From Candidatus Nomurabacteria bacterium (GTDB lineage Bacteria; Patescibacteriota; Minisyncoccia; Phycocordibacterales; UBA9973): a DNA stretch of 64,000 nucleotides. The stretch spans positions 17,496 through 81,495 of the forward strand of contig CAWHSF010000002.1 in the NCBI GenBank assembly GCA_963832025.1, written 5' to 3'. Positions 1 through 64,000 of the stretch are shown one piece after another. Numbering within the stretch: position 1 is the stretch's first letter; each line of letters begins with the position of its first letter. A model generated the notes under the pieces. The model was not told the DNA's origin and did not search any database. It saw nothing but the letters and a program-made list of their open reading frames with translations. Made by a program: the position numbers and the translations under genes.

Positions 1-2338
1 GGAATTTGGCGAAATCCGGATAGTCCGAAGGCGCCTGACCACAAATACCGATGTATTTATTTTTATCTTTGCATTTGTGAATAATCTCGGCAATAAGTTT
101 TTTCACTGCGTCATTGTTTTCGTTGGCAATGTGAGTCACAATTCCAGAATCACGATCAAGACCCAGGGTAAGTTGCGTTAAATCATTCGAGCCGATTGAC
201 ATACCGTCAAAAATTTCCAAATACTGGTCTGCAAGAAGAATGTTTGAAGGAATTTCACACATAACGTAAACTTTTAGACTTTGGTCCTGCGCCCTATCTA
301 ACCCATTTGTTTTCATCACCTCAATTACTTGCTTCCCTTCTTCGGGCGTTCGGCAAAATGGAATCATTGGCACAACATTGGTAAAGCCCATTTCTTCGCG
401 AACTTTTTTCATCGCTCTACACTCTAAAGCAAAAGCATCTTTAAACTTTGGGTCATAATAACGAGAGGCTCCACGCCAACCAATCATTGGGTTTTCTTCG
501 TGGGGTTCATACAAATCTCCACCCAAAAGTGTGCGATATTCATTTGTTTTGAAATCAGAAAAACGAATAATCACCGGATGCGGATAAAATGTCGCCGCAA
601 TTTTGGAGATTCCTAACGCAAGTTCATCTACATAAAATTGAGCCTTGTCTTTATACAAAGGAGTCAGACGGTCAATTTCTTTTAATAGTTTGGTGATGTA
701 AGAAGTTTTCTTGCCTGCCTTTAATTTTTTATAATCAATCAAAGCATTTGGATGAAAACGAACATGTGAGGCAATAATAAATTCCAGTCTTCCTAGGCCG
801 ACACCTTCCACTGGTAAGTAATAATTCTTGAAGGCTTCATCTGGAGAGCCAATATTAACCATTATTTTTGTGGGTGCTTTTGGTATTTTGTCCAGATGAT
901 GTTCTTCTATGGTAAATGGAATTATGCCTTCATAGACATTACCTACTTTACCAGATGCATCGACTGTCACTCCTTTGCCATTTTTCAATACCTTAGTAGC
1001 AACATCAGCGCCGACAATACAAGGAATACCAAGTTCACGCGACACGATAGCTGCGTGAGAAGTACGCCCACCTTTATCTGTGACAATAGCGCTGGCAATT
1101 TTCATAATTGGCTCCCAGTCCGGATCGGTAATTTCTGTCACTAACACTTCCCCTTTTTTAAAAGAAGAAATTTGTTTTGCATTATGCAACACACGCACCG
1201 CTCCGCTACCAATCCTCGCGCCGACAGCAATACCACTCACCAAAATCTTGGAAGTTTTTTGTAATTTATATTCTTTCAGTACATTTTTGTCTTGGACTGA
1301 AGCGACGGTTTCCGGTCTGGCTTGAACGATAAAAAGTTCACCGGTTTTACCATCCTTGGCCCACTCAATATCCATCGGTTGATAATGACCATCTTTTTTT
1401 GAAAAATATTTTTCTATTTCATAACACCATTTTCCGAGCTTAATAACTTCTTCGTCCGTAATAGAAAATTTTTGTTGTTCCAATAACGGAACTTTTTCTT
1501 TTTTGGTTCCATTTCTCGCATAAACAAGTTTGATATTTTTTTGTCCGATGTTTTTTGCAATAATCGGACTCTTAACTCCATTATCTAAAGATGGTTTAAA
1601 AATTATAAATTCATCGGGAATCACTTCACCTTGCACGATAAATTCGCCGAGTCCATAAATGCCGTTGATTAAAATAACTTTATCAAAACCTGTTTCTGTA
1701 TCAATTGTAAAAGCGACACCGGAAGAAGCTTTATCCGAACGCACCATGCATTGGATACCGACTGAGAGTGCCACGTCAAAATGCGAGAATCCTTTGTCTT
1801 GTCGGTAAGAAATAGCCCGATCGGTAAAAAGCGAGGCAATGCATTTTTTTGTCGCAATCAGGACATTTGCAATCCCCTGCACATTCAGAAAAGTTTCTTG
1901 TTCTCCGGCAAAAGAGGCACCAGGTAAATCTTCCGCTGTGGCAGAAGAACGCACAGCAACATCTCTATTTTTTCCGTATTTTTGTTCCAAAAGAGCATAA
2001 GCTCCCGTAATCGCATCATTTAGATCGTCTGGCAAATCAGCTTTCAAAATTTCTTCGCGAACTTTTTTCCCGTGGGTTTGCAAATTACGAATATCTTTTG
2101 TATTTAAATCGGCAAGGATATTTTTTATTTTTTCATCTAAACCTGTTTGTTTAAAAAAATGACGATATGCATCGGCAGTCAAAGCAAAACCGTCCGGGAC
2201 ATTCACACCAAGTGGCACAAGGTTCCTAAACATTTCTCCGAGAGCAGCGTTTTTCCCTCCGACGGAAGGAACATCAACAATTCCCACCTCATTAAACCAC
2301 TTCACAAAAACTCTGTTTGTCTCTTTTGCTTCTGCCAT
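1..2338 (-). CDS. ppsA: Phosphoenolpyruvate synthase (pyruvate, water dikinase); 3' end cut by window edge
   Basis: The minus-strand frame is open from ATG at 2338 to the window edge, so it has no in-window stop and is absent from the ORF track. My translation starts MAEAKETNRVFVKWFNEVGIVDVPSVGGKNAALGEMF (PpsA N-terminus). The edge codons read KYIGICGQAPSDYPDFAKF (C-terminal barrel of PEP-utilising enzymes). Confidence 0.85.
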   Translation of the reverse strand, partial: MAEAKETNRVFVKWFNEVGIVDVPSVGGKNAALGEMFRNLVPLGVNVPDGFALTADAYRHFFKQTGLDEKIKNILADLNTKDIRNLQTHGKKVREEILKADLPDDLNDAITGAYALLEQKYGKNRDVAVRSSATAEDLPGASFAGEQETFLNVQGIANVLIATKKCIASLFTDRAISYRQDKGFSHFDVALSVGIQCMVRSDKASSGVAFTIDTETGFDKVILINGIYGLGEFIVQGEVIPDEFIIFKPSLDNGVKSPIIAKNIGQKNIKLVYARNGTKKEKVPLLEQQKFSITDEEVIKLGKWCYEIEKYFSKKDGHYQPMDIEWAKDGKTGELFIVQARPETVASVQDKNVLKEYKLQKTSKILVSGIAVGARIGSGAVRVLHNAKQISSFKKGEVLVTEITDPDWEPIMKIASAIVTDKGGRTSHAAIVSRELGIPCIVGADVATKVLKNGKGVTVDASGKVGNVYEGIIPFTIEEHHLDKIPKAPTKIMVNIGSPDEAFKNYYLPVEGVGLGRLEFIIASHVRFHPNALIDYKKLKAGKKTSYITKLLKEIDRLTPLYKDKAQFYVDELALGISKIAATFYPHPVIIRFSDFKTNEYRTLLGGDLYEPHEENPMIGWRGASRYYDPKFKDAFALECRAMKKVREEMGFTNVVPMIPFCRTPEEGKQVIEVMKTNGLDRAQDQSLKVYVMCEIPSNILLADQYLEIFDGMSIGSNDLTQLTLGLDRDSGIVTHIANENNDAVKKLIAEIIHKCKDKNKYIGICGQAPSDYPDFAKF

Positions 2339-2387
2339 AAAATATTTTGCACTCCGATCTGGATCGGAGTTTGTTATTAATAATTAG

Positions 2388-3623
2388 CTAGCCCGTCCTT
2401 TGGCGGGTAATTTTTTCTAACCTTTTATACTTTACCATTCTTTCCGGTTTTAAGGGAGAGCCAGCCTTCATTCCAAAACAATTAAAAGCAAAAGCAAGGT
2501 CAGCGATAAAATCATCAGTAGTCTCTTCTCCCCTGTGACTAACTATCAACTCAATATTGTTTTCCCTTCCTAATTTCATTGTTTCGAGCGTTTCAGAAAG
2601 GGTGCCGATTTGGTTGGGCTTGATAATCATTGCATTAATACTTCCTTTTTCTATCGCCTTTTTAAGAAGCATTTGGTTCGAAACGGTTAAATCGTCTCCT
2701 ACTATAAATAAATTCTTGTTTTCATCTTTTAACTTTCCAAAACTATCGAAATCTTCCTCGTCGAACGGATCTTCAATGGAAAATAAATTAAATTCCTTTA
2801 CTAAAGAATTATAAATATCCATCAATTCTTCCTCTGGTATTTCTTTCCCATCAACTTTATACATTCCGTTTGTAAAAAAAGATGAAGAGGCTGCATCTAT
2901 GGAAAACCTAACTTTACCCTGTAAATTATTTTCTTTTACAGCCTCAATTAAAAAAAGAAAGGGCTTTCGGACATCTGTAATTTTTAACGCAAAACCACCT
3001 TCATCGCCCAAAACAACAGACCCGAATTTTTCTATTATTATTTTTTTTAAAGTATTTTGTATCTTTATTCCGATATCAACAGCTTCGGAAACATCTTCTG
3101 TGTTGGGAACGACAAGATATTCTTGGAAAGCTAAAATATTGCTGGTATGTTTGCCGCCCTCAAGCAAGTTCATAAAAAGAAAAGGTGCTCTGCGCGACGG
3201 TTTGACTTCTGCAAGCGTTCTTAAATATTCATAAGTTTCAACTCCGGAAACCTTTGCGGCAACTTTCGCGCAAGCGATAGAAACTCCAATCATCGAATTA
3301 CCGCCCAAATTATCTTTATTTGGGGTACCGTCTAGTTCAATCATAGTTTTATCTATTTCGTTTTGATTTAAAATATCTTTTCCAAGCAAAACCGAAGAAA
3401 TATTATGGTTCACTTTCTCAATTGCATTTTTTACGCCTTTACCATCAGCATCTCGTAATTCGTGCGCTTCGTGAACTCCGGTAGACGCTCCAGATGGCAC
3501 CGAAAAACTATCAGATACATCACCTGACCATACTGTTACCTTCATTGTAGGATTTCCGCGTGAGTCTTTTATCTCTTCCGCCAAAATTTTACTAATTAGA
3601 AATTTTGGCTCATCGTTTATCAT
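2388..3623 (-). CDS. eno: Enolase
   Basis: 411-aa ORF with SGASTGVHEAHELRD, KPNQIGTLSET and SHRGEETTD enolase motifs. Confidence 0.92.
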   Translation of the reverse strand: MINDEPKFLISKILAEEIKDSRGNPTMKVTVWSGDVSDSFSVPSGASTGVHEAHELRDADGKGVKNAIEKVNHNISSVLLGKDILNQNEIDKTMIELDGTPNKDNLGGNSMIGVSIACAKVAAKVSGVETYEYLRTLAEVKPSRRAPFLFMNLLEGGKHTSNILAFQEYLVVPNTEDVSEAVDIGIKIQNTLKKIIIEKFGSVVLGDEGGFALKITDVRKPFLFLIEAVKENNLQGKVRFSIDAASSSFFTNGMYKVDGKEIPEEELMDIYNSLVKEFNLFSIEDPFDEEDFDSFGKLKDENKNLFIVGDDLTVSNQMLLKKAIEKGSINAMIIKPNQIGTLSETLETMKLGRENNIELIVSHRGEETTDDFIADLAFAFNCFGMKAGSPLKPERMVKYKRLEKITRQRTG

Positions 3624-3660
3624 GCTTTTAATTTTACCACATTTTTGCTACTATGAACAA

Positions 3661-4791
3661 ATGAAGTATTTTCTAACTAAAACTCGAAATCAGCTGATTC
3701 GGGATTTCTATGTTTGGATTTTAAAGCCCATTTTGTTTTGTTTTGACGCGGAAAACATTCATGATTCTTTCATTCAAATCGGACAGATTATAGGTAAATC
3801 TATAATTACCAAAAAAATAACGAGTTCCTTTTTTAATTACAAAAACTCATCTTTGGAACAAAATATTGTCGGTTTAAATTTTAAAAATCCCATAGGACTT
3901 GCGGCTGGTTTTGATTACGAGGGTAACCTGACGCAAACTATGCCTTGTGTCGGTTTTGGTTTTGAAACAATTGGAACTATTACCAATAATCCATATGAAG
4001 GAAATACAAAACCCAGACTCGGAAGATTACCTAAATCACGTTCACTTTTAGTTAACAAGGGATTCAAAAATCTTGGCATTCAGAAAACTTTGGAAAAACT
4101 CAACAAAGCACATTTTGAAATACCAACCGGACTAAGTGTTGGTGTGACAAATACTCTAGCTATCTCCAGTCAAGAAGAAGCTGTCTTGGATATTTTAAAA
4201 ACATTTGAGGCGGCAGAAATTTCAAAAATTCCTTTTGGCTATTATGAATTAAATATTAGCTGTCCAAATTTACAGGTTAGCGTAGAATTTTATTCGTCAA
4301 ATAATCTGGAGGAACTTTTGAAGGCTGTAACAAAAAATAAACTAAGTAAACCGTTGTTTATAAAAATGCCAATAGATAAAACCGATTCCGAGATTCTCGA
4401 AATGCTTAAAGTTATTGTAAAATATCCGGTCACGGCTGTTGTCTTTGGTAATTTGCAAAAGAATAAAAAAGATCAATCTCTTGATCCAGCAGAAGTGGCA
4501 CGTTTTACTAAAGGTAATTTTAGCGGAAAACCAACCGAAAAAAGATCCAACGAATTGATATCTCTGGCTTATAAAACCTGTGGCAATAAATTGATTATTG
4601 TTGGCTGTGGTGGAGTGTTTAATGCAAGTGATGCTTATCGCAAGATAAAAGCTGGAGCAACGCTCGTAGAGCTTATTACAGGCATGATATTTGAAGGTCC
4701 GCAAGTAATTAGCGACATAAACCTCGGCCTCGTAAAACTTCTTAAAAAGGACGGATATAAAAATATTAGAGAGGCTGTGGGTAAAGAATAG
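3661..4791 (+). CDS. pyrD: Dihydroorotate dehydrogenase (class 2-like)
   Basis: Motifs NPIGLAAGFDYEGN, LNISCPN and GCGGV...GATLVELITGMIFEGP. I moved the start to ATG 3661 (MKYFL...) because the track start at 3622 overlaps the eno start. Confidence 0.85.
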   Translation: MKYFLTKTRNQLIRDFYVWILKPILFCFDAENIHDSFIQIGQIIGKSIITKKITSSFFNYKNSSLEQNIVGLNFKNPIGLAAGFDYEGNLTQTMPCVGFGFETIGTITNNPYEGNTKPRLGRLPKSRSLLVNKGFKNLGIQKTLEKLNKAHFEIPTGLSVGVTNTLAISSQEEAVLDILKTFEAAEISKIPFGYYELNISCPNLQVSVEFYSSNNLEELLKAVTKNKLSKPLFIKMPIDKTDSEILEMLKVIVKYPVTAVVFGNLQKNKKDQSLDPAEVARFTKGNFSGKPTEKRSNELISLAYKTCGNKLIIVGCGGVFNASDAYRKIKAGATLVELITGMIFEGPQVISDINLGLVKLLKKDGYKNIREAVGKE

Positions 4792-4801
4792 TTCCATGGA
4801 G

Positions 4802-4849
4802 CTCCAGACGTTGGACGTCTGTAAGCTTACAGACGTCCAACGTCTGGAG
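4802..4849. repeat. Perfect 48-bp palindrome (GACGTTGGACGTC family) between convergent pyrD and glycerate kinase; probable bidirectional terminator
   Basis: CTCCAGACGTTGGACGTCTGTAAGCTTACAGACGTCCAACGTCTGGAG is its own reverse complement. Related copies lie at 5215-5254 and 22893-22934. Confidence 0.9.
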
Positions 4850-4862
4850 AATTATCCACTTC

Positions 4863-6164
4863 CTATTTCTTAGTAAGCAATATCATCAAATCCGAAACAT
4901 TAGCGCCGGTCGGACCGGTCATAATCAAATCGCCGGTCTTTTGAAAAAAATTATAGGAATCAAAACGAGTTGCATAATCATTCACATCTAATCCCAATTT
5001 TTCAACTTTCTCTATCGTTTCTTTATCTACCACTGCTCCGGCCATATCACTATTGTCCATGCCATCAGATGCAAAGGAAATAAACACCGAATCATCCCCG
5101 ACTAATTTCATTTTTATGGCTTCTAGTCCCATATGTAAATTCCTGCCTCCCTGTCCCGCATTTTTGGGTACCACAACACTCGGCTCGCCTGCTGCTAGAG
5201 TTACAGAGATTGGACCGACGTTGGACACCTGCTTTAGTAGATGTCCAACGTCGGGAGAATTCGTAAATATTTTTTCGAGCGCTCTATCAACTTCATCATA
5301 AAGTTCTGTAGAAACAATATTTACTTGTAAACCAAGCTCTTCCGATTTCTTCGCCATGGCATTAATCGCAGTGGTATTTGAAACGAGGACGAAGTTGTGA
5401 ACTTTTTCAAAATATTTATCTTCCTTTGGTGTCTCTACTAATTCAAAATTTCCCAAGTTATTTTCTGTAATAATTTTTTGCGCGTCGGTAATAGTTGTAT
5501 TGTCCTTATAAGTTGGACCAGAAGCAACATTCTCAAAAGAATTTCCAGGAATATCGGAAAAAACAAGCCCAATAATCGTTGCAGGATAAGCAACTTTAGC
5601 CAATCCCCCGCCTTTTAGAAGTGATAAATGTTTTCTGACAGTATTCATTTCCGAGATTGTGCCACCCGTTTTCAAGAAGCTATTATACAGGGCAACTCCT
5701 TGTTCACATTCTCTTTCGGGACAGCAAAGTAGTGAAGATCCACCACCAGAGACTAAAACAATAATTAAATCATTTTCCGTAGAATCTTTAATTGTTTCAT
5801 ATATCTTTATTCCAGCTTGAGCGTTTACCTCGGAAGGTCTTGGGTGGGTACCCGCAAAAGTTTCAATGCGTTTGCAATCAACTTTTTCCAAACCCACCAC
5901 AGCCCCAGCTGTAATTTTGTCTCCCAAAATTTTTTCCAACGTGAGCGCCGCCTTGCAGGAAGACTTTCCGAAACCAACAACTTTTATATTTTTAAATTTT
6001 GTTAAATCGAATTGCTCTCCTTTGATACACAAAACTTCTCCTTGCAGAGAAACCGAAGAGCTTATGACTTCTTCCGTGCTGATAGCATCAAGTCCAGCTT
6101 CTATTATTTGCAATGCTAGCTTACGATTTGGAGTTGTCGCCAGTTCATCAAAATTTTTAATCAT
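4863..6164 (-). CDS. Glycerate kinase (MOFRL family; glycerate 2-kinase/hydroxypyruvate reductase-type)
   Basis: 433 aa with motifs GFGKSSCKAA, LVSGGGSSLL, LLKGGGLA, GQGGRN and SDGMDNSDMAGAVVD. Confidence 0.8.
   Translation of the reverse strand: MIKNFDELATTPNRKLALQIIEAGLDAISTEEVISSSVSLQGEVLCIKGEQFDLTKFKNIKVVGFGKSSCKAALTLEKILGDKITAGAVVGLEKVDCKRIETFAGTHPRPSEVNAQAGIKIYETIKDSTENDLIIVLVSGGGSSLLCCPERECEQGVALYNSFLKTGGTISEMNTVRKHLSLLKGGGLAKVAYPATIIGLVFSDIPGNSFENVASGPTYKDNTTITDAQKIITENNLGNFELVETPKEDKYFEKVHNFVLVSNTTAINAMAKKSEELGLQVNIVSTELYDEVDRALEKIFTNSPDVGHLLKQVSNVGPISVTLAAGEPSVVVPKNAGQGGRNLHMGLEAIKMKLVGDDSVFISFASDGMDNSDMAGAVVDKETIEKVEKLGLDVNDYATRFDSYNFFQKTGDLIMTGPTGANVSDLMILLTKK
5215..5254. repeat. 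GACGTTGGAC palindromic element inserted in-frame in glycerate kinase
   Basis: CCGACGTTGGACA-cctgctttagtag-ATGTCCAACGTCGG, followed by GAGAATT as in the 4802 copy. It encodes SPDVGHLLKQVSNVG in the intact ORF. Confidence 0.8.
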
Positions 6165-6165
6165 T

Positions 6166-7149
6166 TTATTTATCCCGTAGTGAGCTTTGCTCTACTACTG
6201 GGACTAAATTAATCGGTGTGCCGGAAATAAGATTCTTAATGTTGTCTACTGTCGTGTGAATAATTCTCATCTCTGCTTCCACCGTATCAAAGGCAACGTG
6301 CGGAGTCATGACGACGTTTGGCAGATCAAGCATCGGCACATTGTCTCCTTTTTTTATTGCTCGTTCTCCTTCTAATACGTCCAAACCGGCACCAGCGATT
6401 ATGCCATCCTCCAAACCAACAACCAGCGCGTCAGTTTCAATCAATTCTCCACGAGCAGTATTGATCAAGTAAGCTCCTTTTTTAAACAAAGAAATATTTT
6501 CTTTGTTGATTAAATGATGATTCTCTTTTGTGTAAGGCGCATGAAGTGTGACAATGTCGGACTGTGCCAAAATTTCCGGCAAGCTTTTGTAGATAAAATT
6601 ATTTTCTTTGGCAAATGCTAAATCCGGATATAAATCATAAGCTATTACATTCATACCAAAGCCACGCGCGATGTGAATAACATTTTTGCCGATTTTCCCG
6701 GTGCCGACGACTCCCAGCGTTTTTCCGCTTAAATCAAAACCTTGCACATTTACGGGAACAGTATAATCTCTATTTTCTTTCAAAGATAAAATTGCTTCTC
6801 TCGTTTTTCTGGATAAAGTCAAAATTAAGGCAAAAGTAAATTCGGCCACCGTTTCGGAACCATAAGCCGGCACGTTGCAGATTTTTATATTTTTACTGTT
6901 GGCATAAGTGACATCGATATGGTCGAATCCGGTAGAGCGCGTGATAATCGCCTTTAAATTTGGCAAGCCATCGATAATTTCTTTTGTTATGACGGAATTG
7001 GTAAAAACACAGACAACGTCTACATCCTTGGCAAGTTCCAGATTGCTTTCGCTTAATTTTTCTTCATTAATAGAAATATCTACGCCGGCTAAAAGTTCCA
7101 AAAAAACAGCTTGTTCTGATTTTGGAACCTCAAAAAATGCGATTTTCAT
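6166..7149 (-). CDS. D-isomer-specific 2-hydroxyacid dehydrogenase (lactate/glycerate/hydroxypyruvate type)
   Basis: 327 aa with NAD-binding GVVGTGKIGKNV, plus NTARGELI and MTPHVAF motifs. Confidence 0.85.
   Translation of the reverse strand: MKIAFFEVPKSEQAVFLELLAGVDISINEEKLSESNLELAKDVDVVCVFTNSVITKEIIDGLPNLKAIITRSTGFDHIDVTYANSKNIKICNVPAYGSETVAEFTFALILTLSRKTREAILSLKENRDYTVPVNVQGFDLSGKTLGVVGTGKIGKNVIHIARGFGMNVIAYDLYPDLAFAKENNFIYKSLPEILAQSDIVTLHAPYTKENHHLINKENISLFKKGAYLINTARGELIETDALVVGLEDGIIAGAGLDVLEGERAIKKGDNVPMLDLPNVVMTPHVAFDTVEAEMRIIHTTVDNIKNLISGTPINLVPVVEQSSLRDK
6171..6203. repeat. ATCCCGTAGTGA/CTACTACTGGGA hairpin repeat (short form) forming the dehydrogenase C-terminus
   Basis: TATCCCGTAGTGAGCTTTGCTCTACTACTGGGA is nearly the same as 9721-9752. 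It encodes the last residues PVVEQSSLRDK; the stop codon (6166-6168) lies immediately 3' of it. Confidence 0.8.
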
Positions 7150-7172
7150 GGGTTTATTATACTCCCGATATT

Positions 7173-7544
7173 TTATTTAAACAAATTCTTAAACCATCCC
7201 CAAAAGCCGATAGGTGCGGGTGGCGGTGGCGGAGGGGTGTTGTCATCCAAAACCACAATTTCACTTTCCCCTGCTTTTGCTAAACCATAATTTTCCCGAA
7301 AAACTTCTTCTTTACCTTGGTCGGTATTTAGATTATTTATGTCTGATGTTAATTTTTCTTTTTGTTGCTCCATGGCAGTAATCTGATTCTCTGCAATTTT
7401 TTTATTCTTTTCCGTATCTTGCATTTTATTCCATAAACCCCAGATATTCCAGGCAAAAAACAATATTATTATTCCCAAGAGTACTAAGAATGGCTTAGAT
7501 TGAAAAACATCTCTCCAAACTCTTTTGCGTTGAAAATTTCTCAT
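7173..7544 (-). CDS. Septum formation initiator (FtsB/DivIC-like)
   Basis: One TM helix (FLVLLGIIILFFAWNIWGLW), then a coiled coil (ENQITAMEQQKEKLTSDINNL) and an RENYGLAKAGE motif. The start is ambiguous: the track start at 7613 (GTG) lies inside a repeat, so I prefer ATG 7544. Confidence 0.7.
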   Translation of the reverse strand: MRNFQRKRVWRDVFQSKPFLVLLGIIILFFAWNIWGLWNKMQDTEKNKKIAENQITAMEQQKEKLTSDINNLNTDQGKEEVFRENYGLAKAGESEIVVLDDNTPPPPPPAPIGFWGWFKNLFK

Positions 7545-7550
7545 AATATG

Positions 7551-7624
7551 ATCCCGGTAGTAGAACTTGGCAACGCACAAAGCGCGTCTTTTAAAGACCT
7601 TGCCAAGTCTCACTACCGGGTGAT
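7551..7624. repeat. 74-bp palindromic element (long form of the ATCCCGTAGT family)
   Basis: ATCCCGGTAGTAGAACTTGGCAA...TTGCCAAGTCTCACTACCGGGTGAT has inverted arms of about 25 bp. Its termini match the short copies at 6171 and 9721. Confidence 0.8.
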
Positions 7625-7753
7625 ATATTAAGTATATGCTTTTTAATAAAAAACATCAAAAGAAAATTCAAATTATTTGGATGATATTAAGTATTTTAAT
7701 GGTGCTTGGAATGATTTTACTTTACATCCCTAGTTTTAGACCTCAGTAATGCG

Positions 7754-7864
7754 AGGGGAAAATAAAACAAGTTTTTCCGGGTCGTAATTTTTCTGCTGAA
7801 AAATTTACTCCATCCTCGAGCTGTCGCTCTGCGGAGTCCCAGAAAAACTTGTTTTATTTTTCTC
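7754..7864. repeat. 111-bp structured inverted-repeat element spanning the lepA stop codon
   Basis: Left arm GGGGAAAATAAAACAAGTTTTTCCGGG (7754-7780) pairs with right arm CCCAGAAAAACTTGTTTTATTTTTCTCC (7837-7864). The 56-nt interior holds further small hairpins (TTTTTCtgctGAAAAA, ACTCC...GGAGT). Confidence 0.8.
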
Positions 7865-9704
7865 CAGCTCGCATCATTTTTAGGAACACATCTTGTGAGA
7901 TATTTACTTTGCCACGCTCTTTCATCTTCTTTTTTCCTTTTTTCTGTTTCTCGCGAAGTTTCATTTTTCGAGTAATATCCCCGCCATACATGTGTTGAGT
8001 CACATCTTTTTTCATACCACTTTTTGTGCTGGAAGAAATGATGCGTCCAAGGGCGCGACCTTGAATTTTCAAAGTAAACATTTGCCTAGGCAACAAGCTG
8101 TCCAATTTTTCTACGGCTTTTTCTGCTTCGGTTTCAGCTCTTTTTCTAGAGACAACCCTGGAAAAAGCTGGCACAACTTCATCCGCCACAAGTAAATCAA
8201 GTCTGGTCACATCTGCTTTGCGCATTTCTCCAACTTCATAAGAGATGGAAGCGTAGCCGGAAGAAGTGCTTTTAAGTTCGTCGAAGAAATTGCGCATCAG
8301 CTCACGAAGAGGCATTTTGATGGAAATGGTAGAACGGTTATCCCCGAAATTTTCTGTATCCCCCACCTCCCCTTCGTGGTCAAATAAGAGTTGCATAATA
8401 TTACCGACATATTCCACTGGAGTAATAATTTTTAAATTTACCCAAGGTTCAAAAACAGTTTCTATCAATCCATCGTCTGGAAAAAAATAAGGGGAATAAA
8501 TTTTTTCCTTCTTTCCGTTCTTTAACGTTACCTCGTAAGTGATGGATGGAGTGGTGATAACTAAGTCTAAATTAAATTCTCTTTTCAGTCTTTCGGTAAT
8601 AATTTCCAAATGAAGCATTCCTAAAAAGCCACAACGAAAACCGCGCCCCAGCGAACCACTCGATTCTTCTTCGTAAGAAAAAGCCGAATCAGAAAGTTTC
8701 AACTTACCCAAGGAAAGTTTTAATTCGGCAAAATCATCCGCATTCTCCGGAAAAACTGAAGCCCACACCACGGGCAAAGGTTGCATATAACCCGGAAAGG
8801 GCGGCAACGGATTTTTAGACATAGTGATTGTGTCACCGACTGAAGCAATGCCCGGTTTTTTTATACCCGTCACGATATAACCAGTGTCTCCGGCAGAAAG
8901 AAAATCTCTCGGCGTTTCTTCCGGAGAAAAAGTGCCAACTTCGAGAGCGGTAAATTTTTCACCGGAAACGCAAAAAAGCAAATTGTCACCTTTGCCAACT
9001 TTACCGTCAAAAATTCTCACAAAAACTATTACCCCCCGATGGTTGGAATATTTAAAATCAAAAACCAGAGCGCGCAAGTCATTTTCCCCCTCATAGGTTT
9101 CTTGCGGTGCCGGAATACGTTTGATAATTTCTTCTAAAAGGTTCGATACTCCTTCACCCGTACGTCCGGAAACCAACAAAATTTCACTAGGGTCACAATT
9201 TAAAAGTTCAACAACTTCCTCTTTTACTTCAGACACGCGAGCAAGTGGTGAATCAATTTTGGATAACACCGGAATTATTTTTAACCCTCCTGCGCGCGCC
9301 ATAGAGAGTGTCGTAAGGGTTTGCGCTTGTACTCCTTGCGTAGAATCCACAAGCAAAATGGAACCTTCTACAGCTTTTAGAGCGCGAGATACTTCATAAG
9401 AGAAATCTATATGCCCCGGAGTGTCAATGAGATTTAAAACAAATACCTCACCCGGCCTTTGGCCACCCTCTCCTTGCCAAGGAGAGGGGTTGGGGGTGAG
9501 GTCGGATTTGTATTCCATTCTTACGGGTTGCATTTTAATTGTGATTCCTCTCTCGCGCTCAATATCCATGGAATCCAAAACCTGGTCACGCATCTTGCGT
9601 GTCTCAATCGTGTGAGTAATTTCTAGCATTCTGTCAGCCAAGGTACTTTTGCCGTGGTCAATGTGCGCAATAATACTAAAGTTTCTTATATTTTCTAATT
9701 TCAT
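7854..9704 (-). CDS. lepA: Translation elongation factor 4 (LepA)
   Basis: 616 aa with AHIDHGKST and DTPGHIDF GTPase motifs, full-length LepA architecture and a basic C-terminal tail. Confidence 0.93.
   Translation of the reverse strand: MKLENIRNFSIIAHIDHGKSTLADRMLEITHTIETRKMRDQVLDSMDIERERGITIKMQPVRMEYKSDLTPNPSPWQGEGGQRPGEVFVLNLIDTPGHIDFSYEVSRALKAVEGSILLVDSTQGVQAQTLTTLSMARAGGLKIIPVLSKIDSPLARVSEVKEEVVELLNCDPSEILLVSGRTGEGVSNLLEEIIKRIPAPQETYEGENDLRALVFDFKYSNHRGVIVFVRIFDGKVGKGDNLLFCVSGEKFTALEVGTFSPEETPRDFLSAGDTGYIVTGIKKPGIASVGDTITMSKNPLPPFPGYMQPLPVVWASVFPENADDFAELKLSLGKLKLSDSAFSYEEESSGSLGRGFRCGFLGMLHLEIITERLKREFNLDLVITTPSITYEVTLKNGKKEKIYSPYFFPDDGLIETVFEPWVNLKIITPVEYVGNIMQLLFDHEGEVGDTENFGDNRSTISIKMPLRELMRNFFDELKSTSSGYASISYEVGEMRKADVTRLDLLVADEVVPAFSRVVSRKRAETEAEKAVEKLDSLLPRQMFTLKIQGRALGRIISSSTKSGMKKDVTQHMYGGDITRKMKLREKQKKGKKKMKERGKVNISQDVFLKMMRAGEK
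9446..9501. repeat. CCTCACCC...GGGGTGAGG palindromic element inserted in-frame in lepA
   Basis: CCTCACCCGGCCTTTGGCCACCCTCTCCTTGCCAAGGAGAGGGGTTGGGGGTGAGG encodes LTPNPSPWQGEGGQRPGE just before the DTPGH motif. A sibling copy lies at 32011-32077. Confidence 0.85.
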
Positions 9705-9720
9705 AAAAATTTCTAATGCC

Positions 9721-9752
9721 TATCCCGTAGTGAATTTATTCTACTACTGGGA
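9721..9752. repeat. ATCCCGTAGTGA/CTACTACTGGGA hairpin repeat (short form), intergenic
   Basis: TATCCCGTAGTGAATTTATTCTACTACTGGGA lies between lepA and the ABC transporter gene. Confidence 0.8.
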
Positions 9753-9772
9753 TGTTTTAAATCCATAAAATT

Positions 9773-11563
9773 TTAACTTTCTTCTTCGTTCTCATTTTCA
9801 TCTTCCTCATTGAATTGTAAAGAATGTAAACGAGCATAGGTTTCACTAGAATTTAATAACTCGGTGTGTGTGCCAATTGCTTCTATTTTCCCTTGATTGA
9901 ATACTATAATTTTATCTGCGTGAATAACAGTAGAAAGTCTATGTGCGATAATAAGCGAGGTACGATTTTTTATTAAAGCATCCGTGGCACGAGTGATAAG
10001 TTGCTCACTTTCAGTATCAAGATGACTAGTGGCCTCATCTAAAATCAAAATTTTTGGATCACGTAAGATAGCACGAGCAATACCAATACGTTGACGCTCG
10101 CCTCCAGAAAGCTTTACCCCTCTTTCTCCAACAATAGTATTATAACCATTTTCAAGTTTTAAAATAAAATCATGAGCTAAAGCTGTTTTTGCAGCATTTT
10201 CAATTTGTTCTTGCGAAACATTTTCACTACCATAAGCAATATTTTGAGCAACAGTCCTAGAGAACAAATCTACCTCTTGAGGAACAACTGCTATTTGGTT
10301 ACGTAAACTAACTTGCGTAACTGTCTTTATGTCAACACCATCCACAAGTATACTCCCTGACTGTGGATCATAGGAACGCAATAACAAGTTTATGAATGTG
10401 GTTTTTCCACCTCCAGACCTGCCAACCAAGGCATATTTAGAACCCGAAGGAATAATAACATTGATATCCTTTAAGGCATACTGATTGTCATCGCGATAAG
10501 AAAATGAAACATTTTTAAATTCAATTTGTTTTTTGAGAGTGTCTAGTACAGAAGCATCTGGCATATCAACTAAATTAAATGGTTCATCGAGAAGAGTATA
10601 CAAACGATCCACTCGTGTCATATTTCTCCTCAAGCGAGTAAAGAGCGAGCCTATATTCGCCAGTGGCTGATAAGCCATGTTCTGTAAAGTAACATACAAA
10701 ACAAACTGACCGATAGTTGCAGAACCTTGTAAAACAAACCAAGCGGAAAGCCCTAAAACCGCAACTCGACCAGTTGTAGATATGACTGACTGTATGTTTT
10801 CAACATGCTCCCAAAGACGCTCAGCTTCATATTGAATGACTCGTGCACTATCCATCATTTTGTAGTTATTTCGTGTTTCTGTTTCTTCTTGAGAAAATTT
10901 TTTTACAGTTAAGACATTTCCAGCTACGTCATACATTTCTTTGGAAACACCCTCAAACGCATCGTTGGATTGTTGTTCAATTAGATATATCTGATTAGCT
11001 ATACGACGAGTAGCTAAAATATAAATAGGAAATGGAATAAGAATTGCTAATGCTATCCAAACATTTGAATACAGAAGAGCAAAGAAGGCACCTATGAAAA
11101 TTAAAATGGGTGGAATAAAATTCTGCCCGACAATGTCATAAATTATGTTGTATAAAGAAGAAGCACCTCTTTCAATGCGTCCAATAATTTGTCCACTAGA
11201 TGCGCCATGATGAAACAATGCGTGAAGGCGCATATATTTTTCAAACGCCTTACTTCTTATATCATCCTCAATTTTAGTTGTTACTTTGAAAAGATTATAA
11301 TTGTAATTAGATTGCAACATGTTACCTAAAAGAGTAATAATCAAAATTCCTAAGGAACAATATATCAAGGTACCCAGAGGTAAAACTCCACGGTTTTTTA
11401 TAAAATTAGTCAATGAATCAATAAGAATTTTTGAGATAAAAGGCACAGCAATACTGGCTAACTGAGAGGCACCGATAAGAATAAACAAAAAAACAATCGT
11501 TTTTTTGCGATCCTTAAATAACGAAGCAACGCGCCTTAGTGTCGAAGATTTTTTATCTGACAT
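9773..11563 (-). CDS. ABC transporter, fused permease/ATPase (MsbA/exporter type)
   Basis: 596 aa with an N-terminal six-TM region, Walker A GRSGGGKTT, signature LSGGERQR and Walker B ILILDEATSHLD. Confidence 0.88.
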   Translation of the reverse strand: MSDKKSSTLRRVASLFKDRKKTIVFLFILIGASQLASIAVPFISKILIDSLTNFIKNRGVLPLGTLIYCSLGILIITLLGNMLQSNYNYNLFKVTTKIEDDIRSKAFEKYMRLHALFHHGASSGQIIGRIERGASSLYNIIYDIVGQNFIPPILIFIGAFFALLYSNVWIALAILIPFPIYILATRRIANQIYLIEQQSNDAFEGVSKEMYDVAGNVLTVKKFSQEETETRNNYKMMDSARVIQYEAERLWEHVENIQSVISTTGRVAVLGLSAWFVLQGSATIGQFVLYVTLQNMAYQPLANIGSLFTRLRRNMTRVDRLYTLLDEPFNLVDMPDASVLDTLKKQIEFKNVSFSYRDDNQYALKDINVIIPSGSKYALVGRSGGGKTTFINLLLRSYDPQSGSILVDGVDIKTVTQVSLRNQIAVVPQEVDLFSRTVAQNIAYGSENVSQEQIENAAKTALAHDFILKLENGYNTIVGERGVKLSGGERQRIGIARAILRDPKILILDEATSHLDTESEQLITRATDALIKNRTSLIIAHRLSTVIHADKIIVFNQGKIEAIGTHTELLNSSETYARLHSLQFNEEDENENEEES

Positions 11564-11599
11564 AAACTTAATTTGATTCTACCAAAAAAAGGGTATATT

Positions 11600-13279
11600 T
11601 TAAAGCTCTTCCTGAGATTCAGAGATAACTTTCGCACGCCAGAATTTAGTGCTGAGTGTTTTTGTTAGGTCTTTCAGTTCTTCGTTTTTAAGCAGATATA
11701 GGACAACAATAGCGGCTATGATGCCCAGAATTCCGGAAATTAAGCCTTGTAAAAAAATACCTGTAAACCGAGTCGTACCAAAAATTGGCGAAAGAACATT
11801 CAAGCTCAAGTAAGAAACTAGTCCAAGAAAAAAAGATGCGCCCAAGCTTTGGAAAAATGTCTTCGCAATATACTGCTCTCCCGGCATAAAATCTATTTTT
11901 ACAAAAATCCAATGTAGGACAAAATTGAGAGTGGTCCCCAGAGCATAAGCAAGTGGCAACATCAACACTTCTGTCCCCGGAATATCGTTCACTTTCAAAA
12001 GTGATTCAATAAAATATCGAAACATTAAATCATTTTCAAAAATTTTCATAAACACATAAGCAAAAACTATAATCAAAACTGAACAAATAAAATTTAAGAT
12101 TAATGGACGTGTAGTTTCCCCTTTCGCGTAATAAGCCCGAGAAACAAGTGAAATCATTCCTTGTCCTAAAACAGAAACAGAGAAGATCGCCAGACAAGCG
12201 GCAGCTAGACGAGTATCATTCCAAGAAAATGATCCGGAACCCAAAACCACACGGACAATTTGCGCCCGTAGAACAATAAAAAGAAAAGTTGCTGGAATAG
12301 ACCAAAAAACTATCGCTCTGGATGCAGATGTCAAATGTTCTTTAAATTTTTCATGTTTGCCCTCACCTATCGCTCGCGCCATGGTCGGAAAAGCAGCGAC
12401 GGCGTAAGAAACACCCACGATGGCGGCAGGAACCGACTGTAAATTGAAAGAAAAATTAAAAATAGAAATAGAGCCTGCAGTTAAAAATGAGGCAAAGGAT
12501 GTCATACCGATTTCCGCTACATTATTGAAAGCAAGCCCAAGCGTCCTCGGAAGCGAAGTGAGCGCCACTTTCCTTATTTCCTTAAAATTAATATTGAAGG
12601 AAAATTTCGGAGAAAAACCGCAATAATGCGAAGCGACAGCTTGAATGCCAAAATGCACCAAGGCTCCAAGGATAACACCATAAACCAAACCGGAAATACC
12701 GAAAATAGGATACAAAAATACGGCGCCGATGATAATTCCCACATTATAAAAAATTGGGCTCAGGGAAAAAATAAAAAATCTCTGGAAAAGCTGCGTAATC
12801 GTACCGAATAAATTTGAAAGACCAAGCAAAATAGGAGAAAGAAGCATTATTCTGGCAAGTAACACAACTTTAGCCTGATAATATGGCGTAAAACCCGGAG
12901 CGATAAAAAATACCAAATGAGGCATCAGGAAAAAAAGTATCACGGCAACCACCGCCATAACTCCAAAAAAAACGGTGAATACATCACCCAAAAATTTTTC
13001 AGCTTCTTTGGTCACTTTCCCGTTTGACATTTTAGCTGAAATAAAAGGAATCAAAACGGTAATTGAAGCAAGTGAAGCGATGCAAACAAAAATAAGATCC
13101 GGCACGCGAAAGGCCGCATAATATGCATCGAGTTGAGGTGAAGGTCCGATAAAATGAGCAATTGACCTGTCGCGAAACAGCGCCAATACTTGAGAAAGTA
13201 ACGTCAAACAACCCAAAAGTAATGCAGCTTGATTTACACTTCCAGATTCTTTAGTAAAAATTCGTAGAATCTTCTCCAT
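11600..13279 (-). CDS. murJ: Lipid II flippase MurJ
   Basis: 559-aa polytopic membrane protein. The N-terminus (LSQVLALFRDRSIAHFIG) and overall MVF/MOP architecture are typical of MurJ. Confidence 0.8.
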   Translation of the reverse strand: MEKILRIFTKESGSVNQAALLLGCLTLLSQVLALFRDRSIAHFIGPSPQLDAYYAAFRVPDLIFVCIASLASITVLIPFISAKMSNGKVTKEAEKFLGDVFTVFFGVMAVVAVILFFLMPHLVFFIAPGFTPYYQAKVVLLARIMLLSPILLGLSNLFGTITQLFQRFFIFSLSPIFYNVGIIIGAVFLYPIFGISGLVYGVILGALVHFGIQAVASHYCGFSPKFSFNINFKEIRKVALTSLPRTLGLAFNNVAEIGMTSFASFLTAGSISIFNFSFNLQSVPAAIVGVSYAVAAFPTMARAIGEGKHEKFKEHLTSASRAIVFWSIPATFLFIVLRAQIVRVVLGSGSFSWNDTRLAAACLAIFSVSVLGQGMISLVSRAYYAKGETTRPLILNFICSVLIIVFAYVFMKIFENDLMFRYFIESLLKVNDIPGTEVLMLPLAYALGTTLNFVLHWIFVKIDFMPGEQYIAKTFFQSLGASFFLGLVSYLSLNVLSPIFGTTRFTGIFLQGLISGILGIIAAIVVLYLLKNEELKDLTKTLSTKFWRAKVISESQEEL

Positions 13280-13290
13280 TCTTTATATTC

Positions 13291-15402
13291 CTATTTTTTA
13301 GTAGTGGTCGTAGGAGTAGTTGAAGTTGTGTTAGTAGAAGATGTTTTTGTTGAAGTAGAAGTAGAGCTAGAGCCATTTAGAGAATTTACGTACTGGGTTA
13401 TGTTGGGATCATTAGGAGATAGAGATAAAGCTTCTTGTGCGTAAGTAAGGGCTTGGCTATTATTTCCCTCACTCTGATATATTCTTGAAAGAGTAACTAA
13501 AGCATCGACATATTCTGGATTTAAAGCAAGAGCTTGGTTGGCGTAAGTTATCGCATCTGGTGTATCTCCATTAGCGAAGGAAACAGTGGCAAGAGAAAGT
13601 TTTAAACCTGGATTTAATGGATTTAAGCTGGAAGCAGTTTGATAAGCCGTGATTGCATTACCATATACATTTTTAGCTCCGAGATTCCCCACCGTTTGAT
13701 ATACTGACCCCAGCAACTGAAAATTAAGATAATTCTGAGAATCATACGCTGTAGCGGATTGCGCACTCTCTATTGCTTTTGAGAAGCTATCTTGTAATGA
13801 AGTTTTATCTGTATCAGACAACGACGCACCTTTACTGGCGATAGAATTCAACTTAACTAAATATACCTGTGCAGCAGTACGGAAATATAAATCATTTGGA
13901 TATAAAGATATGGCCTTATTGATTGAGTTTTCTGCTACGGGTTCTGTCGAAGCAGATACAGCTTGTCCAAAATAAGAAACGGAAACAAAACGCTCTATAT
14001 ATTTAAAAGCGATTGCTACCGAAAGCACCACAAGAAGAATAAGTAAAAGAATGGAGAAAAAACTTTTTCTATGATCGTTTAAAAACGACATGGATATCTC
14101 TTTGTTCGAGCTGGCCGTCGCGAGTCCTATAAAGACTCCGGTAAAGGCAAGTGCCAGTAAAAACACGACGACTCCGGTAAAGTAGAAAAAGGAAGAAATA
14201 AATAAATAAAGAGATAATATAAAGAATGCCATCATCTCCCAATTGATTCCGTGTTTAATACTGGAGAATACTGATTTAACTCCAATAATCAAGAACAAAA
14301 TAAAGAAAAGTGCCCAGGCAAGAATACCCAAGATGCCCGTGGTAGCTGTAAAAGTAGTTAATAATCCTGCACCCGAGTCAAAAGAAGTATCCCAAAACTG
14401 GGTATTGTTTACAATAGCTGGTTTATACATTGACCAAGCCTCTCCAAACATATTTGGACCAAGACCAAAGATGGGATGTTTTGAAAGGACTCCTTTAGTG
14501 ATGGTCATTGTAGCAGAAAAAGAAGGACCGACTTCAGTGTTTGATATCTGTAACTTGCTTGGAATAAAACTACCAACCAATTGCCCTGATATAAAGAATA
14601 AAACCGCGACTAGCATTACCACAAAGGAAGTTAGAGGGAAATGTTTTTTGTCTTTTTCTTCTGCTTCCTCATGCCTATCTAGAGTAATAGAAACTTTATA
14701 AACGAAAATTATCAAACTGGAAATGCCAATAAGTATCCAAACCAGTGGAAAATTTACCGCTGCCGCCAATAAAACTGAGAGTAAAATAAATATCTGAAGT
14801 AATATTTTTTCCATCTTGGAAATCGGAAAAAATTCAATAACCAAAAGGAACATCAAACTAGCAAACCCGGCAAACACCCCTAAGGCATTCCAAGATCCAA
14901 TAATATTACCAGTTTTGCCACTCAAAACTCCCAAAGATAAAGCATTAGGGAAAAATATATGGACTGCTTGAAATATTAATACGAGGGCTGAAGATAAAAT
15001 GGATCCGAGTAAAACTGTCTTTGCTTGTTTAGGAGTTCGAAAAGTAGTCGCGCACATAAAGAGAAACAGAAACCCCACGAAAATAAACCAGAAACTGCGG
15101 ATATCAAATATCGTCCCAAATAAAGATGTTTCAGGGCTTGCAGAAAAAAGCGCGGAGATCAAAAAAACCAGGGAGATAAGAAAGCCTGCGCCGATTAATT
15201 TTGATTTAGGGAAAACAATTTTTCCATCAACGAATCTGGCAATTGCCCAAAAAACTACACAAGCTGTCAACCCCAAAACCAAAAGCAAACCTTTTGCAGT
15301 TTCAACCGGCAAATTAGTAAAAGGTAAACAAAACAGAGGTAACAAAATTATAACTAGGAATAATGATAAAAACGAAAGTCTATCAAAAATACTTGTACGC
15401 AT
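13291..15402 (-). CDS. O-antigen ligase (Wzy_C)-like polytopic membrane protein fused to C-terminal TPR repeats and a Ser/Thr-rich tail
   Basis: 703 aa with about 12 TM helices, then TPR-like repeats (AISLYPNDLY..., ALALNPEYVDA..., ALSLSPNDPN) and a tail SSSTSTSTKTSSTNTTSTTPTTTTKK. Confidence 0.7.
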   Translation of the reverse strand: MRTSIFDRLSFLSLFLVIILLPLFCLPFTNLPVETAKGLLLVLGLTACVVFWAIARFVDGKIVFPKSKLIGAGFLISLVFLISALFSASPETSLFGTIFDIRSFWFIFVGFLFLFMCATTFRTPKQAKTVLLGSILSSALVLIFQAVHIFFPNALSLGVLSGKTGNIIGSWNALGVFAGFASLMFLLVIEFFPISKMEKILLQIFILLSVLLAAAVNFPLVWILIGISSLIIFVYKVSITLDRHEEAEEKDKKHFPLTSFVVMLVAVLFFISGQLVGSFIPSKLQISNTEVGPSFSATMTITKGVLSKHPIFGLGPNMFGEAWSMYKPAIVNNTQFWDTSFDSGAGLLTTFTATTGILGILAWALFFILFLIIGVKSVFSSIKHGINWEMMAFFILSLYLFISSFFYFTGVVVFLLALAFTGVFIGLATASSNKEISMSFLNDHRKSFFSILLLILLVVLSVAIAFKYIERFVSVSYFGQAVSASTEPVAENSINKAISLYPNDLYFRTAAQVYLVKLNSIASKGASLSDTDKTSLQDSFSKAIESAQSATAYDSQNYLNFQLLGSVYQTVGNLGAKNVYGNAITAYQTASSLNPLNPGLKLSLATVSFANGDTPDAITYANQALALNPEYVDALVTLSRIYQSEGNNSQALTYAQEALSLSPNDPNITQYVNSLNGSSSTSTSTKTSSTNTTSTTPTTTTKK

Positions 15403-15447
15403 GGATTGTATTATACTATATGCTGATAATGGAATGCAATGGAAAAA

Positions 15448-18426
15448 CTATAGAACGATGTTGATAAGTCTATTTTTTACGTAAATAACTTTCTTAATGT
15501 TCCGACCAGCTGTGTATTTTGAAATAAGTTCGTAAGAAATCGCTTGTTTTTTTATTTCCTCTTCGCTCTCATTGATATCTATTATAATCTCCGCTCTGAC
15601 TTTTCCATTTATCTGAATTATAATTTTTAATTTTTCATCTTGCATTAAACTTTCATCCGCCTGTGGCCAACCGGCAAGGTTGATAGAATTTTTTTGGCCG
15701 AGCATGTTCCATAATTCTTCCGTCACATATGGCGCAAAAGGTGAAAGAATTTGCAAGAATTTTTTATAGTCTTCCAAAGAAACGCTTTCTGCTTTTTCCA
15801 TTTCGGTCGCCAGTATCATCATGGAAGAAATGGCTGTATTAAAATGCATTTCTTCAATGTCCTCGGAAACTTTTTTGATAGTTTTTTGCAAAAGTTTTGA
15901 AACAGAAAAATTCTGAGTTGCTGAGCCTGCATGCTTTTGCGAAGGAGTGGCTGAGCGTAGCGAGGGACCGAGCGACTGAGCAAAAGTATCAGGCGAAGCA
16001 AGTTTCGCTCGGATTCTCCAAACTTTTTCGATAAATCTCCTAGAACCAATAATGCTTTCTGTGGACCAAGCAACCGATTGACTAAATGGCCCCATAAACA
16101 TTTCATACACGCGTAAAGTATCCGCTCCATAAGTTTTTACAATCTCATCCGGATTAATCACATTACCAAGCGATTTGGACATCTTTACTCCCCCTTCACC
16201 CAAGATCATTCCGTGTGAAGTGCGCTTTTTATACGGCTCGGATGTCGGCACCAGTTTTAAATCATATAAAAATTTATGCCAAAAGCGTGAATATAAAAGG
16301 TGAAGTGTGGTGTGTTCATTTCCTCCATTGTACCAATCAACTGGTATCCAATACTTTAAATTTTTCTTGCCTGCAAAAGCTTTTGTATTTTTTGGGTCAG
16401 TGTAGCGAAGATAATACCAGCTTGAACCGGCCCAGTTTGGCATGGTATCCGTTTCCCTCTTGGCAGGGCCTTTGCATTTTGGGCATTTTGTATTCACCCA
16501 TTTGGTAATATTTGCAAGCGGCGATTCTCCTGAATCCGTAGGTTGATAATTTTTTACTTTCGGAAGTTCTACCGGTAGATATTTTTCAGGGACAGGAACA
16601 ATTCCGCATTTCACACAATGTACGACCGGTATCGGCTCTCCCCAATAACGCTGACGAGAAAAAACCCAATCGCGAAGTTTGAAAGTTGTTTTTTCTTTTC
16701 CGCCGACAAATTTAATAATTTCTTTTTTGGCTTGTTCAGAATCTTGTCCATTAAATTTTCCAGAATTAGTCAATATTCCATCTTCGGTATAAATCGGAAA
16801 ATTATTATTTAGTTCATTCCAGGAATATCTCTGACTTAGTGGCAAATTAAATTTTTCTATCTCATTTTTTGAGAGCCAGACTACTTCGTGATTATCTTTT
16901 TCATTTTGCGCAATGTCTTCTTTTTCCCCATCCTGTAATTCAAAATAAAAAACATCGAAATGCGCAAATCTATTTAGATTTTTCGGAATATGGAAAAATT
17001 CACTATGACTTTTACCCAATTGTTTAATTAATTTTGGGCGTAAATAACCTGTTTCTTCTTTAATCTCCATGATTGCTCCTTCCACTGGAGTTTGTCCATT
17101 TTCGGGTCCCCCAGTTATGAAAGTTTCCCAATCAACTTTTTTCCACTTCAACCCAAGATATTTGTCCTCGGACCAATGTTTTACAATTGCCATTATTGCG
17201 TTACGCTCAACAATAGGTAGACTATCTCTTACCGCATCTAGTCCAGAACGCGAAACATAAACCGGTTCAATAACATTTTTTATCTCCAAACCATATTTTT
17301 TTGCAAATTCAAAATCTCTTTCGTCGTGCGCCGGCACTGCCATAATTGCACCTGTGCCATAAGTCGCGAGTACGTAATCTGCAATCCAAACTGGAATTTC
17401 TTCTTTGGTCGCCGGGTTAATAGCCTTGATGCCTTTTAGTTCAACGCCGGTTTTTGTTTTTTCTTCGGCTGTACGTTCAATATCTGTTTTATTTTTTACT
17501 TCTTTTATATATTTTTCAACTTCCGCCCAATTTTTTATTTGATCTTTTAACTTATTAACTAATTGGTGTTCTGGCGCCAATACCAAATATGTCGCTCCAA
17601 AAATTGTATCTGGACGTGTTGTGAAAACTTTAACAGCTGTAGAGCCTGCATGCTTTTGCGAAGGAGTGGCTGAGCGTAGCGAGGGACCGAGCGACTGAGC
17701 AAAAGCATCAGGCGAGACAGCTGTAGAAAATTCAATTTCCGCTCCTTCGGACTTTCCTATCCAGTTTCTTTGCGCCAGTTTTATTTGTGGTAAATAATCC
17801 ACATCATCCAAATCTTTATCCAATCGCTCGGCGTATTTTGTAATGGCGAGCATCCATTGTTCTTTCTCTCGTTTTTCTACTGGAGTGCCACAACGTTCAC
17901 AACACCCAGCGACAACTTCTTCATTAGCTAAACCGGTTTTATCTTTCGGACACCAATTAATTGCGATTTTCGCTTTATATGCCAAACCTTTTTTCAAAAA
18001 CTGTAAAAAAATCCATTGAGTCCATTTGTAGTATTTCGGGTCAGTAGTATTTACTTCCCTGGACCAATCAAAAGAAACTCCCAGAGATTTTATCTGCCGA
18101 CGAAAAGTATCGCTATTTTTTTTGGTAACGACTCGAGGATCAAGACCCGTTTTTATCGCGTAATTTTCTGTCGGCAAGCCAAAAGCGTCCCAGCCGATTG
18201 GATACAAAACATTATACCCTTCCAATCTTCTTTTTCTGGAAATGACATCCATGCCGATGTATGGCCTTGGATGCCCGACGTGCAGTCCATCACCCGAAGG
18301 ATAAGGAAATTCAATCAGACTATAATATTTCGGTTTTTTGGAAAAATCTTTGGCTTTGTATATCTGCTTTTTATCCCAAATATTTTTCCACTTTTTTTCA
18401 ATTTTTAAATGATTATATTCCTTCAC
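15448..18426 (-). CDS. leuS: Leucyl-tRNA synthetase carrying three insertions (two repeat-derived peptides and a Nudix-like domain)
   Basis: 992 aa with HIGH (HVGHPRPY), KMSKS (VKMSKSLGN), CP1 editing motifs TTRPDTIFGATY and AVPAHDERDFEFAKKYG, and RDWVFSRQRYWGEPIP. Confidence 0.93.
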   Translation of the reverse strand: MKEYNHLKIEKKWKNIWDKKQIYKAKDFSKKPKYYSLIEFPYPSGDGLHVGHPRPYIGMDVISRKRRLEGYNVLYPIGWDAFGLPTENYAIKTGLDPRVVTKKNSDTFRRQIKSLGVSFDWSREVNTTDPKYYKWTQWIFLQFLKKGLAYKAKIAINWCPKDKTGLANEEVVAGCCERCGTPVEKREKEQWMLAITKYAERLDKDLDDVDYLPQIKLAQRNWIGKSEGAEIEFSTAVSPDAFAQSLGPSLRSATPSQKHAGSTAVKVFTTRPDTIFGATYLVLAPEHQLVNKLKDQIKNWAEVEKYIKEVKNKTDIERTAEEKTKTGVELKGIKAINPATKEEIPVWIADYVLATYGTGAIMAVPAHDERDFEFAKKYGLEIKNVIEPVYVSRSGLDAVRDSLPIVERNAIMAIVKHWSEDKYLGLKWKKVDWETFITGGPENGQTPVEGAIMEIKEETGYLRPKLIKQLGKSHSEFFHIPKNLNRFAHFDVFYFELQDGEKEDIAQNEKDNHEVVWLSKNEIEKFNLPLSQRYSWNELNNNFPIYTEDGILTNSGKFNGQDSEQAKKEIIKFVGGKEKTTFKLRDWVFSRQRYWGEPIPVVHCVKCGIVPVPEKYLPVELPKVKNYQPTDSGESPLANITKWVNTKCPKCKGPAKRETDTMPNWAGSSWYYLRYTDPKNTKAFAGKKNLKYWIPVDWYNGGNEHTTLHLLYSRFWHKFLYDLKLVPTSEPYKKRTSHGMILGEGGVKMSKSLGNVINPDEIVKTYGADTLRVYEMFMGPFSQSVAWSTESIIGSRRFIEKVWRIRAKLASPDTFAQSLGPSLRSATPSQKHAGSATQNFSVSKLLQKTIKKVSEDIEEMHFNTAISSMMILATEMEKAESVSLEDYKKFLQILSPFAPYVTEELWNMLGQKNSINLAGWPQADESLMQDEKLKIIIQINGKVRAEIIIDINESEEEIKKQAISYELISKYTAGRNIKKVIYVKNRLINIVL
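15923..15996. repeat. 74-bp palindromic element, in-frame copy 1 in leuS (C-terminal region)
   Basis: GAGCCTGCATGCTTTTGCGAAGGAGTGGCTGAGCGTAGCGAGGGACCGAGCGACTGAGCAAAAGTATCAGGCGA. It is 73/74 identical to 17642-17715 and encodes SPDTFAQSLGPSLRSATPSQKHAGS. Confidence 0.92.
16780..17262 (-). other. Nudix-hydrolase-like insertion domain within the LeuRS CP1 editing domain
   Basis: GGPENGQTPVEGAIMEIKEETGY (nt 17046-17114) fits the Nudix box GX5EX7REUXEEXGU except for E->Q and R->M. It lies between the conserved LeuRS motifs FAKKYGLEIKNVIEP and GILTNSGKFNG. Confidence 0.7.
17642..17715. repeat. 74-bp palindromic element, in-frame copy 2 in leuS (entry to CP1 domain)
   Basis: Same sequence as 15923-15996 apart from one transition. 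It encodes SPDAFAQSLGPSLRSATPSQKHAGS between GAEIEF and VKVFTTRPDT. Confidence 0.92.
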
Positions 18427-18488
18427 AATTCAATCATTGTATCTAAAAAACCGCCTTTTTGCAAAGACGGTTTTTCTTTATAGAGTTT

Positions 18489-19415
18489 TTATTGAGCTGG
18501 TATGAAGGGTACTTTTTTGTATTGAGATAGTGGAATAGCTTCGGTAAAACAATAACGCCCTGCTGGATGACTCCACGTACTATATGCATTAGGAACTATC
18601 TCTTCGTTTTCTTGGGCTGTTGAATCTTTATTAAACACTGCGCACAAAGAATATGCTTTTGCGCTTTGACCAATCAAATGATATTCGTAAGAATTTTTGG
18701 TCTGAGGGTCTGTCGGTGGAACATAATAATTATTTGAACTAGATAAATCAGAGATGGAACCTGGAATAGAACCGTTCAGTTGATAATATTCTTGTACTTG
18801 ATTATTTATGTTTTGCAAATCCGAAATTCTCTGCTCATCATATTTTAATAATTGCTGTGTGCGAGGTGAACCAAGCACAGAAAAACCCCAAACAATTGAA
18901 CCCAAAATCAGTACACAGAAAATTCCCGTCCAGATTTTTCGAAGCTTAGAGTCTAACCTCCCCATAGAATCAAAAATATAGTAAAGGAATATAGCCAGAG
19001 CAATAATAAAAACCGTTATAATTTTCAAGACAAATCCCGTAGTCAATTCTTGTCCATCAATAAAATAATAAAGAATGGTCACTAAATCGCCGGCAATCGC
19101 CAGTCCGGCGAAAAACAAAGTTATATATGTCAACCATTTACGCACACTTAAATTTCTCTTTTCCGGAACAGCTCTATAGCTCCTTTCCAGAAGCCACATC
19201 AGTAAAATATAAATTGGGGAAAAAATAATCAATGTTGAAACAGGAAAACTGATTGAATAGGAAGAATAATCGTAATAATTCGAACCGGTCACTAACGGAT
19301 AAGCTTTATTGATAACCGTGAAAAGTAAATCGACCAAATTAAAAACAATTGTTCCTAAAGCGACGATTGCACCTAAATTTATAAAAAAATCTTTGGCACT
19401 TGTTTTTGTTTCCAT
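18489..19415 (-). CDS. Hypothetical polytopic membrane protein with soluble C-terminal domain
   Basis: 308 aa. Several TM helices in the N-terminal two thirds are followed by a hydrophilic C-terminal domain (YYVPPTDPQTKNSYEY...). I do not recognise a family with confidence. Confidence 0.55.
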   Translation of the reverse strand: METKTSAKDFFINLGAIVALGTIVFNLVDLLFTVINKAYPLVTGSNYYDYSSYSISFPVSTLIIFSPIYILLMWLLERSYRAVPEKRNLSVRKWLTYITLFFAGLAIAGDLVTILYYFIDGQELTTGFVLKIITVFIIALAIFLYYIFDSMGRLDSKLRKIWTGIFCVLILGSIVWGFSVLGSPRTQQLLKYDEQRISDLQNINNQVQEYYQLNGSIPGSISDLSSSNNYYVPPTDPQTKNSYEYHLIGQSAKAYSLCAVFNKDSTAQENEEIVPNAYSTWSHPAGRYCFTEAIPLSQYKKVPFIPAQ

Positions 19416-20323
19416 TACTCTATTTTACTCCAAACTGCTGTATTTGCCAACGAAATTAAACGTTTGTTGGATTTTTCTAAAATACAAAGTTCTCCTGCTT
19501 CTACAACCCCTTTAAATTCCTTCATCGTTTCAGAAAGAGCATAACCGAGCGAAAGTGATGAAGAATCAACCGCGTAAGAAGTCAAAATTACAAAAAGTGG
19601 TTTTTCGCTTAAAACTTTTTGCACCGCAAGTAAAAGTTTGGGCAACATATCTTCCAATTTCCAAATTTCGCCTTTCGGCCCTCTCCCAAATTTAGGCGGG
19701 TCCATAATTATCGCATCATATTTATTTCCTCTCTTCGCTTCTCTTTCCATAAATTTTAAGACATCGTCTTCAATAATTCTTAAAGGTAAATTTTCTAGAC
19801 CGGAAATTTTCTGATTTTCTTTTAACCAATTCAAGGTTTGTTTTGATGCATCTACATGTGTCACTTCCGCACCAGCACGAAGCGCAAAAAGGCTCGCAAC
19901 TCCAGTGTAGCCAAATAAATTCAAAACCTTATGCGGACGAAAATGCGAAGAATTCTTCGCATTTTCGTCCGCCAACCTTTCCTCTATGAAATCCCAATGG
20001 CTTGCCTGCTCCGGAAAAAATCCCAAATGCCGAAATGGCGTCGGCATTGCCAAAAATTTTATTCCTTTGTATTCCATTTCCCATTTATCTGTAATCTTTT
20101 TTTCAAATTTCCAACCGGCTTTCGCACCAATTTTAGAACTCCAAAATTTTCCGTCCGCTTTCGCCCACCCCTCCTCTCTCAAAGTTTTTTGCCAAACCGC
20201 ATCTTCGTACGGACGCACAAAAAGATATTTACCGAATCGCTCCAGCTTTTCCCCTTCGCCGGTGTCTAAAAGCTCATAGTCCAACCAATCCTTTGAATAA
20301 AAAATTTTAATTTGATTTTCCAT
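19415..20323 (-). CDS. Class I SAM-dependent methyltransferase (RlmI/RlmK-like)
   Basis: 302 aa with SAM-binding LNLFGYTGVASLFALRAGAEVTHVD and DAIIMDPPKFG. Confidence 0.75.
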   Translation of the reverse strand: MENQIKIFYSKDWLDYELLDTGEGEKLERFGKYLFVRPYEDAVWQKTLREEGWAKADGKFWSSKIGAKAGWKFEKKITDKWEMEYKGIKFLAMPTPFRHLGFFPEQASHWDFIEERLADENAKNSSHFRPHKVLNLFGYTGVASLFALRAGAEVTHVDASKQTLNWLKENQKISGLENLPLRIIEDDVLKFMEREAKRGNKYDAIIMDPPKFGRGPKGEIWKLEDMLPKLLLAVQKVLSEKPLFVILTSYAVDSSSLSLGYALSETMKEFKGVVEAGELCILEKSNKRLISLANTAVWSKIE

Positions 20324-21200
20324 GATTGTATTTTAATTTTAGATTCTCTGTAAGAAATAATACACCAAAGAAAAAGAAAAAGAGCGAAGTGCTTTGCCAG
20401 ATGGTCGGAATTTGATGAAAAATTATAAATGCAAAAAATAGTGTGAAAAGTGGTCCGATGCTGTTTAAGGCATTTGCTTTAGTCACGGATATGCGAGCGA
20501 TACCTTCCAACCAAAAAGCCTTAGACAGTCCTAAAATAATAAAACCATTTAATAGAATAAACCAAAAAGATTCCTTTATTTGCTGTAAAACAAGATGTTG
20601 ACCAAAGATATAAGCAATTAAAAGGATAAGTGGGGCTGCAACGATGCTACGTAAAAACAAAATACTTTCTATCGAAAAGGTTTTCGTGGCTTTTTGTTGG
20701 AAAAAATTTCCTATTGGCGCGCAGAAAGTCGCTATTAGAATAAATAAATCTCCTAAATTTAAAGAAGAAAAGTTAGGAGCAAGCACGATAACTGCTCCGA
20801 TAACCATTAATGTGGCTCCAATCTTTGATTCCAAGGAAAAAGGTTCTTTTCGAATGAGATTAAAAAATAAAAAAGAAGTACAAATTTCAAATAGAGCTAT
20901 GATACTGGCGTTTCCTGAAGTAGTTTTTGTTAATCCGAAATAATAAAAAACATAATATAAAATACCAATTGAAAATACAATCCAAAAAATATATTTCCAC
21001 AAAAGTGGATTTTTAAGTTCTGAAAATTTCTTTTTATAAATTACTATTACTAGAAAAAAGATACTGACAAAAAAAGTACTAAGGGCAAGTGAAATCATAC
21101 TCGGAAGTTCTATATACGATAAAATCGTTATTATAGGAAAAAAACTCCATATTATAGCTCCGCCAAATGTAAACAATTCTCCTTTGTGTTCTGGTTTCAT
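20307..21200 (-). CDS. EamA/DMT-family transporter
   Basis: 297 aa with ten predicted TM helices and two EamA-like halves. Confidence 0.7.
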   Translation of the reverse strand: MKPEHKGELFTFGGAIIWSFFPIITILSYIELPSMISLALSTFFVSIFFLVIVIYKKKFSELKNPLLWKYIFWIVFSIGILYYVFYYFGLTKTTSGNASIIALFEICTSFLFFNLIRKEPFSLESKIGATLMVIGAVIVLAPNFSSLNLGDLFILIATFCAPIGNFFQQKATKTFSIESILFLRSIVAAPLILLIAYIFGQHLVLQQIKESFWFILLNGFIILGLSKAFWLEGIARISVTKANALNSIGPLFTLFFAFIIFHQIPTIWQSTSLFFFFFGVLFLTENLKLKYNHGKSN

Positions 21201-22189
21201 ATTAAGAATTCAATAACATCCCCGTCTTCTACGATATAATCTTTGCCTTCGGTGCGTACCCATCCATGCTCGCGCGCTTTCGCAAAACTCCCGGCCAAAA
21301 TTAATTGTTCATAAGACACGACTTCCGCGCGGATAAATTTGTCGCGAAAATCCGTGTGAATTGCCATGCCAGCAACTGGTGCAGTGGAACCGATTTTTAT
21401 TGTCCAAGCTCGCGTCTCATCTTCTCCGGTTGTGAGAAATGTTTCTAAGCCTAAAAGTTTATAACTCTGTTTTATTAAGTCGTCAAAACCGGACTCAAAA
21501 ACAGGGTCTATCTTTACCGACAGGCCGGGTGCGGTGAAATTAATATTTTCACTGGCTTCCGAAGTGTTCAAAACATACAACATTGGTTTTAATGTCAACA
21601 AGTTTAAAGATTTTATTTTGAATTTTTCTTCTTCGGTCAAATTTGCTTCAGTCGCGAAATGACCTTCGGTTAAAACTTTTTCTACTCTTTGTAAAATTTT
21701 ATTTTCTAAAACGGCTTCTTTATCGTTCTTTTTTAAATCTCTGCCGAGACTAGAAATTCTTTTTGTGACAACTTCCATATCGGCCAACACAAGTTCAAGA
21801 TTTATGATTCCGACATCTTGCATAGGGTCAACTTTATTTGCCACGTGAATCACGGAATTGTCTTGGAAAGTTCGCACGACATGCGCAATGGCATCCACTT
21901 CTCGAATGTTGGTTAGAAATTTATTTCCCAGACCTTCCCCCTTTGAGGCTCCCGCAACAAGACCGGCAATATCCACAAATTCAATAACTGCCGGAATGGT
22001 TTTTTTTGATTTAGAAAAATCCGAGAGTTTTTGTACTCTTTCATCAGGCACTGGCACGATTCCTACTGAAGGGTCAATAGTGCAAAAAGGATAATTTTCT
22101 GCCGGCACACTTTTCTTGGTCAGCGCGTTAAAAAGCGTGGATTTACCCACGTTTGGCAGACCGACAATTCCGATTGATAGTGAAGACAT
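21197..22189 (-). CDS. ychF: Redox-regulated ATPase YchF (short form)
   Basis: [19 protein letters not shown]-loop, FCTIDP, DIAGLV, and a C-terminal TGS-like [15 protein letters not shown]. Confidence 0.88.
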
Positions 22190-22373
22190 TGATATCTGTT
22201 ACAGGAATGTAACCATAAACTTGTAATCTTTCCCTTGTGCGCTCATTAAAACTAATACCCATAAAATTTAGAGGAAGATAACCTGAGGAATAGAACCACA
22301 GGCCGAAAAGAAAATCCCCTAAAATTAGTCCAGCTCCAAACTTTGCTAAATCATGAAGAGTAGATTTTTGCAT
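22143..22373 (-). CDS. Hypothetical small membrane protein (weak call; 3' end overlaps ychF start)
   Basis: 76-aa ORF with a hydrophobic segment GAGLILGDFLFGLWFY. It overlaps ychF by 47 nt and matches no recognisable family. Confidence 0.3.
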   Translation of the reverse strand: MQKSTLHDLAKFGAGLILGDFLFGLWFYSSGYLPLNFMGISFNERTRERLQVYGYIPVTDINVFTINRNCRSAKRG

Positions 22374-22437
22374 AAAAAATATTTTATTAATTTATAATAA
22401 ATACATTACATTTTTCAAATATAGCAAAAAATTCAGA

Positions 22438-22653
22438 CTATGCCAATTTTTTGAGTTCACTTTCGTACTTTTTCATGACCTGCATTCCAGCGTCCATTTG
22501 ACTCATTCCGCTTTTCATTTTTTCTTGTATTTCCTCGGCAATCGTCTTGAACAGCTCCGGATTTTTTTCCATCATCCCTATAAACATATCTATCTGTGCT
22601 TCAGGAACCCCTTGGGTGCGAAGCATTTTTTTAAGTAAAAAATTTTTAAACAT
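22438..22653 (-). CDS. Hypothetical small Met/Lys-rich helical protein
   Basis: 71-aa ORF filling the gap between flanking genes. No family recognised. Confidence 0.45.
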   Translation of the reverse strand: MFKNFLLKKMLRTQGVPEAQIDMFIGMMEKNPELFKTIAEEIQEKMKSGMSQMDAGMQVMKKYESELKKLA

Positions 22654-22671
22654 GATTTTGTTATCATAACA

Positions 22672-24177
22672 TTACTCATCCAGAATTTCAAAATCACTTC
22701 CATCTTCTTTTGGAGCAACCTTTTTCCGACGGATGAAATACACGGCATAAGCAGAAGCTCCAATAAGAACAAAAGAGGTAATAAAAATTAATATCTTTCG
22801 CAGAGAGAAACTTGGGGTTGGATTATTGGAATTTTCAACATCATTTTGCAAGGCTTTAGCAGTTAGGCTGTTTACGGCAGGAATATCCATCCCAGACGTT
22901 GGACGTCTAGAAGCTTCCAGACGTCCAACGTCTGTAGGTTTATCCACAGTAGCAGTCATAATTGGGACAGTTGGTGGAGATAAGTAATCAAAAATTATAT
23001 TCCCTTGTGAGTCACTTAATTTTAAAGTATTTTCATCTGCGATGGAGAAATTTGTAATTTTTGGAGAAAGTGTAATCTTATCTTTTGAAGCCACTATTGT
23101 ATTTTTCGGAAAAACAAAACTTTTTTGTGTGCTGGATAAAATCCAACCGGAAATATCTGCACTGTAAGATGTGTTGTTGGTAAGTTCGACAAAAAAATCT
23201 CTACTGTCGCCGACATTGGAGATAGAAATATCTGCAGGAATTATTTTTACATCAATTTGATCGGTTGCATCGGGAATAAGATTCCCGGAATAATAATTTT
23301 CATAATAATCGAGAGAGACAACATAATCTCCCGTATAATAAAATGTGTGAGAAAAAGTTTTGCTATTGGTTAAATCAATTTCCTTTGAGTCTCCGTCACC
23401 AAAATTCCAAAAGTATTTTCCGAAAAATATTTTTTCTCCACCATATCCAGTTGTCGTAGCGTTGAAAGAAACGGGAATGCCAACAAAGTTAATTACTTGT
23501 CCTATGATTTTAGTTTTAATATTTGGTGACTCTGCCTGATTTTGACTCGTTGTGGCAGAAGTGACCGTGGGAGAAGAGCTATTATTTACAACGTTATTTG
23601 CCGGCAAACCACCTCCGACGACTGCATCTGAAGAGGTAGAAGAAACAACCGTATTTGCTGAAACATTTGCGACCCCTGGAGTCGGCGTAGCCCCCACCCA
23701 AGAACCATTTATTAGTTGTAAAGAATTCCCATCACCGGCTCCGCCCTCACTCGAAGTATAAGTTACAGAATCTACGACATTGCCATCTTGGTCTAAAATT
23801 TTTAATGTCGCACCGTTATTGTTTAAACTTGTGATACCTGTGTCATAGACTGTGCCGGAAAAATTTGGATTGTCCGCTAAAAAAGTATCTTTATCTCCGG
23901 CAAAAACAACATAGCTGTTTGCAGGAATAGAAAAATCTGTTTCATCATTTATCGTTCTGTTGGCAGAGCCGTCATAAATTCTCCACTTCGAAGCATCGAC
24001 AGAAACGGCACTTCCGTCAGGATTGTAAACTTCAACCCACTCTCCACTTTTACTATTTGTGGAATCCGACCCAGACAAATCGTACATGATTTCATCAATT
24101 GAAAGGCTCGCAAAAACCAAGTGATAAGAAAAAAAGAAAATAACACCAGCAAAAACTAAAATAAGTTTTTTAGACAT
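22672..24177 (-). CDS. Surface protein: signal peptide, lamin-tail domain, PKD-like domain, second LTD, C-terminal TM anchor
   Basis: LTD-like region SIDEIMYDLSGSDS...EWVEVYN...NNNGATLKILD, PKD-like YFWNFGDGDS...TGDYVVSL, second LTD FFVELTNNTS...GWIL...LKLSDSQGNI, and C-terminal helix ILIFITSFVLIGASAYAVYFI. Confidence 0.75.
   Translation of the reverse strand: MSKKLILVFAGVIFFFSYHLVFASLSIDEIMYDLSGSDSTNSKSGEWVEVYNPDGSAVSVDASKWRIYDGSANRTINDETDFSIPANSYVVFAGDKDTFLADNPNFSGTVYDTGITSLNNNGATLKILDQDGNVVDSVTYTSSEGGAGDGNSLQLINGSWVGATPTPGVANVSANTVVSSTSSDAVVGGGLPANNVVNNSSSPTVTSATTSQNQAESPNIKTKIIGQVINFVGIPVSFNATTTGYGGEKIFFGKYFWNFGDGDSKEIDLTNSKTFSHTFYYTGDYVVSLDYYENYYSGNLIPDATDQIDVKIIPADISISNVGDSRDFFVELTNNTSYSADISGWILSSTQKSFVFPKNTIVASKDKITLSPKITNFSIADENTLKLSDSQGNIIFDYLSPPTVPIMTATVDKPTDVGRLEASRRPTSGMDIPAVNSLTAKALQNDVENSNNPTPSFSLRKILIFITSFVLIGASAYAVYFIRRKKVAPKEDGSDFEILDE
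22893..22934. repeat. GACGTTGGACGTC palindromic element inserted in-frame in the LTD surface protein
   Basis: CAGACGTTGGACGTCT-agAAGCTTcc-AGACGTCCAACGTCTG encodes TDVGRLEASRRPTSG. It shares its arms and the central AAGCTT with 4802-4849. Confidence 0.88.
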
Positions 24178-24216
24178 TTGTTTTTAAATATGTTTATAAT
24201 ATGTTAAAATCATATC

Positions 24217-25230
24217 ATGGACAAAAATGGAGATGACAAAAAAATAGACTTTTTGGCGATTGGAGATACCGCAACCGATGTTTTTATCAAGCTTGAGGAT
24301 GAGAGCGGAGCGATTGTAAGTGGCATGCCGGACACGACAGATTATCGTATCTCACTCCCCTTTGCTACAAAAATTCCTTACAAGAGTGATGCAACTGTTG
24401 CGGGAGTCGGCAATGCCCCAAACGCTGCGGTAGCTGCATCTATCTTGGGGCTCGACGCAGCTTTAGTGGCCCATGTTGGCAATGATAGAGCAGGAGAAGA
24501 AACAATTGAATCACTAAAACAACATAAAGTAGATACAAATTTTATTGTGAAAGAGGCAGGCAAAAAAACAAATTACTCCTACATCCTCTGGTATAAAGAT
24601 GACAGAACAATCTTAAGACAGCATGAGAATTTTTCTTACGCCTTGCCTGATGCAGGATCTCCTTCATGGATTTATTTCAGCGCAGTCGGAGCAGGAGCTG
24701 ATAAATTTTATGAAGAGTTTGCTAACTACATCGAAAAAAACATTGAAGTTAATTTTGCATTTCAACCGGGAGGTAATGAAGTTAGCTTGGGAAAAAAGCT
24801 TCTTAGATTTTATAAACGCGCAAATATATTTTTATGCAACGTTGAGGAAGCAGAAACGATTTTGGACATTCAAGACCTGGAAGTTAAAGATCTCTTAAAA
24901 AAAATGCGGGAGCTCGGTCCGAAAACCGTAGTTATAACCGACGGACCGAAAGGCGCCTATGCTTATGACGGCACCGATATGTGGTTTATAAAACCATATC
25001 CTGACCCAAAACCTCCATACGAACGAACTGGCGCCGGAGACGCATTTTCTTCCACCCTGGTGACTGCACTAGCCCTGGGAAAAACTTTACCCGAGGCATT
25101 ACAATGGGGAGGCATAAATTCAATGTCGGTGGTTCAATATATCGGCTCGCAAGCCGGACTTCTTCCTCGCGAAAAAATTGAAGAATATATCAAAAATGCC
25201 CCGGCAGATTACAAAGCGGTAAAAATTTAA
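24217..25230 (+). CDS. PfkB-family carbohydrate kinase
   Basis: 337 aa with the GAGDAFSSTLVTAL signature and ribokinase-like architecture. Confidence 0.8.
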   Translation: MDKNGDDKKIDFLAIGDTATDVFIKLEDESGAIVSGMPDTTDYRISLPFATKIPYKSDATVAGVGNAPNAAVAASILGLDAALVAHVGNDRAGEETIESLKQHKVDTNFIVKEAGKKTNYSYILWYKDDRTILRQHENFSYALPDAGSPSWIYFSAVGAGADKFYEEFANYIEKNIEVNFAFQPGGNEVSLGKKLLRFYKRANIFLCNVEEAETILDIQDLEVKDLLKKMRELGPKTVVITDGPKGAYAYDGTDMWFIKPYPDPKPPYERTGAGDAFSSTLVTALALGKTLPEALQWGGINSMSVVQYIGSQAGLLPREKIEEYIKNAPADYKAVKI

Positions 25231-25240
25231 AGTTTATTTT

Positions 25241-26239
25241 TTAATTTTTTCTTTTCAAAACTTTTTTTACCGCATTTTTGATGGAATCTTTCCCCATACC
25301 GTAATGTTCAATGAGTTCATTCGGTGTACCGGACTGGCCGAATTTATCCTGCACCCCGAGAAATTCTATGGCTGTCGGATAATTTTTTGCCAAAACTTCT
25401 GCCACTGCGGAACCCATTCCACCAGCAACTTGATGTTCTTCTACCGTCACTATTGCTTTGGTTTCTTTTGCAAGACTTACTATCGCTTCCACATCTATAG
25501 GCTTGATACTTGAAAGATTCATCACTTTGGTTTTTATTCCTTCAGCTTCCAATTCTTTCGCAGCAAGCAATGCTTTATACATCAAACCGCCGGTAACAAT
25601 GATTCCAGCTTGCGCGAGCCCTACATCCGGCAGCCAATAAATTTCTGCTTTGCCTAAATCAAAAGGAGTTTCTTCGGTCGTGATAATTGGAGTTTTTTCA
25701 CGAACCAAACGCAAATATGCCGGCTTGGTTGTTTTCGTAAGTGCCAGCGTGGCTTTTTTTGCTTCAATTGAATCACAAGGAGAAACGACATCCATATTGG
25801 GAAGAATCCGCATCAGAGCAATATCTTCTAGTGCTTGGTGCGTACCACCATCAGGACCAACGGAAACGCCGGAATGCGAGCCGACAATTTTCACAGGTCT
25901 ATCGTTGTAAGCTATCGTTGTCCTGATTTGTTCCCAATTACGTCCCGGAGAAAACATGGCATAAGAGGTGCAGAAAGGAATTTTCCCCATCGCCGCCATC
26001 CCCGAAGCAACGGTTACTAAATTTTGTTCCGCTACGCCCATTTCGATGAATCTCTCTGTAAATTTGTCGGCAAACAGATTCATCTGGGTTGATTCTTTCA
26101 AGTCCGCGCAAAGACCGACAACGTTTTCATTTTCTTCGCCTACTTTTAGCAAGCCCTGTCCGAAACCTTTTCGGATGGGCACTTGCTCCACATCGTCATT
26201 CCAGATTTTCGGATTTAATTTTAGATTTGGATTTAACAT
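25241..26239 (-). CDS. Transketolase, C-terminal (pyrimidine-binding) subunit
   Basis: 332 aa with FIEMGVAEQNLVTVASGMA and VGPDGGTHQALEDIALMR. It pairs with the upstream N-terminal subunit gene. Confidence 0.88.
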   Translation of the reverse strand: MLNPNLKLNPKIWNDDVEQVPIRKGFGQGLLKVGEENENVVGLCADLKESTQMNLFADKFTERFIEMGVAEQNLVTVASGMAAMGKIPFCTSYAMFSPGRNWEQIRTTIAYNDRPVKIVGSHSGVSVGPDGGTHQALEDIALMRILPNMDVVSPCDSIEAKKATLALTKTTKPAYLRLVREKTPIITTEETPFDLGKAEIYWLPDVGLAQAGIIVTGGLMYKALLAAKELEAEGIKTKVMNLSSIKPIDVEAIVSLAKETKAIVTVEEHQVAGGMGSAVAEVLAKNYPTAIEFLGVQDKFGQSGTPNELIEHYGMGKDSIKNAVKKVLKRKN

Positions 26240-26253
26240 AAGCTTAAATAAAA

Positions 26254-27117
26254 TTATTGATTTTCACTTTTTATTTTTCCGCCTAAAGTACGCAACTCCC
26301 GCAAGGCCATTTCTGCTTCTTCTTTATTTGGCGCCTTACCGTGCCACTTATAATCTCTTTCAAATTCTCTTACGCCTTTACCGGGAATGGTGTGAGCAAT
26401 AATTACAGTTGGCTTTTCGTAAATATCTTGTGCCTCTTCCACTACTTCGTTTAAAGACTGAAAATCATGTCCGGAAACTTCAATGACATGCCAATTAAAA
26501 GCGCGCCATTTGCTTTGTAGTGGTTCAAGTGGCATGGTGTCTTCCGTAAACCCATCTATTTGAATATTGTTTCGGTCCACAATAGCAATCAAATTTCTTA
26601 ATTTGTTTTTTCCCGCCAGCATCACCGCTTCCCAAGTATTACCTTCATCCAATTCCCCATCGGACATAAAACAGTAAATAAATCTGTTCTTGTCTTTACG
26701 GTCGATTTTATCCGCGAGTGCCATGCCGACAGCTTGTGATAACCCGGAACCGAGCGGACCAGAAGAAGTTTCTACGTAAGGTAAATATTCCCGATGGGGA
26801 TGTCCTTGGAGTCTTGAACCGAATTTTCTCAAAGTGTTTAGTTCTTCGATTGGAAAATATCCAGCATGAGCCATCGTGGCATAAAGCACCGGACAAATAT
26901 GTCCATTGGAAAGCACTACACGGTCACGTTCCGGCCAAGAAGGGTTTTTGGGGTCATGTTTTAAGATATGAAAATAAAATAAGGTAAAAACATCCGCCAT
27001 GCCGAGCGGACCAGCCGTGTGTCCACTACCCGCTTCGAGTAACATAGAAATAATGCTTTCGCGAATATCGTTGGCTTTTTTTTCTAAATTTAAAATTTTT
27101 TCTTCGGATAAAAACAT
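26254..27117 (-). CDS. Transketolase, N-terminal (TPP-binding) subunit
   Basis: Motifs GHTAGPLGMADVF, SNGHICPVLYA, GPLGSGLSQAVGMA and DGELDEGNTWEA. I set the start to ATG 27117 (MFLSEEK...) to avoid overlap with the upstream gene. Confidence 0.85.
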   Translation of the reverse strand: MFLSEEKILNLEKKANDIRESIISMLLEAGSGHTAGPLGMADVFTLFYFHILKHDPKNPSWPERDRVVLSNGHICPVLYATMAHAGYFPIEELNTLRKFGSRLQGHPHREYLPYVETSSGPLGSGLSQAVGMALADKIDRKDKNRFIYCFMSDGELDEGNTWEAVMLAGKNKLRNLIAIVDRNNIQIDGFTEDTMPLEPLQSKWRAFNWHVIEVSGHDFQSLNEVVEEAQDIYEKPTVIIAHTIPGKGVREFERDYKWHGKAPNKEEAEMALRELRTLGGKIKSENQ

Positions 27118-27139
27118 TAGCTTAATTGTACCACAAAAT

Positions 27140-27844
27140 TTATATAAAACTTTGAAAGTTTTCGAGTGCGCCAATTGGGTCTGGATTTTTCCAGATAGCT
27201 GACCCCACAGTGAGTCGGTCTGCTCCGGCATCCAATATTTCTTTAGCATTGTTTAAATTCACACCAATATCCACGGATATAACAATGCCCGGTAAACTTT
27301 TCTTAAAAAATTTTATGGCTTCCAGGGCTTTATCGGAAAAAGGTTCACCCTGTAAACCAATCCTGTCTGAACCCATACAATGTAAGAAATCAACTTTGTG
27401 AGAAAGTTTAGAGACAGTCAGAAAATCATCACTGGGCTTAAAAGCGAGTCCAATCTGCACACTGTCTCGAATATAAATATCCAAGCCTTCCAAGAAATCT
27501 TCAAATTCTATAAGATTTTTATCCACTCCCAAGTGAAAAATAATCCTCTTGGGTCCCAGTTTCATATAAATATCAAAATTCTGGACCGCATCCGCCACCA
27601 TCAAATCCAATTCAAAATCAAAATCGGTCCAAAATGGCAGACCTTCTTCTTCATTCATAATCTTCTCAAAATCAAAATCCTCAAATCCCCCCGTCGCGAA
27701 AGGCCAAGTTTGACTTGCGACAAAAACTCCGTCACACATGTCCAAATGCACACATTTTGTTCTGCCGCGCAAAAAAGTAAGTTTGTTTTTTATCTCTCCA
27801 AAATCTTTTTCTAAAATTGCCGGAGTTATTTCTTTCATTTTCAC
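27140..27844 (-). CDS. Ribulose-phosphate 3-epimerase-like protein (divergent)
   Basis: 234 aa with HLDMCDGVFV, a DLMV...IIFH pattern, ISVDIGVN and GADRLTVGSAIW, resembling the Rpe TIM barrel. Context is the pentose-phosphate operon. Confidence 0.6.
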   Translation of the reverse strand: MKMKEITPAILEKDFGEIKNKLTFLRGRTKCVHLDMCDGVFVASQTWPFATGGFEDFDFEKIMNEEEGLPFWTDFDFELDLMVADAVQNFDIYMKLGPKRIIFHLGVDKNLIEFEDFLEGLDIYIRDSVQIGLAFKPSDDFLTVSKLSHKVDFLHCMGSDRIGLQGEPFSDKALEAIKFFKKSLPGIVISVDIGVNLNNAKEILDAGADRLTVGSAIWKNPDPIGALENFQSFI

Positions 27845-28656
27845 ATTATATCATTATTTAATTTTAACTTTTGCTTGTTTACTTCATCAACTAATACATC
27901 ATGAAATACTCCATTAGACGCAATAAAATAATTATTCGGAAAAATATAGGGGCTACCATCAAGCGCTGAAATTTTTCCTCCGGCTTCTTTTACTAAAATT
28001 ACTCCAGCGGCAAAATCATAAGAATTCAAACCAAGCTGAATATCTGCTTCAAATCCACCAGAAGCAACACAAGCCAAGTCAAGTGCCGAACAACCCATGT
28101 CTCGGACTGTGGTAACGACATTTTTGGGAAAATAATACATCAACTCTCTAAAAAGTCTTTCCACACTTTTTCCTTTACCTCTCGAAGCAGTAATCATACT
28201 ATGTGAAATGTCATCTTTGGAAACAAATATTCTTTTGCTGTTACAATATGCGCCTTTATTCTTTTCCGCATAAAATAAAATATCCGTTGTCGGGTTATAA
28301 ACAACTCCCAAAACAATTTCATTTTGAAAAGCCAGCGCAATTGAGACCGCAAAGACAGGAATATGATTTGAAAAATTTCTTGTCCCATCAATCGGGTCAA
28401 TGTACCAGACATAATCGCTCTTATTTACGGTCATACCTGTTTCTTCTCCCAATATTGAGTGTTCGGGAAAATTTCTGCAAATTATTTCCTTGATGATTTT
28501 TTCGGATTCCCTGTCAGCTAAAGTGACGGGAGAATTATCCTCCTTGAATTCTTTAATTATATCCGTCTCAAAGTGCTTTTCTAAAATTTTTCCGGCAGAT
28601 AAAGCCGCTTCTATCGCCACTTTTAATTCCGGTGATTTTTCCTCCATAAAAGTCAA
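27841..28656 (-). CDS. Inositol monophosphatase/FBPase-family phosphatase
   Basis: 271 aa with EETG, WYIDPIDGTRNF and YDFAAG motifs. Confidence 0.8.
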   Translation of the reverse strand: MTFMEEKSPELKVAIEAALSAGKILEKHFETDIIKEFKEDNSPVTLADRESEKIIKEIICRNFPEHSILGEETGMTVNKSDYVWYIDPIDGTRNFSNHIPVFAVSIALAFQNEIVLGVVYNPTTDILFYAEKNKGAYCNSKRIFVSKDDISHSMITASRGKGKSVERLFRELMYYFPKNVVTTVRDMGCSALDLACVASGGFEADIQLGLNSYDFAAGVILVKEAGGKISALDGSPYIFPNNYFIASNGVFHDVLVDEVNKQKLKLNNDIM

Positions 28657-29129
28657 TCAATTTTTATCGCGTCTATTTTTGCTAAACGGCGGATGTGCCT
28701 TTCGTCTTCACTAAAAGGAGTAGCAAGCCAAAGATTCACAGCATCCATCATGCTTTCTTCCGTCAGATATCGAGCGCCGAGAGATAGGACGTTTGAGTTA
28801 TTGTGTTCTCGAGAACGAACAATTATATCTGATTCATTATCAACCACAGGTACAGCTTTACCATAAAAGACAACTGCTCGAACATGGGGAAATTTATTTG
28901 CAGCAATAGCTTCACCTTGTCCGGTAGAGCCGAGAATAATACCTTTCACATTATCTGAATCTTTGGAAACAGCGCGAGCTACCGGCACAACAAAGTCAGG
29001 ATAGTCATCTACTTCATTGTATTCAAACGCTCCCATGTCTAAGACTTCATAGCCTTGACCTTTTAAAGATTTTACAAGTGCCTCTTTTAAAACATACCCT
29101 GCATGATCAGTGCCGATATATATTTTCAT
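28653..29129 (-). CDS. rpiB: Ribose-5-phosphate isomerase B
   Basis: 158 aa with N-terminus MKIYIGTDHAGYVLKEAL and GSTGQGEAIAANK, typical of RpiB/LacAB. Confidence 0.85.
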   Translation of the reverse strand: MKIYIGTDHAGYVLKEALVKSLKGQGYEVLDMGAFEYNEVDDYPDFVVPVARAVSKDSDNVKGIILGSTGQGEAIAANKFPHVRAVVFYGKAVPVVDNESDIIVRSREHNNSNVLSLGARYLTEESMMDAVNLWLATPFSEDERHIRRLAKIDAIKID

Positions 29130-29138
29130 ATGACAATA

Positions 29139-29800
29139 TTATACCACTTCACTTTCTCTACGCAATTCTGAAAACAAAGCCACCGTCTGTCCAAAATCTT
29201 TTTCTGCAACTATAAAGATAAATTCTGTCGGAGTAGAAACAAGTTCTTCTATATTTATACGGGCACGAGCCGTCACAGAAAGTAAGGAGAAAGAAAGTGT
29301 TTGGCACACTAAAAACATCTGGATCAAAAGAAATTCCAATCGCCGCCAAGTTATGATTGATAATTTTTGGTTTTATTTTAAAATGTTTTAATAACTTTAT
29401 TCGCCAAATTTGAAGAACAAATAATGTCAACTTCTTTTGTGCTCATGTTGGTCGTAAAAAAATCATCTCTAGATATTAAAATATTTTTATGCAAAGATTC
29501 CAATCCTTCAATAAATTTACTAGTATTTTCGTAAACAATTTCCGATAGTGGCAATTTTGTATTGATATTTAAAATTTCAACTTTATGAATCAGTGGCTTT
29601 TCTTTCTTGAATTCTTTGCGCAAGCGTGACAAAGTAACCACCAAGCTGGCAATTGTGACTTTCTTTTTTGTAAGCGCTTCCACTTGTGGACGAATGCGAT
29701 AAGCATAACTGCTCATATTCATATAACCGTTAGTCAAAGCAAATAAGGCTTCGATTTCTCCAAGCACAATTTCCCGCACCACCGGTTGAATCTTAATCAT
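29139..29800 (-). pseudogene. Hypothetical protein with ACT-like C-terminus, broken by two +1 frame breaks
   Basis: Three overlapping ORFs read through as ...NKVIKTF | KIKPKIINHNLAAIGISFDPDVFSVPNTF | SFSLLSVTARARINIEELVSTPTEFIFIVAEKD.... The breaks lie near 29380 and near 29290. Confidence 0.55.
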
Positions 29801-30021
29801 TTATATATTCTAACAGATTTAACAAATAGTTCAAATTGCAACATGGATGTTAAAAAACTTACTATGCCTTTGTGGCATTGATATAATTTATGGAAGGAGT
29901 GTTCCATGCGATACACTGCACAGGAGTTCAATGAGTGGGATAACGAAGAATAATCTCGTTGTCCTCCAATCCAACAGGTCGGGTCAGTCGCGTCGAAAAC
30001 GCCACTGACCCCACCAAATTT

Positions 30022-30948
30022 ATGCAAAAAGTATCAAAAAATATTTCGAGGGGATTATTGGAAGCTATTGGAAATACTCCATTGGTGAAAGTTCCTTTTA
30101 AAACTAAAGCAGAGGTTTTTGCCAAACTGGAATATTTAAATCCGGGTGGAAGTATTAAAGACCGTTCAGCGCGTTTTATGATTGAAGAAGCGGAAAAGAA
30201 AGGTTTATTAAAACCGGGAGGAACTATTATCGAATCTTCTTCAGGAAATCAAGGAGTTGCCTGCGCAATGATTGGGGCGATAAAGAGATATAAAGTTATA
30301 ATTACCGCATCTCCGGCTATGAGTGAAGAAAAAGTAAAGACAATCAAAGCCTACGGCGCAAAAGTTATAATGTGCCCCGCTGTTTCTATTTCTGACCCAA
30401 AAAGCAGACACAATATAGCCAAAGAACTTGTGAAGAAAATTCCAAACTCCTTCATGCCAAATCAATATTTTAATCTTTCTAATCCAAAAGCCCATTACAG
30501 TTCGTTGGGACCGGAAATTTGGCGTCAGACAAAAGGAAGAATCACCCACTTTTTTGCAGCAGCCGGAACCGGAGGCACGGTCAGCGGTGCGGGAAAATTT
30601 TTAAAAGAAAAAAATCCAAAAATTAAAATTATGGCTGTTGATATCGACACATCTTTTCATTCGACAAACGGTCATCCTAAGCCCTATAAAATGGAAGGAA
30701 TAGGAATTGATTTTAAAACGGATTGTTTAAATGAAAAAATCATTGATAAGTTTTTTCCAGTTTCAGATAAACACGGTCTTGGAATGCTCCCAGTGATGGC
30801 ATCTAAGTACGGTCTCCTAGTAGGTACAGGCAGTGGAGCTGTATCTTATGCAGTCAAAAGTTATTTAAATAGACTGAAAAAAGGCGATGTGGTGGTAATG
30901 CTTTTCGGTGATTCTGGCCGAGCTTACTTGTCAAAAAATTACTATTGA
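30022..30948 (+). CDS. PLP-dependent cysteine synthase/cystathionine beta-synthase family enzyme
   Basis: Motifs IGNTPLVKV, NPGGSIKDR and SSGNQGVA. I prefer ATG 30022 to the TTG at 29959 used by the track. Confidence 0.82.
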   Translation: MQKVSKNISRGLLEAIGNTPLVKVPFKTKAEVFAKLEYLNPGGSIKDRSARFMIEEAEKKGLLKPGGTIIESSSGNQGVACAMIGAIKRYKVIITASPAMSEEKVKTIKAYGAKVIMCPAVSISDPKSRHNIAKELVKKIPNSFMPNQYFNLSNPKAHYSSLGPEIWRQTKGRITHFFAAAGTGGTVSGAGKFLKEKNPKIKIMAVDIDTSFHSTNGHPKPYKMEGIGIDFKTDCLNEKIIDKFFPVSDKHGLGMLPVMASKYGLLVGTGSGAVSYAVKSYLNRLKKGDVVVMLFGDSGRAYLSKNYY

Positions 30949-30950
30949 TT

Positions 30951-31975
30951 TTATTTTATCCACTCCCCGGTTTTGATGACATGGTCCACGAGCATGTGCG
31001 TGTACCCCATTTCATTATCGTACCAACCCATTACTTTTACCAGATTGCCTCCGACAACGCGCGTCATTTTCAAGTCCGCGATTGAACCATACTTGCTTCC
31101 CAGAATATCACTCGAAACCAAATCTTCTTCCGTCACACTGAAAATATTTTCCCATCTTTTTTCCGAGGCAGCTTTTTTCAGGATTGCATTCACCTCTTCG
31201 GCGGTCGTATCTTTTTTGGAAATAAAAGTCACATCGACAATCGAACCAGCTGGCACCGGCACGCGCATAGAAATGCCATCAAAAAGTTTGTCTAATTTAG
31301 TAAATGCTTTCGTCACGGCGATGGCTGCGCCAGTCGAAGATGGCACAATGTTCTGCGCCGCCGCTCTGCCTTCACGAAAATCTTTTTTGTTTGGTCCGTC
31401 GACAATTCCTTGGCTCGCGGTGTATCCGTGTACTGTATTTAAAATCGCTTTTTCAATTCCGAGAGCCTCGTCCAAAATCGCGATGAGCGGGCTAGCAGCA
31501 TTGGTCGTGCAAGAAGCATTGGAAGTGATATCGCAGGTTCCAAATTTTTCTTCATTCACTCCAAGTAAAATAGTTTCGCCCGTCACACTACCGTCTCCTC
31601 TTAGCTGGAGCAGAAATGACAACTTTTTTTGCGCCAGCATCAAGATGCACCTTTGCTTTATCAAAAGCTAGTAAAAAGTCCGGTAGATTCCACCACCACA
31701 TCCACACCCAAATCTTTCCAGGGGAGCAACGTCGGGTCTCTTTGCGCCAAAACTTTTACTTTTTTTCCATCAATCACGATATTGTCTCCATCGATTTTAA
31801 TGTCATGTTCCCATTGCCTGGAAACCGTATCGTATTTTAATAAATAGGCCATATTTTTTATATCGCCCAAATCATTTAAGGCGACAACTTCAATTTCCGG
31901 CTTATCCCAAGCAACTTTTAAAAATGCTCTACCAATTCTTCCGAACCCATTTATTCCTACTTTGATTGTTTTCAT
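30951..31975 (-). pseudogene. gap: Glyceraldehyde-3-phosphate dehydrogenase interrupted by two +1 frame breaks
   Basis: The N-terminal ORF ends ...VVESTGLFTSF*. A third frame reads DKAKVHLDAGAKKVVISAPAK. The C-terminal ORF resumes GDGSVTGETILLGVNEEKF...SNASCTTN. All segments match the GAPDH consensus. Confidence 0.85.
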
Positions 31976-32010
31976 ATTAAATATTATACCAAAAGTTAAA
32001 ACAAATACTA

Positions 32011-32077
32011 CCTCACCCCGCCCTTCGACAAACTCAGGGCATCCCTCTCCTTGGCAAGAAGAGAGGCTGGGGTGAGG
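32011..32077. repeat. CCTCACCCC...GGGGTGAGG palindromic element, intergenic copy upstream of dnaE
   Basis: CCTCACCCCGCCCTTCGACAAACTCAGGGCATCCCTCTCCTTGGCAAGAAGAGAGGCTGGGGTGAGG shares its termini and the CCCTCTCCTTG core with the lepA copy. Confidence 0.85.
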
Positions 32078-32102
32078 TCTAATTTATGTTATCATAATCA
32101 AA

Positions 32103-35100
32103 ATGATAGAAGAAACACAATTTATCCACCTCCATACCCACTCCCATTATTCCCTATTGGATGGGCTTTCTAAGCTTGAAGATTTGGTTGATTTGGCTAA
32201 AGAAAATGACATGCCGGCGCTGGCGATTACCGACCACGGCAACATGTATGGCGCTATTGAATTCTATAAATTAGCAAAAAAGGCAGGAATAAAACCGATC
32301 ATCGGAGTAGAAGCATACATAACTACGGGTTCCCGCAAAGACAGGAATACAGAAGCTGGTGGCACAAAACGATACTATCACCTAACTTTGCTTGCAAAAA
32401 ATCTGCAGGGTTATAAAAACTTGATGCGATTGGTAACCATTTCCAATTTGGAAGGTTATTATTACAAACCGCGAATGGACAAAGAAATATTGAGACAATA
32501 TGGACAAGGAATAATTGCGCTCTCGGGATGTCTCGGTGGAGAATTGGCGCAATCGCTTGTAAACAAGGATGAAGAAAAAGCTCTAAGAATAATACGAGAA
32601 CATCAAGAAATTTTCGGCAAGGAAAATTATTTTCTGGAAATTCAAAGACATCCAAAATCTCCCAATGACGAAGAAGTGCACAAAAAGATTATTGCTTTGG
32701 GTAAAAAATTAAATATTCCTATTGTTGGAACGATTGATTCACACTACCCTTGCGCTGAAGACCGCAAAGCGCATGAAACTTTGCTCGCAATCCAGACCAA
32801 TTCCGATATTAAAGATGAAAATAAATTTTCCTTCGGTGAAGATGATTATTTTTTTGTAAATACACAGCAAGCGCAAGAACTTTTTAAAGACATTCCGGAG
32901 GCAGTAACTAATACGATGAAAATTTCCGATATGTGTAATGTCGAATTAAAATTGGGAGAATGGGTTTTCCCTGATTTTAAATTGGAAACCGGTGTTACTT
33001 ATGATGCAAAATTGCGTGAGTTAACTTATGCTGGTTTTGAAAAATTAAGCATAAAGCAAACACCCGAAATTACGGAACGCGTAGAATACGAACTAAAAAT
33101 TATTGCCGACAAAGGATATGCTCCGTATTTCTTGGTAGTCGGAGACTTGCTCCGCCATGCCAAAGAAAACGGCATTTTGAGCGCTATCCGAGGCTCCGTC
33201 GCCGGCTCGATGGTTACTTATCTTTTGCACATCACAAACATTGACCCATTGGAATATAAATTGCCGTTTGAGAGATTTCTAAATCCTTTTCGTCCTTCAC
33301 CACCCGATATAGATATGGACTATGCCGACAACCGTCGAGATGAAATGATTGAATATGTAAAACAAAAATACGGCGAAGAAAAAGTGGCGCAAATTGGAAC
33401 TTTTGGCACGATGATGGCGCGTGGCGCAGTCCGCGATGTGGCTCGAGCGCTCGCCTACCCATATACAATCGGCGACAGAATATCAAAAATGATTCCTATG
33501 GGTGCGCAAGGAATGCCGATGACCATAGACCGTGCGATGGAAATTGTTCCTGAATTAAAAGAAGCTTATGAAAAAGAAAAAGATACAAAAGAAATTATTG
33601 ATCTTGCAAAAAAACTGGAAGGATGTGTTCGTCATATTTCTGTGCATGCCGCTGGGGTGGTTATCGCTCCAAAACCAATCTATGAATACATGCCGACCCA
33701 GCTCGACCCGAAGGGTGGAAAAATTATCACTCAATACGATATGTATAGTGCCGAAGATGCCGGGCTTTTAAAATTCGACTTTTTAGGAATAAGAAATCTG
33801 GCAATATTAGCCGATGCAATTTCTCTAGTCAAAAAATTCTACGATATAAATATCAATATAAACCGTATCCCTTTGAATGATAAAAAAACTTTTGAACTTT
33901 TAGCTAGTGGGCAAACGGAGGGATTATTTCAATTAAACGGTTCCGGTATGACTAGATATTTAAAAGAATTGAAACCCACTTCTATTCACGATATCAATGC
34001 CATGGTAGCACTCTATCGTCCCGGACCGATGGAATCAATTCCTGAATATATCAAACGCAAACATAATCCAAAACTCGTAAAATATTTGGATCCAAGAATG
34101 AAAAAATTCTTGGGTGAATCTTATGGACTAATTGTTTACCAAGATGATTTACTTTTTTGCGCTATCGATCTAGCTGGCTACAACTGGGAAGAAGCAGATA
34201 AATTCCGCAAGGCCGTCGGAAAAAAAATACCGGCTGAAATGGCAGCCCAGCGAGAAAAATTTACCAAAGGAATAATTTCAAACGGTCAGACGCCGGAATT
34301 TGCCGAAAAACTTTGGAAACTTTTTGAACCTTTTCAAGCTTACGGTTTCAATAAAGCCCACGCCGCTTCATACGGCCAAGTCGCCTATCAAACAGCTTAC
34401 ATGAAGGCAAATTATCCGGTGGAATATATGACGGCAATTTTGACAGCTGAATCCGGCGATGTGGAAAAAATTGCCCAAATCATTGAAGAATGTAAAAACA
34501 TGAAAATACCGGTACTTCCACCGAATATCAATGAAAGTTTCGGGGGTTTTACATGTCTATCGGAAAAAACGGGAATAAATGTAAATAGCGAAAATAAAAG
34601 CAGTAAAATAAGGTTTGGTTTTTATACAATTAAAAATCTAGGTACCGATATTTCGGATGCCATTATTGCTGAACGAAAGAAAAATGGAAAGTTTCAATCT
34701 ATCTCCGATTTCCTGGATAGAATAAAACATAAAAATCTTAATAAAAAATCAATGGAAGCATTGATTAAATCTGGCTGTATGGATGACCTGCCTGCCGGCA
34801 GGCAGGATGGAAGCGACCGTGGAATTTTACTTGCAAATCTTGAAGCAATGCTTGAATACAATCATGAAAACGGAAAACAAAATGAAAATCAAGTTTCTCT
34901 TTTTGGCGGAACAAATAAAATATCCGCTCCGGAATTTAAATTGCAAACAGCTCCGGAAGCCACCCAGGCAGAAAAATTACTCTGGGAAAAAGAATTGTTG
35001 GGACTTTATATTTCCGGCCATCCGCTTGACCGCCTCCGTGAAAAATTAGAAAAAAGGCCATTGAATATAAAGAAGGTAAAAGAAGAATTTGGAAATGGAA

Positions 35101-35342
35101 TGCAAGTTACCTTAGCTGGCATAATCGAAACCGCGCGCCAAGTCGTGACAAAAAACAACGACCGAATGGCATTTCTAAAAATCTCAGATTTAACCGATTC
35201 CATTGAGGCTGTAGCTTTCCCTTCCATTTTTAAAGAAACAGTAGATTTATTTGTACCAGAAAAATGCATCGCTTTTTCCGGTAAAGTATCCAATCGTAAT
35301 GGAGAAAAGAGTATTATTATTGAAGCGGTAAAAGAAATTTAG
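32103..35342 (+). CDS. dnaE: DNA polymerase III alpha subunit
   Basis: 1079 aa with PHP domain FIHLHTHSHYSLLDG, polymerase core motifs (PDIDMDY, GLLKFDFLG) and a C-terminal OB-fold region. Confidence 0.93.
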   Translation: MIEETQFIHLHTHSHYSLLDGLSKLEDLVDLAKENDMPALAITDHGNMYGAIEFYKLAKKAGIKPIIGVEAYITTGSRKDRNTEAGGTKRYYHLTLLAKNLQGYKNLMRLVTISNLEGYYYKPRMDKEILRQYGQGIIALSGCLGGELAQSLVNKDEEKALRIIREHQEIFGKENYFLEIQRHPKSPNDEEVHKKIIALGKKLNIPIVGTIDSHYPCAEDRKAHETLLAIQTNSDIKDENKFSFGEDDYFFVNTQQAQELFKDIPEAVTNTMKISDMCNVELKLGEWVFPDFKLETGVTYDAKLRELTYAGFEKLSIKQTPEITERVEYELKIIADKGYAPYFLVVGDLLRHAKENGILSAIRGSVAGSMVTYLLHITNIDPLEYKLPFERFLNPFRPSPPDIDMDYADNRRDEMIEYVKQKYGEEKVAQIGTFGTMMARGAVRDVARALAYPYTIGDRISKMIPMGAQGMPMTIDRAMEIVPELKEAYEKEKDTKEIIDLAKKLEGCVRHISVHAAGVVIAPKPIYEYMPTQLDPKGGKIITQYDMYSAEDAGLLKFDFLGIRNLAILADAISLVKKFYDINININRIPLNDKKTFELLASGQTEGLFQLNGSGMTRYLKELKPTSIHDINAMVALYRPGPMESIPEYIKRKHNPKLVKYLDPRMKKFLGESYGLIVYQDDLLFCAIDLAGYNWEEADKFRKAVGKKIPAEMAAQREKFTKGIISNGQTPEFAEKLWKLFEPFQAYGFNKAHAASYGQVAYQTAYMKANYPVEYMTAILTAESGDVEKIAQIIEECKNMKIPVLPPNINESFGGFTCLSEKTGINVNSENKSSKIRFGFYTIKNLGTDISDAIIAERKKNGKFQSISDFLDRIKHKNLNKKSMEALIKSGCMDDLPAGRQDGSDRGILLANLEAMLEYNHENGKQNENQVSLFGGTNKISAPEFKLQTAPEATQAEKLLWEKELLGLYISGHPLDRLREKLEKRPLNIKKVKEEFGNGMQVTLAGIIETARQVVTKNNDRMAFLKISDLTDSIEAVAFPSIFKETVDLFVPEKCIAFSGKVSNRNGEKSIIIEAVKEI
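34787..34806. repeat. Perfect 20-bp GC-rich palindrome in-frame in dnaE
   Basis: CCTGCCTGCCGGCAGGCAGG encodes LPAGRQD in an otherwise AT-rich gene. Confidence 0.75.
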
Positions 35343-35866
35343 TTATAAATAGACATCGCTTTCTCTTTACTCTCTGTAAAAATACATTCAACTGCTTCGG
35401 CGACTTTTTTTGAAAGTTTTTTTATAATCTCCAATTCTGGTTTTTTGTAAACACCCAACAAAAAATTAAGAACTGCTTTCTCCCCTTTTGGTTTCTTCAC
35501 TATACCCTTTGGAGTAGATGGTGAGATACCGACTCTGATACGCAAAAATTCTTCACTTTTTAATGACTTGATTATTGAGCCCAAGCCATTGTGGCCGCCA
35601 GAAGAACGATTGAAGGAAATTTTAATTTTTCCGAGTGGTAAATCAATGTCGTCGTAAATGACCACCAAATCTTTTAAATCTTTTTTTGATTTTATTAGCG
35701 GAGCGACTGTTTTGCCGGAGTTATTCATAAAAGTATCTGGCGTGAGAAATTTAATTTTTTGATCTTCCATTTTTTTTTCCAATATCTCAACCAAAATACG
35801 TCCAGTGTTATGTCTGGTGTTTTCATATTCCTTCCCCGGATTCCCCAAACCGACAACTAATTTCAT
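35339..35866 (-). CDS. pth: Peptidyl-tRNA hydrolase
   Basis: 175 aa with LVVGLGNPGKEYENTRHN and GGHNGL motifs. Confidence 0.9.
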   Translation of the reverse strand: MKLVVGLGNPGKEYENTRHNTGRILVEILEKKMEDQKIKFLTPDTFMNNSGKTVAPLIKSKKDLKDLVVIYDDIDLPLGKIKISFNRSSGGHNGLGSIIKSLKSEEFLRIRVGISPSTPKGIVKKPKGEKAVLNFLLGVYKKPELEIIKKLSKKVAEAVECIFTESKEKAMSIYN

Positions 35867-35961
35867 GTCTCCCTATAATAACACAAGACTTTGTCATGTC
35901 TAAATTATTAGACAATAAATTAGACTATCATGTCAATAACTTTTTGTGTTATATTGTAGCA

Positions 35962-36552
35962 ATGGAACAAATAAAACCTATTGAGAAAGTGCAGGAGAAA
36001 ACTAAAATGCAGACATTTTGGGAGTTGGTACGTTTCGCATTAATAGCATTGATAATTGTTATTCCTATCCGTATTTTTGTCGCTGAACCGTTTATTGTGT
36101 CTGGCACTTCAATGGTGCCCACGTTTGAAAACAATGATTATTTAATTGTAGATAAAATATCTTATGAATTAGGGAGTCCACAGAGAGGCGACGTGGTGGT
36201 CTTCAGATATCCAGATGACACAACGAAATTCTTTATAAAAAGGATAGTTGGGCTTCCGGGAGATACGGTTGATGTTAATAGTAGTACGAATCAAGTGACT
36301 ATTACTAATAAAGAACATCCAAATGGATTTCAACTTGATGAATCTTTTGTGCAAAATCCTGGAGGAATAAATGGACATATTGTCTTAGGAGTCAATCAAT
36401 ATTATGTGATGGGTGACAACAGAATTGCCAGCTCGGATTCAAGATATTGGGGTCCGGTAAGTAAAAATCTTTTAGTAGGAAAAGTCTTTCTGCGTTTACT
36501 GCCAGTAAACAATATAGATGTTTGGCCCGGTAGCGTTAAAGAAGAACAATAA
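35962..36552 (+). CDS. lepB: Signal peptidase I
   Basis: Motifs SGTSMVPTF, KRIVGLPGD and GDNRIASSDSRYWG. Start moved to ATG 35962 (MEQIKP...). Confidence 0.88.
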   Translation: MEQIKPIEKVQEKTKMQTFWELVRFALIALIIVIPIRIFVAEPFIVSGTSMVPTFENNDYLIVDKISYELGSPQRGDVVVFRYPDDTTKFFIKRIVGLPGDTVDVNSSTNQVTITNKEHPNGFQLDESFVQNPGGINGHIVLGVNQYYVMGDNRIASSDSRYWGPVSKNLLVGKVFLRLLPVNNIDVWPGSVKEEQ

Positions 36553-36553
36553 A

Positions 36554-37855
36554 ATGAAAAAAACAACCCAAAAAAATAAAATAAACGAGATAGCTTCCCC
36601 AAAAGGAATGAGAGATTTAATGAACGAAGATTATTATGCTTTTCAAGGATTCTTTGAAAAAGCTCAGGAAGTGGCTGTGTATTACGGTTTCAAACCCATA
36701 GATACTCCGATGCTGGAATATGAGAATATTTTTACCACGACCATTGGAGAAGGCACAGATATTATAGATAAAGAAATGTACACTCTCAAAACTAAAGGTG
36801 GAGATCATCTGGCACTTCGACCTGAACACACCGCTCCACTCATGCGCGCATACATAGAACACGGTATGCAAAATATGCCTCAACCGGTAATGTTTTATCA
36901 ATACGGTCCGGTTTTCAGACATGACAAGCCTCAAAAGGGACGTTATCGACAACTTTGGCAATTCGATTTGGATTGTCTAGGAAACGAAAAAAGTATTATG
37001 GATGCTCTGGTGATAAAAACAGGTATGACTATTTTAGAAGAAGCTGGAGCAGAAAATCTTTCAATTGAAATTAATTCAATTGGAGACAAGGAATGCAGAA
37101 ATGGATATGTTAAAGAACTAACAAACTATTATAGAAAACATCTAAGCAGTCTGCCTGCAATAGACCGTGAGAGACTAAAAAAGAATCCTTTGCGTATTTT
37201 GGACTCCAAGGAAGAGAAAACAAAAGAGATAAATGTCTCCGCTCCGGACGCTGTATCTTTCCTCTGCCCTTCTTGTAAAAAACATTTCAAAGAAGTTTTG
37301 GAATATTTGGAAGAAATGAATATTCCATATAACATAAATAAAAATTTAGTTCGCGGACTTTCTTATTATACTCGCACTGTTTTCGAAGTTTACACAGAAA
37401 GTTCGGAAGAAGGCGGATCGCCCATACAGATTGCTTCCGGTGGACGTTATGACTATCTGGCAAAACAATTAGGCGGAAAAAAAGACGTGCCGAGTGTCGG
37501 GTTTTCGATCGGAGTAGATAGGACCGTAGAATCGAGTTGGTATAAAAAACTTGCGCCCCGCATCATAAAAAAACCAAAAATTTATTTTATCCAGCTAGGC
37601 TCTGAGGCAAAATTAAAGAGCTTAAATATTATTGAAATATTACGCAAAGCTCATGTTCCGATTGCTCAATCACTTTCCAAAGACAGCCTAGGCGCGCAAC
37701 TCGCAATTGCAGAAAAACTGGCTATTCCTTATGCCATAATCTTCGGAGTAAAAGAGGCTTTGGATAATTCTGTAATTGTGCGAGATATGTCAAATAGGTC
37801 ACAAGACACTGTAAAACTAAATAAACTTTTGGAATACTTAAAAGAAATAAAGTAA
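36554..37855 (+). CDS. hisS: Histidyl-tRNA synthetase
   Basis: Motifs PKGMRDL, LRPEHTAPLMRAY, FRHDKPQKGRYRQLWQFD and GGRYD. Start moved to ATG 36554. Confidence 0.9.
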   Translation: MKKTTQKNKINEIASPKGMRDLMNEDYYAFQGFFEKAQEVAVYYGFKPIDTPMLEYENIFTTTIGEGTDIIDKEMYTLKTKGGDHLALRPEHTAPLMRAYIEHGMQNMPQPVMFYQYGPVFRHDKPQKGRYRQLWQFDLDCLGNEKSIMDALVIKTGMTILEEAGAENLSIEINSIGDKECRNGYVKELTNYYRKHLSSLPAIDRERLKKNPLRILDSKEEKTKEINVSAPDAVSFLCPSCKKHFKEVLEYLEEMNIPYNINKNLVRGLSYYTRTVFEVYTESSEEGGSPIQIASGGRYDYLAKQLGGKKDVPSVGFSIGVDRTVESSWYKKLAPRIIKKPKIYFIQLGSEAKLKSLNIIEILRKAHVPIAQSLSKDSLGAQLAIAEKLAIPYAIIFGVKEALDNSVIVRDMSNRSQDTVKLNKLLEYLKEIK

Positions 37856-37859
37856 AAAC

Positions 37860-38393
37860 ATGAGAGAGATAGTCCAAAAAAACGATAAAGTTTTAAGAGA
37901 AAAATCAAAAGAAATACTAATTAAGGATATTAAAAATCTTAAAATAAGAAAAGTTTTGAAAGAAATGTCGCTAGCCCTAAAAAGCCAAAGCGATGGAGTG
38001 GCTATCGCCGCTCCACAAATAGGATATTCACTTTCAATTTTTATCGTTTCGGGAAAAATATTTCATAAAGACTTTGTCCGCGGAGAAGAAGCTCTTAAAA
38101 ATATTTCTGAAAAAGAAGTGCCGAAAGATTTAGTTTTTATTAATCCAAAAATTTCCAAACTGTCTCGTGAAAAAGAGTGGGTACCGGAGGGATGTCTTTC
38201 GGTGAGATGGCTTTACGGCAACACTTTTAGGTCAAAGAAAGCAACGGTCACAGCTTACGATGAGAATGGTAAAAAATTTATGCGAGGCGCATCCGGACTC
38301 CTAGCACAAATCTTCCAACATGAAACTGATCATTTAAATGGCGTTCTTTTCATCGACCACGCCAAAGATATTAAAGAAGAGCTGCCAAAATAA
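37860..38393 (+). CDS. def: Peptide deformylase
   Basis: Motifs GVAIAAPQIG, EGCLS and QHETDHLNG. Confidence 0.9.
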   Translation: MREIVQKNDKVLREKSKEILIKDIKNLKIRKVLKEMSLALKSQSDGVAIAAPQIGYSLSIFIVSGKIFHKDFVRGEEALKNISEKEVPKDLVFINPKISKLSREKEWVPEGCLSVRWLYGNTFRSKKATVTAYDENGKKFMRGASGLLAQIFQHETDHLNGVLFIDHAKDIKEELPK

Positions 38394-38398
38394 ATAAT

Positions 38399-39223
38399 AT
38401 GAGTGAAAAATTAAATTTTATATTTTTCGGCACTCCAGATGTTGCTAGAGATACCCTTGAGATTTTAAAACAAAATGGTTATGCGCCATCGCTTGTTGTC
38501 ACCTCTCCTGACAAACCACAAGGACGCAAAATGGTGGTTACCCCTACTCCAGTCAAGGTGTGGGCAGAAGAAAATAATATTTCATATATTCAACCCGACA
38601 AACTAGATATTTCCAACCTCACAGAAGCTGATTTTTTCATCGTTGTCGCTTACGGAAAAATTCTTTCTGAAGAGATTTTAAACCTGCCTAGGCTTGGTTC
38701 CATAAATATACACTATTCCCTTTTACCAAAATATCGTGGAGCTTCGCCCGTAGAATCCGCTATTTTAAATGGCGACACAGAAACAGGAGTGAGTATTCAG
38801 AAAATGAAATTCAAAATGGATTCTGGCCCAATCGTTGCACAAGAAAAAATTAAAATACTTCCGACTGAAAAAGCATCAGAATTAAGAAACCGCCTAATTA
38901 GAATTGGCGGAGAACTTTTGGTAAAGACTTTGCCAAAAATTATCGAAGGCGAGATTAAAGAAACTGAACAAAATGAAACCGAAGCGACCTTTTCAAAAAA
39001 AATAGCTAAAGAAGATGGACAAATAGATTTGAGCGATGATGCAGAAAAAAATTACAACAAATTTAGAGCACATGCCACTTGGCCCCGAACCTTCTTTTTC
39101 AAAGATGGCAAACGAATCATTATCACCGATGCATCCTTAGAAAATAACGTATTCATAATTAAAAAAGTCCTTCCTGAAGGCAAAAAAGAAATAACTTGGG
39201 AACAATTTAATACTTGGAAGTAA
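38399..39223 (+). CDS. fmt: Methionyl-tRNA formyltransferase (short form)
   Basis: 274 aa with IFFGTPDVA and NIHYSLLPKYRGASPVESAI; located immediately after def. Confidence 0.88.
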   Translation: MSEKLNFIFFGTPDVARDTLEILKQNGYAPSLVVTSPDKPQGRKMVVTPTPVKVWAEENNISYIQPDKLDISNLTEADFFIVVAYGKILSEEILNLPRLGSINIHYSLLPKYRGASPVESAILNGDTETGVSIQKMKFKMDSGPIVAQEKIKILPTEKASELRNRLIRIGGELLVKTLPKIIEGEIKETEQNETEATFSKKIAKEDGQIDLSDDAEKNYNKFRAHATWPRTFFFKDGKRIIITDASLENNVFIIKKVLPEGKKEITWEQFNTWK

Positions 39224-39605
39224 ATGGATTTCTTTTGGAAAGTCCTTTGGTCATTTTTTTCACACTAGCTGCGCCACGTCTGAATAGAGTTTGCTTACGG
39301 TCTTTGTTTTTACCAATATCATTAAAAAGTTGCTCTTTGACCACATCAATCGCAGTATATAAATCTTCGTGATCACTCTCTCCGTAATATTTTTGTCCGT
39401 CGACACTTATAGTGCAATCAGCGTGAAAAATTTCACCAGCTTTATGATGGTTGGTAGTTTTCGCAACTTCAAACTTCACTCTGGCTTCACCTTTATTTGT
39501 TTCAATGTTGGAAAGCAGTTTTTCCAAATTGGTCACTTTCTTGATGACATAATCTTTAATGGCGTCCGTTAATTCTATATTTTTACTTTGTAAATCTATT
39601 TGCAT
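39207..39605 (-). CDS. hpf: Ribosome hibernation promoting factor / ribosome-associated inhibitor family
   Basis: 132 aa. N-terminus MQIDLQSKNIELTDAIKDYVIKKV is typical of the HPF/YfiA family. Confidence 0.8.
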   Translation of the reverse strand: MQIDLQSKNIELTDAIKDYVIKKVTNLEKLLSNIETNKGEARVKFEVAKTTNHHKAGEIFHADCTISVDGQKYYGESDHEDLYTAIDVVKEQLFNDIGKNKDRKQTLFRRGAASVKKMTKGLSKRNPFTSKY

Positions 39606-39645
39606 AATTTCTTATTATATCAATTTATAATGCTATAATCAAATT

Positions 39646-40900
39646 ATGACCAAAACCATAAAAATACTTATAATCGGCAATGGGTTCGGAGGAATGTATA
39701 GTTTAAAGAATATTTATAAACAATTGCGTGACCACCAAAACATTGAACTATCAATGATTGGAGAGAAAAATTATTTTCTCTTTACGCCACTTTTACACGA
39801 AGTAGCCACCGGAGGAATAAACCCTCTAAATATTATTGAGCCAATACGAAAAGTTTTAGGCTGTTATTTAAATAATTTTTATCTAGGAAAAGCCGAGGAA
39901 ATAAACTTGCAGAATAAAACTGTAATGGTTGACAAAGTACTTATACCTTACGACTATCTGGTAATTGCTCCAGGATCAGAAACAAATTTTTTCAATACTC
40001 CCGGCACAGAAAAATATACGTTTACGTTGAAATCTATAAACGATGCAATCAGAATAAAAAATCATTCCATAATGCAGATGGAACGGGCTTCACACATAAA
40101 AGACAGTAAAGAAAGAAAGAAAATGCTTAGATTTTTGATCGTTGGAGGTGGACCGACTGGCGTAGAGTTAGCGGCAGAGATGGAAGAATTGGTCAGAGAA
40201 ACTTTTTCTCATTATTATAGAAAAGAAATAGTGGACGATGTATCAATTGTTTTGGTACAAGGAGGGGAGAGAATTAGTGCCTCAGTTTGGAAAAAAAATA
40301 CGGGAGAAGAGTTTATCTGTGTTGCAAAAAAAAGGAGTAGAAGTAATGCTCAACTCCATCGTTAAAAAAGTTGAATCATCCTACGTTGTGATTAATGACG
40401 AAAATAAAATTTTCACAGAAACAGTCATTTGGGTAGGTGGTGTAAAACCGGCCAGTTTAAACTTTGACCAACCCGTAGAAAAAGACAAGAGTGGAAAGTT
40501 GATAATCAATGAATATCTACAATTAGAAAATTACAAAGAAGTCTTTGCTATTGGTGATATTGCTTGCTTTAAAAATAAAGATGTCGTTTTGCCCGCTTTA
40601 GCACAAGTCGCTCAAAAAGAGGCAAAAAAAGTTGCGAAAAATATAAAATTTCTAATCGATGGATATACTCCGGAGAAATTTTCTTATCACAGCTCTGGCA
40701 ACTTGATGTCCCTCGGTCAGTGGATGGCCCTAGGTGAAATAGAAAAATTTTCTTTCAAATTTTCTTTCTCGGGCCATCTGGCTTGGTGGTTCTGGAGAAC
40801 GGTTTATCTTTCAAAATTAATATCTTTCAGGAAAAAAGTTCGCGTCGCTGTAGATTGGACGATGAATATCTTTTCTCCGAGAGACATTTCGCAGTTATAA
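39646..40900 (+). pseudogene. ndh: Type II NADH dehydrogenase (NDH-2) with one +1 frame break
   Basis: ORF1 has ILIIGNGFGGM and IVGGGPTGVELAAEM, then leaves the homologous frame after ...IVLVQGG. ORF2 continues RELVPQFGKKIREKSLSVLQKKGVEV.... The break is at the G-run 40264-40267. Confidence 0.8.
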
Positions 40901-40910
40901 TTTACTTCTT

Positions 40911-40948
40911 CCCGCCTGCAAAATCTATGCTTTAGCATTGCGGGCAGG
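40911..40948. terminator. GC-rich hairpin between convergent ndh and GH130 genes; right arm encodes the GH130 C-terminus
   Basis: CCCGCCTGCAA-(16 nt)-TTGCGGGCAGG forms an 11-bp stem with one mismatch. The arm overlaps the codons for ...PARNAKA*. Confidence 0.55.
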
Positions 40949-42865
40949 TTTAATATCTCGAGTCAAAGCTTTCAAAAGAATATCTAATTCTAAAGTAGCG
41001 ACTCCGACAACCGTGTCCGCACCGCCATAATATACAAAAAGCAATCCGTCTTTTTCAACCATTCCGCAAGGAAAAACAACATTATTTACAATACCACTTT
41101 TTTCGTATGTTTCTAGTGGTTCAAATATGGGGTCAGAAGTGCGAGCTAAAACAGTTGTTGGGTCATTTAAATCAAGCAGGAGGGCTCCGACACGGTAAGT
41201 ATGAGTTTGTTTTGAAATCCCATGATAAAGAAGAAGCCATCCATATTTTGTTTTTAAAGGTGGCGCAGAAATACCAACTTTTTCGCTATCCCAGGTATTT
41301 ATTCTTGGACCGATTACTCTAATGCACTTTTTCACTATTTCTGTTTTAAAATGGAGAGACTTTAAATAATCTCCACACATTTCGTTTCCCACTCTGTGTA
41401 AAATAAAATATTTACCTTTTATTTTTTCCGGAAAAATGCAAGTATCTTTGTCGTCGAAGCCGGCCGGAGTAATCAGCACGGGGGTTTCCCATTGCCAATT
41501 TTTCAACAGAAAATTTTTTTCGCTAATAGAGGTGACAGCCACTCGTGGCGGACCGATACCATCAAAGGCAGTATAGAACATGTAAATATTTTTCCCAATT
41601 TTTGTTAGTCTGGGGTCTTCGCAACCAGAGTTTGCGCCGGCAATTTTTTTTAATTCAAAACTTTCTCGTGGAACATAAATAGGAGTTGCTTCCCTTTCAT
41701 TAATCAAAAACCCGTCTTTACTACTCGCATAGCCGATTGAAGATGTGTTGTCCTTGGAAAGCGCCCTATATAATATATATGTTACATTCTTGATCCGTAT
41801 AGCCGCAGGATTAAATGTGGCTTGTGCTTCCCAAGGATGTGTTTCATCCTTAACGATAATTGGATTCTTATTAAAACGTTTAAAATGCCATTTAAGAGCC
41901 TTTTCGGGACGCATGGTAGACATAAGATCAGTAATATTCACGTGAGCCATGCAGGTAGTCGTATCGGCTGCCCCATAATATATATAAAGTGTTTCTTTCT
42001 CTAGAATAGCTCCTGAAGGAAAAACAATATCAGAGACATGCCCTAAAAGTTCATACGGTTCTCTGGGCACTAAAATGGGGCCTCCGGTACGTCCAACTAT
42101 TTTAAGGGGGTCATTCAAATCAAGCAGGGCTGCTTCAATACCAAATATTTTATCTCCTCCCGAAAAATAATTTTGAATATATGAGTATATAAAAAACCAA
42201 CCATTCGGGGTTTTGATAGGAGTGGCTCCGACTTCAGTATGGTCCGAAGATGACCTTTTAAAATCAATCGTATATTTATCTAAGTTCGCATACCATTTTT
42301 CCCAAAATTTTTCATTCCATAATTCTTCTATTTTATTTACTTGAGCAATTGCAATCTTTGCGGGTGGCATATCCGTATTGACTGTCACAATTACAGTTAT
42401 TTTTCCATTGATGCGTTCGGGAAAAAGTGTCATTGCTTTGGCGTTAAAGGGTGTGACTAAATGACGTTCATTTACTTTGGTTAAATCTTTAGAAACCGCA
42501 ACGGCAACTTTTATACCACTGGCATCAAAAGGATAAGTGGAAAGCGCTGTGTAAAATATATAATACTGTCCTTCAAAATAAGTAATGCGCGGATCCTCAC
42601 AACCATATTTTTCCCATTCGTCTTTAGGTATGATAAAGGGTACGCACTCTTCAAAGTGTGTTTTATCTTTGCTTTTTCCTAAACCGATTATGGAAATTTG
42701 TTCGGGAACACGAAGCACATCAGCTGCTCCGATCGCGCGATATACGCCATAAAAAATTTTTCCTTTTTTTACGACGCTCATATTGTAAGTCGCAAAAGAT
42801 TCCCAATTATGGTCTCTGTATGGAACTAAAATTGGATTATGGTGGGATCTTTTTACAACGTACAT
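40925..42865 (-). CDS. Tandem-domain GH130-family glycoside phosphorylase/glycosidase
   Basis: 646 aa comprising two GH130-like halves. Each half has a NPI(L/I)V..W.....N.. start, YRA, GCEDPR(I/L)T and YYG(A/G)ADT motifs. Confidence 0.78.
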   Translation of the reverse strand: MYVVKRSHHNPILVPYRDHNWESFATYNMSVVKKGKIFYGVYRAIGAADVLRVPEQISIIGLGKSKDKTHFEECVPFIIPKDEWEKYGCEDPRITYFEGQYYIFYTALSTYPFDASGIKVAVAVSKDLTKVNERHLVTPFNAKAMTLFPERINGKITVIVTVNTDMPPAKIAIAQVNKIEELWNEKFWEKWYANLDKYTIDFKRSSSDHTEVGATPIKTPNGWFFIYSYIQNYFSGGDKIFGIEAALLDLNDPLKIVGRTGGPILVPREPYELLGHVSDIVFPSGAILEKETLYIYYGAADTTTCMAHVNITDLMSTMRPEKALKWHFKRFNKNPIIVKDETHPWEAQATFNPAAIRIKNVTYILYRALSKDNTSSIGYASSKDGFLINEREATPIYVPRESFELKKIAGANSGCEDPRLTKIGKNIYMFYTAFDGIGPPRVAVTSISEKNFLLKNWQWETPVLITPAGFDDKDTCIFPEKIKGKYFILHRVGNEMCGDYLKSLHFKTEIVKKCIRVIGPRINTWDSEKVGISAPPLKTKYGWLLLYHGISKQTHTYRVGALLLDLNDPTTVLARTSDPIFEPLETYEKSGIVNNVVFPCGMVEKDGLLFVYYGGADTVVGVATLELDILLKALTRDIKPARNAKA

Positions 42866-42871
42866 AAGTAT

Positions 42872-44068
42872 TTAAATTCTGATTTTTTGATGTTCATCTT
42901 TAGGTGAGACGGATTTTAATTGCGATACCTCGGAATGCATCAGTTCTTGTAAGAATTTCTCCAGGTTGGCGGTGGCCACACAAGACACTTTGTCTGCACC
43001 ACCATAATATACAAAAAGCTCGCCGTCTTTCACAACCGCTCCACAAGAATAAATAACGCCAGATTTATATCCTTCGTTTTCGTACCATTTTTCCGGTTCA
43101 AGAATCGGTTGCACAGAACGATATAAAACTTTGGTCGGATTTTTAAGGTCTAAAAGCATTGCACCAATTCGATATCTATCCGGATTTTTATAATCCATTG
43201 CATGATAAATAATCAGCCACCCATATTTTGTCTTTATCGGAGACGGCCCCACTCCACGAAACCAACTATCCCAATCTCTGTCTTTGTCTATCGGCCTAGT
43301 ATTATTGCTGTGTATAAATTTTTTACCATCTAATTCATCTAGACTATCAAAATAATCAATCAGGATTTTAGGAGAAAAGCTATGCATGATTGCATATTTC
43401 CCTTGTATTTTTTCCGGAAAAAGGACCCAATTTTTGTGGATTTCTCCGGGTGGAGAAATCAGAACCGGTTTTTTCCAATCCCACTTTCTGTTTATAAAAT
43501 CTTCTAGACTGATTGAAGTCAAAGCCATGCGCAGAGAACCCCAGCCGTCAAATGCGGTGTATATCATATAAACCCTATCACCTAAAAGTGTGAGTCTGGG
43601 GTCTTCACAACCACCACCCCATCCTCCGCCAGAAGAATAATTTTGTATTTTGAGCGCTAAGTCTCTTTTTACTGCTTCTCTGTCTTTACTGTAATAAGCC
43701 ATTTCTTTTAATTTTTCATCAAAATGATATCCGTCATCGCTTCTCGCATAACCCAACACGGAAATATCGCTATCACCAATCGCTCGATAAATAACATGAA
43801 TTTTGCCGTCATGATAAATAGCGCTCGGGTTAAATGCGGCTTTTGATTCCCAATAGTTTTTTGATTCTGGCTTAATAATGGGATTTTTTATTGACCTTCT
43901 TAAATCTAAGTCGGAGAGTTTTTTTCTGGCAACAGCTTTTTTTATTGATACTTTTTTTCTTTTTATATCAGGAAAGGCGTGCCGAACAATAATTTTTTTG
44001 GTTTTTTTCTTTTTAATTTCCTCTATTCTTTTTTTGGGTTTTTTAAGTACGGCCATATTTGTCTTCAT
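42872..44068 (-). CDS. GH130-family glycoside phosphorylase/glycosidase with Lys-rich N-terminal extension
   Basis: 398 aa with a GH130 core (NPIIKPE..YWESKAAFNPSAIY, GCEDPRLT, YYGGADK) preceded by KKPKKRIEEIKKKKTKK. The start is uncertain. Confidence 0.75.
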   Translation of the reverse strand: MKTNMAVLKKPKKRIEEIKKKKTKKIIVRHAFPDIKRKKVSIKKAVARKKLSDLDLRRSIKNPIIKPESKNYWESKAAFNPSAIYHDGKIHVIYRAIGDSDISVLGYARSDDGYHFDEKLKEMAYYSKDREAVKRDLALKIQNYSSGGGWGGGCEDPRLTLLGDRVYMIYTAFDGWGSLRMALTSISLEDFINRKWDWKKPVLISPPGEIHKNWVLFPEKIQGKYAIMHSFSPKILIDYFDSLDELDGKKFIHSNNTRPIDKDRDWDSWFRGVGPSPIKTKYGWLIIYHAMDYKNPDRYRIGAMLLDLKNPTKVLYRSVQPILEPEKWYENEGYKSGVIYSCGAVVKDGELFVYYGGADKVSCVATANLEKFLQELMHSEVSQLKSVSPKDEHQKIRI

Positions 44069-44384
44069 ATCTCATCTCATCACTTTCCTCAAACTCTCCT
44101 TCGTCAATTTCCAAAAAAACTAAACCTGCTGGTCCGGCAATCGCACGGTGTTTTGCATTTACGGAAATATTGTGTTCATCACCTGGAATTGTATTGTATT
44201 TTTTTTCATCAATTTCTACAATTCCACTGCCACTAATAATCCGCCAAAACTCAGAACGTTTCGTATGACTCTGTAAACTTAAAGCTTCGTTCGGATTAAC
44301 CGTAATGATTTTAACTGTAGTTTCTTCGTTGTGTGTGAATTGATCAAACTGTCCCCAAGGCCTTTTTACGACAAGTGTTTTCAT
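44043..44384 (-). CDS. Cupin-domain protein (type II phosphomannose isomerase C-terminal-like)
   Basis: 113 aa with RPWGQFDQF...KIITVNPNEALSLQSHTKRSEFWRIISG, typical of a mannose-6-phosphate isomerase-type cupin. Confidence 0.7.
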   Translation of the reverse strand: MKTLVVKRPWGQFDQFTHNEETTVKIITVNPNEALSLQSHTKRSEFWRIISGSGIVEIDEKKYNTIPGDEHNISVNAKHRAIAGPAGLVFLEIDEGEFEESDEMRYEDKYGRT

Positions 44385-44414
44385 GTTACTTTTATTATAT
44401 ACCTAAATAATTTT

Positions 44415-45173
44415 TTAACCAAGCAAAGACAGTATTTTTTGCATCAATATATCCGCAGGAAGAAATTTTGCTTTCAAAGAAACATAGAATTTCCCTTTTA
44501 CTCTTGTTTTATCAGCCGATATTGGCGTTCCGCTCGCTTCCAGAAGTTCTTGGTCATTGTAATTATCTCCAATGGCCATGACATTCTCTTTTTTTAGTCT
44601 AAAAAGCTTCATGGCAGATTTTACTCCCAGAGCTTTGGTCTGAGTTTTTTTTATTAAAACATCGTATGCTTCTCCATTCCAAAGAGTACAAAGATTTTTC
44701 TCTCTTTTTACTACTTCTTCTATTTCTTTGATTTGTTTCTTGCAGTGTATGGTAATAATAAATTCTTTTGGTTCAAAGCCTTTGAAATTTTTATTTTCCA
44801 TGGCAACTTTTTTTAGTTTGGGAAATATATCTTTAAAATATTCGAAACTATTCACATGCTGATAAATACGCCCTTTATACCAAGTGGCACTACCGTTCTC
44901 ATAAGTCAAACTCACAAAAGGCAAAATTTCTCTGAACATCTCTTGCAACATATAGAGTCCTCTGCCCGAGCTTATGTTTATTAAAAAACCTAACTTATAA
45001 AGTTTTCTGATTTGCTCTATTTGTTTCGGAGCAATAACTTTCGTATTTAAAGTGGTTGTGTTTCCCACTTGTTTTATTTTGGTTCCTCTGGGCACCAGAA
45101 CTCCATCCACATCGAAAACAATCATTTTTATTTTTTTCAAATCTGTCTTTGTAAGTTCGTTTAAAGGTTTCAT
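44415..45173 (-). CDS. HAD-superfamily hydrolase (sugar-phosphate phosphatase-like)
   Basis: 252 aa with FDVDGVLV (motif I) and GDNYNDQELLEASG (motif IV). Confidence 0.7.
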   Translation of the reverse strand: MKPLNELTKTDLKKIKMIVFDVDGVLVPRGTKIKQVGNTTTLNTKVIAPKQIEQIRKLYKLGFLINISSGRGLYMLQEMFREILPFVSLTYENGSATWYKGRIYQHVNSFEYFKDIFPKLKKVAMENKNFKGFEPKEFIITIHCKKQIKEIEEVVKREKNLCTLWNGEAYDVLIKKTQTKALGVKSAMKLFRLKKENVMAIGDNYNDQELLEASGTPISADKTRVKGKFYVSLKAKFLPADILMQKILSLLG

Positions 45174-45697
45174 TTTTTTATTTTTAATTTTGCTTTTTTT
45201 ACTAAATCAGAAGAACTTTGTATTTTTCCGCCATGTCCGACATTGTATACCATTTTAATGCCAAGTTTTTTATGAATTTTCCTCTCTTTATATAAAGAAG
45301 AGTCTGGATTGCTTGCATCTTTTTCATCTCTATCACCTCCATTCGCAAAAATGTGTGGTTTTATTTTCATTAATCCAACACACACACTCATGTCTTTTGT
45401 GTCTTTTTTGTGATTGCTGATTACAACTTTATCCACCGCTTCAAATGCTTCAATAATTTCTTTTCGTTCATGCTCTGGCATGAAAACAAAACCTTTTTTC
45501 GCGCGTAACCAATGGTCATTGTTAATATAAACTACAAGTTCATCACCTAGTTTTTTTGCCTCATTAAACATCCTCACATGACCGATGTGAACAGGGTCAA
45601 ATCCCCCACTAACCATGATTATTTTTTTTCCTCTTTTCTTAGTCTTTTTTTGCATAACTAAAATGATTATACTCCCTATCCTTTTAAAAATAAACAA
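45170..45697 (-). CDS. Cytidylyl/adenylyltransferase-family nucleotidyltransferase (HldC/TagD-like)
   Basis: 175 aa with the GGFDPVHIGHVRMF HIGH-type nucleotidyltransferase motif. Confidence 0.7.
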   Translation of the reverse strand: MFIFKRIGSIIILVMQKKTKKRGKKIIMVSGGFDPVHIGHVRMFNEAKKLGDELVVYINNDHWLRAKKGFVFMPEHERKEIIEAFEAVDKVVISNHKKDTKDMSVCVGLMKIKPHIFANGGDRDEKDASNPDSSLYKERKIHKKLGIKMVYNVGHGGKIQSSSDLVKKAKLKIKK

Positions 45698-45727
45698 AAC
45701 CGATAGTCGTCGTTAAATTTCTTAGAA

Positions 45728-48184
45728 TCAATTATCATCGGTCACAATTTTTTTATAAAACCAGACTTTGGCGATTTCAATACTTATTAAATATACAACC
45801 GTAATTAATACTATTGAAACTATCGGCAACACTTGCAGTGCAGTAAAACCAAAAAGTTTTTTCAGTGGTAAATATACGATTGTACAAGCAACACAGACAG
45901 CTGTAACCGTACTCACTACAAGTGCCCTGCTCGGCCTGCTTTGCAGGAAAGGAATTTTTTTTGTCCTAATTATGTAAACGACAAAAGTTTGTGTAGCGAT
46001 TGATTCCAAAAACCAACCCGTTTGAAAAGAGCTTTCTCCGAAATGGAAAATAAAAAGCAAGATAAAAAATGTCAGAAAATCAAAAATAGAAGAAATTGGC
46101 CCAAAAATTACCATAAATAATTTAATAAAACGAATTTTAAACTTACGTGGTTTTATCATATATGATTCATCCACTTTATCCGTAGGAATAGCCAGTTGTG
46201 ATGAATCATACAAAAGATTGTTGAGGAGTATCTGTGGCGCAGTCATCGGCAAGAACGGCAAAAGGACAGACGCTCCGGCCATTGAAAACATATTACCGAA
46301 ATTTGAACTCAAGCTCATCATCAAGTATTTCAGTGTGTTGGCGAACGTTCTACGTCCCTCAGAAACTCCTTCAATTAAATTCTGTAAACTCTTTTTCAAC
46401 AAAATCAAGTCGGCAGCATCTTTTGCCACATCCACCGCATTGTTTACCGAAATACCAACATCGGCAGCTTTCAACGAAGGAGCATCATTGATTCCGTCAC
46501 CCAAAAAACCAACTACGTGATGAAGTGATTTTAAGACATTAATGATTCTTTCCTTTTGTTCCGGAGAAACTCTGGCAAAAATAGTTGTATTTTCGGCTTT
46601 AATCGCAAGTTCTTGATCTGATAGACTGGCAATATCCGCTCCCATCAAAACACCTTTGACCGGCAGAGAAATTTCACGAGTTATTTTTTCGGTTACCAGC
46701 TCATTGTCGCCAGTTAAAATTTTAATTTCAATACCGTGTTTTTCTAAAATCCGGAGAGTCTTGGTGACACTTTCTTTTGGCGGATCTAGAAAAGCGATAA
46801 AACCCAAAAAGGTCATTTCTTTTTCGTCGTCTTTTGAATAGGTTGTTTTGTTATTGGAAATGGTTTTCTGCGCTACACCCAGAACACGAAAGCCATCTTG
46901 GCTCAAAGTTTCATATTCTTTTAAAATAGCATTGCGAAAATCTGGCGTAATCGAAGCCTTCTCTTTGCCATAAAATGGACATATCTCAATCACTTGCTCC
47001 GGCGCGCCTTTGGCTATTAAAATATGTGTGCCATTTTTTTCTACCACGATAGAGTCTCTTCTACGCACAAAATCAAAAGGTATTTCATCTATTTTTTTAT
47101 AAGCATTGATATCTATCGATTTAAAATCTTTAATGGCAGAATCTAGAGGACTTTTAAAACTACCGGAAAGAATACTGTTTACGTAGGCAGCCACGAGAAC
47201 ATCATTTGAGTCTTCCCCTTCGGCGTTTACATATTTTACAAGTTTGATTTTATCTTCAGTTAGAGTTCCGGTTTTGTCGGTGCAAAGAATATCCATGTTG
47301 CCGAAATTTTGTATGGCGGAAAGTTTTTTAACTATCACTCCATGACGCGCCATCGCGAGCGACCCTTTAGAAAGATTGATGGCTATAATCATCGGCAAAA
47401 GTTCTGGCGTTAAGCCAACAGCCAAAGCAATAGAAAAAAGAAAAGATTCGAAAAGATCATGTTTAAGTATCGTATTTATAAAAAATACAAAAAGGACGAG
47501 AACAAATGTGAGCTTCATTATGAGAGAACTGAACTCTTTGATTCCGCGGTCAAACTCGGTCGGTTCTTCGTGTTTGATTAATGTTTCCGCAATGTGACTA
47601 AATTTTGTATTTTTCCCCGTGGCTTTTACCACCAAAAAAGCCCTACCTGTGTTCACACTGCTACCCATATACACAAAAGCTCCATCTTCTTTTTCCACGG
47701 GAAATGATTCTCCGGTGAGCTGAGATTCGTTCACAAATAGATCTTTGGCTTCTTCCACTTGCCCATCAGCTGGAATTATATCTCCTGGATTTAATACAAC
47801 CACATCATCCGGCACCACGTGAGAAAGTTCTATCTCACGAGGCACCCCATCGCGCAAAACAGTCGTCGTAATCATCACTCTCTTTTTCAAGTCTTCCGCA
47901 GCTTTCTGTGATTTATAGGTATTTATAAAATCAATTGAAACACTGACCAAAACAATAAAGATGATTATGCTGGCTGTTACTGGGTCACCCAAAATACCGG
48001 AAATAAGAGCACTGATAATTAAGATAATCAAAAGAGGATTTTTAAATCTACTCAGAAAATCCAAAAAGGCTGAAAGTTTTTTTGCCTTCACAATTTCATT
48101 TAAACCATATTTATTTAAATAAATCTCAGCTTGACTGGTAGAAAGTCCTTGGTTGGTCACGCCATTATTATAACAAAAATACAA
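45728..48184 (-). CDS. mgtA: Magnesium-translocating P-type ATPase
   Basis: Motifs ICTDKTGTLTEDK and GDGINDAPSLKAADVGISV with MgtA-like architecture. The true start may be GTG 48160, just after a TGTTATAAT box. Confidence 0.82.
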   Translation of the reverse strand: MYFCYNNGVTNQGLSTSQAEIYLNKYGLNEIVKAKKLSAFLDFLSRFKNPLLIILIISALISGILGDPVTASIIIFIVLVSVSIDFINTYKSQKAAEDLKKRVMITTTVLRDGVPREIELSHVVPDDVVVLNPGDIIPADGQVEEAKDLFVNESQLTGESFPVEKEDGAFVYMGSSVNTGRAFLVVKATGKNTKFSHIAETLIKHEEPTEFDRGIKEFSSLIMKLTFVLVLFVFFINTILKHDLFESFLFSIALAVGLTPELLPMIIAINLSKGSLAMARHGVIVKKLSAIQNFGNMDILCTDKTGTLTEDKIKLVKYVNAEGEDSNDVLVAAYVNSILSGSFKSPLDSAIKDFKSIDINAYKKIDEIPFDFVRRRDSIVVEKNGTHILIAKGAPEQVIEICPFYGKEKASITPDFRNAILKEYETLSQDGFRVLGVAQKTISNNKTTYSKDDEKEMTFLGFIAFLDPPKESVTKTLRILEKHGIEIKILTGDNELVTEKITREISLPVKGVLMGADIASLSDQELAIKAENTTIFARVSPEQKERIINVLKSLHHVVGFLGDGINDAPSLKAADVGISVNNAVDVAKDAADLILLKKSLQNLIEGVSEGRRTFANTLKYLMMSLSSNFGNMFSMAGASVLLPFLPMTAPQILLNNLLYDSSQLAIPTDKVDESYMIKPRKFKIRFIKLFMVIFGPISSIFDFLTFFILLFIFHFGESSFQTGWFLESIATQTFVVYIIRTKKIPFLQSRPSRALVVSTVTAVCVACTIVYLPLKKLFGFTALQVLPIVSIVLITVVYLISIEIAKVWFYKKIVTDDN

Positions 48185-48186
48185 AG

Positions 48187-48216
48187 AAAAATCCTTGCTT
48201 TTTGCAAGGATTTTTC
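48187..48216 (-). terminator. Rho-independent terminator after the small basic protein gene
   Basis: GAAAAATCCTTGC-ttttt-GCAAGGATTTTTC is followed by a T-rich tract on the minus strand. Confidence 0.7.
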
Positions 48217-48228
48217 AAGTCAAAAGTA

Positions 48229-48354
48229 TTATTTAAATTTTCGGCGCAAGGCTTTTTTTGCAAGCATTGCCCTCTTTATTTCCAGACGTTTTTTGGTCTT
48301 GTGAGAACGTCTTGATTTATTTTTCGGACTAAGGGTTGTGCCTCTTTTTGCCAT
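48229..48354 (-). CDS. 41-aa highly basic protein (possibly a ribosomal-protein-like small protein)
   Basis: My translation is MAKRGTTLSPKNKSRRSHKTKKRLEIKRAMLAKKALRRKFK, too short for the ORF track. It is flanked by a consensus-like promoter and a terminator. KSRRSH weakly recalls the bL32 N-terminus, but no zinc ribbon is present. Confidence 0.45.
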   Translation of the reverse strand: MAKRGTTLSPKNKSRRSHKTKKRLEIKRAMLAKKALRRKFK

Positions 48355-48362
48355 ATAGAGCT

Positions 48363-48391
48363 ATCATACTTTAAAATAATAAATAATGCAA
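48363..48391 (-). promoter_or_regulatory. Sigma70-like promoter for the small basic protein gene (near-leaderless)
   Basis: On the minus strand TTGCAT-17 nt-TATGAT is followed by the ATG 8 nt later. Confidence 0.55.
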
Positions 48392-48393
48392 CG

Positions 48394-49017
48394 CTAGACC
48401 AGAAAAGTATACATAGTTTTATAGACAGCATACATAAATATCGTAAAGATTAAAACGAACATGAGTGGAACTCCTCCTTGGGTAAAATTTATTAAAACAT
48501 AGAAAAAGTGTCTGATTAATTGAATCGGATGCACTAGTATGTCCCAACTATTGAAGCGTTCAAATCTTCCTAGATATACTCCGAAGCTTGCAATAGCACA
48601 AATAACCAAAACACTAAGTTCCGAAAGGAAATAATTTAAATGACCTTTTAAATATTGATGCATTTGAAAAAGAGAAAGCATCGCCAAAAATAGACCGATC
48701 CAGCCAAAGAAAAAGAAAAGAAGACTATCATACCACAGCGCCGGAGAACCGGCAGTTAAATGTAGAACATCAGTCACCAAGTAAGGCGCATTGGGAAAAA
48801 ATAAAAGCCAAACTAAAAATATTGGAATAAAATAATTTATGGATGTTTCTTTTTTTACAAAAAACAAAGAGATAATATAAGGTATCCAAGCCAAAAAAAG
48901 ATTCCATATTAAATATAAAAGATTAGTTGTTCCCCAAACATCCAACCGAGCCAGGTTGAAAATAATAGCAAAAACAGAAAGGATAATAAGGGGTTTGGTT
49001 GTATTTTTTCTTTCCAT
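48394..49017 (-). CDS. DUF1361-like integral membrane protein
   Basis: 207 aa with multiple TM helices and an IWNLFLAWIPY motif. Confidence 0.6.
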   Translation of the reverse strand: MERKNTTKPLIILSVFAIIFNLARLDVWGTTNLLYLIWNLFLAWIPYIISLFFVKKETSINYFIPIFLVWLLFFPNAPYLVTDVLHLTAGSPALWYDSLLFFFFGWIGLFLAMLSLFQMHQYLKGHLNYFLSELSVLVICAIASFGVYLGRFERFNSWDILVHPIQLIRHFFYVLINFTQGGVPLMFVLIFTIFMYAVYKTMYTFLV

Positions 49018-49020
49018 AAA

Positions 49021-49599
49021 TTAAACCACTTTTCTGAATTTATTGTAAACAAAATACCCAACTGGGATTAAGATAATTACTCCTATCACATAATATTGCA
49101 AATATGTTGGCCCGAAATGTAACGCCGCGCGACCAAAATAGAAACCAATCGATATTAAAATATATGACCGAATAAAGTTTAAAGAGAGCATGTATTCCAG
49201 AAATTTTTTCCATGACATGCGTGACGCACCACTAGCCACCATAAAGAGAGCACCTAATCCATAAGATATTTTTGCTATAATCATCGTTCTCCAAGGTGAT
49301 ACAGTAAACTGATTTTCCAATCTTTGCAATCGCTCTTCTGATATGTGCACAAATTTAAGAAATTTAATTATATATCTACCTCCCTGGCCTATAAAATAAA
49401 AAAGCAGATCGGAGGCTACGTCTCCCAAAAAAACCACCATTAAGGCTGGAAATAAATCTAAAACGCCACGTGACACCAAGAATCCGGAAACAATACTAAT
49501 GATTGGCCCTTCCAAAAACGCAACCGGAAAAATTGCCTGATATTTATATTTTATAAAAAACCTGATAATTTGTCGTAAGGTCACAAATATAATAGGCAT
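49021..49599 (-). CDS. DedA/SNARE-associated family membrane protein
   Basis: 192 aa with VFLGDVASDLLFYFIGQGG and DedA-like topology. Confidence 0.7.
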   Translation of the reverse strand: MPIIFVTLRQIIRFFIKYKYQAIFPVAFLEGPIISIVSGFLVSRGVLDLFPALMVVFLGDVASDLLFYFIGQGGRYIIKFLKFVHISEERLQRLENQFTVSPWRTMIIAKISYGLGALFMVASGASRMSWKKFLEYMLSLNFIRSYILISIGFYFGRAALHFGPTYLQYYVIGVIILIPVGYFVYNKFRKVV

Positions 49600-49745
49600 G
49601 CGGCGGATAAAAAAGATGCCTAGCCTTTATAATAACATTTGCTTTTGTAAATTGGAAACTAATAATATATAGACGTCGCTTTTTTGTAATAAATAGGTTA
49701 CAATACACGTCTTATTAATAGTAATAAATAATATAAAATAAAAAT

Positions 49746-50273
49746 ATGAGTACATGGAAAATTGACACAGCCCATTCGGAAATTGGTTTTAAAGTAAGAC
49801 ATCTTATGGTTACTACTGTGCGCGGTACATTCAATAAGTTTGAGGGAAGTGTAGAAACGGTAGATGATGATTTAACCAAAGCAAAAATTAATTTTAGCGC
49901 AGACGTAAATAGCATCAACACAAACAATGATATGAGAGACGGCCACTTGAAATCGCCAGATTTTTTTGATGCTACCAAGTTCCCCACTCTTTCATTTAAA
50001 TCTAGTAGTATTAGCAAGAAAGCAGATAACGATTTCTTAGTTACTGGAGACCTCGCAATGCACGGGGTCACAAAACCAGTTACTTTTGACGCTGTTTTTA
50101 ATGGCCAAAGTATTAACATGCATAAAAATAAAGTTATGGGTTTTGAGATATCAGGAGCATTGTCTCGCAAAGATTTTGGGTTGACTTGGAATGCACCTGT
50201 TGAAACCGGCGGTGTAACTGTATCAGACGAAGTGAAAATGGATATGAGCGTAGAATGCGAGGAAATAAAATAA
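49746..50273 (+). CDS. YceI-family polyisoprenoid-binding protein
   Basis: 175 aa with WKIDTAHSEIGFKVRHLMVTTVRGTF, the canonical YceI N-terminus. Confidence 0.85.
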   Translation: MSTWKIDTAHSEIGFKVRHLMVTTVRGTFNKFEGSVETVDDDLTKAKINFSADVNSINTNNDMRDGHLKSPDFFDATKFPTLSFKSSSISKKADNDFLVTGDLAMHGVTKPVTFDAVFNGQSINMHKNKVMGFEISGALSRKDFGLTWNAPVETGGVTVSDEVKMDMSVECEEIK

Positions 50274-50405
50274 TGGAATTTGAGGGGATGATTCTTACGC
50301 CAAATTAGCTAAGGTGCGCAGATATTATGATACGGTAGTAGAAACCTTAAAATAGGAGTACAATTACAGAAAGGTCAATCTATTATTAATTAAAATAATT
50401 TGCAT

Positions 50406-50780
50406 ATGTACATATCTATTGTTTTGGCTCAGATGTTAGGGATTAGTTTTGCTCTTTTGGGTTTATCAATGTTGTTCAATCAAAAATGGACAAATGTGGT
50501 CGTGGAAGAAATAACAAAAAACCAAGCGGTCATTTGGTTCGCAGGATTAATCACTTTGCTGCTCGGTTCAACAATCGTTGTTTTAAACAATGATTGGACT
50601 TCTGGGTTGCCACTATTAGTCACTGTTTTAGGTTGGTTAATCTTAATCAAAGGAGCAGTTATCGTACTCTTTCCCGATTTTACGATTTCCTATTATAGAA
50701 AAATGAATAAAGGAAATATTTTTATGTGGGGTGGATTGATTGTTTTCGTTTTAAGTTTAGTTTTGCTTTTCTATAGATAA
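50406..50780 (+). CDS. Hypothetical four-TM membrane protein
   Basis: About 124 aa and hydrophobic throughout. ATG 50406 lies just inside the TTG-initiated track ORF. Confidence 0.5.
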
Positions 50781-51265
50781 CTATCAAAATAAATAGCGTG
50801 ACAAGTGTATCCGCCGGGATTTTTCTCTAGATAATCCTGATGGTATTCTTCTGCCTGATAAAACTTTACAAGTGGTTCCAGAGTAGTGACCACAGGGTTT
50901 TTCCAGCGCTTGGACTTATTAACAATATCTATAAAATTTTCCGCCTCTTTCCTTTCTTCTTCGTCTCCATAAAAAATGGCAGAACGATACGATGTTCCTC
51001 GATCGTTTCCCTGCTGATTTAATGTCGTCGGGTTGTGGATTTGAAAAAAGAAATCTAGCAATTTTTTATATGAAGTTTTTTCCGTATCATATTCAATCTC
51101 CACCGCTTCGGCATGTCCCTCATGATTATGATATGTAGGATTTTCTACTTTTCCTCCGGTATAACCGACAGTGGTGTTTACCACCCCAGGTTGTTTCCTG
51201 ATTAAATCCTCTAATCCCCAAAAACACCCTCCGGCCAAAATTATTTTTTTGATTTTATTTTCCAT
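50771..51265 (-). CDS. msrA: Peptide-methionine (S)-S-oxide reductase
   Basis: 164 aa with the GGCFWG active-site motif and YHQDYL. Confidence 0.9.
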
Positions 51266-51269
51266 ATTT

Positions 51270-51641
51270 TTATTTCCCCGGAATAAATTTCATTGAAATT
51301 GAGTTCACGCAATGACGAATGTTTTTTTCCGTAAATCCTTCACCGGTGAATAAATGCCCCAAGTGTCCCCCACACTTTGCGCAAGTTATTTCTGTACGCA
51401 TTCCATCTTTGTCGACACTTTTGTGGACGGCGCCAGGAATCTCGTCATCAAAAGACGGCCAGCCACAGGTTGATTCAAACTTATCTTTTGAATTATAAAG
51501 TGGCGCTTCGCATTGTCTGCACACGTAAACACCCGTTTCTTTGTTGTTCACATATTCACCCGTAAATCTAGCCTCGGTGCCTTTATCAATAATTACTCTT
51601 TTTTCTTCTGGTGTAAGTTGATTCATATAGTTTTTATCCAA
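51270..51641 (-). CDS. msrB: Peptide-methionine (R)-S-oxide reductase
   Basis: 123 aa with two CxxC pairs (CRQC, CAKC) and RHCVNS. Confidence 0.9.
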
Positions 51642-53415
51642 ACGTAAATGTATAAGCGTCTAATGTCCCACTAACAACATCTATTTCAATTGTATGTGTC
51701 CCATAGCTACTGCCATTCACTATATTATACAGACGATTCTCTTTTATGGTTGCAGTACCGTCAGCATTGACATCTGCTCCTCTGTCTGTAGTGAGCGGTT
51801 TCCCGTCTAAAATAATTTTTACATTAGCACCAAGAGCTGAGCTTGCCACAAAATATAAATTCTTTGCATCATATTTGTAAACAATTTTTGCATTTACGTC
51901 CGAAGTCTCGGCATATTCGGGATTAAAATTCCAAGAACCTGCTAGATATAAATTATCTAAAGAAATATTATCAGGAATGGAAAGCTCTTGTACTCCGGAA
52001 ACATTTTGTTGTCCATTTGCTAAATATTCATTTCTATTCGAACCAAAATATGTTTCCGGACTATTGACTTGGCCTGGGTTAATACTGACGGCATTTACCG
52101 GTGTCACTATTCCACTCGAGACTGGTCCACTACCTAAAATACTTGCACGCTCCGCCAACGCTTTTTGTATTGCTTGTTCAGTCACATCATAATCTCCCTC
52201 CCCTGCATGGTCATGTACAATAAAACCATCTATATCAATCAAATATTCTCTCGGCCAGTATTGATTTCCAAATGCATTCCAAGTGCCGTAATCATTATCC
52301 AAAACAACCGGGTACTTTATTCCTAGGCTTGTGACAGCATTCTGAACATTACTCTGTACTTTTTCAAAAGAAAATTCCGGAGTATGAATACTGACAATTT
52401 CCAGACCTTGGTCGGCATATTTTTGATACCAAGCCTTTAAATAAGGCAAAGTTCGCAGACAATTTATACAACTATAAGTCCAAAAATCAACCAGCACAAC
52501 TTTCTTACCGACAAAACTGGAAAGTGTGATTGGTTGACCGTCGGTATTTATAAAACCACTTGGATCGGTGATTTCTGGCTCTTTTTGATATATCAAAGAT
52601 TTCATTTTTATGCGGTCTGCCGTAGATAACCCTGGTTGAATAGTAGGAGTGTTGGCCAACGGAGTAGTTTCTGAATTAATATTATTTGTGTTTGTTTGAT
52701 TGTTCAAAAGACTTTGTTCGATTTTAGTAACATCAAAAATGTGATTAGACACCAACACTTCAAATTTTTGATCAAAACCGAAAACAATAGCGACGCCCAA
52801 AATCAAAAATATCACGCCGACAATGCGCTTCAGCCACCCCCTACTATCAGATGCATAACCTAATTTTTCTATCGCTTTTTGACTCAAAACACTAATCACA
52901 AAAAGAAACCCGCACAAACCGACAGCATAAGCCAAGAGGTCAACAAACCCAGCTCCGAGACTTTTCGGTAAAACAGTAGCGAGAATTAAAAAATATGTGG
53001 GACTACAAGTGGAAAAGACCGGCCCAAGCGCAGCTCCCATGATTACATCTCCGATAAAATTATTTTTTTTGTAGCCAGTTGCCAATAAACGATTAGAGTC
53101 AAGGTTTATTTTGCCGACAAAAGGAATGCGTTCCCAAATGCTTGGGAAAATCATTATGAAACCGAGAATAGAAATAATCACTCCGGAAAATATTTGCCAA
53201 AATGATTGCGGAATATTTATAAAAAGCGTACTGACTTTCAGGATAAAAGTAAATAAAATAACAGAAACACCGAGCGACACTGTAACTACAAGCGCACGCA
53301 TCTTGTTATGACCATCCGCGATATTACCGCCGACAATCACCGGCAACAGAGAAATGGTGCACGGAGCGAGAACCGTTAAAACTCCGGCCAAAAATGAAAT
53401 GAAAAATAAAATCAT
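51634..53415 (-). CDS. DipZ-like fusion: CcdA/DsbD transmembrane thiol-disulfide transporter, TlpA-like thioredoxin domain and C-terminal beta-rich domain
   Basis: 593 aa with an N-terminal polytopic CcdA-like region ([10 protein letters not shown]...), thioredoxin fold WTYSCINC, and a C-terminal domain of about 190 aa. Confidence 0.78.
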
Positions 53416-53466
53416 GGACTAGTATTATACTAAAATAGTTGTAAAGTTAGCAACTATTATAAAAAG

Positions 53467-53497
53467 AAAAATCCCCGTCGAAAAAGGGATTTTTCTT
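53467..53497 (-). terminator. Putative rho-independent terminator after the Ala/Thr-rich secreted protein gene
   Basis: AAAAATCCC-(10 nt)-GGGATTTTT with a T-run. The GC stem is short. Confidence 0.45.
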
Positions 53498-53525
53498 TTT
53501 AAGTTTTTTATGGAAAAGAATCAGT

Positions 53526-53975
53526 TTAACTGCCACTTACTTCAGAAACAGAGTTTACAGAATCAGAAACACCGGTTGGAGCTTTACATGCTTTTGTAGC
53601 TGTTCTAAATGCAGTCCAAGCAGCATTGCGACTTGTTCTCCAAGTCAAAGTTGCAGCTTTGATAGATTTAGAAAAATCAGCCCAAGCGGTTTTAACTCCT
53701 ATCTTTACTGTGGCTACCGTAGTATTTGAATATGCACCTGCTAATTCTATGACACGAGTGGAATATGCGGCACTCACAGCAGTTGCATGTGCAGTAACTG
53801 CAGCATCAATCGCTGCTTCTCTGGTAGCCACCGCTCCTCCTACGCAAGCAATTTTAGTAGCTGTTGTGGAAACTGTGGTGGTGCCTGCACTAGTAGTGGT
53901 TTGAGCCAAGACCGGAGATACTGCCAAAGTTAAAGCCAACAACATGACAGAAATCATCAAAATTTTCTTTATCAT
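53526..53975 (-). CDS. Secreted Ala/Thr-rich hypothetical protein
   Basis: Signal peptide MIKKILMISVMLLALTLAVSPVLA followed by low-complexity A/T-rich helical repeats. Start moved to ATG 53975. Confidence 0.55.
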   Translation of the reverse strand: MIKKILMISVMLLALTLAVSPVLAQTTTSAGTTTVSTTATKIACVGGAVATREAAIDAAVTAHATAVSAAYSTRVIELAGAYSNTTVATVKIGVKTAWADFSKSIKAATLTWRTSRNAAWTAFRTATKACKAPTGVSDSVNSVSEVSGS

Positions 53976-54030
53976 TTTGTCGTTAATTAATTTTAAATTA
54001 CTAATAATACCGACCTCTATATATAATATA

Positions 54031-54519
54031 TTAAAAAATAACAATGACAAGAAAAATAATTAGAATTTGAGATAAAACACCGATGACGGGTTTGTCGTCT
54101 ATTCTATATTTTGTATGGGCCCAATTATGAAGTCTTTGAAATGTCGTTAATGGTTCACATTTCCATTTCCAATAACAAAATTGTAATGCATCTGGCGTCA
54201 TTCCTCCTATCGCGCCAAATAGAATTATTAAAAAAGAATGTGGATGTAATGCTCCGACTAAAATAAAAGACAATAATAATCCTAAAATCCCATCAATACC
54301 AATTTTTATAAAATCTACATAAGATTCCTTACGGATGATTAGTTTAGTATTTAAAGAATTTTGTTTATCTTTTTCTAAACTAGCGACGGAGTAAGACCAG
54401 TGCGGTATCGCATCCAAAAGATAATGGCTTCCAAAGCCAATAACAAAACCCAAAACTGGATAACTTGGAACCAAGGTAGCCAGCGTGGCGCCAACGACCG
54501 CGTGTGTTGTGAGTGTCAT
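54031..54519 (-). CDS. Membrane-bound metal-dependent hydrolase (YdjM/DUF457-like)
   Basis: 162 aa with TTHAVVGATLA and a DAIPH motif plus four TM helices. Confidence 0.6.
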   Translation of the reverse strand: MTLTTHAVVGATLATLVPSYPVLGFVIGFGSHYLLDAIPHWSYSVASLEKDKQNSLNTKLIIRKESYVDFIKIGIDGILGLLLSFILVGALHPHSFLIILFGAIGGMTPDALQFCYWKWKCEPLTTFQRLHNWAHTKYRIDDKPVIGVLSQILIIFLVIVIF

Positions 54520-54791
54520 GTTGCTATATTAACATTTCTATTTGAAAAAGCTAAAATATATCTATGATATTCTTATTAATCATATTTGTATTAATAGGTT
54601 TATTGTTACATGGTATTGTCGGTGGATTGATTGGGGTGGGAATAACATGCGTTTTATGGTGTCTTGTTTCTACGTTTTCCTAATTTATCTACTTACAATA
54701 AGTTGAACCCAGAGATGGTAAATCCCCATCCAGATATCGTTTGTTGTGAAATTGAGCTGTTTTTATGGGAAAAATTTGATAGAATAATTTC

Positions 54792-55046
54792 ATGACCAAA
54801 AAAGAAACTACCACTAATCTGCCTCATAAAATGCCAGCGGACTTTAGAGAAGCTCTGGCTTCTTCGCCCGTAGCAAAAGCAACATGGGATGATACTACCC
54901 TTCTCGCACACAATGAATGGATATGTTGGGTAATATCAGGTAAAAAAGCGGAGACAAGGGGTATACGCATCAAGAAAGCTCTCTCAAAACTTAAGGGCGG
55001 AATGCGCCGACCATGCTGTTGGGCTGGTTGTATTCATCGCAAATAA
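54792..55046 (+). CDS. YdeI/OmpD-associated family protein
   Basis: 84 aa with MPADFREALASSPVAKATWDD...HNEWICWVISGKKAETR, typical of this family. Confidence 0.65.
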   Translation: MTKKETTTNLPHKMPADFREALASSPVAKATWDDTTLLAHNEWICWVISGKKAETRGIRIKKALSKLKGGMRRPCCWAGCIHRK

Positions 55047-55135
55047 AATTAGTTTTTAAAATTATTTAACTTCACATGTCTGGCAAAACATTCCTACGCA
55101 TTTTTTGATTATAGCAAATATATTAAATTCTGTTG

Positions 55136-55163
55136 ACTCCGCACATAGAAAAATGTTCGAAAT
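55136..55163 (+). repeat. Degenerate copy (R0) of the GCTCCGAAC...GATGTTCGAAT intergenic repeat
   Basis: ACTCCGCACATAGAAAAATGTTCGAAAT compared with the minimal copy GCTCCGAACCTGGGAGGATGTTCGAAT (63854). Confidence 0.5.
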
Positions 55164-55189
55164 CTTTTTGTGGAGGGAATTAAAATATC

Positions 55190-55960
55190 TTAGAGTTGTT
55201 TTATTGATTTCTTTGAATCTCCTTGTAGGGTGGCAAAAGCTTCTTGGACTGTTGTCATAAACTGAGCTGGAAAGATAATTGTAGAATTTTTTTCAGTAGC
55301 AATTTCAGCCATTGTTTGAAGAGTACGGAGCTGCAAAGCAACCGGATGCGCGGCGATAAGGTCTGCCGCTTGACCTAATTTCTCGGCTGCTTGAAATTCG
55401 CCTTGGGCAGCCACAATTTTAGCACGACGTTCACGTTCTGCTTCCGCTTCTTTGGCCATCGCTCGTTGCATATTGTCGGGCAAGACAATATCTTTAATTT
55501 CCACAGCTGTTACTTCTGCACCCCATGGTTCTGTATGAGAATCAATCACATCTTTAATTTGAATATTAATGTCACTTGTTTGGGAAAGCAATTGGTCTAG
55601 AGAGAAACGCCCAACAACATTTCGTACTGTTGTCTGGCTGATTTGATTTACCGCATTGTAAACATTTTCAATTGCCACAACAGACTTTTGCGAATCAACG
55701 ATGTGATAATAAGCAACTGCGGCAATGTCAATTGATACGTTATCTTTGGTAATAATTTTTTGTGACGGAATATTCATGGTAATCGTACGTAATGTTACCT
55801 TGGTCATAAGTTCAAAAAAAGGAATTAGAAAAATAAGTCCCGGACCACGCACTCCTGTGCATTTACCAAGAAAAAAGATAACGCCACGGTCATACTCTTT
55901 TACCACTCTCAATGAAAACACAAGCAATACTACGATAATTCCTAAGATTATATATATCAT
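55190..55960 (-). CDS. SPFH/band-7 (stomatin-like) protein
   Basis: 256 aa with an N-terminal TM helix, [14 protein letters not shown] and an [12 protein letters not shown] coiled coil. Confidence 0.88.
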
Positions 55961-55972
55961 AAATAATTAAGA

Positions 55973-56155
55973 TTATTTCCAGGTGTAAAGGTGCACCGCA
56001 ATATACATGGCGAGCATGCCAAGTGCGAAGCCTGCGCATACTGTGACGACGTCATGGAAGGGTTTCCAAATTACCCCAAACCATGAGAGTGTGAGAATAA
56101 TTGCCCACACGACAGCTACTCCGATTACATACACATAAAGAGGACGTTTGTTCAT
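55973..56155 (-). CDS. Small two-TM membrane protein upstream of the stomatin-like gene
   Basis: 60-aa ORF with two hydrophobic helices, tightly coupled to the SPFH gene. Confidence 0.5.
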   Translation of the reverse strand: MNKRPLYVYVIGVAVVWAIILTLSWFGVIWKPFHDVVTVCAGFALGMLAMYIAVHLYTWK

Positions 56156-56204
56156 GGATACATTATACCATACTTTGTTGGAAAAAACTTATCTAAACGA
56201 AAGT

Positions 56205-56247
56205 CACCCCGGCATGTAGGTCGAGGGACCTTCATTGTGCCGGGGTG
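56205..56247 (-). terminator. GC-rich hairpin terminator of the higher-GC orphan gene
   Basis: CACCCCGGCA-(23 nt)-TGCCGGGGTG lies immediately downstream of the stop at 56254. Confidence 0.6.
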
Positions 56248-56253
56248 GTGATG

Positions 56254-56583
56254 TCAGAAGCAAGGACTTTGCTCAATTATGTCCGGTGGATTATCGTCGT
56301 TCTCCTTGCAGAGAGCGACAACTTGAGCCCATTTCGGCCCAAACTTGCCATCGGGTTTCAGCCCTTCGACTGGAACACCGAACACCAGTGCAGCGTTGAT
56401 GAAGTCGTCGCATTGACCCGGATACCTGCTTGCTCTCTCAACAGCCAAGAGAAACAAGCGAAACTTCTTCTCGGGAACTTCATCCACTAGTTTGATCTGA
56501 TCCCATTCGAGATCCCCCCGCGAAGCTGAGAGAATAAGAACTGCGCTTACGAAGTAAGCGCTTCTTTTCCATTTTTTGTTCAT
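56254..56583 (-). CDS. Orphan secreted/lipid-anchored protein in a locally GC-rich island
   Basis: MNKKWKRSAYFVSAVLILSASRGD... (109 aa). A strong AAGGAG RBS sits 5 nt upstream of ATG 56583. The composition is visibly more GC-rich than the flanks. Confidence 0.6.
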   Translation of the reverse strand: MNKKWKRSAYFVSAVLILSASRGDLEWDQIKLVDEVPEKKFRLFLLAVERASRYPGQCDDFINAALVFGVPVEGLKPDGKFGPKWAQVVALCKENDDNPPDIIEQSPCF

Positions 56584-56654
56584 TAGACTCCTTATTTCGA
56601 TTTGGTAGTACAAACTCAATATTGGTTTAACATAAAAAAACAAGGATGTCACGC

Positions 56655-56701
56655 TGACTTCGAACACAGTAAGTCTTTAGGCTCGAATGAGATGTTCAAA
56701 T
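56655..56701 (+). repeat. Divergent copy (R7) of the intergenic repeat family
   Basis: GACTTCGAACACAG...GCTCGAATGAGATGTTCAAAT. Its 3' part matches the R3 tail GACTCGAATGAGATGTTCGAAT. Confidence 0.6.
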
Positions 56702-56706
56702 TGTTT

Positions 56707-57090
56707 TCATCTTTCAACACTCAAGGCCTCTTGAATATCTTCTGGAAAATCAGACATTTCTTGTATCTGACGAATATCGACTACCCCATCTTGAAATGGG
56801 ATTTGCTTAGCCCAAGCAATTGCATCTTCTTTTGTTTCTACTTTGATAATCCAGTAACCGGCAACTAATTCTTCAGGGTTTGGAAATGGACCGTCAGTAA
56901 CCGTGGGTTCATTGTTGGAAAATAAAATTCTCGCTCCTTCAGAACTAGGGTGTAAACCATCAAGTGCAATCAAAACACCTGCATCTTGAAGTTTTTTATT
57001 ATATTTTTCCATCACAACAAACATCTCTTTGTCGGGCAAAGCACCTTTTTCAATCTCTTTGTTACTCTTTACAAACATTATGAATTTCAT
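56707..57090 (-). CDS. YciI/DGPF-family protein
   Basis: 127 aa with DGPFPNPEELVAGYWIIKVETKEDAIAWAKQIP, typical of the YCII-related domain. Confidence 0.75.
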   Translation of the reverse strand: MKFIMFVKSNKEIEKGALPDKEMFVVMEKYNKKLQDAGVLIALDGLHPSSEGARILFSNNEPTVTDGPFPNPEELVAGYWIIKVETKEDAIAWAKQIPFQDGVVDIRQIQEMSDFPEDIQEALSVER

Positions 57091-57103
57091 GAGTTTAATT
57101 AAA

Positions 57104-57544
57104 TTAAATTATAAAGCTAAACACCAAAACAATTACCAAAAATGTCACTAAATTTGATAGCGAATCAGAGAAAAATTTCTTCCATCTTAATTTTTGATCA
57201 ATGTTTCCCCAAAGCAAAGATTGCCCAATTATTGGAACAACAAAACAAAGCCAGACGGCAAACACTTCCCCATAAATAATTGCAGAGCCAAAAGTTTTTT
57301 GTTCTATCATTATAAAAGCTATAAAAGCGGATGTCAGAAACGAAAGAAACATCTGTGCTAAATAATATTTCCACATTTTTGGTTTCATTTCTTTCATTTT
57401 CAAATCTTGCTCTTCCTTGGAAAATTTAGAAAAACCAGTGGACTCTAAATGAACTTTCCCCATCGGAGTTTTCATCGAATACCAAAGTGACCCGATCACA
57501 GCACTGATAATAGCACCCAAAATTCCAAGTAAAATTATTGTCAT
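57104..57544 (-). CDS. DUF1761-like membrane protein
   Basis: 146 aa with four TM helices and N-terminus ILGAIISAVIGSLWYS. Confidence 0.6.
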   Translation of the reverse strand: MTIILLGILGAIISAVIGSLWYSMKTPMGKVHLESTGFSKFSKEEQDLKMKEMKPKMWKYYLAQMFLSFLTSAFIAFIMIEQKTFGSAIIYGEVFAVWLCFVVPIIGQSLLWGNIDQKLRWKKFFSDSLSNLVTFLVIVLVFSFII

Positions 57545-57620
57545 GAATTTATCTATTGTTTTTAAATCTTATAATGGATAAATTATAATATCTTTAGATA
57601 CTTTTGACTAGTACTCGCTG

Positions 57621-57703
57621 GCTCTAAACCTGCTTTGCTCTTCCAAAGTTTTAACGAAGGAGAGGGAGAGTTTACGCTGAGCTAGCTGAAGTGATGTTCG
57701 AAT
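57621..57703 (+). repeat. 83-bp intergenic repeat R1 (long form)
   Basis: GCTCTAAACCTGCTTTGCTCTTCCAAAGTTTTAACGAAGGAGAGGGAGAGTTTACGCTGAGCTAGCTGAAGTGATGTTCGAAT is 79/83 identical to R2. Confidence 0.92.
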
Positions 57704-57735
57704 TAGTTTACTTGATGAGAAGTCTTGATGAAGAA

Positions 57736-58668
57736 TTATAATTCATGCTGTTTTTTAAAGATAAACAGCTTATATAATAAAAAGAGGGCTGGTAAAAGAA
57801 TAATCATTCCGACAGCAAAACTCCATTCAATTAAAGTGAGAGATGTACTATTGGTAATGCTCGAAACAAGTGTAGTAGTCGGATAAACAATATAAGGTAA
57901 ATGCGCAATAAATAATCCCCAAAAAAACGTAGCCATGCATGCACACAAAAAAACAAAACTCCATGCATAGGCATCGACTACTTCTGTGATTAAAACTGCC
58001 GCAATGCAAAAAAGCATAATGCCTGCTATCCATGCCTCTATATTATTATTTACAAAAAGATACGGCAGGTCACGAGCGATAGTAATTAAAAAAAACGTTG
58101 CAGATAGAAAGAATAAGGTACCACTTAAACGTAAGAATTTTGTGAGTCTCACGTTTTTTTTGTAAACTCTAAAAAATGCAAGGGTCATAGTAGCAATATA
58201 GGCAATGGTGCTGAAAGAAAGCCAAAAATAAAGGGAGGTCTTAATATATAAGACCCAAGAACCAGTAAAAAAATATAAGAAAATTAGGGCGAAAAGGATT
58301 GGTACGATAAAACTGGTGAGAAAATAAATAACATCAATGGTCTTTGATTTTACATCACTGTATTGCTTAAATAAAATACAAATAATGCGCACAGAAAAAA
58401 TAATTAAAGTGGTAAATGTAATAGTGAACAAATCGGTACCCCATCTAGATGTTGCGCCAGGAAAACATGCAAACATCGAAGTTAGGGAAAAAACTAAAAA
58501 CACACTTGTTGTCTCCCATATCGGATTTAAATATTCGCGTATCGTATCTTTTTCAGGCAGTAAATTCGGGAAAACAGCAAAAATCGAAGACCCAAATTCA
58601 ATTGAAGAAAAAATAAAATATATAAAAAGAGAAGAAGCAGTTACAAAAAAAGCTATATTTTCTTTCAT
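57736..58668 (-). CDS. cydB: Cytochrome bd-type oxidase subunit II
   Basis: 310-aa polytopic protein translationally coupled (4-nt overlap) to the subunit I gene. Confidence 0.75.
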   Translation of the reverse strand: MKENIAFFVTASSLFIYFIFSSIEFGSSIFAVFPNLLPEKDTIREYLNPIWETTSVFLVFSLTSMFACFPGATSRWGTDLFTITFTTLIIFSVRIICILFKQYSDVKSKTIDVIYFLTSFIVPILFALIFLYFFTGSWVLYIKTSLYFWLSFSTIAYIATMTLAFFRVYKKNVRLTKFLRLSGTLFFLSATFFLITIARDLPYLFVNNNIEAWIAGIMLFCIAAVLITEVVDAYAWSFVFLCACMATFFWGLFIAHLPYIVYPTTTLVSSITNSTSLTLIEWSFAVGMIILLPALFLLYKLFIFKKQHEL

Positions 58669-60065
58669 ATATCAGATTTATCATTAATAAAGTATTCTGT
58701 ATCTAAATCTAGCTTTGTACGATTATAGTGACGAATCAAAATCCATGGAGTCAGAATAAGAAGAATCGTATAGATGCTTGGGAAAATAGAGCCGAACTCA
58801 ATCACTGTTTTAGAAGTCGTAAACGCTTGTGAGACGGTCATAATTCCCCGTATCACATAGGGCTGACGTCCCACTTCTGTTACTATCCAACCAAATTCCA
58901 TTGCAAGAAAAGAAGCTGCCCCGCTTAAGACTATAAGACCGAGTATTATGTGCGAGAAAGCATGTTTTCTTTTCCAAAAAAATAAAATAAAAAATAAAGT
59001 CACCACAAAAGCAATATACATGCCGAAGAAAACCATAAGGTCAAACATCGCATGAATCCAGAGTGGCGGCCAGGTATTTGGATTAAATGAATCAAGACCT
59101 CGTACCACCGCCGTTTCCCGACCAAAAGAAAGAAAACTCAAAAGTCTTGGTATTTGAATTGCATCTTCAAGGTGGCCGTTTCTTTCTATTCCTCCAATTT
59201 CCATTGGTGCGCCAGCTTGCGTGTGCTCCGCGATCTCGGCAGCGGCAAATTTAAGTGGTTCATTATTTGCAATGTATCGGGCAGATTGATCGCCAGTAAC
59301 AGTCATCAGTAAAGCGAAAACCGTGCCAATGACCATTGTGTACACAAGCGCCTTTTTGCGATAAGTTCTCAGTTTTTCGTGTTCCCTTTCGTCAGGAATA
59401 ATATTTTTTTTCTTTAGTAAATGTTTCGTTCTGTGCTTGTGGAAACCTAGACTCCACGCATAGATACCTGCAAAAACGAGCGCAGTGGTTAAATAATAAG
59501 AGACAATAGAGTGTGTCGTTTCAGTATACGTTGCCTTATTGAACATCGCAGCGATAGGATTGATATTTGAGGCTACTCCATTTGTATACATAAAACCAGC
59601 TGGGCTGTTCATCCACGCATTTGCGGTGGTAATAAAGAAGGCAGAAGCAAGTGAACCCAGCACGATAGGTAGCGAGCAAAGCCAATGTGTATATTTATTT
59701 TTAAAACGATCCCAAGAATATAAGTAAATTCCGAGAAATATTGCCTCAATAAAAAAAGCAAAACCCTCCATGTAAAATGGAAGTCCGATAACCCTGCCGG
59801 CAAGCGCCATAAAATTTGGCCAAAGCATACTGAGTTGATTGGAAATGATCATGCCAGAAACAGCTCCTACTACAAAAAGTGTACCCATAGCAAAACTCCA
59901 CCGTCTGGCCATAGTATAAAAATCATTGTCTTTTTTAAAAATACCGATAAGCTCTGCGAGCGAAATAAGCAAAGGAATACCCACTCCAAAAAGCGCAAAT
60001 AAAATATGAAATCCAAGAGAATCTCCCATGAAAACACGACCGGCTGAAAGTGAATTTCCATTCAT
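58665..60065 (-). CDS. cydA: Cytochrome bd-type ubiquinol oxidase subunit I
   Basis: 466 aa with GWIVTEVGRQPYVI and N-terminal FHILFALFGVG, typical of CydA. Confidence 0.85.
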   Translation of the reverse strand: MNGNSLSAGRVFMGDSLGFHILFALFGVGIPLLISLAELIGIFKKDNDFYTMARRWSFAMGTLFVVGAVSGMIISNQLSMLWPNFMALAGRVIGLPFYMEGFAFFIEAIFLGIYLYSWDRFKNKYTHWLCSLPIVLGSLASAFFITTANAWMNSPAGFMYTNGVASNINPIAAMFNKATYTETTHSIVSYYLTTALVFAGIYAWSLGFHKHRTKHLLKKKNIIPDEREHEKLRTYRKKALVYTMVIGTVFALLMTVTGDQSARYIANNEPLKFAAAEIAEHTQAGAPMEIGGIERNGHLEDAIQIPRLLSFLSFGRETAVVRGLDSFNPNTWPPLWIHAMFDLMVFFGMYIAFVVTLFFILFFWKRKHAFSHIILGLIVLSGAASFLAMEFGWIVTEVGRQPYVIRGIMTVSQAFTTSKTVIEFGSIFPSIYTILLILTPWILIRHYNRTKLDLDTEYFINDKSDI

Positions 60066-60142
60066 CTGAAAATTATATCACAAAGATATAGAAAAGCTGG
60101 CTGTTATATTTAGCTCTTGCTTCATTTTAAGTAAAAAGCTTT

Positions 60143-60225
60143 GCTCCGAACCTGCTTTGCTCTTCCGAAGTTTTAACGAAGGAGAGGGAGAGTTTACGCT
60201 GAGCTAGCCGAAGTGATGTTCGAAT
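60143..60225 (+). repeat. 83-bp intergenic repeat R2 (long form)
   Basis: GCTCCGAACCTGCTTTGCTCTTCCGAAGTTTTAACGAAGGAGAGGGAGAGTTTACGCTGAGCTAGCCGAAGTGATGTTCGAAT. Confidence 0.92.
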
Positions 60226-60243
60226 AGCAATAACTAAAAACGA

Positions 60244-60519
60244 CTAGAATATACCTGGCCCATCTCCATCTAAATACCACTTTCCTTCTATATTAACTAT
60301 TTTTATAGTCTGACCAGACGAAGTCTTACATATACCATAGGTATCAGTTTTTTCCAGCAACTGAACACAGCCCCTAAAAGCGTAGTAGTTTTCAAAAGTG
60401 CTGTGTACCTCGCGCAGATAAAACCACTGACTTATTGCAAGTCCTATTACTATTCCTGCGATAAAAGCTAATATCCGTGCCCATAAACATTTTTTCAAAG
60501 TCATTCTAATTGTTTCCAT
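60244..60519 (-). CDS. Hypothetical membrane-anchored small protein
   Basis: 91 aa with one TM helix (ILAFIAGIVIGLAISQWF) and a small soluble domain containing two Cys. Confidence 0.5.
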   Translation of the reverse strand: METIRMTLKKCLWARILAFIAGIVIGLAISQWFYLREVHSTFENYYAFRGCVQLLEKTDTYGICKTSSGQTIKIVNIEGKWYLDGDGPGIF

Positions 60520-60651
60520 ATGCTAAAAGCATATCACAAGTTCGAACTTCTACTAAGTTAGAAAAAATAACCGTTGAAAATTATGGTTTATTTTGATACT
60601 CGTTCGAGAGAGTTTAATGGAAAGACCGGCTTAATTTGTTATAATACTGAA

Positions 60652-61104
60652 ATGATGAATCCTATGATTTTTCTTTTAATAAACACAGCCCTAGGGTTTT
60701 ACAACGTAGGCACAATTTGGGCAATGGAAGTTGATATTTTTCGATCTTGGAAATTAGTTGGTCTAGAAAATTTTCGTAATATTCAAGAAGTTCATTGGAG
60801 GAAACTTCCCTATTGGATTTTTACACCTGTTTGTCTAGCTTTAATTGGTTCTATTATTCTTTTTTGGTATCACCCCCAAGGTTCACCCATCTGGGCAATC
60901 TGGGGAGTTTTTCTTTCTCAATTTTTATCTTTGGTGCTTACTGGAATTTTCTGGGGTCAATGGCAAGCCAAGCTAAGTAAAGATCCTCTCGGACCACAAA
61001 GTATATATCTTACTAAAATACTCAAAACCCATTGGGTGAGAACTTTACTAATTAATCTTTCCGCTATAATTTTGATTATTTGGATAATTCAATTGATGCA
61101 TTAA
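60652..61104 (+). CDS. Hypothetical four-TM membrane protein
   Basis: MMNPMIFLLINTALGFYNVGTIWAMEVD.... I prefer ATG 60652, which lies 6 nt after a TGTTATAAT box and may be leaderless. Confidence 0.5.
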   Translation: MMNPMIFLLINTALGFYNVGTIWAMEVDIFRSWKLVGLENFRNIQEVHWRKLPYWIFTPVCLALIGSIILFWYHPQGSPIWAIWGVFLSQFLSLVLTGIFWGQWQAKLSKDPLGPQSIYLTKILKTHWVRTLLINLSAIILIIWIIQLMH

Positions 61105-61106
61105 TT

Positions 61107-61124
61107 CTGGGAGGATGTTCGAAT
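61107..61124 (+). repeat. Truncated copy (R6) of the intergenic repeat (3' end only)
   Basis: CTGGGAGGATGTTCGAAT is identical to the 3' 18 nt of R5 and starts 3 nt after the stop codon. Confidence 0.7.
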
Positions 61125-61182
61125 GGTAATCACTCAACAATATATTAAAAAAGTTAATTTTAACATTATATCTACGTCATTG

Positions 61183-61210
61183 ATTGACAAAGTTTTAAAA
61201 AACTGTATAT
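61183..61210 (+). promoter_or_regulatory. Sigma70-like promoter of the higher-GC orphan gene
   Basis: TTGACA-16 nt-TATATT lies about 75 nt upstream of ATG 61287. Confidence 0.5.
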
Positions 61211-61286
61211 TGCAAGAATTACGTCGTCGAGGGTATTCCATCCTTCAGATGACTTAATTGTCCTTTACGGACACAAGGAGATTTTG

Positions 61287-61712
61287 ATGACTACCTTTAA
61301 TTTCACTGCAAGTTGTCTGATCGCCACAGAATTCATGCTACGAGTACTCAACGGAAAGTGGCAAGGAGGAAAACTCCAAGGTCCACCGAGTTGGGCGAGC
61401 AGAGTACCGTTCTTTTCGAAGATTACCGCTACCCCAATTAAAACATCGGCCCATCCAGCAAGCTATCGCTTGCTAGGCGCAACTTGGACCAAGGTGAAAC
61501 GAGAAGTGTCATTCTATCGGTTCGGTTTGTTGTTTGCGACTATAACTCTTTCAGGCTCGAAATATGGAAATGAGCTTGATAATGAATCGTCGTGGCGCGT
61601 AACAAAGATTCGTTGCGCTATGACGTGGGTTGGTTCTCTGGAAGATCTTGAGCCTAAAGATTGGATAGAAATTGAGGTCCAAGGAGAACCAAGTAAGATT
61701 AGTGTTCTGTAA
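61287..61712 (+). CDS. Orphan protein in a locally GC-rich segment
   Basis: 141 aa with an AAGGAG RBS 7 nt upstream and its own terminator. No family recognised. Confidence 0.55.
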   Translation: MTTFNFTASCLIATEFMLRVLNGKWQGGKLQGPPSWASRVPFFSKITATPIKTSAHPASYRLLGATWTKVKREVSFYRFGLLFATITLSGSKYGNELDNESSWRVTKIRCAMTWVGSLEDLEPKDWIEIEVQGEPSKISVL

Positions 61713-61734
61713 AACCATCTCCCGTACAATGAGA

Positions 61735-61760
61735 GCCCCGTGCTCCGTGTGCGGGGTTTT
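61735..61760 (+). terminator. Rho-independent terminator
   Basis: GCCCCG-tgctccgtgtg-CGGGG followed by TTTT. Confidence 0.65.
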
Positions 61761-61782
61761 CATTTATTATGTAATTTTGCTT

Positions 61783-61833
61783 GCTCCAAACCTGGGACAG
61801 TTTACACTGAGCTAGTCGAAGTGATGTTCGAAT
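61783..61833 (+). repeat. 51-bp copy (R4) of the intergenic repeat (internal deletion form)
   Basis: GCTCCAAACCTGGGACAGTTTACACTGAGCTAGTCGAAGTGATGTTCGAAT. Confidence 0.88.
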
Positions 61834-61891
61834 GAATTTGGTGGGAGAAATCGTAATAGACACACCTAAAATAACTTAGTATTATATAAAT

Positions 61892-62131
61892 ATGGAACAA
61901 AATCCTAAAGATAAACCAAAAGTAGGTGGTATAGAAAAAGGAGCAATATCATTGGGAAGACTAGAGAATAATAATGTTCGAAAAATTGAATTGGGTAAAG
62001 TTTATCCTATGGAAGATATTGAGCTTATGTTTGACGCAAGGTTGGGGGAACAATTAAAAACCATGTTGAAGAAACATTTTGAATACACGATTGATAATGG
62101 AAAAATTACCTTTACTAAAAAGGTAGGTTAG
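61892..62131 (+). CDS. Hypothetical small protein
   Basis: 79-aa ORF bounded by repeats R4 and R3. No family recognised. Confidence 0.45.
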   Translation: MEQNPKDKPKVGGIEKGAISLGRLENNNVRKIELGKVYPMEDIELMFDARLGEQLKTMLKKHFEYTIDNGKITFTKKVG

Positions 62132-62137
62132 CATTTT

Positions 62138-62156
62138 AGGACATCTGTCCTTTTCT
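62138..62156 (+). terminator. Weak hairpin plus T-run after the 79-aa ORF
   Basis: AGGAC-atct-GTCCT followed by TTTCT; the stem is only 5 bp. Confidence 0.3.
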
Positions 62157-62251
62157 GCTCCGAACCTGCTTTGCTCTTCCGAAGTTTTAACGAAGGAGAG
62201 GGACGTCGTTCAGACTCTGAGAGTCTTCAGACTCGAATGAGATGTTCGAAT
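62157..62251 (+). repeat. 95-bp copy (R3) of the intergenic repeat (alternative internal module)
   Basis: GCTCCGAACCTGCTTTGCTCTTCCGAAGTTTTAACGAAGGAGAGGGACGTCGTTCAGACTCTGAGAGTCTTCAGACTCGAATGAGATGTTCGAAT. Confidence 0.9.
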
Positions 62252-62279
62252 GAGTTTAATCGGTAAAAAAGGTTAATTT

Positions 62280-62843
62280 TTATAGTACCCAGAGAGGCTT
62301 ATAACGAAGAAAAATATTCCCTGATTTAAATTCATGGACTTTAACAAGTTTTAGTTTATACCTTTTTTCTATGTTTAAAAATAAAGATTTACCTTTACCG
62401 AGGATTACTGGGTTTATAATTAAACGATATTCATCAATCACCCCTAAATCAGCAAGAGCAGATACAATCATACCACTGCCAAAAATGGCAATATCTTTAC
62501 CTTCTGCTTGTTTTATTTTTTTTATTTCGTCTGCATTAATTTCAGAAAATATTTTTGAATTATTCCAAGCAAGTTCCTCTTTGGTTTTAGAAAAAACAAT
62601 CTTAGACAGGCTATTCATTTTATCTGCAACAATTGGATCATCCTTTAAGGCATTCTCTGTAGGCCAATAATTTGCCATGAGCTCGTAAGTAATACGACCA
62701 AACATAAGAGTATCTAAGGTATTGAGAAATTTAATAGCATAGTCATTAAATTCAGCGTCAACATTATGCCAATCGATTTCACCATCTGGTCCAGCAAAAA
62801 AACCATCAATCGTGATCATTTCTTGTACAATTATTTTTCTCAT
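62280..62843 (-). CDS. Dihydrofolate reductase-like (RibD C-terminal domain) family protein
   Basis: MRKIIVQEMITIDGFFAGPDGEIDWH...FGRITYELMANYWP...IFGSG. Start moved to ATG 62843. Confidence 0.75.
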   Translation of the reverse strand: MRKIIVQEMITIDGFFAGPDGEIDWHNVDAEFNDYAIKFLNTLDTLMFGRITYELMANYWPTENALKDDPIVADKMNSLSKIVFSKTKEELAWNNSKIFSEINADEIKKIKQAEGKDIAIFGSGMIVSALADLGVIDEYRLIINPVILGKGKSLFLNIEKRYKLKLVKVHEFKSGNIFLRYKPLWVL

Positions 62844-62847
62844 GGGA

Positions 62848-63246
62848 TTATTTTGGTTTCCACTCAGTGGCTTGGAGCAAGCCAAAGACATTGCCTTCAG
62901 TATCTATCGCACGAGAGAACCAACCCAGGCCTTTCATTTCCCACTTCTCTTTTCCCTCCCAGGGTTCAATCTCCCCACCATTAGCCTTAATAGCTGTGAT
63001 TACTTTATCAATGTCATCCACCAAAACTGTACAATCAAAACTGTTGAGTTTACCCATGGCATCCTTTCGTTTAAAAAGTCCACCATCAATTCCAGGCCCC
63101 TCTCCGGTCATCACCATCCAATAATCCATCCCGACACCAGGCATCTTTGATTTTTCTATCTTCCAACCAAGAGTATTTTCGTAAAACTTTTTTGCCCGTT
63201 CGGCATCGTCCGCTTGAACCTCAAAATGTATTGGTCTATTTGACAT
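62848..63246 (-). CDS. VOC/glyoxalase-family protein
   Basis: MSNRPIHFEVQADDAERAKKFYENTLGWKIE...GGL.... Start moved to ATG 63246. Confidence 0.72.
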   Translation of the reverse strand: MSNRPIHFEVQADDAERAKKFYENTLGWKIEKSKMPGVGMDYWMVMTGEGPGIDGGLFKRKDAMGKLNSFDCTVLVDDIDKVITAIKANGGEIEPWEGKEKWEMKGLGWFSRAIDTEGNVFGLLQATEWKPK

Positions 63247-63300
63247 ATTTAATATATAAAAAATTAATTTATAAACTCGACTAATTATATTATGACACAC

Positions 63301-63774
63301 TCATTTCCCCACCTTTTTCAATGTTTCAATATCAATCTTCTTCATCTGTAACATTGCTTCCATTTTTTCTTTTGCAATTTTTGGATTAGCATCTTCAAGT
63401 AATTCCGACATATTTTCTGGAACAATCTGCCATGAAACTCCAAACTTGTCTTTCAACCAACCGCATTGTTCCGATTCTTTAACTGCCGATAGTTTTGTCC
63501 AGTAAGAATCAATTTCTTCTTGTGACTGACACGGTATTATAAAAGATACAGCTTCATTCGCCTTAAAAAAAGGACCACCATTTAATGCCAAAAAAGGATT
63601 ACCATCGAGTTCGAAAGATACAGTCAAGACACTACCTATAGGCTTGTTGGAGGGTGATTCGGTACTGTATCGAGCAACATGCAGAATCTTAGAATTCTTG
63701 AAAACCGAAACATAAAAATTCGCCGCTTCCTCAGCTTCACCATCAAACCAAATACAAGGTGTAATTTTTTTCAT
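63301..63774 (-). CDS. VOC-superfamily protein (PhnB / 3-demethylubiquinone-9 methyltransferase-domain-like)
   Basis: MKKITPCIWFDGEAEEAANFYVSVFKNSKI...DKFGVSWQIVP, typical of this family. Confidence 0.75.
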   Translation of the reverse strand: MKKITPCIWFDGEAEEAANFYVSVFKNSKILHVARYSTESPSNKPIGSVLTVSFELDGNPFLALNGGPFFKANEAVSFIIPCQSQEEIDSYWTKLSAVKESEQCGWLKDKFGVSWQIVPENMSELLEDANPKIAKEKMEAMLQMKKIDIETLKKVGK

Positions 63775-63853
63775 ATTTTTTTGTTTTTACTGTTAATTAG
63801 TCGACCTCAAATATTATAGACGAAATTCAAACTTTTTCATTACTTAAATTTTG

Positions 63854-63880
63854 GCTCCGAACCTGGGAGGATGTTCGAAT
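63854..63880 (+). repeat. Minimal 27-bp copy (R5) of the intergenic repeat
   Basis: GCTCCGAACCTGGGAGGATGTTCGAAT consists of the two conserved ends joined directly. Confidence 0.85.
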
Positions 63881-63893
63881 AGCGATAAGAAGC

Positions 63894-63926
63894 GAAAAAC
63901 TCCCGAATCAATGAAGATTCTGGGAG
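63894..63926 (-). terminator. Rho-independent terminator for a minus-strand transcript entering from beyond the window
   Basis: On the minus strand CTCCCAGAATC-ttcatt-GATTCGGGAG is followed by TTTTT. Confidence 0.6.
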
Positions 63927-64000
63927 CGTTGATGGGTGTGAGATAAAATCATCACAAATGTAAACACAAAGGAACATTTACTTTCATGGCCTGGCGGGTG

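Follow-up and report, generated by a model that had tools for sequence, protein, structure and literature searches.

How a GC-rich palindrome came to be read in frame inside a core translation GTPase is the question raised by the lepA locus of this uncultivated Paceibacteria genome (Parcubacteria, close to 'Ca. Nomurabacteria'). The window, meaning the whole 64-kb stretch of DNA that was analysed, has a GC content of 37.4%, against ∼68% for the element. The initial annotation had described the 9446-9501 sequence with its terminal inverted repeats and inner palindrome, and had read it through in frame between MEYKSD and VFVLNLIDTPGH of the LepA G domain. All of these were recovered as first described, and the translation (...MEYKSD LTPNPSPWQGEGGQRPGE VFVLNLIDTPGH...) lies within a 616-aa ORF. 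We think it likely that a copy of a repeat already known from other bacteria as BoxC, PIT or TM was inserted into the DNA of a LepA loop, where it would be translated and tolerated, and that related lineages gained it at the same loop site independently. The features on which the analysis is based are as follows.

7854..9704, minus strand: lepA / elongation factor 4 gene, 616-aa ORF, host of the insertion
9446..9501, minus strand: 56-nt GC-rich imperfect palindrome, both terminal repeats included, read in frame as LTPNPSPWQGEGGQRPGE
9446..9453, plus strand: left terminal inverted repeat CCTCACCC, pairing with 9494-9501
9454..9464, plus strand: hairpin 2 of the fold, GGCC-TTT-GGCC, the variable module of the family
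9466..9488, plus strand: core hairpin CCCTCTCCTT-GCC-AAGGAGAGGG, the C-rich stem and first G-rich stem of the triplex motif
9492..9501, plus strand: GGGGGTGAGG, the right terminal repeat and second G-rich block, mirror-related to GGAGAGGGG
32011..32077, plus strand: second copy, intergenic, 67 nt, in the same orientation on the plus strand and with a decayed core

The terminal inverted repeats, CCTCACCC (9446-9453) and GGGTGAGG (9494-9501), pair over 8-10 bp as (A)CCTCACCC / GGGTGAGG(T), and the opposite strand of the left repeat (9446..9453) forms a G-rich third-strand block. CCTCACCC occurs four times in the window, always at the ends of the two copies (expected 0.64; four or more in 0/100 shuffles). 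Folding was computed as Watson–Crick pairing only. As single-stranded DNA the element adopted an 8-bp outer stem and two hairpins at −20.7 kcal/mol (z = −5.2), a stability equalled in 0/200 shuffles, with CCCTCTCCTT and AAGGAGAGGG forming a 10-bp stem in the minimum-free-energy fold; a 76-nt mRNA segment containing the insert folded at −41 kcal/mol (z = −5.7). Purine-motif triplex triads were allowed in 9/9 cases for CCCCTCTCC / GGAGAGGGG / GGGGTGAGG, the triad set being the same as that of the E. coli consensus. The element can be read through openly in two of the three frames in either orientation. Rfam 15 gave no match to the whole 64-kb window at gathering threshold, and at the element itself only chance-level matches (E ∼0.05, with 20 bits where the cut-offs are 45-100). 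The window's other palindrome family, CAGACGTTGGACGTCTG, has nothing obvious in common with the sequence of the 9446-9501 element.

The sibling that had been noted between genes at 32011-32077 is real and shares the termini of the lepA copy, as well as an identical flank, TATTTGTTTTAA. It is placed between two divergent genes, upstream of both. Its second hairpin is longer, GCCCT-(11 nt)-AGGGC replacing the hairpin 2 of the lepA copy, and its triplex blocks are degenerate by eye.

The identity of the host gene was established by comparison with Thermus EF4 (5imq), which aligned with the window LepA over its full length (E = 2e-172), and by the precomputed Pfam domains of an identical protein (P0001), which include all five of LepA. 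The gene order ABC transporter-lepA-DivIC-2-Hacid_dh is conserved at orthologue loci. An identical lepA gene is present in an independent Logan assembly of run ERR11523672, and the protein is on record in three sources; the element is therefore not an assembly artefact.

Within the protein, the insert is positioned at the tip of the β2-β3 hairpin of the G domain, and accounts for a net gain of 48 nt (16 codons) relative to 600-aa empty-site orthologues. All solved EF4 structures that were aligned (E. coli, Aquifex and Thermus) show a 15-residue gap exactly at the insert, in agreement with the initial annotation, by which the corresponding E. coli segment has no such insertion. With these structures gapped and a canonical 12-residue hairpin in 69/119 of the closest orthologues, the peptide has no counterpart among conserved LepA residues. 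The loop was expanded in 43/119 and 20/68 orthologues (29-36%), by many unrelated palindromic inserts, and serves as a general hot spot for insertions in the LepA of Patescibacteria. A low-confidence AF2 model of the 616-aa protein (35-sequence alignment, mean pLDDT 48.5), used for coil placement only, put the insert in a coil between strands 61-66 and 87-96. Judging from the intact ORF, the insert would be translated as a Pro/Gly/Ser-rich, 16-residue surface loop that LepA tolerates; the tryptic peptides predicted to span it are ...SDLTPNPSPWQGEGGQR and PGEVFVLNLIDTPGHIDFSYEVSR, the latter preceded by ...GEGGQR.

On its sequence, the element is assigned to the G/C-rich intrastrand-triplex repeats named BoxC, PIT or TM_ECO (Bachellier and colleagues, 1990s; Hoyne and Maher 2000; Holder et al. 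2015, PMC4666352). Its core is CCTCACCCC..CCCTCTCC-loop-GGAGAGGG..GGGGTGAGG, and, as in the named repeats, CCCTCTCC forms a hairpin with GGAGAGGG and is followed by GGGTGAGG, mirror-related to the first G block, with the complement CCTCACCC on the other side. Palindromic variants with motifs on both strands are known there too, and these repeats are likewise dispersed, multi-copy, variably present between relatives and without an associated transposase. The strict TM_ECO pattern, CCCTCNCCC N3-6 GGGNGAGGG N3 GGGNGAGGG, had no match in the window, so that the element belongs only to the wider class of G/C-rich triplex motifs; it has GGAGAGGGG instead of GGGAGAGGG, its register is displaced by one G, and its loops measure 7 and 2-3 nt. 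Its first loop is longer than that of the published motif, and the unit is closed by a second small hairpin and 8-bp terminal repeats. Convergence, rather than descent shared with the BoxC/TM class, could also have produced the likeness.

The copy at 32011 is far from the only other one: the element is also present in the lepA of further species, in genes other than lepA, across many phyla and in viral contigs. A 24-base pattern derived from it matched at least 120 loci in genome contigs, where by our own calculation fewer than ∼2 were expected; at least 120 loci were also found in viral contigs. Phyla among the matches listed were Proteobacteria, Bacteroidota, Cyanobacteria, Chloroflexota, Verrucomicrobiota, Planctomycetota, Nitrospirota, Actinobacteria and Patescibacteria, and related copies were present in 5,426/5,426 E. 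coli genomes searched, at a median of 28 places. In other genomes the same core lies in frame within RarA/MgsA, Dus, HsdR, FemAB and FG-GAP genes; by eye, the Dus-gene copy of another Nomurabacteria genome (L019) is about as near to the window copy as lepA copies are to one another. The published motif was described from Proteobacteria, where 262 genomes carry 3,610 copies, and Cyanobacteria have related G/C-rich motifs; its E. coli K-12 copies are "always intergenic," and the triplex has never been detected in vivo, E. coli included (Holder et al. 2015, PMC4666352). Unlike these, the window copy belongs to Patescibacteria, lies within a conserved gene, would be translated, and recurs at one codon-level site. 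The intergenic location in E. coli is a habit of the family and not a structural criterion. No literature on in-frame BoxC/TM copies, or on such inserts in CPR bacteria, was found. What is new here is the context, a Patescibacteria copy translated, as its reading frame suggests, within a conserved gene, the repeat family itself being already known; neither the described family, nor the same loop and element in other species, nor the hot spot had figured in the initial annotation.

Comparison of lepA orthologues carrying the element indicated that it is the DNA, rather than the peptide, that is conserved. Relative to the window copy, those in L002, L003 and L005 have 4-6 differences in 56 nt, the range being 4-7 when all pairs are compared. 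Divergence at the four-fold sites of these genes is 58-71%, which is saturated, as against 1/12, 1/11 and 2/11 sites inside the element (P = 1e-5 to 1e-3). In L005 and L207 the 5′ half is read in another frame (TSPPAPLLS... vs LTPNPSPWQ...), and in L208 the element is inverted, with 1 mismatch in 54 and the same junctions as in L005 and L207. The resulting peptides, LTPNPSPWQGEGGQRP, TSPPAPLLSGEGGQRP and TSPDLWPPSPDRRGAG, are wholly different across frames and orientations. Every allele is stop-free and frame-keeping, with a net +39, +42 or +48 nt; in one, a different 5′ junction is offset by a hairpin 2 nt shorter. At the 3′ junction, GGT GAG GTN followed by an [FY] codon is identical in all carriers, the 5′ junction being variable and, together with the loop, differing even between the sister carriers P0052 and P0095. 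This pattern, constant at the 3′ end and variable at the 5′ end, would also be expected from a single old insertion that was later trimmed in frame.

The nearest relatives of every carrier have an empty site, at identities (P0001-P0002, 92.5%; P0004-P0034, 95.4%) above those between carriers (81-89%). P0004 and its empty-site sister P0034 are both present in JGI sample 3300037810. Bootstrap analysis grouped P0004 with P0034 in 100% of replicates and P0001 with six empty-site proteins in 84.5%; the carriers were monophyletic in 0/200. Empty sites retain a canonical G-[QE]-x-[YF] turn (EYSTGNEKYILN in P0034, EYKHGGQNFILN in P0002) that carriers do not have, and comparison with an empty sister site showed that the insertion replaced native codons. 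Because the canonical site is empty in the nearest relatives of each carrier, the element is best read as having been gained several times independently. From phylogeny, junctions and DNA identity we infer that related lineages gained the same sub-family at the same loop independently and in both orientations. Interspecies transfer of the insert by homologous recombination was considered and rejected: the 54-nt elements of L005 and L207 are identical, but by eye their flanks differ synonymously right beside both junctions. No conversion tract is visible.

In the explanation that we prefer, the element is a small non-coding, structure-forming DNA repeat, in which a hairpin and a mirror-repeated third block could fold to an intrastrand triplex, the unit being closed in the window genome by the 8-bp terminal inverted repeats. 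One copy has entered the DNA for the β2-β3 turn of the LepA G domain, replacing a few native codons and adding a net 16 codons in a frame that is open. Its persistence would be due to the permissive loop and to the absence of stops from two of its three frames, whichever way round it lies, the peptide itself not being needed. Insertion may have been driven by structure or microhomology, for example through template switching or illegitimate recombination at the GGTGAGG end, which would supply the conserved Gly-Glu of the turn; this insertion step is the weakest part of the explanation. The closest empty site, in P0034, reads GGT AAT GAA and not GGTGAG, and because its four-fold divergence from the carrier sister already stands at 47%, microhomology at a native GGTGAG is neither supported nor excluded. 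We consider classical cut-and-paste transposition unlikely, as a target duplication and a nearby transposase are both lacking. Neither a target duplication nor a general target motif was found at the element junctions examined, no insertion machinery was found, and a non-systematic look at the window and the lepA loci revealed no transposase. A general AT-rich target motif beside the GGTGAGG end (TATTTGTTTTAAAT, YILN/FVLN codons) was tried and rejected, as 50-odd other ends in AT-rich loci gave background; TATTTGTTTTAAAT was matched (13/14) only by the intergenic copy of the same genome.

It counts against independent gains that at least six insertions by a low-copy element on one 36-nt target are hard to explain without a targeting mechanism. 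A bolder version, which we hold only tentatively and think somewhat doubtful, is that BoxC/TM repeats, an orphan family with some 30 years of history and without an established mobility or function, are actively mobile and site-selective in Patescibacteria, re-entering the Gly-Glu turn of lepA in either orientation via their GGTGAGG termini, without a transposase footprint and with phages as possible carriers. Were this so, BoxC/TM repeats would quite generally supply new surface loops to the proteins of these reduced genomes.

The principal competitor to independent gains is a single ancient insertion in the ancestor of this Paceibacteria group, inherited vertically, kept almost unchanged by DNA- or RNA-structure selection or by gene conversion from copies elsewhere in the genome, inverted once in situ at its terminal repeats and lost in frame many times. 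In its favour, the 3′ junction is common to all carriers, and the inverted L208 has exactly the L005/L207 junctions that an in-situ flip would yield; the P0052/P0095 differences show that junctions can drift after insertion, and conservation of the family core across phyla implies some sequence constraint. Frequent deletion of triplex motifs has also been reported (Holder et al. 2015, PMC4666352). Deletion from ...GAGGEVFVLN, however, cannot rebuild the canonical native turn of the closest empty relatives, no bootstrap replicate united the carriers, and an element frozen at four-fold sites, the variable hairpin 2 included, should not be lost repeatedly. The similarity of the L019 Dus copy, moreover, means that no lepA-specific lineage is needed. 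We regard a single ancient insertion as improbable.

Selection for a function in LepA, whether of the extra loop or of the stable mRNA structure (e.g. ribosome contact, or translational pausing during G-domain folding), would accord with the mRNA fold given above and with the roughly one-third of Patescibacteria LepA that have some expansion at this loop. It is very unlikely given that the peptide is wholly different between frames and orientations, the closest relatives have no insert, the inserts at the loop are mutually unrelated, and the same element occurs in non-coding DNA and unrelated genes. Finally, the element might not be translated at all. Ribosomal bypass has precedents in T4 gene 60 and in the GC-rich 'byp' inserts of Magnusiomyces mitochondria, and a GC-rich hairpin insert in an AT-rich genome resembles the latter; but every allele is in frame and stop-free, and the compensation seen at the 5′ junction would be needless were the element bypassed. 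An assembly or chimera artefact, the other way in which the element would go untranslated, is contradicted by the independent NCBI, ENA, JGI and Logan assemblies, which agree on the lepA inserts. We give hardly any credence to either.

Few short bacterial repeats are as widely conserved as BoxC/PIT/TM, and the prevailing published picture is of intergenic sequences unlinked to mobile DNA. The lepA series offers one site, two frames, both orientations, flanks diverged up to the junction and empty sites in close relatives; because such a natural series exposes the insertion junctions directly, movement of the repeat becomes testable. In Patescibacteria, as this case also shows, small palindromic repeats steadily give rise to additional loops, and a core translation GTPase is no exception, with consequences for annotation, alignment-based phylogeny and structure prediction in these lineages.

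Among known systems, the Rickettsia palindromic elements (Ogata et al. 2000), as summarised in PMC10969869, are likewise palindromes lying in frame within many unrelated genes, conserved ones included, and translated as fold-compatible surface segments in a reduced AT-rich genome. That summary describes them as ∼100-150 bp long, found in Rickettsia only and with a conserved peptide per family, and by this description they are set apart from the present element, which measures 54-67 nt, is one of a family that spans phyla, and has a peptide that varies with frame and orientation. MITEs, REP/BIME and intragenic ERIC sequences (PMC10969869, PMC2759123) are also small, non-autonomous and hairpin-forming, have terminal inverted repeats and are sometimes intragenic with open frames. 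The element has the terminal inverted repeats of a MITE but, unlike one, no target-site duplication, as none of the six pairs of lepA junctions, nor the intergenic copy, showed a direct repeat, and a parent IS, RAYT or transposase was not identified. REP families are species-specific, whereas the element is conserved far more widely than any of them and has no GTAG-type head. The GC clusters of yeast mitochondria and the 'byp' elements are mobile palindromes, likewise GC-rich, which enter coding regions in AT-rich genomes. Ribosomes skip them, or they are confined to variable regions; unlike these, the lepA element keeps the frame in every allele, which argues for its translation.

The GC-rich palindrome with terminal inverted repeats that the initial annotation had described in the window, and the gene containing it, are as follows.

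9446–9501, 56-nt element, in frame in the minus-strand lepA, sequence CCTCACCCGGCCTTTGGCCACCCTCTCCTTGCCAAGGAGAGGGGTTGGGGGTGAGG
7854–9704, minus strand, lepA/elongation factor 4 (EF4) ORF, 616 amino acids, E = 2e-172 to Thermus EF4 over its full length

The palindrome was confirmed by its CCTCACCC ends and stable computed folds, as was its intergenic sibling at 32011–32077, which ends in the same octamer. This octamer and its complement occur four times in 64 kb (expected 0.64; 0 of 100 shuffles gave four), every time as an end of one of these two segments. Window GC content is 37.4%; short stretches reaching 65% GC or more are few, and the element is one of them. In computed folds of the single-stranded DNA, each strand formed an 8-bp outer stem around two hairpins, at −20.7 and −20.1 kcal/mol (z of about −5; no shuffle equally stable), and the computed fold of the sense RNA, extended by 10 nt at both ends, reached −41 kcal/mol (z = −5.7). 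The element is free of stop codons in two of three frames in each orientation. No Rfam family matched it; nor was there any match at the gathering score in window positions 1–64000, and hence no tRNA, rRNA or other known RNA gene there. The intergenic and lepA copies share an identical 12-nt flank on the same side (31984–32010 and 9434–9445), which is TTAAAACAAATA on the plus strand, i.e. TATTTGTTTTAA, which encodes FVL in lepA; the opposite flanks are weakly similar (9/13). By our own estimate the probability of such sharing by chance is about 1e-5, and it was absent from the copies of other genomes compared. The two elements differ much internally, which is not what a simple recent duplication would give.

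In-frame reading within the LepA GTPase domain was borne out by the ORF, whose conceptual translation runs ...RMEYKSD-LTPNPSPWQGEGGQRPGE-VFVLNLIDTPGH. An identical protein has entries in NCBI, ENA and Logan, and the same DNA is present in an independent Logan assembly (run ERR11523672), so the insert is not an assembly artefact. The host is a member of Patescibacteria, close LepA hits being named Paceibacterota, Nomurabacteria or Parcubacteria. The E. coli protein indeed has no such insertion: all solved EF4s aligned (E. coli 3CB4 and 3DEG, Aquifex 2YWE, Thermus 5IMQ and 4W2E) have a 15-residue gap opposite the insert, between YKA(S) and (K)DGE.Y.L..IDTPGH. This places the insert at a β-hairpin turn after switch I, leading into the DTPGH (G3) motif; in a poor AF2 model (mean pLDDT 48.5), residues 67–86 are coil between strands 61–66 and 87–96. 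When the 119 closest LepA proteins were aligned, the insert peptide did not correspond to conserved residues, and in 69 of the 119 the hairpin was of the canonical 12-residue form (E-Y-x-x-x-G-[QE]-x-[YF]-[IV]-L-N). P0002, the nearest relative (600 amino acids, 92.5% identical outside the loop), has this empty site, over which the window lepA shows a net gain of 16 codons.

Orthologous lepA DNA was then compared at loci in conserved synteny.

State of the lepA hairpin loop at each locus (LepA protein in parentheses)
Window (P0001): element, read LTPNPSPWQGEGGQRPGEV; net +48 nt
L002 (P0058): element as in window; net +42 nt
L003 (P0052): element as in window; net +48 nt
L005 (P0011): element, 5' half in a different frame; net +39 nt
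L207 (P0016): element identical to that of L005; net +39 nt
L208 (P0004): element inverted; net +39 nt
L004 (P0002): empty site, EYKHGGQNFILN; no gain
L209 (P0034): empty site, EYSTGNEKYILN; no gain

The L002, L003 and L005 copies differ from the window copy at 4–6 of 56 positions (4–7 over all pairwise comparisons). At four-fold degenerate sites these genes are saturated (58–71% differ); within the element, 1/12, 1/11 and 2/11 such sites differ (P = 1e-5 to 1e-3). The 54-nt elements of L005 and L207 are identical, their proteins are 85.5% identical, and synonymous differences in the flanks continue right up to both junctions. This element begins one base later in the codon than the window copy, and the frame is restored by a hairpin that is 2 nt shorter (CCTG-T-CAGG versus CCTTG-G-CAAGG), so that the 5' half reads TSPPAPLLS, not LTPNPSPWQ. 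The L208 element, when reverse-complemented, differs from that of L207 at 1 of 54 positions, has the same two junctions and reads TSPDLWPPSPDRRGAGGEV. Near-identical DNA in two frames and both orientations shows that it is the DNA, not the peptide, that is conserved. That every allele keeps the frame argues that the insert would be translated rather than bypassed.

For each carrier the nearest relatives were empty-site proteins, carrier–carrier identity being only 81–89%. In a neighbor-joining tree of LepA proteins with the loop masked (200 bootstrap replicates), support was 100% for P0004 with P0034 and 84.5% for P0001 with six empty-site proteins. A single old insertion that was repeatedly lost, flipped in situ and homogenised by concerted evolution would account for the constant 3' junction among carriers and for the junction drift between the sister carriers P0052 and P0095, but it appears improbable, as carriers were monophyletic in 0 of 200 replicates. 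Deletion from a carrier could not, moreover, restore the canonical turn residues, which are common to empty sites across the tree (in P0034, GAA TAC TCT ACC GGT AAT GAA AAG TAT): native codons have been replaced in carriers, six in the L005 type and three in the window type, and the carriers' turn residues G-E-V come from the element's own end, GGT GAG GTN. Because of this and the scatter of carriers among empty sites, we regard five or six separate gains in lepA as the likely minimum, proposed as P0001; P0058; P0052 with P0095; P0011 with P0012; P0016; and P0004. Loop turnover is fast, since the P0004 clade alone (97% support) shows four loop states: inverted element, empty, a different, double GC-rich insert (P0098) and small GC hairpin (P0042).

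The element extends well beyond the copy at 32011, to other lepA genes, other genes, many phyla and viral contigs. A pattern derived from it and its lepA relatives, CCTCACCCC N2-6 CTCTYC N3-10 AGGAGAGGG (about 23.5 specified bases), matched at least 120 loci in 596 Gb versus fewer than about 2 by chance (own calculation). Among the matches listed were Enterobacter, Xanthomonas, Pseudomonas, Polaromonas, Bifidobacterium, Bacteroidota, Ignavibacteria, Cyanobacteria, Chloroflexota, Verrucomicrobiota, Planctomycetota, Nitrospirota, Armatimonadota and Patescibacteria, the genomes concerned ranging from 30 to 74% GC. A related double copy from an enterobacterium, used as query, matched every one of 5,426 complete E. 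coli genomes (median 28 places), and none of these places is annotated. This repeat has successively been named BoxC, PIT (potential intrastrand triplex) element and TM_ECO, with the consensus CCCTCNCCC N3-6 GGGNGAGGG N3 GGGNGAGGG (Holder et al. 2015, PMC4666352). According to that study, 262 proteobacterial genomes hold 3,610 copies, and related G/C-rich motifs abound in cyanobacteria; in vitro the single strand adopts a purine-motif triplex, which is not observed in vivo; the motif acts as neither promoter nor terminator, shows no association with mobile elements, is linked to local instability, and in E. coli K-12 is intergenic without exception (PMC4666352).

On the plus strand our element reads CCCCTCTCC-loop-GGAGAGGGG-TT-GGGGGTGAGG, with triplex triads allowed at 9/9 positions, the same set as in the E. 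coli consensus. The strict TM_ECO regular expression fails on it; because its register is off by one G and its first loop is longer, it was assigned, on sequence, to the wider class of G/C-rich triplex motifs. The complement CCTCACCC closes the CPR-type unit, which also has a second small hairpin; both strands therefore show the order CCTCACCC - CCCTCTCC - GGAGAGGG - GGGTGAGG. Units of this architecture also occur in cyanobacteria, Bacteroidota and other Patescibacteria (L017, L019, L037, L070, L071, L077, L088, L114 and L117).

The triplex-type core was also observed in at least 120 stretches of contigs labelled viral by IMG/VR (L210–L329, among them L230:1700–2900, IMGVR_UViG_3300020057_000061), some as tandem arrays of a 72-nt unit; one 43.5-kb contig holds more than 12 copies. 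This abundance runs contrary to the published BLAST result of no phage association (PMC4666352).

Other repeats were observed in the window.

5215–5254, 22893–22934 and 4802–4849: second palindrome family, core CAGACGTTGGACGTCTG; the first two in frame in long ORFs (4866–6191, minus, 442 amino acids; 22675–24183, minus, 503 amino acids), the third at the 5' end of ORF 4345–4851 (minus)
15937–15983 and 17656–17702: identical 47-nt GC-rich segments TTGCGAAGGAGTGGCTGAGCGTAGCGAGGGACCGAGCGACTGAGCAA, both in frame in one 993-amino acid ORF (15451–18429, minus), read FAQSLGPSLRSATPSQ
19933–19972: perfect 40-nt palindrome GCGGACGAAAATGCGAAGAATTCTTCGCATTTTCGTCCGC, in frame in ORF 19418–20332 (minus)
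34771–34826: GC-rich palindrome CCTGCCTGCCGGCAGGCAGG, in frame (..DDLPAGRQDGS..) in a 1088-amino acid ORF (32076–35339, plus), read as DnaE-like from its N-terminal HTHSHYSLLDG motif

The peptide type of the last recurs (GDLPGRQAGN) at another LepA hot spot, in P0060. The LepA alignment contains four or five such further hot spots (columns ~255–275, 463–471, 485–511 and 563–590), with recurring inserts (TPSLLPLAKGEVPKAEGV after IPEP; PSTGSGQAG in KN|GK; IYPHTNSLVAPEARLKNDQRKSVRV; GLRHDGVGLRPDEVG) that probably represent in-frame reading of further GC-rich repeat families. In the P0014/P0022 group, a 27-residue insert in the hairpin loop (..TPPQQGGEDSSPPKLGGVPEGGG..) is a repeat of two hairpins, CACCCCTCCTCAACAAGGAGGGG + TCCTCTCCTCC...GGAGGAG, also found within other large genes of related genomes (L175:3221–3300, L206:5591–5660 and L208:8028–8100). 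More distant Patescibacteria carry long AT-rich low-complexity inserts in the same loop, e.g. ..HPKILNPKSEILNKSQISNSKNLGFSASDLEFADSKQ.. and ..FPISNFQFPINDPISNENSKLKIENSNS.. (L131, L136, L152, L180, L182, L183, L193, L199 and L202), which look like other repeat families.

The loop exceeds 14 residues in 43 of 119 close and 20 of 68 more distant Patescibacteria orthologues, with gains of up to 39 residues from many unrelated inserts, most palindromic as DNA. Outside lepA, the triplex-type core was found in frame in five genes:

RarA/MgsA, L082
Dus, L019 (a Nomurabacteria genome)
HsdR, L012, opposite orientation
FemAB, L078
FG-GAP protein, L117

Structural tolerance and a stop-poor, Pro/Gly-rich translation explain survival of the element in lepA. 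Tolerance alone hardly accounts for repeated insertion into the same 36 nt, because the element is low-copy (two in the 64-kb window; lepA excluded, only a handful in some 700 kb of related loci). No target motif was found beside the element ends, and no recombination tracts around the insert when the L005 and L207 flanks were compared by eye. The constant GGTGAGG junction, the variable other junction and the occurrence of both orientations would fit an event anchored at one end, by the terminal repeat, such as template switching or homology-facilitated illegitimate recombination.

Our literature search returned no report of BoxC/PIT/TM repeats in Patescibacteria, of translated intragenic copies, of repeated occurrence at a single site in either orientation and in two frames, or of abundance on viral contigs. 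The lepA case matters mainly as a route to studying the movement of an old orphan repeat. In function, it most resembles the Rickettsia palindromic elements, palindromes inserted in frame into many genes; its sequence places it among the BoxC/PIT/TM repeats.

What the first reader, a model, noticed from the sequence alone, without database searches (positions are those of the whole stretch)
15923..17715. Same 74-bp palindromic element inserted twice, in-frame, in leuS (RPE-like behaviour)
Seen in sequence:
- Positions 15923-15996 and 17642-17715 are 73/74 identical.
- The sequence is GAGCCTGCATGCTTTTGCGAAGGAGTGGCTGAGCGTAGCGAGGGACCGAGCGACTGAGCAAAAG[T/C]ATCAGGCGA.
- Its termini are inverted (GCCTGCATGCTTTTGC / GCAAAAGCATCAGGC).
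- Both copies are GC-rich islands in an AT-rich gene.
- Both are read in the same frame as SPD[A/T]FAQSLGPSLRSATPSQKHAGS.
- One copy lies at the junction into the CP1 domain (between GAEIEF and VKVFTTRPDT). The other lies in the variable loop after IEKVWRIRAKL.
- The ORF stays open through both.

Established analogy: Rickettsia palindromic elements insert in-frame into protein genes.

The element also shares modules with the intergenic R family at 55-64 kb (CTGCTTTGC, CGAAGGAG, GCTGAGC(G)TAGC). This suggests one evolving superfamily of selfish repeats that can colonise essential genes.
Basis: partly seen in the sequence, partly recalled or inferred. Interest (0 to 1): 0.7.

Follow-up and report, generated by a model that had tools for sequence, protein, structure and literature searches.

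The report
In-frame hairpin elements colonising leuS
Two near-identical copies of a small hairpin-forming repeat sit in frame inside the essential leucyl-tRNA synthetase gene of an uncultured Nomurabacteria-type bacterium; the same repeat occurs in at least 13 other genes in related genomes, giving a second, richer example of the "selfish DNA inside protein genes" so far known mainly from Rickettsia.

Summary
Window 15923-15996 and 17642-17715 are 73/74 identical. Both lie in frame in leuS (15448-18426, minus strand), and each adds a ~25-28 aa peptide.

The repeat ("E1a") is a family. I found 30 distinct copies in Nomurabacteria/Paceibacteria genomes and metagenomes:
- About 27 are in frame in long ORFs: LeuRS at two sites, IleRS, PheT, CCA-adding enzyme, Tgt, MnmA, TsaD, Dus, an RlmI-like methyltransferase, PurH, XerC/D, UvrA and an FAD oxidase.
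- Three are probably intergenic.

Its anatomy is a ~20-bp stem whose sequence differs between copies but co-varies, closing a 39-nt loop that is almost invariant, even at synonymous positions.

The two LeuRS sites are insertion hot spots. Among 95 relatives they vary from 7-38 and 10-56 aa and hold at least 12 different palindromic families. E1a is distributed patchily on the LeuRS tree. AlphaFold predicts both peptides to be the only disordered segments of the enzyme.

The Rickettsia-palindromic-element analogy is therefore supported as a way of working. Membership in that family is not. The proposed link to the "R family" at 55-64 kb is not supported.

How the element moves is unknown: there is no consistent target duplication and no transposase in the window. 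One lead: at the same LeuRS site in a relative, a DUF559 endonuclease cassette is bounded by 31-nt inverted repeats, and in another relative those two repeats abut directly as a hairpin.

The parts
15448..18426 (-). leuS host gene, 992 aa. It is a class Ia LeuRS with a NUDIX domain inside the CP1 editing region.
   Evidence: ORF listing. Pfam hits tRNA-synt_1, tRNA-synt_1_2, Anticodon_1 and NUDIX. 100% match to P0001 and 8000 homologues.
15918..16001 (-). E1a copy at LeuRS site 2 (aa ~810-837, the loop between helices 792-809 and 835-858). The whole hairpin including the outer stem TTGCT/AGCAA is 84 nt, or 28 codons.
   Evidence: The covariance model scores 107.1 bits. The same element sits at the same site in L001, L002, L003 and L044. 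pLDDT is below 50 for aa 812-838.
15941..15979 (-). The 39-nt conserved loop of the site-2 copy. On the coding strand it reads T CAGTCGCTCGGTCCCTCGCTACGCTCAGCCAC TCCTTC.
   Evidence: Nearly invariant across 30 copies, including 10 of 11 third-codon positions left free in the search pattern.
17633..17724 (-). E1a copy at LeuRS site 1 (aa ~238-264, in the beta-strand link from the catalytic core into the CP1 editing domain). The hairpin includes the outer stem ACAGCTGT/ACAGCTGT.
   Evidence: The covariance model scores 105.8 bits. pLDDT is below 50 for aa 239-261. Among genomes examined, an intact E1a at this site is unique to the window. Relatives hold other palindromes there (E2 in L002, E3 in L005, the diverged E1b in L004), and L003 holds no insert.
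17660..17698 (-). The 39-nt conserved loop of the site-1 copy. It is identical to that of the site-2 copy.
17633..17643 (.). Left copy of the 11-nt direct repeat ACAGCTGTAGA that flanks the site-1 element. The right copy is at 17717-17727. It could be a target-site duplication, but its core is itself a palindrome and also serves as the outer stem.
   Evidence: Read directly. No comparable repeat flanks the other 29 copies.
17717..17727 (.). Right copy of the 11-nt direct repeat ACAGCTGTAGA.

Best explanation
The two repeats are copies of a short, non-autonomous, hairpin-forming mobile DNA element (here called E1a). It is one of many palindromic element families in Nomurabacteria/Paceibacteria (candidate phyla radiation) genomes that settle in frame inside protein genes.

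Anatomy. The element is 74-92 nt. A ~20-bp stem closes a 39-nt loop. The loop sequence is the conserved part. The stem is kept as a structure but not as a sequence.

How it persists (inferred). Insertions survive only where the protein tolerates an extra loop and only in a reading frame that is stop-free and harmless. The element is then translated as a ~25-28 aa Ser/Pro/Gly-rich disordered peptide, ASPDAFAQSLGPSLRSATPSQKHAGSA. The two LeuRS positions are such permissive loops, and different palindromes colonise them again and again.

History in this genome. The site-2 copy predates the split from the closest relative found (82% identical LeuRS). The site-1 copy is a recent duplication within this genome, with one mismatch in 74.

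Shown: the repeat, the family, in-frame occupancy of many genes in both orientations, hot spots, patchy distribution, stem covariation, loop invariance, and predicted disorder of the peptides.

Inferred: translation through the element; selection on frame; and movement by a DNA-hairpin-dependent route (single-strand insertion or templated copying at hairpin-prone sites), driven by a factor encoded elsewhere in the genome. My confidence in that last step is low. The confidence figure below is for 'mobile in-frame palindromic element', not for the route of movement.
For: 1. Family. The core pattern finds 10 loci in species-representative genomes, all Nomurabacteria/Paceibacterota or so-labelled Saccharibacteria MAGs. 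A scan with third codon positions left free finds 27 metagenome loci. Together these give 30 distinct copies.

2. In frame in many genes. Host ORFs are LeuRS, IleRS, PheT, CCA-adding enzyme, Tgt, MnmA, TsaD, Dus, an RlmI-like methyltransferase, PurH, XerC/D, UvrA and an FAD oxidase. Three copies are probably intergenic.

3. Both orientations and three frames are used. One copy, in the RlmI-like gene of L002, has the frame's TGA changed to TGC. So it is the DNA that is shared, not the peptide.

4. Frame filter. Three frames of the consensus are stop-free. ASPDAF... is used at 12 independent host sites. PRLMLLLSRSVPRY..., on the same strand, is used at none.

5. Hot spots and turnover. In 95 LeuRS relatives, site 1 spans 7-38 aa and site 2 spans 10-56 aa, with at least 12 recurring peptide families, several at both sites or in other genes. 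The DNA at these sites in other genomes is other palindromes. E1a at site 2 occurs in four separate clades whose sisters have short site-2 loops with no element peptide.

6. The RlmI-like site that holds E1a in L002 holds a different, perfect 40-nt palindrome in the window.

7. Structure. 17 of 19 stem pairs show changes on both sides. 83% of cells are paired, against 66% in shuffles and 33-48% with slid partners. The outer arms of one copy pair at -16.5 kcal/mol, against -8.1 for arms taken from different copies, p=3e-13.

8. Tolerance. In the AlphaFold model (mean pLDDT 83.7) the only segments below 50 are aa 239-261 and 812-838. T. thermophilus LeuRS lacks the site-1 insert.

9. Recency of the site-1 copy. 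It differs at 1 of 74 positions from the site-2 copy, while the closest relative has a different palindrome at site 1.
Against: - No mobilising enzyme was found. None of 30 large window ORFs is a transposase, HUH or DUF559 protein. Only 64 kb of the genome was visible.
- There is no consistent target-site duplication and no conserved target motif.
- Copy number is very low for a mobile repeat: 1-2 exact-core copies per MAG, and no further intact copy in 328 kb of flanking loci.
- A purely selfish model does not easily explain loop conservation. The loop is 90-100% identical between copies at the same site in genomes whose flanking coding DNA is only 67-87% identical, while the arms are 42-96% identical. 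Part of this is ascertainment, because copies were found through a loop pattern.
- Nine or ten of the 14 host genes are tRNA- or rRNA-handling enzymes. That is more than random insertion would predict. By my estimate such genes make up about 7.5% of coding length, judged from the window's gene content.
- Translation of the element has not been observed.
Confidence: 0.8

Rival explanations
1. The hairpin is a functional nucleic-acid motif kept by the host, not a parasite. For example, it could be an RNA structure inside the mRNAs of tRNA-handling enzymes that binds a common factor or is processed, or a DNA hairpin site. The peptide would then be a by-product.
For: - Loop invariance extends to synonymous positions: 10 of 11 free third positions are fixed, and only the CTN codon varies.
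- The loop is also kept when it is read in other frames.
- The stem co-varies strongly.
- Copies at the same MnmA, Tgt, IleRS and CCA-enzyme positions in genomes with 67-87% flank identity keep 90-100% loop identity, while their arms have diverged with compensation.
- Hosts are enriched for tRNA/rRNA enzymes: 9-10 of 14.
Against: - There is no consistent gene set. Each MAG has 1-2 copies, in different genes. The window's HisRS and other genes have none.
- E1a is patchy on the LeuRS tree, with sisters that have short site-2 loops and no element peptide.
- The same sites hold unrelated palindromes in sister genomes.
- Both orientations occur at the same CCA-enzyme site.
- Diverged sub-lineages E1b and E1c exist.
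- No Rfam family matches, and no similarity to the tRNAs found in the loci.
- The loop identity is partly an artefact of finding copies through a loop pattern.
- Stem compensation can arise without selection. Template switching within quasi-palindromes during replication is a mutational mechanism established in E. coli; I state this from my own knowledge and did not test it here.
Confidence: 0.12
2. The short hairpins are collapsed end-pairs of longer in-frame elements that carry an endonuclease gene between the two arms, a miniature-versus-autonomous relationship. E1a would be mobilised, or its hot spots cut, by such an endonuclease encoded elsewhere. This is a proposal about the route of movement and is compatible with the best explanation.
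For: - At LeuRS site 1, five relatives carry a DUF559 (Vsr-like nuclease fold) domain in frame.
- In L047 this ~420-nt cassette is bounded by 31-nt inverted repeats, 29/31 identical.
- In L048 the same two termini abut directly as a 48-nt hairpin at the same site.
- Palindromes encoding the same peptide motif (PSPxQGEG) occur in the window: in frame in lepA, and upstream of dnaE.
Against: - The link is shown for another family (E6), not for E1a.
- No protein in the set has E1-type arms around a cargo.
- No DUF559 was detected in the window or in the other loci.
- The direction of the relationship is not resolved. The cassette may instead have landed in a pre-existing hairpin.
- Nuclease activity of this domain is untested.
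Confidence: 0.2
3. The two copies are simply an internal duplication or gene conversion within leuS, or ancestral LeuRS sequence, with no mobility beyond this gene.
For: The two copies are in one gene, 1.7 kb apart, in the same orientation and frame, and nearly identical. Gene conversion from site 2 to site 1 cannot be told apart from transposition for this one event.
Against: The same 39-nt loop occurs in at least 13 other genes and in 3 intergenic places. LeuRS from T. thermophilus, and many close relatives, lack it.
Confidence: 0.02
4. Assembly artefact: a repeat collapsed or inserted wrongly by the assembler.
For: The window comes from a metagenome-assembled contig. An intact E1a at site 1 is seen only in this assembly.
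Against: Both copies keep the reading frame of an essential gene and have unique flanks. The site-2 copy is present in four independent assemblies from other samples. A diverged E1b copy sits at site 1 in L004. The repeat is shorter than a typical sequencing read (my inference). Read coverage could not be checked.
Confidence: 0.01

Closest known systems
Rickettsia palindromic elements (RPE; Ogata et al. 2000, as summarised in PMC10969869)
   Same: Short palindromic repeats in a small, AT-rich genome. They are inserted in frame into unrelated, often essential, protein genes, are read as an extra peptide that appears compatible with the fold, and come in several families. No transposase is known for them (that last point is from my own knowledge).
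   Different: - The host phylum is unrelated, and no sequence relationship was tested.
- E1a is about half the size: 74-92 nt, against ~150 bp given for RPEs in PMC10969869.
- Copy number per genome is far lower: 1-2 per MAG, against 44 in R. conorii.
- The conserved part is a 39-nt loop while the stem varies and co-varies.
- The same two loops of one enzyme are reused by at least 12 families.
[quoted passage not shown]
   Same: Small, without an ORF of their own, with inverted termini and able to fold. They can create in-frame fusions.
   Different: No consistent target-site duplication. The terminal repeats are not the conserved part. No parent insertion sequence with the same ends was found for E1a. 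One was found only for the unrelated E6 hairpin.
GC clusters of yeast mitochondrial DNA and the related 'byp' elements (from my own knowledge; not checked in the paper library)
   Same: GC-rich palindromic mobile clusters in an AT-rich genome. They can sit inside coding sequence and are optional between strains.
   Different: Byp elements are skipped by the ribosome and need not be open. Here every in-gene copy is open and a multiple of three in length, so read-through is expected. The host is a bacterium.
REP/BIME repeats with RAYT transposases, and hairpin-end derivatives of IS200/IS605 (from my own knowledge)
   Same: Hairpin-forming repeats handled as single-stranded DNA, with no target duplication and recognition of shape rather than stem sequence. 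This is the kind of machinery that would fit a variable stem with a conserved unpaired part.
   Different: Those repeats are extragenic and abundant. No Y1/HUH transposase was seen here, and the rest of the genome could not be searched.

Membership tests
Rickettsia palindromic elements (RPE) | Repeated palindromic element present in many unrelated genes and intergenic regions | tested here: met
   30 distinct copies in at least 14 host genes plus 3 intergenic places, spread across genomes. Only 2 copies are in this window.
Rickettsia palindromic elements (RPE) | Inserted in frame and read as part of the host protein, at positions compatible with the fold | tested here: met
   All in-gene copies keep long ORFs open. 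Both LeuRS peptides are the only segments with pLDDT below 50. Translation itself is inferred, not observed.
Rickettsia palindromic elements (RPE) | Sequence homology to RPE consensus sequences, and occurrence in Rickettsia | not tested
   No RPE sequences were available in the tools. The hosts here are Nomurabacteria/Paceibacterota, so common descent is unlikely. I file it as 'works like an RPE', not as a member.
Rickettsia palindromic elements (RPE) | Size around 100-150 bp | tested here: not met
   The element is 74-92 nt. The RPE size is taken from PMC10969869.
MITE | Terminal inverted repeats conserved among copies | tested here: not met
   The termini are inverted within each copy but differ between copies: arm identity is 42-96%, against 90-100% for the loop.
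MITE | Target-site duplication of fixed length | tested here: not met
   Only the window's site-1 copy has a long direct repeat (11 nt). The other copies have 0-6 nt with no pattern.
MITE | A related autonomous element with the same ends | tested here: inconclusive
   None was found for E1a in 124 proteins or in about 400 kb of loci. One was found for a different hairpin family at the same LeuRS site. Whole genomes could not be searched.
REP/RAYT or IS200/IS605-derived hairpin repeats | A cognate Y1/HUH transposase in the genome | not testable with these tools
   None among 30 window ORFs. Only 64 kb of the 87-kb contig was visible, and the rest of the genome not at all.
REP/RAYT or IS200/IS605-derived hairpin repeats | Extragenic location | tested here: not met
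   About 27 of 30 copies are inside ORFs.
Known structured RNA families (Rfam 15) | Match to a curated covariance model | tested here: not met
   The best hit has E=0.79 and 15.5 bits against a gathering score of 45. No tRNA or tmRNA in the window.
Intron, intein or translational-bypass element | Removed from the RNA or protein, or skipped by the ribosome, so no need to be open and in frame | tested here: not met
   Every in-gene copy is stop-free and a multiple of three in the host frame. One copy has its stop codon mutated away. At 25-28 aa it is too short for an intein, and no ribozyme family matches.

The most novel reading that the evidence does not exclude
Nomurabacteria carry a previously undescribed system of in-frame mobile hairpins. 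The hairpin tip is the active part: either a conserved loop recognised by a dedicated factor, or the landing site or remnant of an endonuclease cassette such as the inverted-repeat-bounded DUF559 module seen at the same LeuRS site. A handful of surface loops in translation enzymes serve as shared docking sites. Under this reading the 39-nt E1a loop is kept by selection, on the element or on the host, rather than by recency. These hairpins would then be a route by which whole domains (NUDIX, hydrolase, nuclease) get built into essential enzymes.
Probability: 0.2. Interest if true: 0.85.

Novelty: new variant of a known kind. Interest (0 to 1): 0.66.

Why it matters
In-frame selfish palindromes have been a curiosity tied almost entirely to Rickettsia for 25 years, and how they move is still unknown. 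This window shows the same behaviour in an unrelated, very large group of uncultured bacteria for which thousands of genomes are available.

Several features of this system make the question approachable by comparison:
- Defined hot-spot loops are reused by many families.
- Filled and unfilled alleles occur in sister genomes.
- Copies occur in both orientations at one site.
- For one family there is a long form with an endonuclease-like gene between the same ends.

It also matters in practice. These inserts inflate and diversify essential enzymes such as LeuRS, IleRS and MnmA, and they will confuse alignments, trees and domain annotation of candidate-phyla-radiation proteins.

I found no paper describing this in the searchable library. 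That is weak evidence of absence.

Tried and rejected
- Peptide-based searches to list host proteins failed. A concatenation of four frame peptides gave only 4 candidates. The 30-aa window peptide against 1.84 billion representatives gave 3 weak hits. Short queries are beyond these tools.
- Rfam: no family.
- A tRNA-derived origin or tRNA mimicry. I suspected a resemblance of the antisense loop to the 5' half of long-arm tRNAs. No alignment to the 11 tRNAs found in the loci beat shuffles. No Ser or Leu tRNA was available, so this is not fully excluded.
- The link to the R family at 55-64 kb: rejected.
- Phage or plasmid carriage: no match in viral contigs, GenBank phages or PLSDB plasmids.
- Target-site duplication: looked for in all copies and not general.
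- A transposase or nuclease in the window: none.
- E1-type arms around a larger cargo: none among 124 proteins.
- Naming the organism through the protein cluster: no name or accession returned.
- Intron, intein or ribosomal bypass: considered and rejected, because all copies are open and in frame.


Full report
**1.

A search for the 74-mer with up to three mismatches finds two matches in the window, 15923-15996 (exact) and 17642-17715 (one mismatch). None is expected by chance. Repeat finding extends the similarity to 81 nt (D4).

Both copies lie in the 992-aa ORF 15448-18426 on the minus strand. Pfam identifies it as a leucyl-tRNA synthetase with a NUDIX domain inside the editing region. Both are read in the same frame as SPD[A/T]FAQSLGPSLRSATPSQKHAGS, at aa 238-264 and 811-837.

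The termini are inverted. With their flanks the copies fold into hairpins of 84 and 92 nt. Element GC is 0.55 in a region of 0.37-0.40.

The copy at 17642-17715 is also flanked by an 11-nt direct repeat, ACAGCTGTAGA.

**2. The repeat is a family spread over related genomes**

The window's LeuRS has thousands of homologues. The closest are from Candidatus Nomurabacteria/Paceibacterota.

In an alignment of 21 of them, both positions are hypervariable. The same peptide appears at the second site in P0002, P0006 and P0010.

A scan of one genome per species for the core GCTGAGCGNAGCGAGGGACCGAGCG gave 10 loci, all in this group of uncultured bacteria.

A metagenome scan used a pattern with every third codon position of the peptide frame left free. 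It gave 27 loci.

After removing duplicates there are 30 distinct copies. About 27 lie in frame in long ORFs:
- LeuRS site 2 (four genomes) and site 1 (the window)
- IleRS (three)
- CCA-adding enzyme (four, one inverted)
- Tgt (three)
- MnmA (four)
- PurH (two)
- TsaD, Dus, PheT, UvrA and an FAD oxidase (one each)
- An RlmI-like methyltransferase and XerC/D (one each, both inverted)

Three copies are probably intergenic.

In IleRS the insert sits just before TTTPWTLPGN. From my knowledge of class Ia synthetases, this is the same junction into the editing domain as LeuRS site 1.

**3. Anatomy: conserved loop, variable but paired stem**

In the free-third-position scan, ten of the eleven free positions turned out invariant. 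Only the CTN leucine codon varies, and it takes all four bases. The sequence is also kept when it is read in other frames or on the other strand. Conservation is therefore at the nucleotide level, not the peptide level.

The ungapped alignment of 30 copies shows a nearly invariant block. It consists of a 39-nt loop and a short inner stem, GCTTTTGC/GCAAAAGC. It is flanked by arms that differ between copies.

The arms pair:
- 17 of 19 stem pairs show changes on both sides.
- 83% of cells are paired, against 66% in shuffles and 33-48% when partners are slid.
- The outer arms of one copy bind at -16.5 kcal/mol, against -8.1 for arms from different copies, p=3e-13.

Between copies at the same site in different genomes:
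- The loop is 90-100% identical.
- The flanking host DNA is 67-87% identical.
- The arms are 42-96% identical.

Part of the loop figure is ascertainment, since copies were found through the loop.

Diverged sub-lineages exist:
- E1b is at LeuRS site 1 in L004 and at site 2 in L046.
- E1c is at both sites in L045.
- They have the same arm type but a different loop.
- E1b repeats the pattern of a shared loop with compensated arms; the two E1c loops are only about 80% alike.

No Rfam family matches.

**4. The two LeuRS positions are hot spots**

In 95 relatives, site 1 ranges from 7 to 38 aa and site 2 from 10 to 56 aa. At least 12 recurring peptide families occupy them. Several are found at both sites or in other genes.

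At the DNA level these inserts are palindromes of other families:
- L002 has the E2 palindrome at site 1. The same family occurs three times in the window.
- L005 has a third palindrome at both sites.
- L004 has a further hairpin at site 2.
- L003 has no insert at site 1.

On a neighbour-joining tree built with both sites masked, E1a at site 2 falls in four separate clades. Their sisters (P0026, P0031, P0073) have short site-2 loops with no element peptide.

The RlmI-like site that holds E1a in L002 holds a perfect 40-nt palindrome in the window.

The window itself has at least seven in-frame palindromic inserts.

**5. The inserts look tolerated**

The AlphaFold model of the window's LeuRS is good (mean pLDDT 83.7). 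Its only segments below 50 are aa 239-261 and 812-838, which are exactly the two element peptides. One lies between two strands and the other between two helices.

T. thermophilus LeuRS has six residues where the window has 32 at site 1. Site 2 is a variable loop in all solved LeuRS structures.

Three frames of the consensus are stop-free. The hydrophilic ASPDAF... frame is used at 12 independent host sites. The equally open PRLMLLLSRSVPRY... frame on the same strand is used at none. The antisense PSLHAFAKEWLS... frame is used at two. This points to a filter on the peptide.

**6. History in this genome**

The closest relative (L002, 82% identical protein) shares the site-2 copy but has E2 at site 1. 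The window's site-1 copy differs from its site-2 copy at one base.

So site 2 was occupied before the two lineages split. Site 1 was filled later by duplication within the genome. For this single event, transposition and gene conversion cannot be told apart.

**7. What is not explained**

- There is no consistent target duplication and no target motif.
- There is no transposase or nuclease among 30 window ORFs.
- The element is not found in viral contigs, phage records or plasmids.
- Copy number is very low: 1-2 per MAG, and no extra intact copy in 328 kb of loci.
- The combination of an invariant loop and a fast-changing stem is the reverse of a classical miniature transposon.
- Nine or ten of the 14 host genes handle tRNA or rRNA, against roughly 7.5% of coding length by my estimate.

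These points keep a functional-motif reading alive at about 0.12. Against it stand several observations. The gene set is inconsistent between genomes. The distribution is patchy. Both orientations occur at one site. Unrelated palindromes occupy the same loops.

Stem compensation need not mean selection. Template switching in quasi-palindromes is a known mutational route to it (my own knowledge; not tested here).

**8. A lead on how the elements move**

At LeuRS site 1, other relatives carry whole domains in frame: DUF559 (Vsr-like nuclease fold), an alpha/beta hydrolase, or a second NUDIX.

In L047 the DUF559 cassette is bounded by 31-nt inverted repeats, 29/31 identical. In L048 the same two termini abut directly as a 48-nt hairpin at the same site.

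This is the relation of a miniature element to its long form. It is shown for another family (E6), and palindromes encoding the same PSPxQGEG peptide motif also occur in the window. No such partner was found for E1a.

**9. Comparison and verdict**

The element works like a Rickettsia palindromic element. It is a palindromic repeat inserted in frame in unrelated genes. It is read as a tolerated peptide. It belongs to one of several families (RPE facts from PMC10969869).

It is not shown to be a member of that family. It is half the size, from an unrelated phylum, and organised differently.

It fails two defining tests for a miniature inverted-repeat element: conserved ends and a target duplication.

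The claimed kinship with the R family at 55-64 kb is not supported.

I rate it a new variant of a known kind, of fairly high interest. The system offers many genomes, defined hot spots and a candidate long form, which could make the old question of how such elements enter genes answerable.

Noticed in passing
window 16843-17133 (minus strand; LeuRS aa 432-528): A NUDIX hydrolase domain is inserted in the CP1 editing region of LeuRS (Pfam E=3.7e-11). Nearly all of the 120 closest homologues carry it, so it is a clade-wide trait. Some relatives carry a second NUDIX at site 1.
   Followed up: partly
L047:3626-4106 (LeuRS site 1 of P0030) and L048 (LeuRS site 1 of P0112): An in-frame DUF559 (Vsr-like nuclease fold) cassette of about 420 nt is bounded by 31-nt inverted repeats, ACCCCTCCCTAACCCTCCCCGAAGGAGAGGG. 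In L048 the same two termini abut as a 48-nt hairpin at the same site. This looks like a long-form/short-form pair of an in-frame mobile element. The DUF559 module itself carries a nested palindromic insert (SFSPAIPGGEGEN).
   Followed up: partly
LeuRS site 1 in P0057, P0102, P0054, P0027, P0034, P0032 (alignment A4): The same loop that holds the 74-nt element in the window holds whole extra domains in relatives: an alpha/beta hydrolase, DUF559, or a second NUDIX. In P0057 PSPALPEGEG-type hairpin peptides flank and separate the modules.
   Followed up: no
window 4802-4849, 5215-5254, 22893-22934: A second palindrome family (E2, CAGACGTTGGACGTCT...) has three copies in the window. Two are in frame: in a glycerate-kinase-like gene (aa 304-317) and in a lamin-tail-domain protein (aa 415-429, TDVGRLEASRRPTSG). 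The same family and peptide occupy LeuRS site 1 in L002.
   Followed up: partly
window 19933-19972 (minus strand, RlmI-like methyltransferase aa 118-131): A perfect 40-nt palindrome, GCGGACGAAAATGCGAAGAA|TTCTTCGCATTTTCGTCCGC, lies in frame at exactly the site where the L002 orthologue carries an inverted E1a copy. L001 and L004 hold yet other inserts there. L004's FHGSHSNLNVVNE peptide also occurs at LeuRS sites 1 and 2 in other genomes.
   Followed up: partly
window 9461-9495 (lepA aa 70-82), 8887-8927 (lepA aa 260-273), 32038-32072 (upstream of dnaE): There are two in-frame palindromic inserts in lepA. The first (TPNPSPWQGEGGQ) shares its peptide motif with LeuRS site-1 inserts in P0090 and P0074. 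It also resembles the hairpin at the left end of the DUF559 cassette. A related copy lies in the intergenic region before dnaE.
   Followed up: partly
window 56659-62261 (the 'R family': 57621-57703, 60143-60225, 62157-62239, 61794-61839): These intergenic direct repeats of 46-83 nt lie around the cytochrome bd oxidase genes. By covariance-model search and alignment tests they are unrelated to the leuS element. What they are was not studied.
   Followed up: partly
host genes of the 30 E1a copies (loci L001-L043): Nine or ten of the 14 host genes are tRNA- or rRNA-handling enzymes: LeuRS, IleRS, PheT, CCA-adding enzyme, Tgt, MnmA, TsaD, Dus and RlmI. Other palindrome families in the window do not show this bias. 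It is unexplained.
   Followed up: partly

Follow-up and report, generated by a model that had tools for sequence, protein, structure and literature searches.

Single-base insertions, probably of assembly-level or strain-level origin, split the GAPDH gene and two further genes in a Nomurabacteria contig

Results

The gap gene is distributed over three reading frames

The window, by which we mean the whole stretch of 64,000 nucleotides that was analysed, holds a gap gene encoding GAPDH that is broken at two places (Table 1). Six-frame translation bore out the first-pass annotation of this DNA, which had described two +1 breaks that carry the gene through frames 0, +1 and +2, the first of them at a run of four T residues (31663-31666), with 21 codons of GAPDH readable only in the +1 frame and the remainder in +2. 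In the frame-0 piece, the sequence ...VVESTGLFTSF is followed by UGA UAA, the stop lying at 31663-31661. The +1 frame continues past codon 125 as AGG AGA CGG UAG and stops at 31590-31588, and the +2 piece, GDGSVTGETILLGVNEEKF...SNASCTTN...EWIK, extends from GGA at 31598 to 30954, with its stop at 30953-30951. As encoded, gap occupies three frames, with stops after codon 104 and three codons after codon 125, and no single frame contains the gene. The two junctions are spaced 66 nt apart and a run of seven A residues (31624-31630) lies between them; no homopolymer is present at the second junction (GCT AAG A GGA GAC). In the protein collection, the 104-aa frame-0 ORF has as its sole source one 87,261-nt NCBI/ENA contig, from which the window evidently derives, and the C-terminal piece is called as a 229-aa product (MLAQKK...) on the source contig only.

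Table 1. Positions in the window of the gap gene and its junctions, of other genes discussed, and of the matching Logan contigs.
Feature	Position	Strand	Description
gap (GAPDH)	31975-30951	minus	frames 0, +1 and +2 in succession (six-frame translation)
gap codons 1-104, frame 0	31664-31975	minus	start of NAD-binding domain, MKTIKVGINGFGRIGR...VVESTGLFTSF
gap junction 1	31663-31666	minus	TTTT, where the in-frame gene needs TTT (Phe104); yields UUU UGA UAA
gap codons 105-125, frame +1	31600-31662	minus	DKAKVHLDAGAKKVVISAPAK
gap junction 2	31597-31602	minus	AAGAGG, versus AAAGG or AAGGG in relatives; one extra base
gap codons 126-340 and stop, frame +2	30951-31598	minus	GDGSVTGE...SNASCTTN (catalytic Cys)...EWIK
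Junction-spanning peptides of full-length GAPDH			LFTSFDKAK and SAPAKGDGSVTGETILLGVNEEK
Conserved hypothetical gene (hyp), upstream of rpiB	29139-29800	minus	219 aa when repaired; frames 0, +1 and +2
PALP-family gene	30022-30948	plus	intact in the window (308 aa)
NDH-2 (type II NADH dehydrogenase)	39646-40900	plus	417 aa when repaired; one +1 insertion
Logan contig L081 (6.9 kb)	22368-29276		100% identity
Logan contig L086	29538-30957		99.58% identity
Logan contig L085 (18.4 kb)	32544-50900		99.93% identity

Five insertions in three genes form a cluster

The same progression through frames 0, +1 and +2 recurs, as the first-pass annotation had stated, in the gene at 29139-29800. That annotation had labelled the gene ACT-like, a label that drew no support from Pfam, NCBIfam or PDB, where our searches returned no match for a family assignment, and we refer to it here as the conserved hypothetical gene hyp. 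Its homologues in Nomurabacteria are 219-235 aa long and about 90% identical, and its two insertions are GT[T]ATT at 29393-29394 and TTT[C]TCC at 29289. A third split gene, NDH-2 (39646-40900), was absent from the earlier description; its insertion lies in the run GGGG at 40264-40267.

In the whole window there are exactly five +1 insertions, two each in gap and hyp and one in NDH-2. The three split genes represent about 5% of the ORFs of the window (about 65, an approximate count). No further split genes were found there, as the other overlapping pairs of ORFs on the same strand are separate genes with complete domains. The five insertions span 10,975 nt, and the remaining 53 kb of the window contain no split genes. 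Under random placement, such clustering is improbable, whether judged by the span (P=0.004) or by the occurrence of four sites within 2.4 kb (P=0.0009), and so is the presence of two insertion pairs whose members are each at most about 105 nt apart (P=0.00035). The suggestion that homopolymers caused the breaks holds in so far as three of the five insertions extend runs (in gap a T3 run becomes T4, in hyp a single T becomes TT, in NDH-2 a G3 run becomes G4), but these runs are short, and frame breaks occur at none of the 331 runs of at least 6 nt in the window.

The first 2.4 kb of the window (2-2383, minus strand) look poor in ORFs and proved to be one intact 794-codon ORF running off the window edge; because the edge cuts it, the ORF tool does not list it and the region looks non-coding. 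An RNA gene and a repeat array, considered as candidates for this region, were both rejected. The first residues of this ORF suggest a putative PEP-utilising enzyme.

The repaired gap gene encodes an ordinary type I GAPDH

Deletion of one base at each junction restores a protein of 340 aa. The repaired protein matches the Pfam families Gp_dh_N (1.2e-37) and Gp_dh_C (1.8e-51), and it passes the NCBIfam equivalog model for GAPDH-I, TIGR01534, with 378.9 bits versus a cut-off of 367.2 over profile positions 1-330 of 330. Its alignment with the twelve closest homologues (339-340 aa) is free of gaps, at 91-94% identity (93-94% to homologues of 340 aa), and the protein has both the catalytic motif SNASCTTN and, near its N-terminus, the NAD-binding motif GxGRIGR, each invariant across these twelve proteins. 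We conclude that the window carries an unremarkable type I gap gene, from a genome of Nomurabacteria (Paceibacterota, CPR).

At the DNA level, the two single bases are the sole indels in an alignment to the three closest sequences (81-82% identity). Where the window has the first junction, relatives carry TAT, TAC or TTT followed directly by GAA or GAT. The residues that repair places at the junctions are typical of the family, with Phe104 found in 48 and Asp105 in 115 of 241 relatives and KGDGSV as the consensus. Codons 105-125 agree with the family consensus except for a common E/D variant, and the differences between this 63-nt middle segment and relatives are nearly all synonymous. Since the two bases are the only indels and the junction residues are family-typical, each break in gap is a single base cleanly inserted into a gene that is fully conserved in all other respects. 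A more complex change from TAT to TTTT at the first junction was considered and rejected, because Phe104 is a common variant.

The protein and DNA alignments with homologues contain no further indels, stops or lost invariant residues in gap, in agreement with the earlier claim that there is no decay beyond the two shifts. The lack of other decay excludes an old pseudogene, and the breaks must be either evolutionarily very young or not biological.

The three genes are uninterrupted in related genomes

A scan with one genome per species yielded 80 Nomurabacteria/Paceibacterota (CPR) loci with 77-88% protein identity. The comparison of the gap locus with sister genomes, which the first-pass annotation had proposed, gave a uniform answer: local tblastn places gap in a single frame in 80/80 relatives, and the frame split occurs in the window only. 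The best 120 database homologues of GAPDH are likewise all uninterrupted, with lengths of 339-374 aa. Therefore, the shifts are not a conserved feature of the lineage. In addition, hyp is uninterrupted in all 11 relatives with a full-length match, and NDH-2 is uninterrupted over its junction in 10/10 relatives.

The order of genes around gap (dnaE, gap, a variable gene, the conserved hypothetical gene, rpiB, rpe, transketolase and pfkB) is conserved. Three relatives carry extra short copies of the end of gap, comprising its last 23-31 codons at 65-69% identity, which lie downstream of the intact gene at distances from a few hundred to about 1300 nt (L008, 11266-11334 and 11686-11754; L018, 12296-12373; L067, 11246-11338). 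Elsewhere in the window, positions 22672-24177 encode a protein of 501 aa that has a lamin-tail domain (PF00932) and is conserved beside pentose-phosphate genes in the relatives L082 and L083.

An independent assembly samples very close strains

Logan contigs assembled from run ERR11523672 represent the same organism as the window, at 99.6-100% identity. NDH-2 carries the single insertion of the cluster that can be checked in this independent assembly, and the insertion is absent there: contig L085 has GGG where the window has GGGG, and encodes an intact NDH-2 (P0132, 417 aa). Contig L086, in turn, has a 2-nt deletion at its position 1116 (T2 versus T4 at 30654-30657 of the window), which leaves the PALP-family gene in two pieces of 206 and 85 aa. 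With NDH-2 broken in the window and the PALP-family gene broken in L086, frame-breaking indels differ between the two assemblies in both directions. The window has the longer allele in every case, both at the five junctions and at the two further indels by which it differs from the Logan contigs.

Of the ten SNPs aligned between the window and L085, nine are transitions and one is a transversion, and 7/9 of the coding SNPs are synonymous. The window and Logan assemblies are thus samples of real, very close strains under strong purifying selection, and in view of such selection five frameshifts in three genes would be an anomalous excess. There are no homopolymer discrepancies between the window and the Logan contigs in 26.7 kb, which, together with the absence of breaks at the 331 longer runs, indicates that the assembly of the window is not generally noisy.

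The Logan contigs end on either side of both junction pairs (29276|29538 and 30957|32544). SNPs between the window and L085 are concentrated in the 5' part of dnaE, with six in 360 nt (32543-32903) versus five in the following 18 kb, and the divergence between strains near the junction pairs reaches about 1.7%. The SNP-dense stretch of dnaE, which lies beside gap, may be a recombination tract.

Two differences between the assemblies fall in spacers. In the spacer between the divergent starts of NDH-2 and a ribosome hibernation factor of the S30AE family, the window has an extra AA (39606-39607) and there is a SNP at 39617. Between hyp and the PALP-family gene, four adjacent bases differ (29835-29838), reading ATTG in the window and TACA in L086.

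An independent copy of gap was sought by several routes. Exact look-ups with the 104-aa fragment, DnaE and the 308-aa PALP protein found none, nor did queries with the repaired 340-aa GAPDH, four start variants of the C-terminal piece and ten candidate cut products that begin near junction 2. Database searches with the repaired GAPDH, the junction segment and the C-terminal part returned nothing above 95% identity except the window's own fragment. Two allele-tolerant DNA-pattern scans of JGI metagenome contigs for gap gave 0 matches, and a literature search on the run accession ERR11523672 found no mention of it.

Discussion

The first-pass annotation had offered three options for the breaks in gap without ranking them. 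An insertion artefact and a very recent pseudogene, that is, an assembly-level or a strain-level event, both stand; recoding fares badly, as the shifts are unconserved and have no stimulatory structure. Overall, the breaks are most likely assembly-level or strain-level insertions, and nothing in the data points to a new biological mechanism.

We slightly favor an explanation in which close strains were collapsed into one contig of a metagenome-assembled genome (MAG), leaving unfixed or spurious insertions. In the 11-kb stretch that holds the five insertions, at least two very close strains occur together and show local divergence, and a consensus or assembly step that collapses or patches their reads can introduce spurious or non-fixed indels. 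The organism itself would then probably make a normal 340-aa GAPDH. The collapse of close alleles that differ by nearby variants has been reported to produce spurious indels and apparent frameshifts (PMC8445201). Like assembly and consensus frameshift artefacts (PMC8445201; bioRxiv 10.64898/2026.05.13.725050), the breaks described here are single-base indels in otherwise perfectly conserved genes, are confined to one assembly, and are concentrated where close variants coexist. They differ from such artefacts in falling outside long homopolymers and in a contig that is otherwise very accurate. The extent of the damage also differs, with about 5% of the genes of the window affected as compared with a reported figure of about 0.4% of loci in Nanopore metagenome genomes. 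The one-sided bias towards the longer allele suggests a technical process, of which it is more typical than of natural mutation, and further support for a technical origin comes from the essentiality of gap, from the way the insertions fall in pairs and cluster tightly where strains diverge, and from the intact NDH-2 of L085. Counting against it are the accuracy of the window elsewhere and the PALP deletion in the k-mer assembly, as real frameshift alleles may circulate in the population. On balance, we infer that the two insertions in gap share the origin of the cluster, and that they arose by a technical route and do not represent a real minority allele. A variant of this explanation, in which the junction pairs flank highly conserved blocks prone to cross-mapping, was unsupported, since the block in gap ranks only in the top 20% (78% versus 74.5% mean identity).

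A tentative alternative, which we regard as possible but doubtful, is that one strain recently acquired real loss-of-function single-base insertions in gap, NDH-2 and hyp while its sister strains remained intact. This might happen, for example, in a repair-deficient or declining lineage or within a locally hypermutated or imported tract, and gap would then be a brand-new pseudogene without rescue. The agreement of the window with the independent assembly (99.6-100%, with homopolymer discrepancies absent) speaks for real alleles, and the SNPs look natural (9/10 transitions, 7/9 coding changes synonymous), so that the indel differences could be real too. The Logan assembly has its own frame-breaking deletion in the PALP-family gene, and three of the five insertions duplicate a neighboring base, as expected from polymerase slippage. 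The pairing of insertions is also compatible with null alleles, because a second hit in a dead gene is neutral and the chance of both second hits falling this close is about 0.04, which is not extreme. On the other hand, no route through lower glycolysis other than GAPDH is visible, and since the neighboring genes (rpiB, rpe, transketolase and enolase) suggest that the organism ferments sugars, a null allele would be expected to carry a heavy cost. The confinement of three broken genes to 11 kb, and their absence from the remaining 53 kb, speaks against decay of the genome as a whole, and all five events are insertions, whereas natural indel spectra usually favor deletions. The comparison with recent pseudogenes of reduced or declining bacterial genomes is similarly divided: these share with the window single-base frameshifts in conserved genes and the involvement of several genes, but here gap, hyp and NDH-2 show no other decay, the breaks do not extend beyond 11 kb, gap has a central place in energy metabolism, and in the one checkable case, NDH-2, an intact allele exists in the same sample.

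Far less probable in our view is that programmed +1 decoding at UUU-U (junction 1) and near AAG-A-GGA, or tRNAs that read quadruplets, produces full-length GAPDH. The first junction does have the form of a shifty stop: while UGA occupies the A site, the tRNA-Phe in the P site can move from UUU onto the overlapping UUU and still pair perfectly, a rule known from RF2 and P-site slippage. The +1 frameshift of prfB, the gene of release factor 2, takes place at CUU UGA C with an upstream Shine-Dalgarno-like element, and junction 1 of gap (UUU UGA U) resembles it in having a re-pairable P-site codon followed by an in-frame UGA. This likeness arises, however, from the insertion of a T into a TTT codon that precedes GAT, and any insertion into a short run automatically gives an XXX-X motif. 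Unlike prfB, gap has no Shine-Dalgarno-like element at the required spacing (about 3 nt, as in RF2) upstream of junction 1 and no conservation of the shift in relatives (0/80, and 0/120 closest homologues); it has a second shift 66 nt later that lacks a slippery site, and there is no autoregulatory logic for GAPDH. At junction 2, an AGGAG motif resembles a Shine-Dalgarno element, but the combination of slippery P-site codon and stop seen at junction 1 (UUU UGA) is absent from the position where homology demands the shift (AAG A GGA), and a shift at the stop codon of this junction would turn the conserved GDG into RRR.

In favor of such decoding, all five shifts are +1, and the second hyp junction (UUU-C) and the NDH-2 junction (GGG-G) permit perfect +1 re-pairing. 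Against this, the first hyp junction sits 13 nt upstream of a UUU UAA site, a shift at that site would lose a His kept in seven intact or partial homologues (L083, P0125-P0129), and the NDH-2 shift is missing from the 99.93%-identical independent assembly (L085). Predicted RNA folding energies do not stand apart from those of shuffled controls (z = 0.08, -0.94, -0.37), none of the codons AGG, CGG and CTC is extremely rare, and UGA serves as an ordinary stop codon here. The broader proposition that all five insertions are real and fixed, and that full-length GAPDH, NDH-2 and the third protein are still made through permissive +1 decoding, would call for an unusual degree of permissiveness, for example slippage in the P site on UUU-U, UUU-C and GGG-G or tRNAs that read quadruplets, and we give it very little credence. 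Least probable of all, to the point of being negligible, is a restoration of the frame in some transcripts through slippage by RNA polymerase. In its favor, the G+C content of about 37% makes the genome A+T-rich, and there is an A7 run between the junctions. In insect endosymbionts, rescue by transcriptional slippage is known at long poly(A) tracts, and the situation here is similar in that a frameshifted essential gene lies in an A+T-rich reduced genome. Efficient slippage is known from runs of about 9 nt or more, however, and unlike in the endosymbionts a long homopolymer is absent from both junctions of gap, which are a T4 run and the non-repetitive AAGAGG; slippage on the A7 run could not bypass the UGA UAA directly after junction 1.

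If the insertions were real and fixed, they would imply either a CPR strain without its own lower glycolysis, strongly dependent on a partner cell, or efficient +1 decoding, and with permissive decoding this would be the first CPR bacterium in which several core metabolic genes undergo +1 recoding. The evidence points away from real and fixed insertions. If the insertions are instead artefacts or unfixed, as we slightly favor, the lesson concerns data quality, with the locus marking a strain-heterogeneous stretch that assemblers handle badly; GAPDH and NDH-2 would be recorded as missing from the MAG, and metabolic reconstructions of a CPR organism would be distorted.
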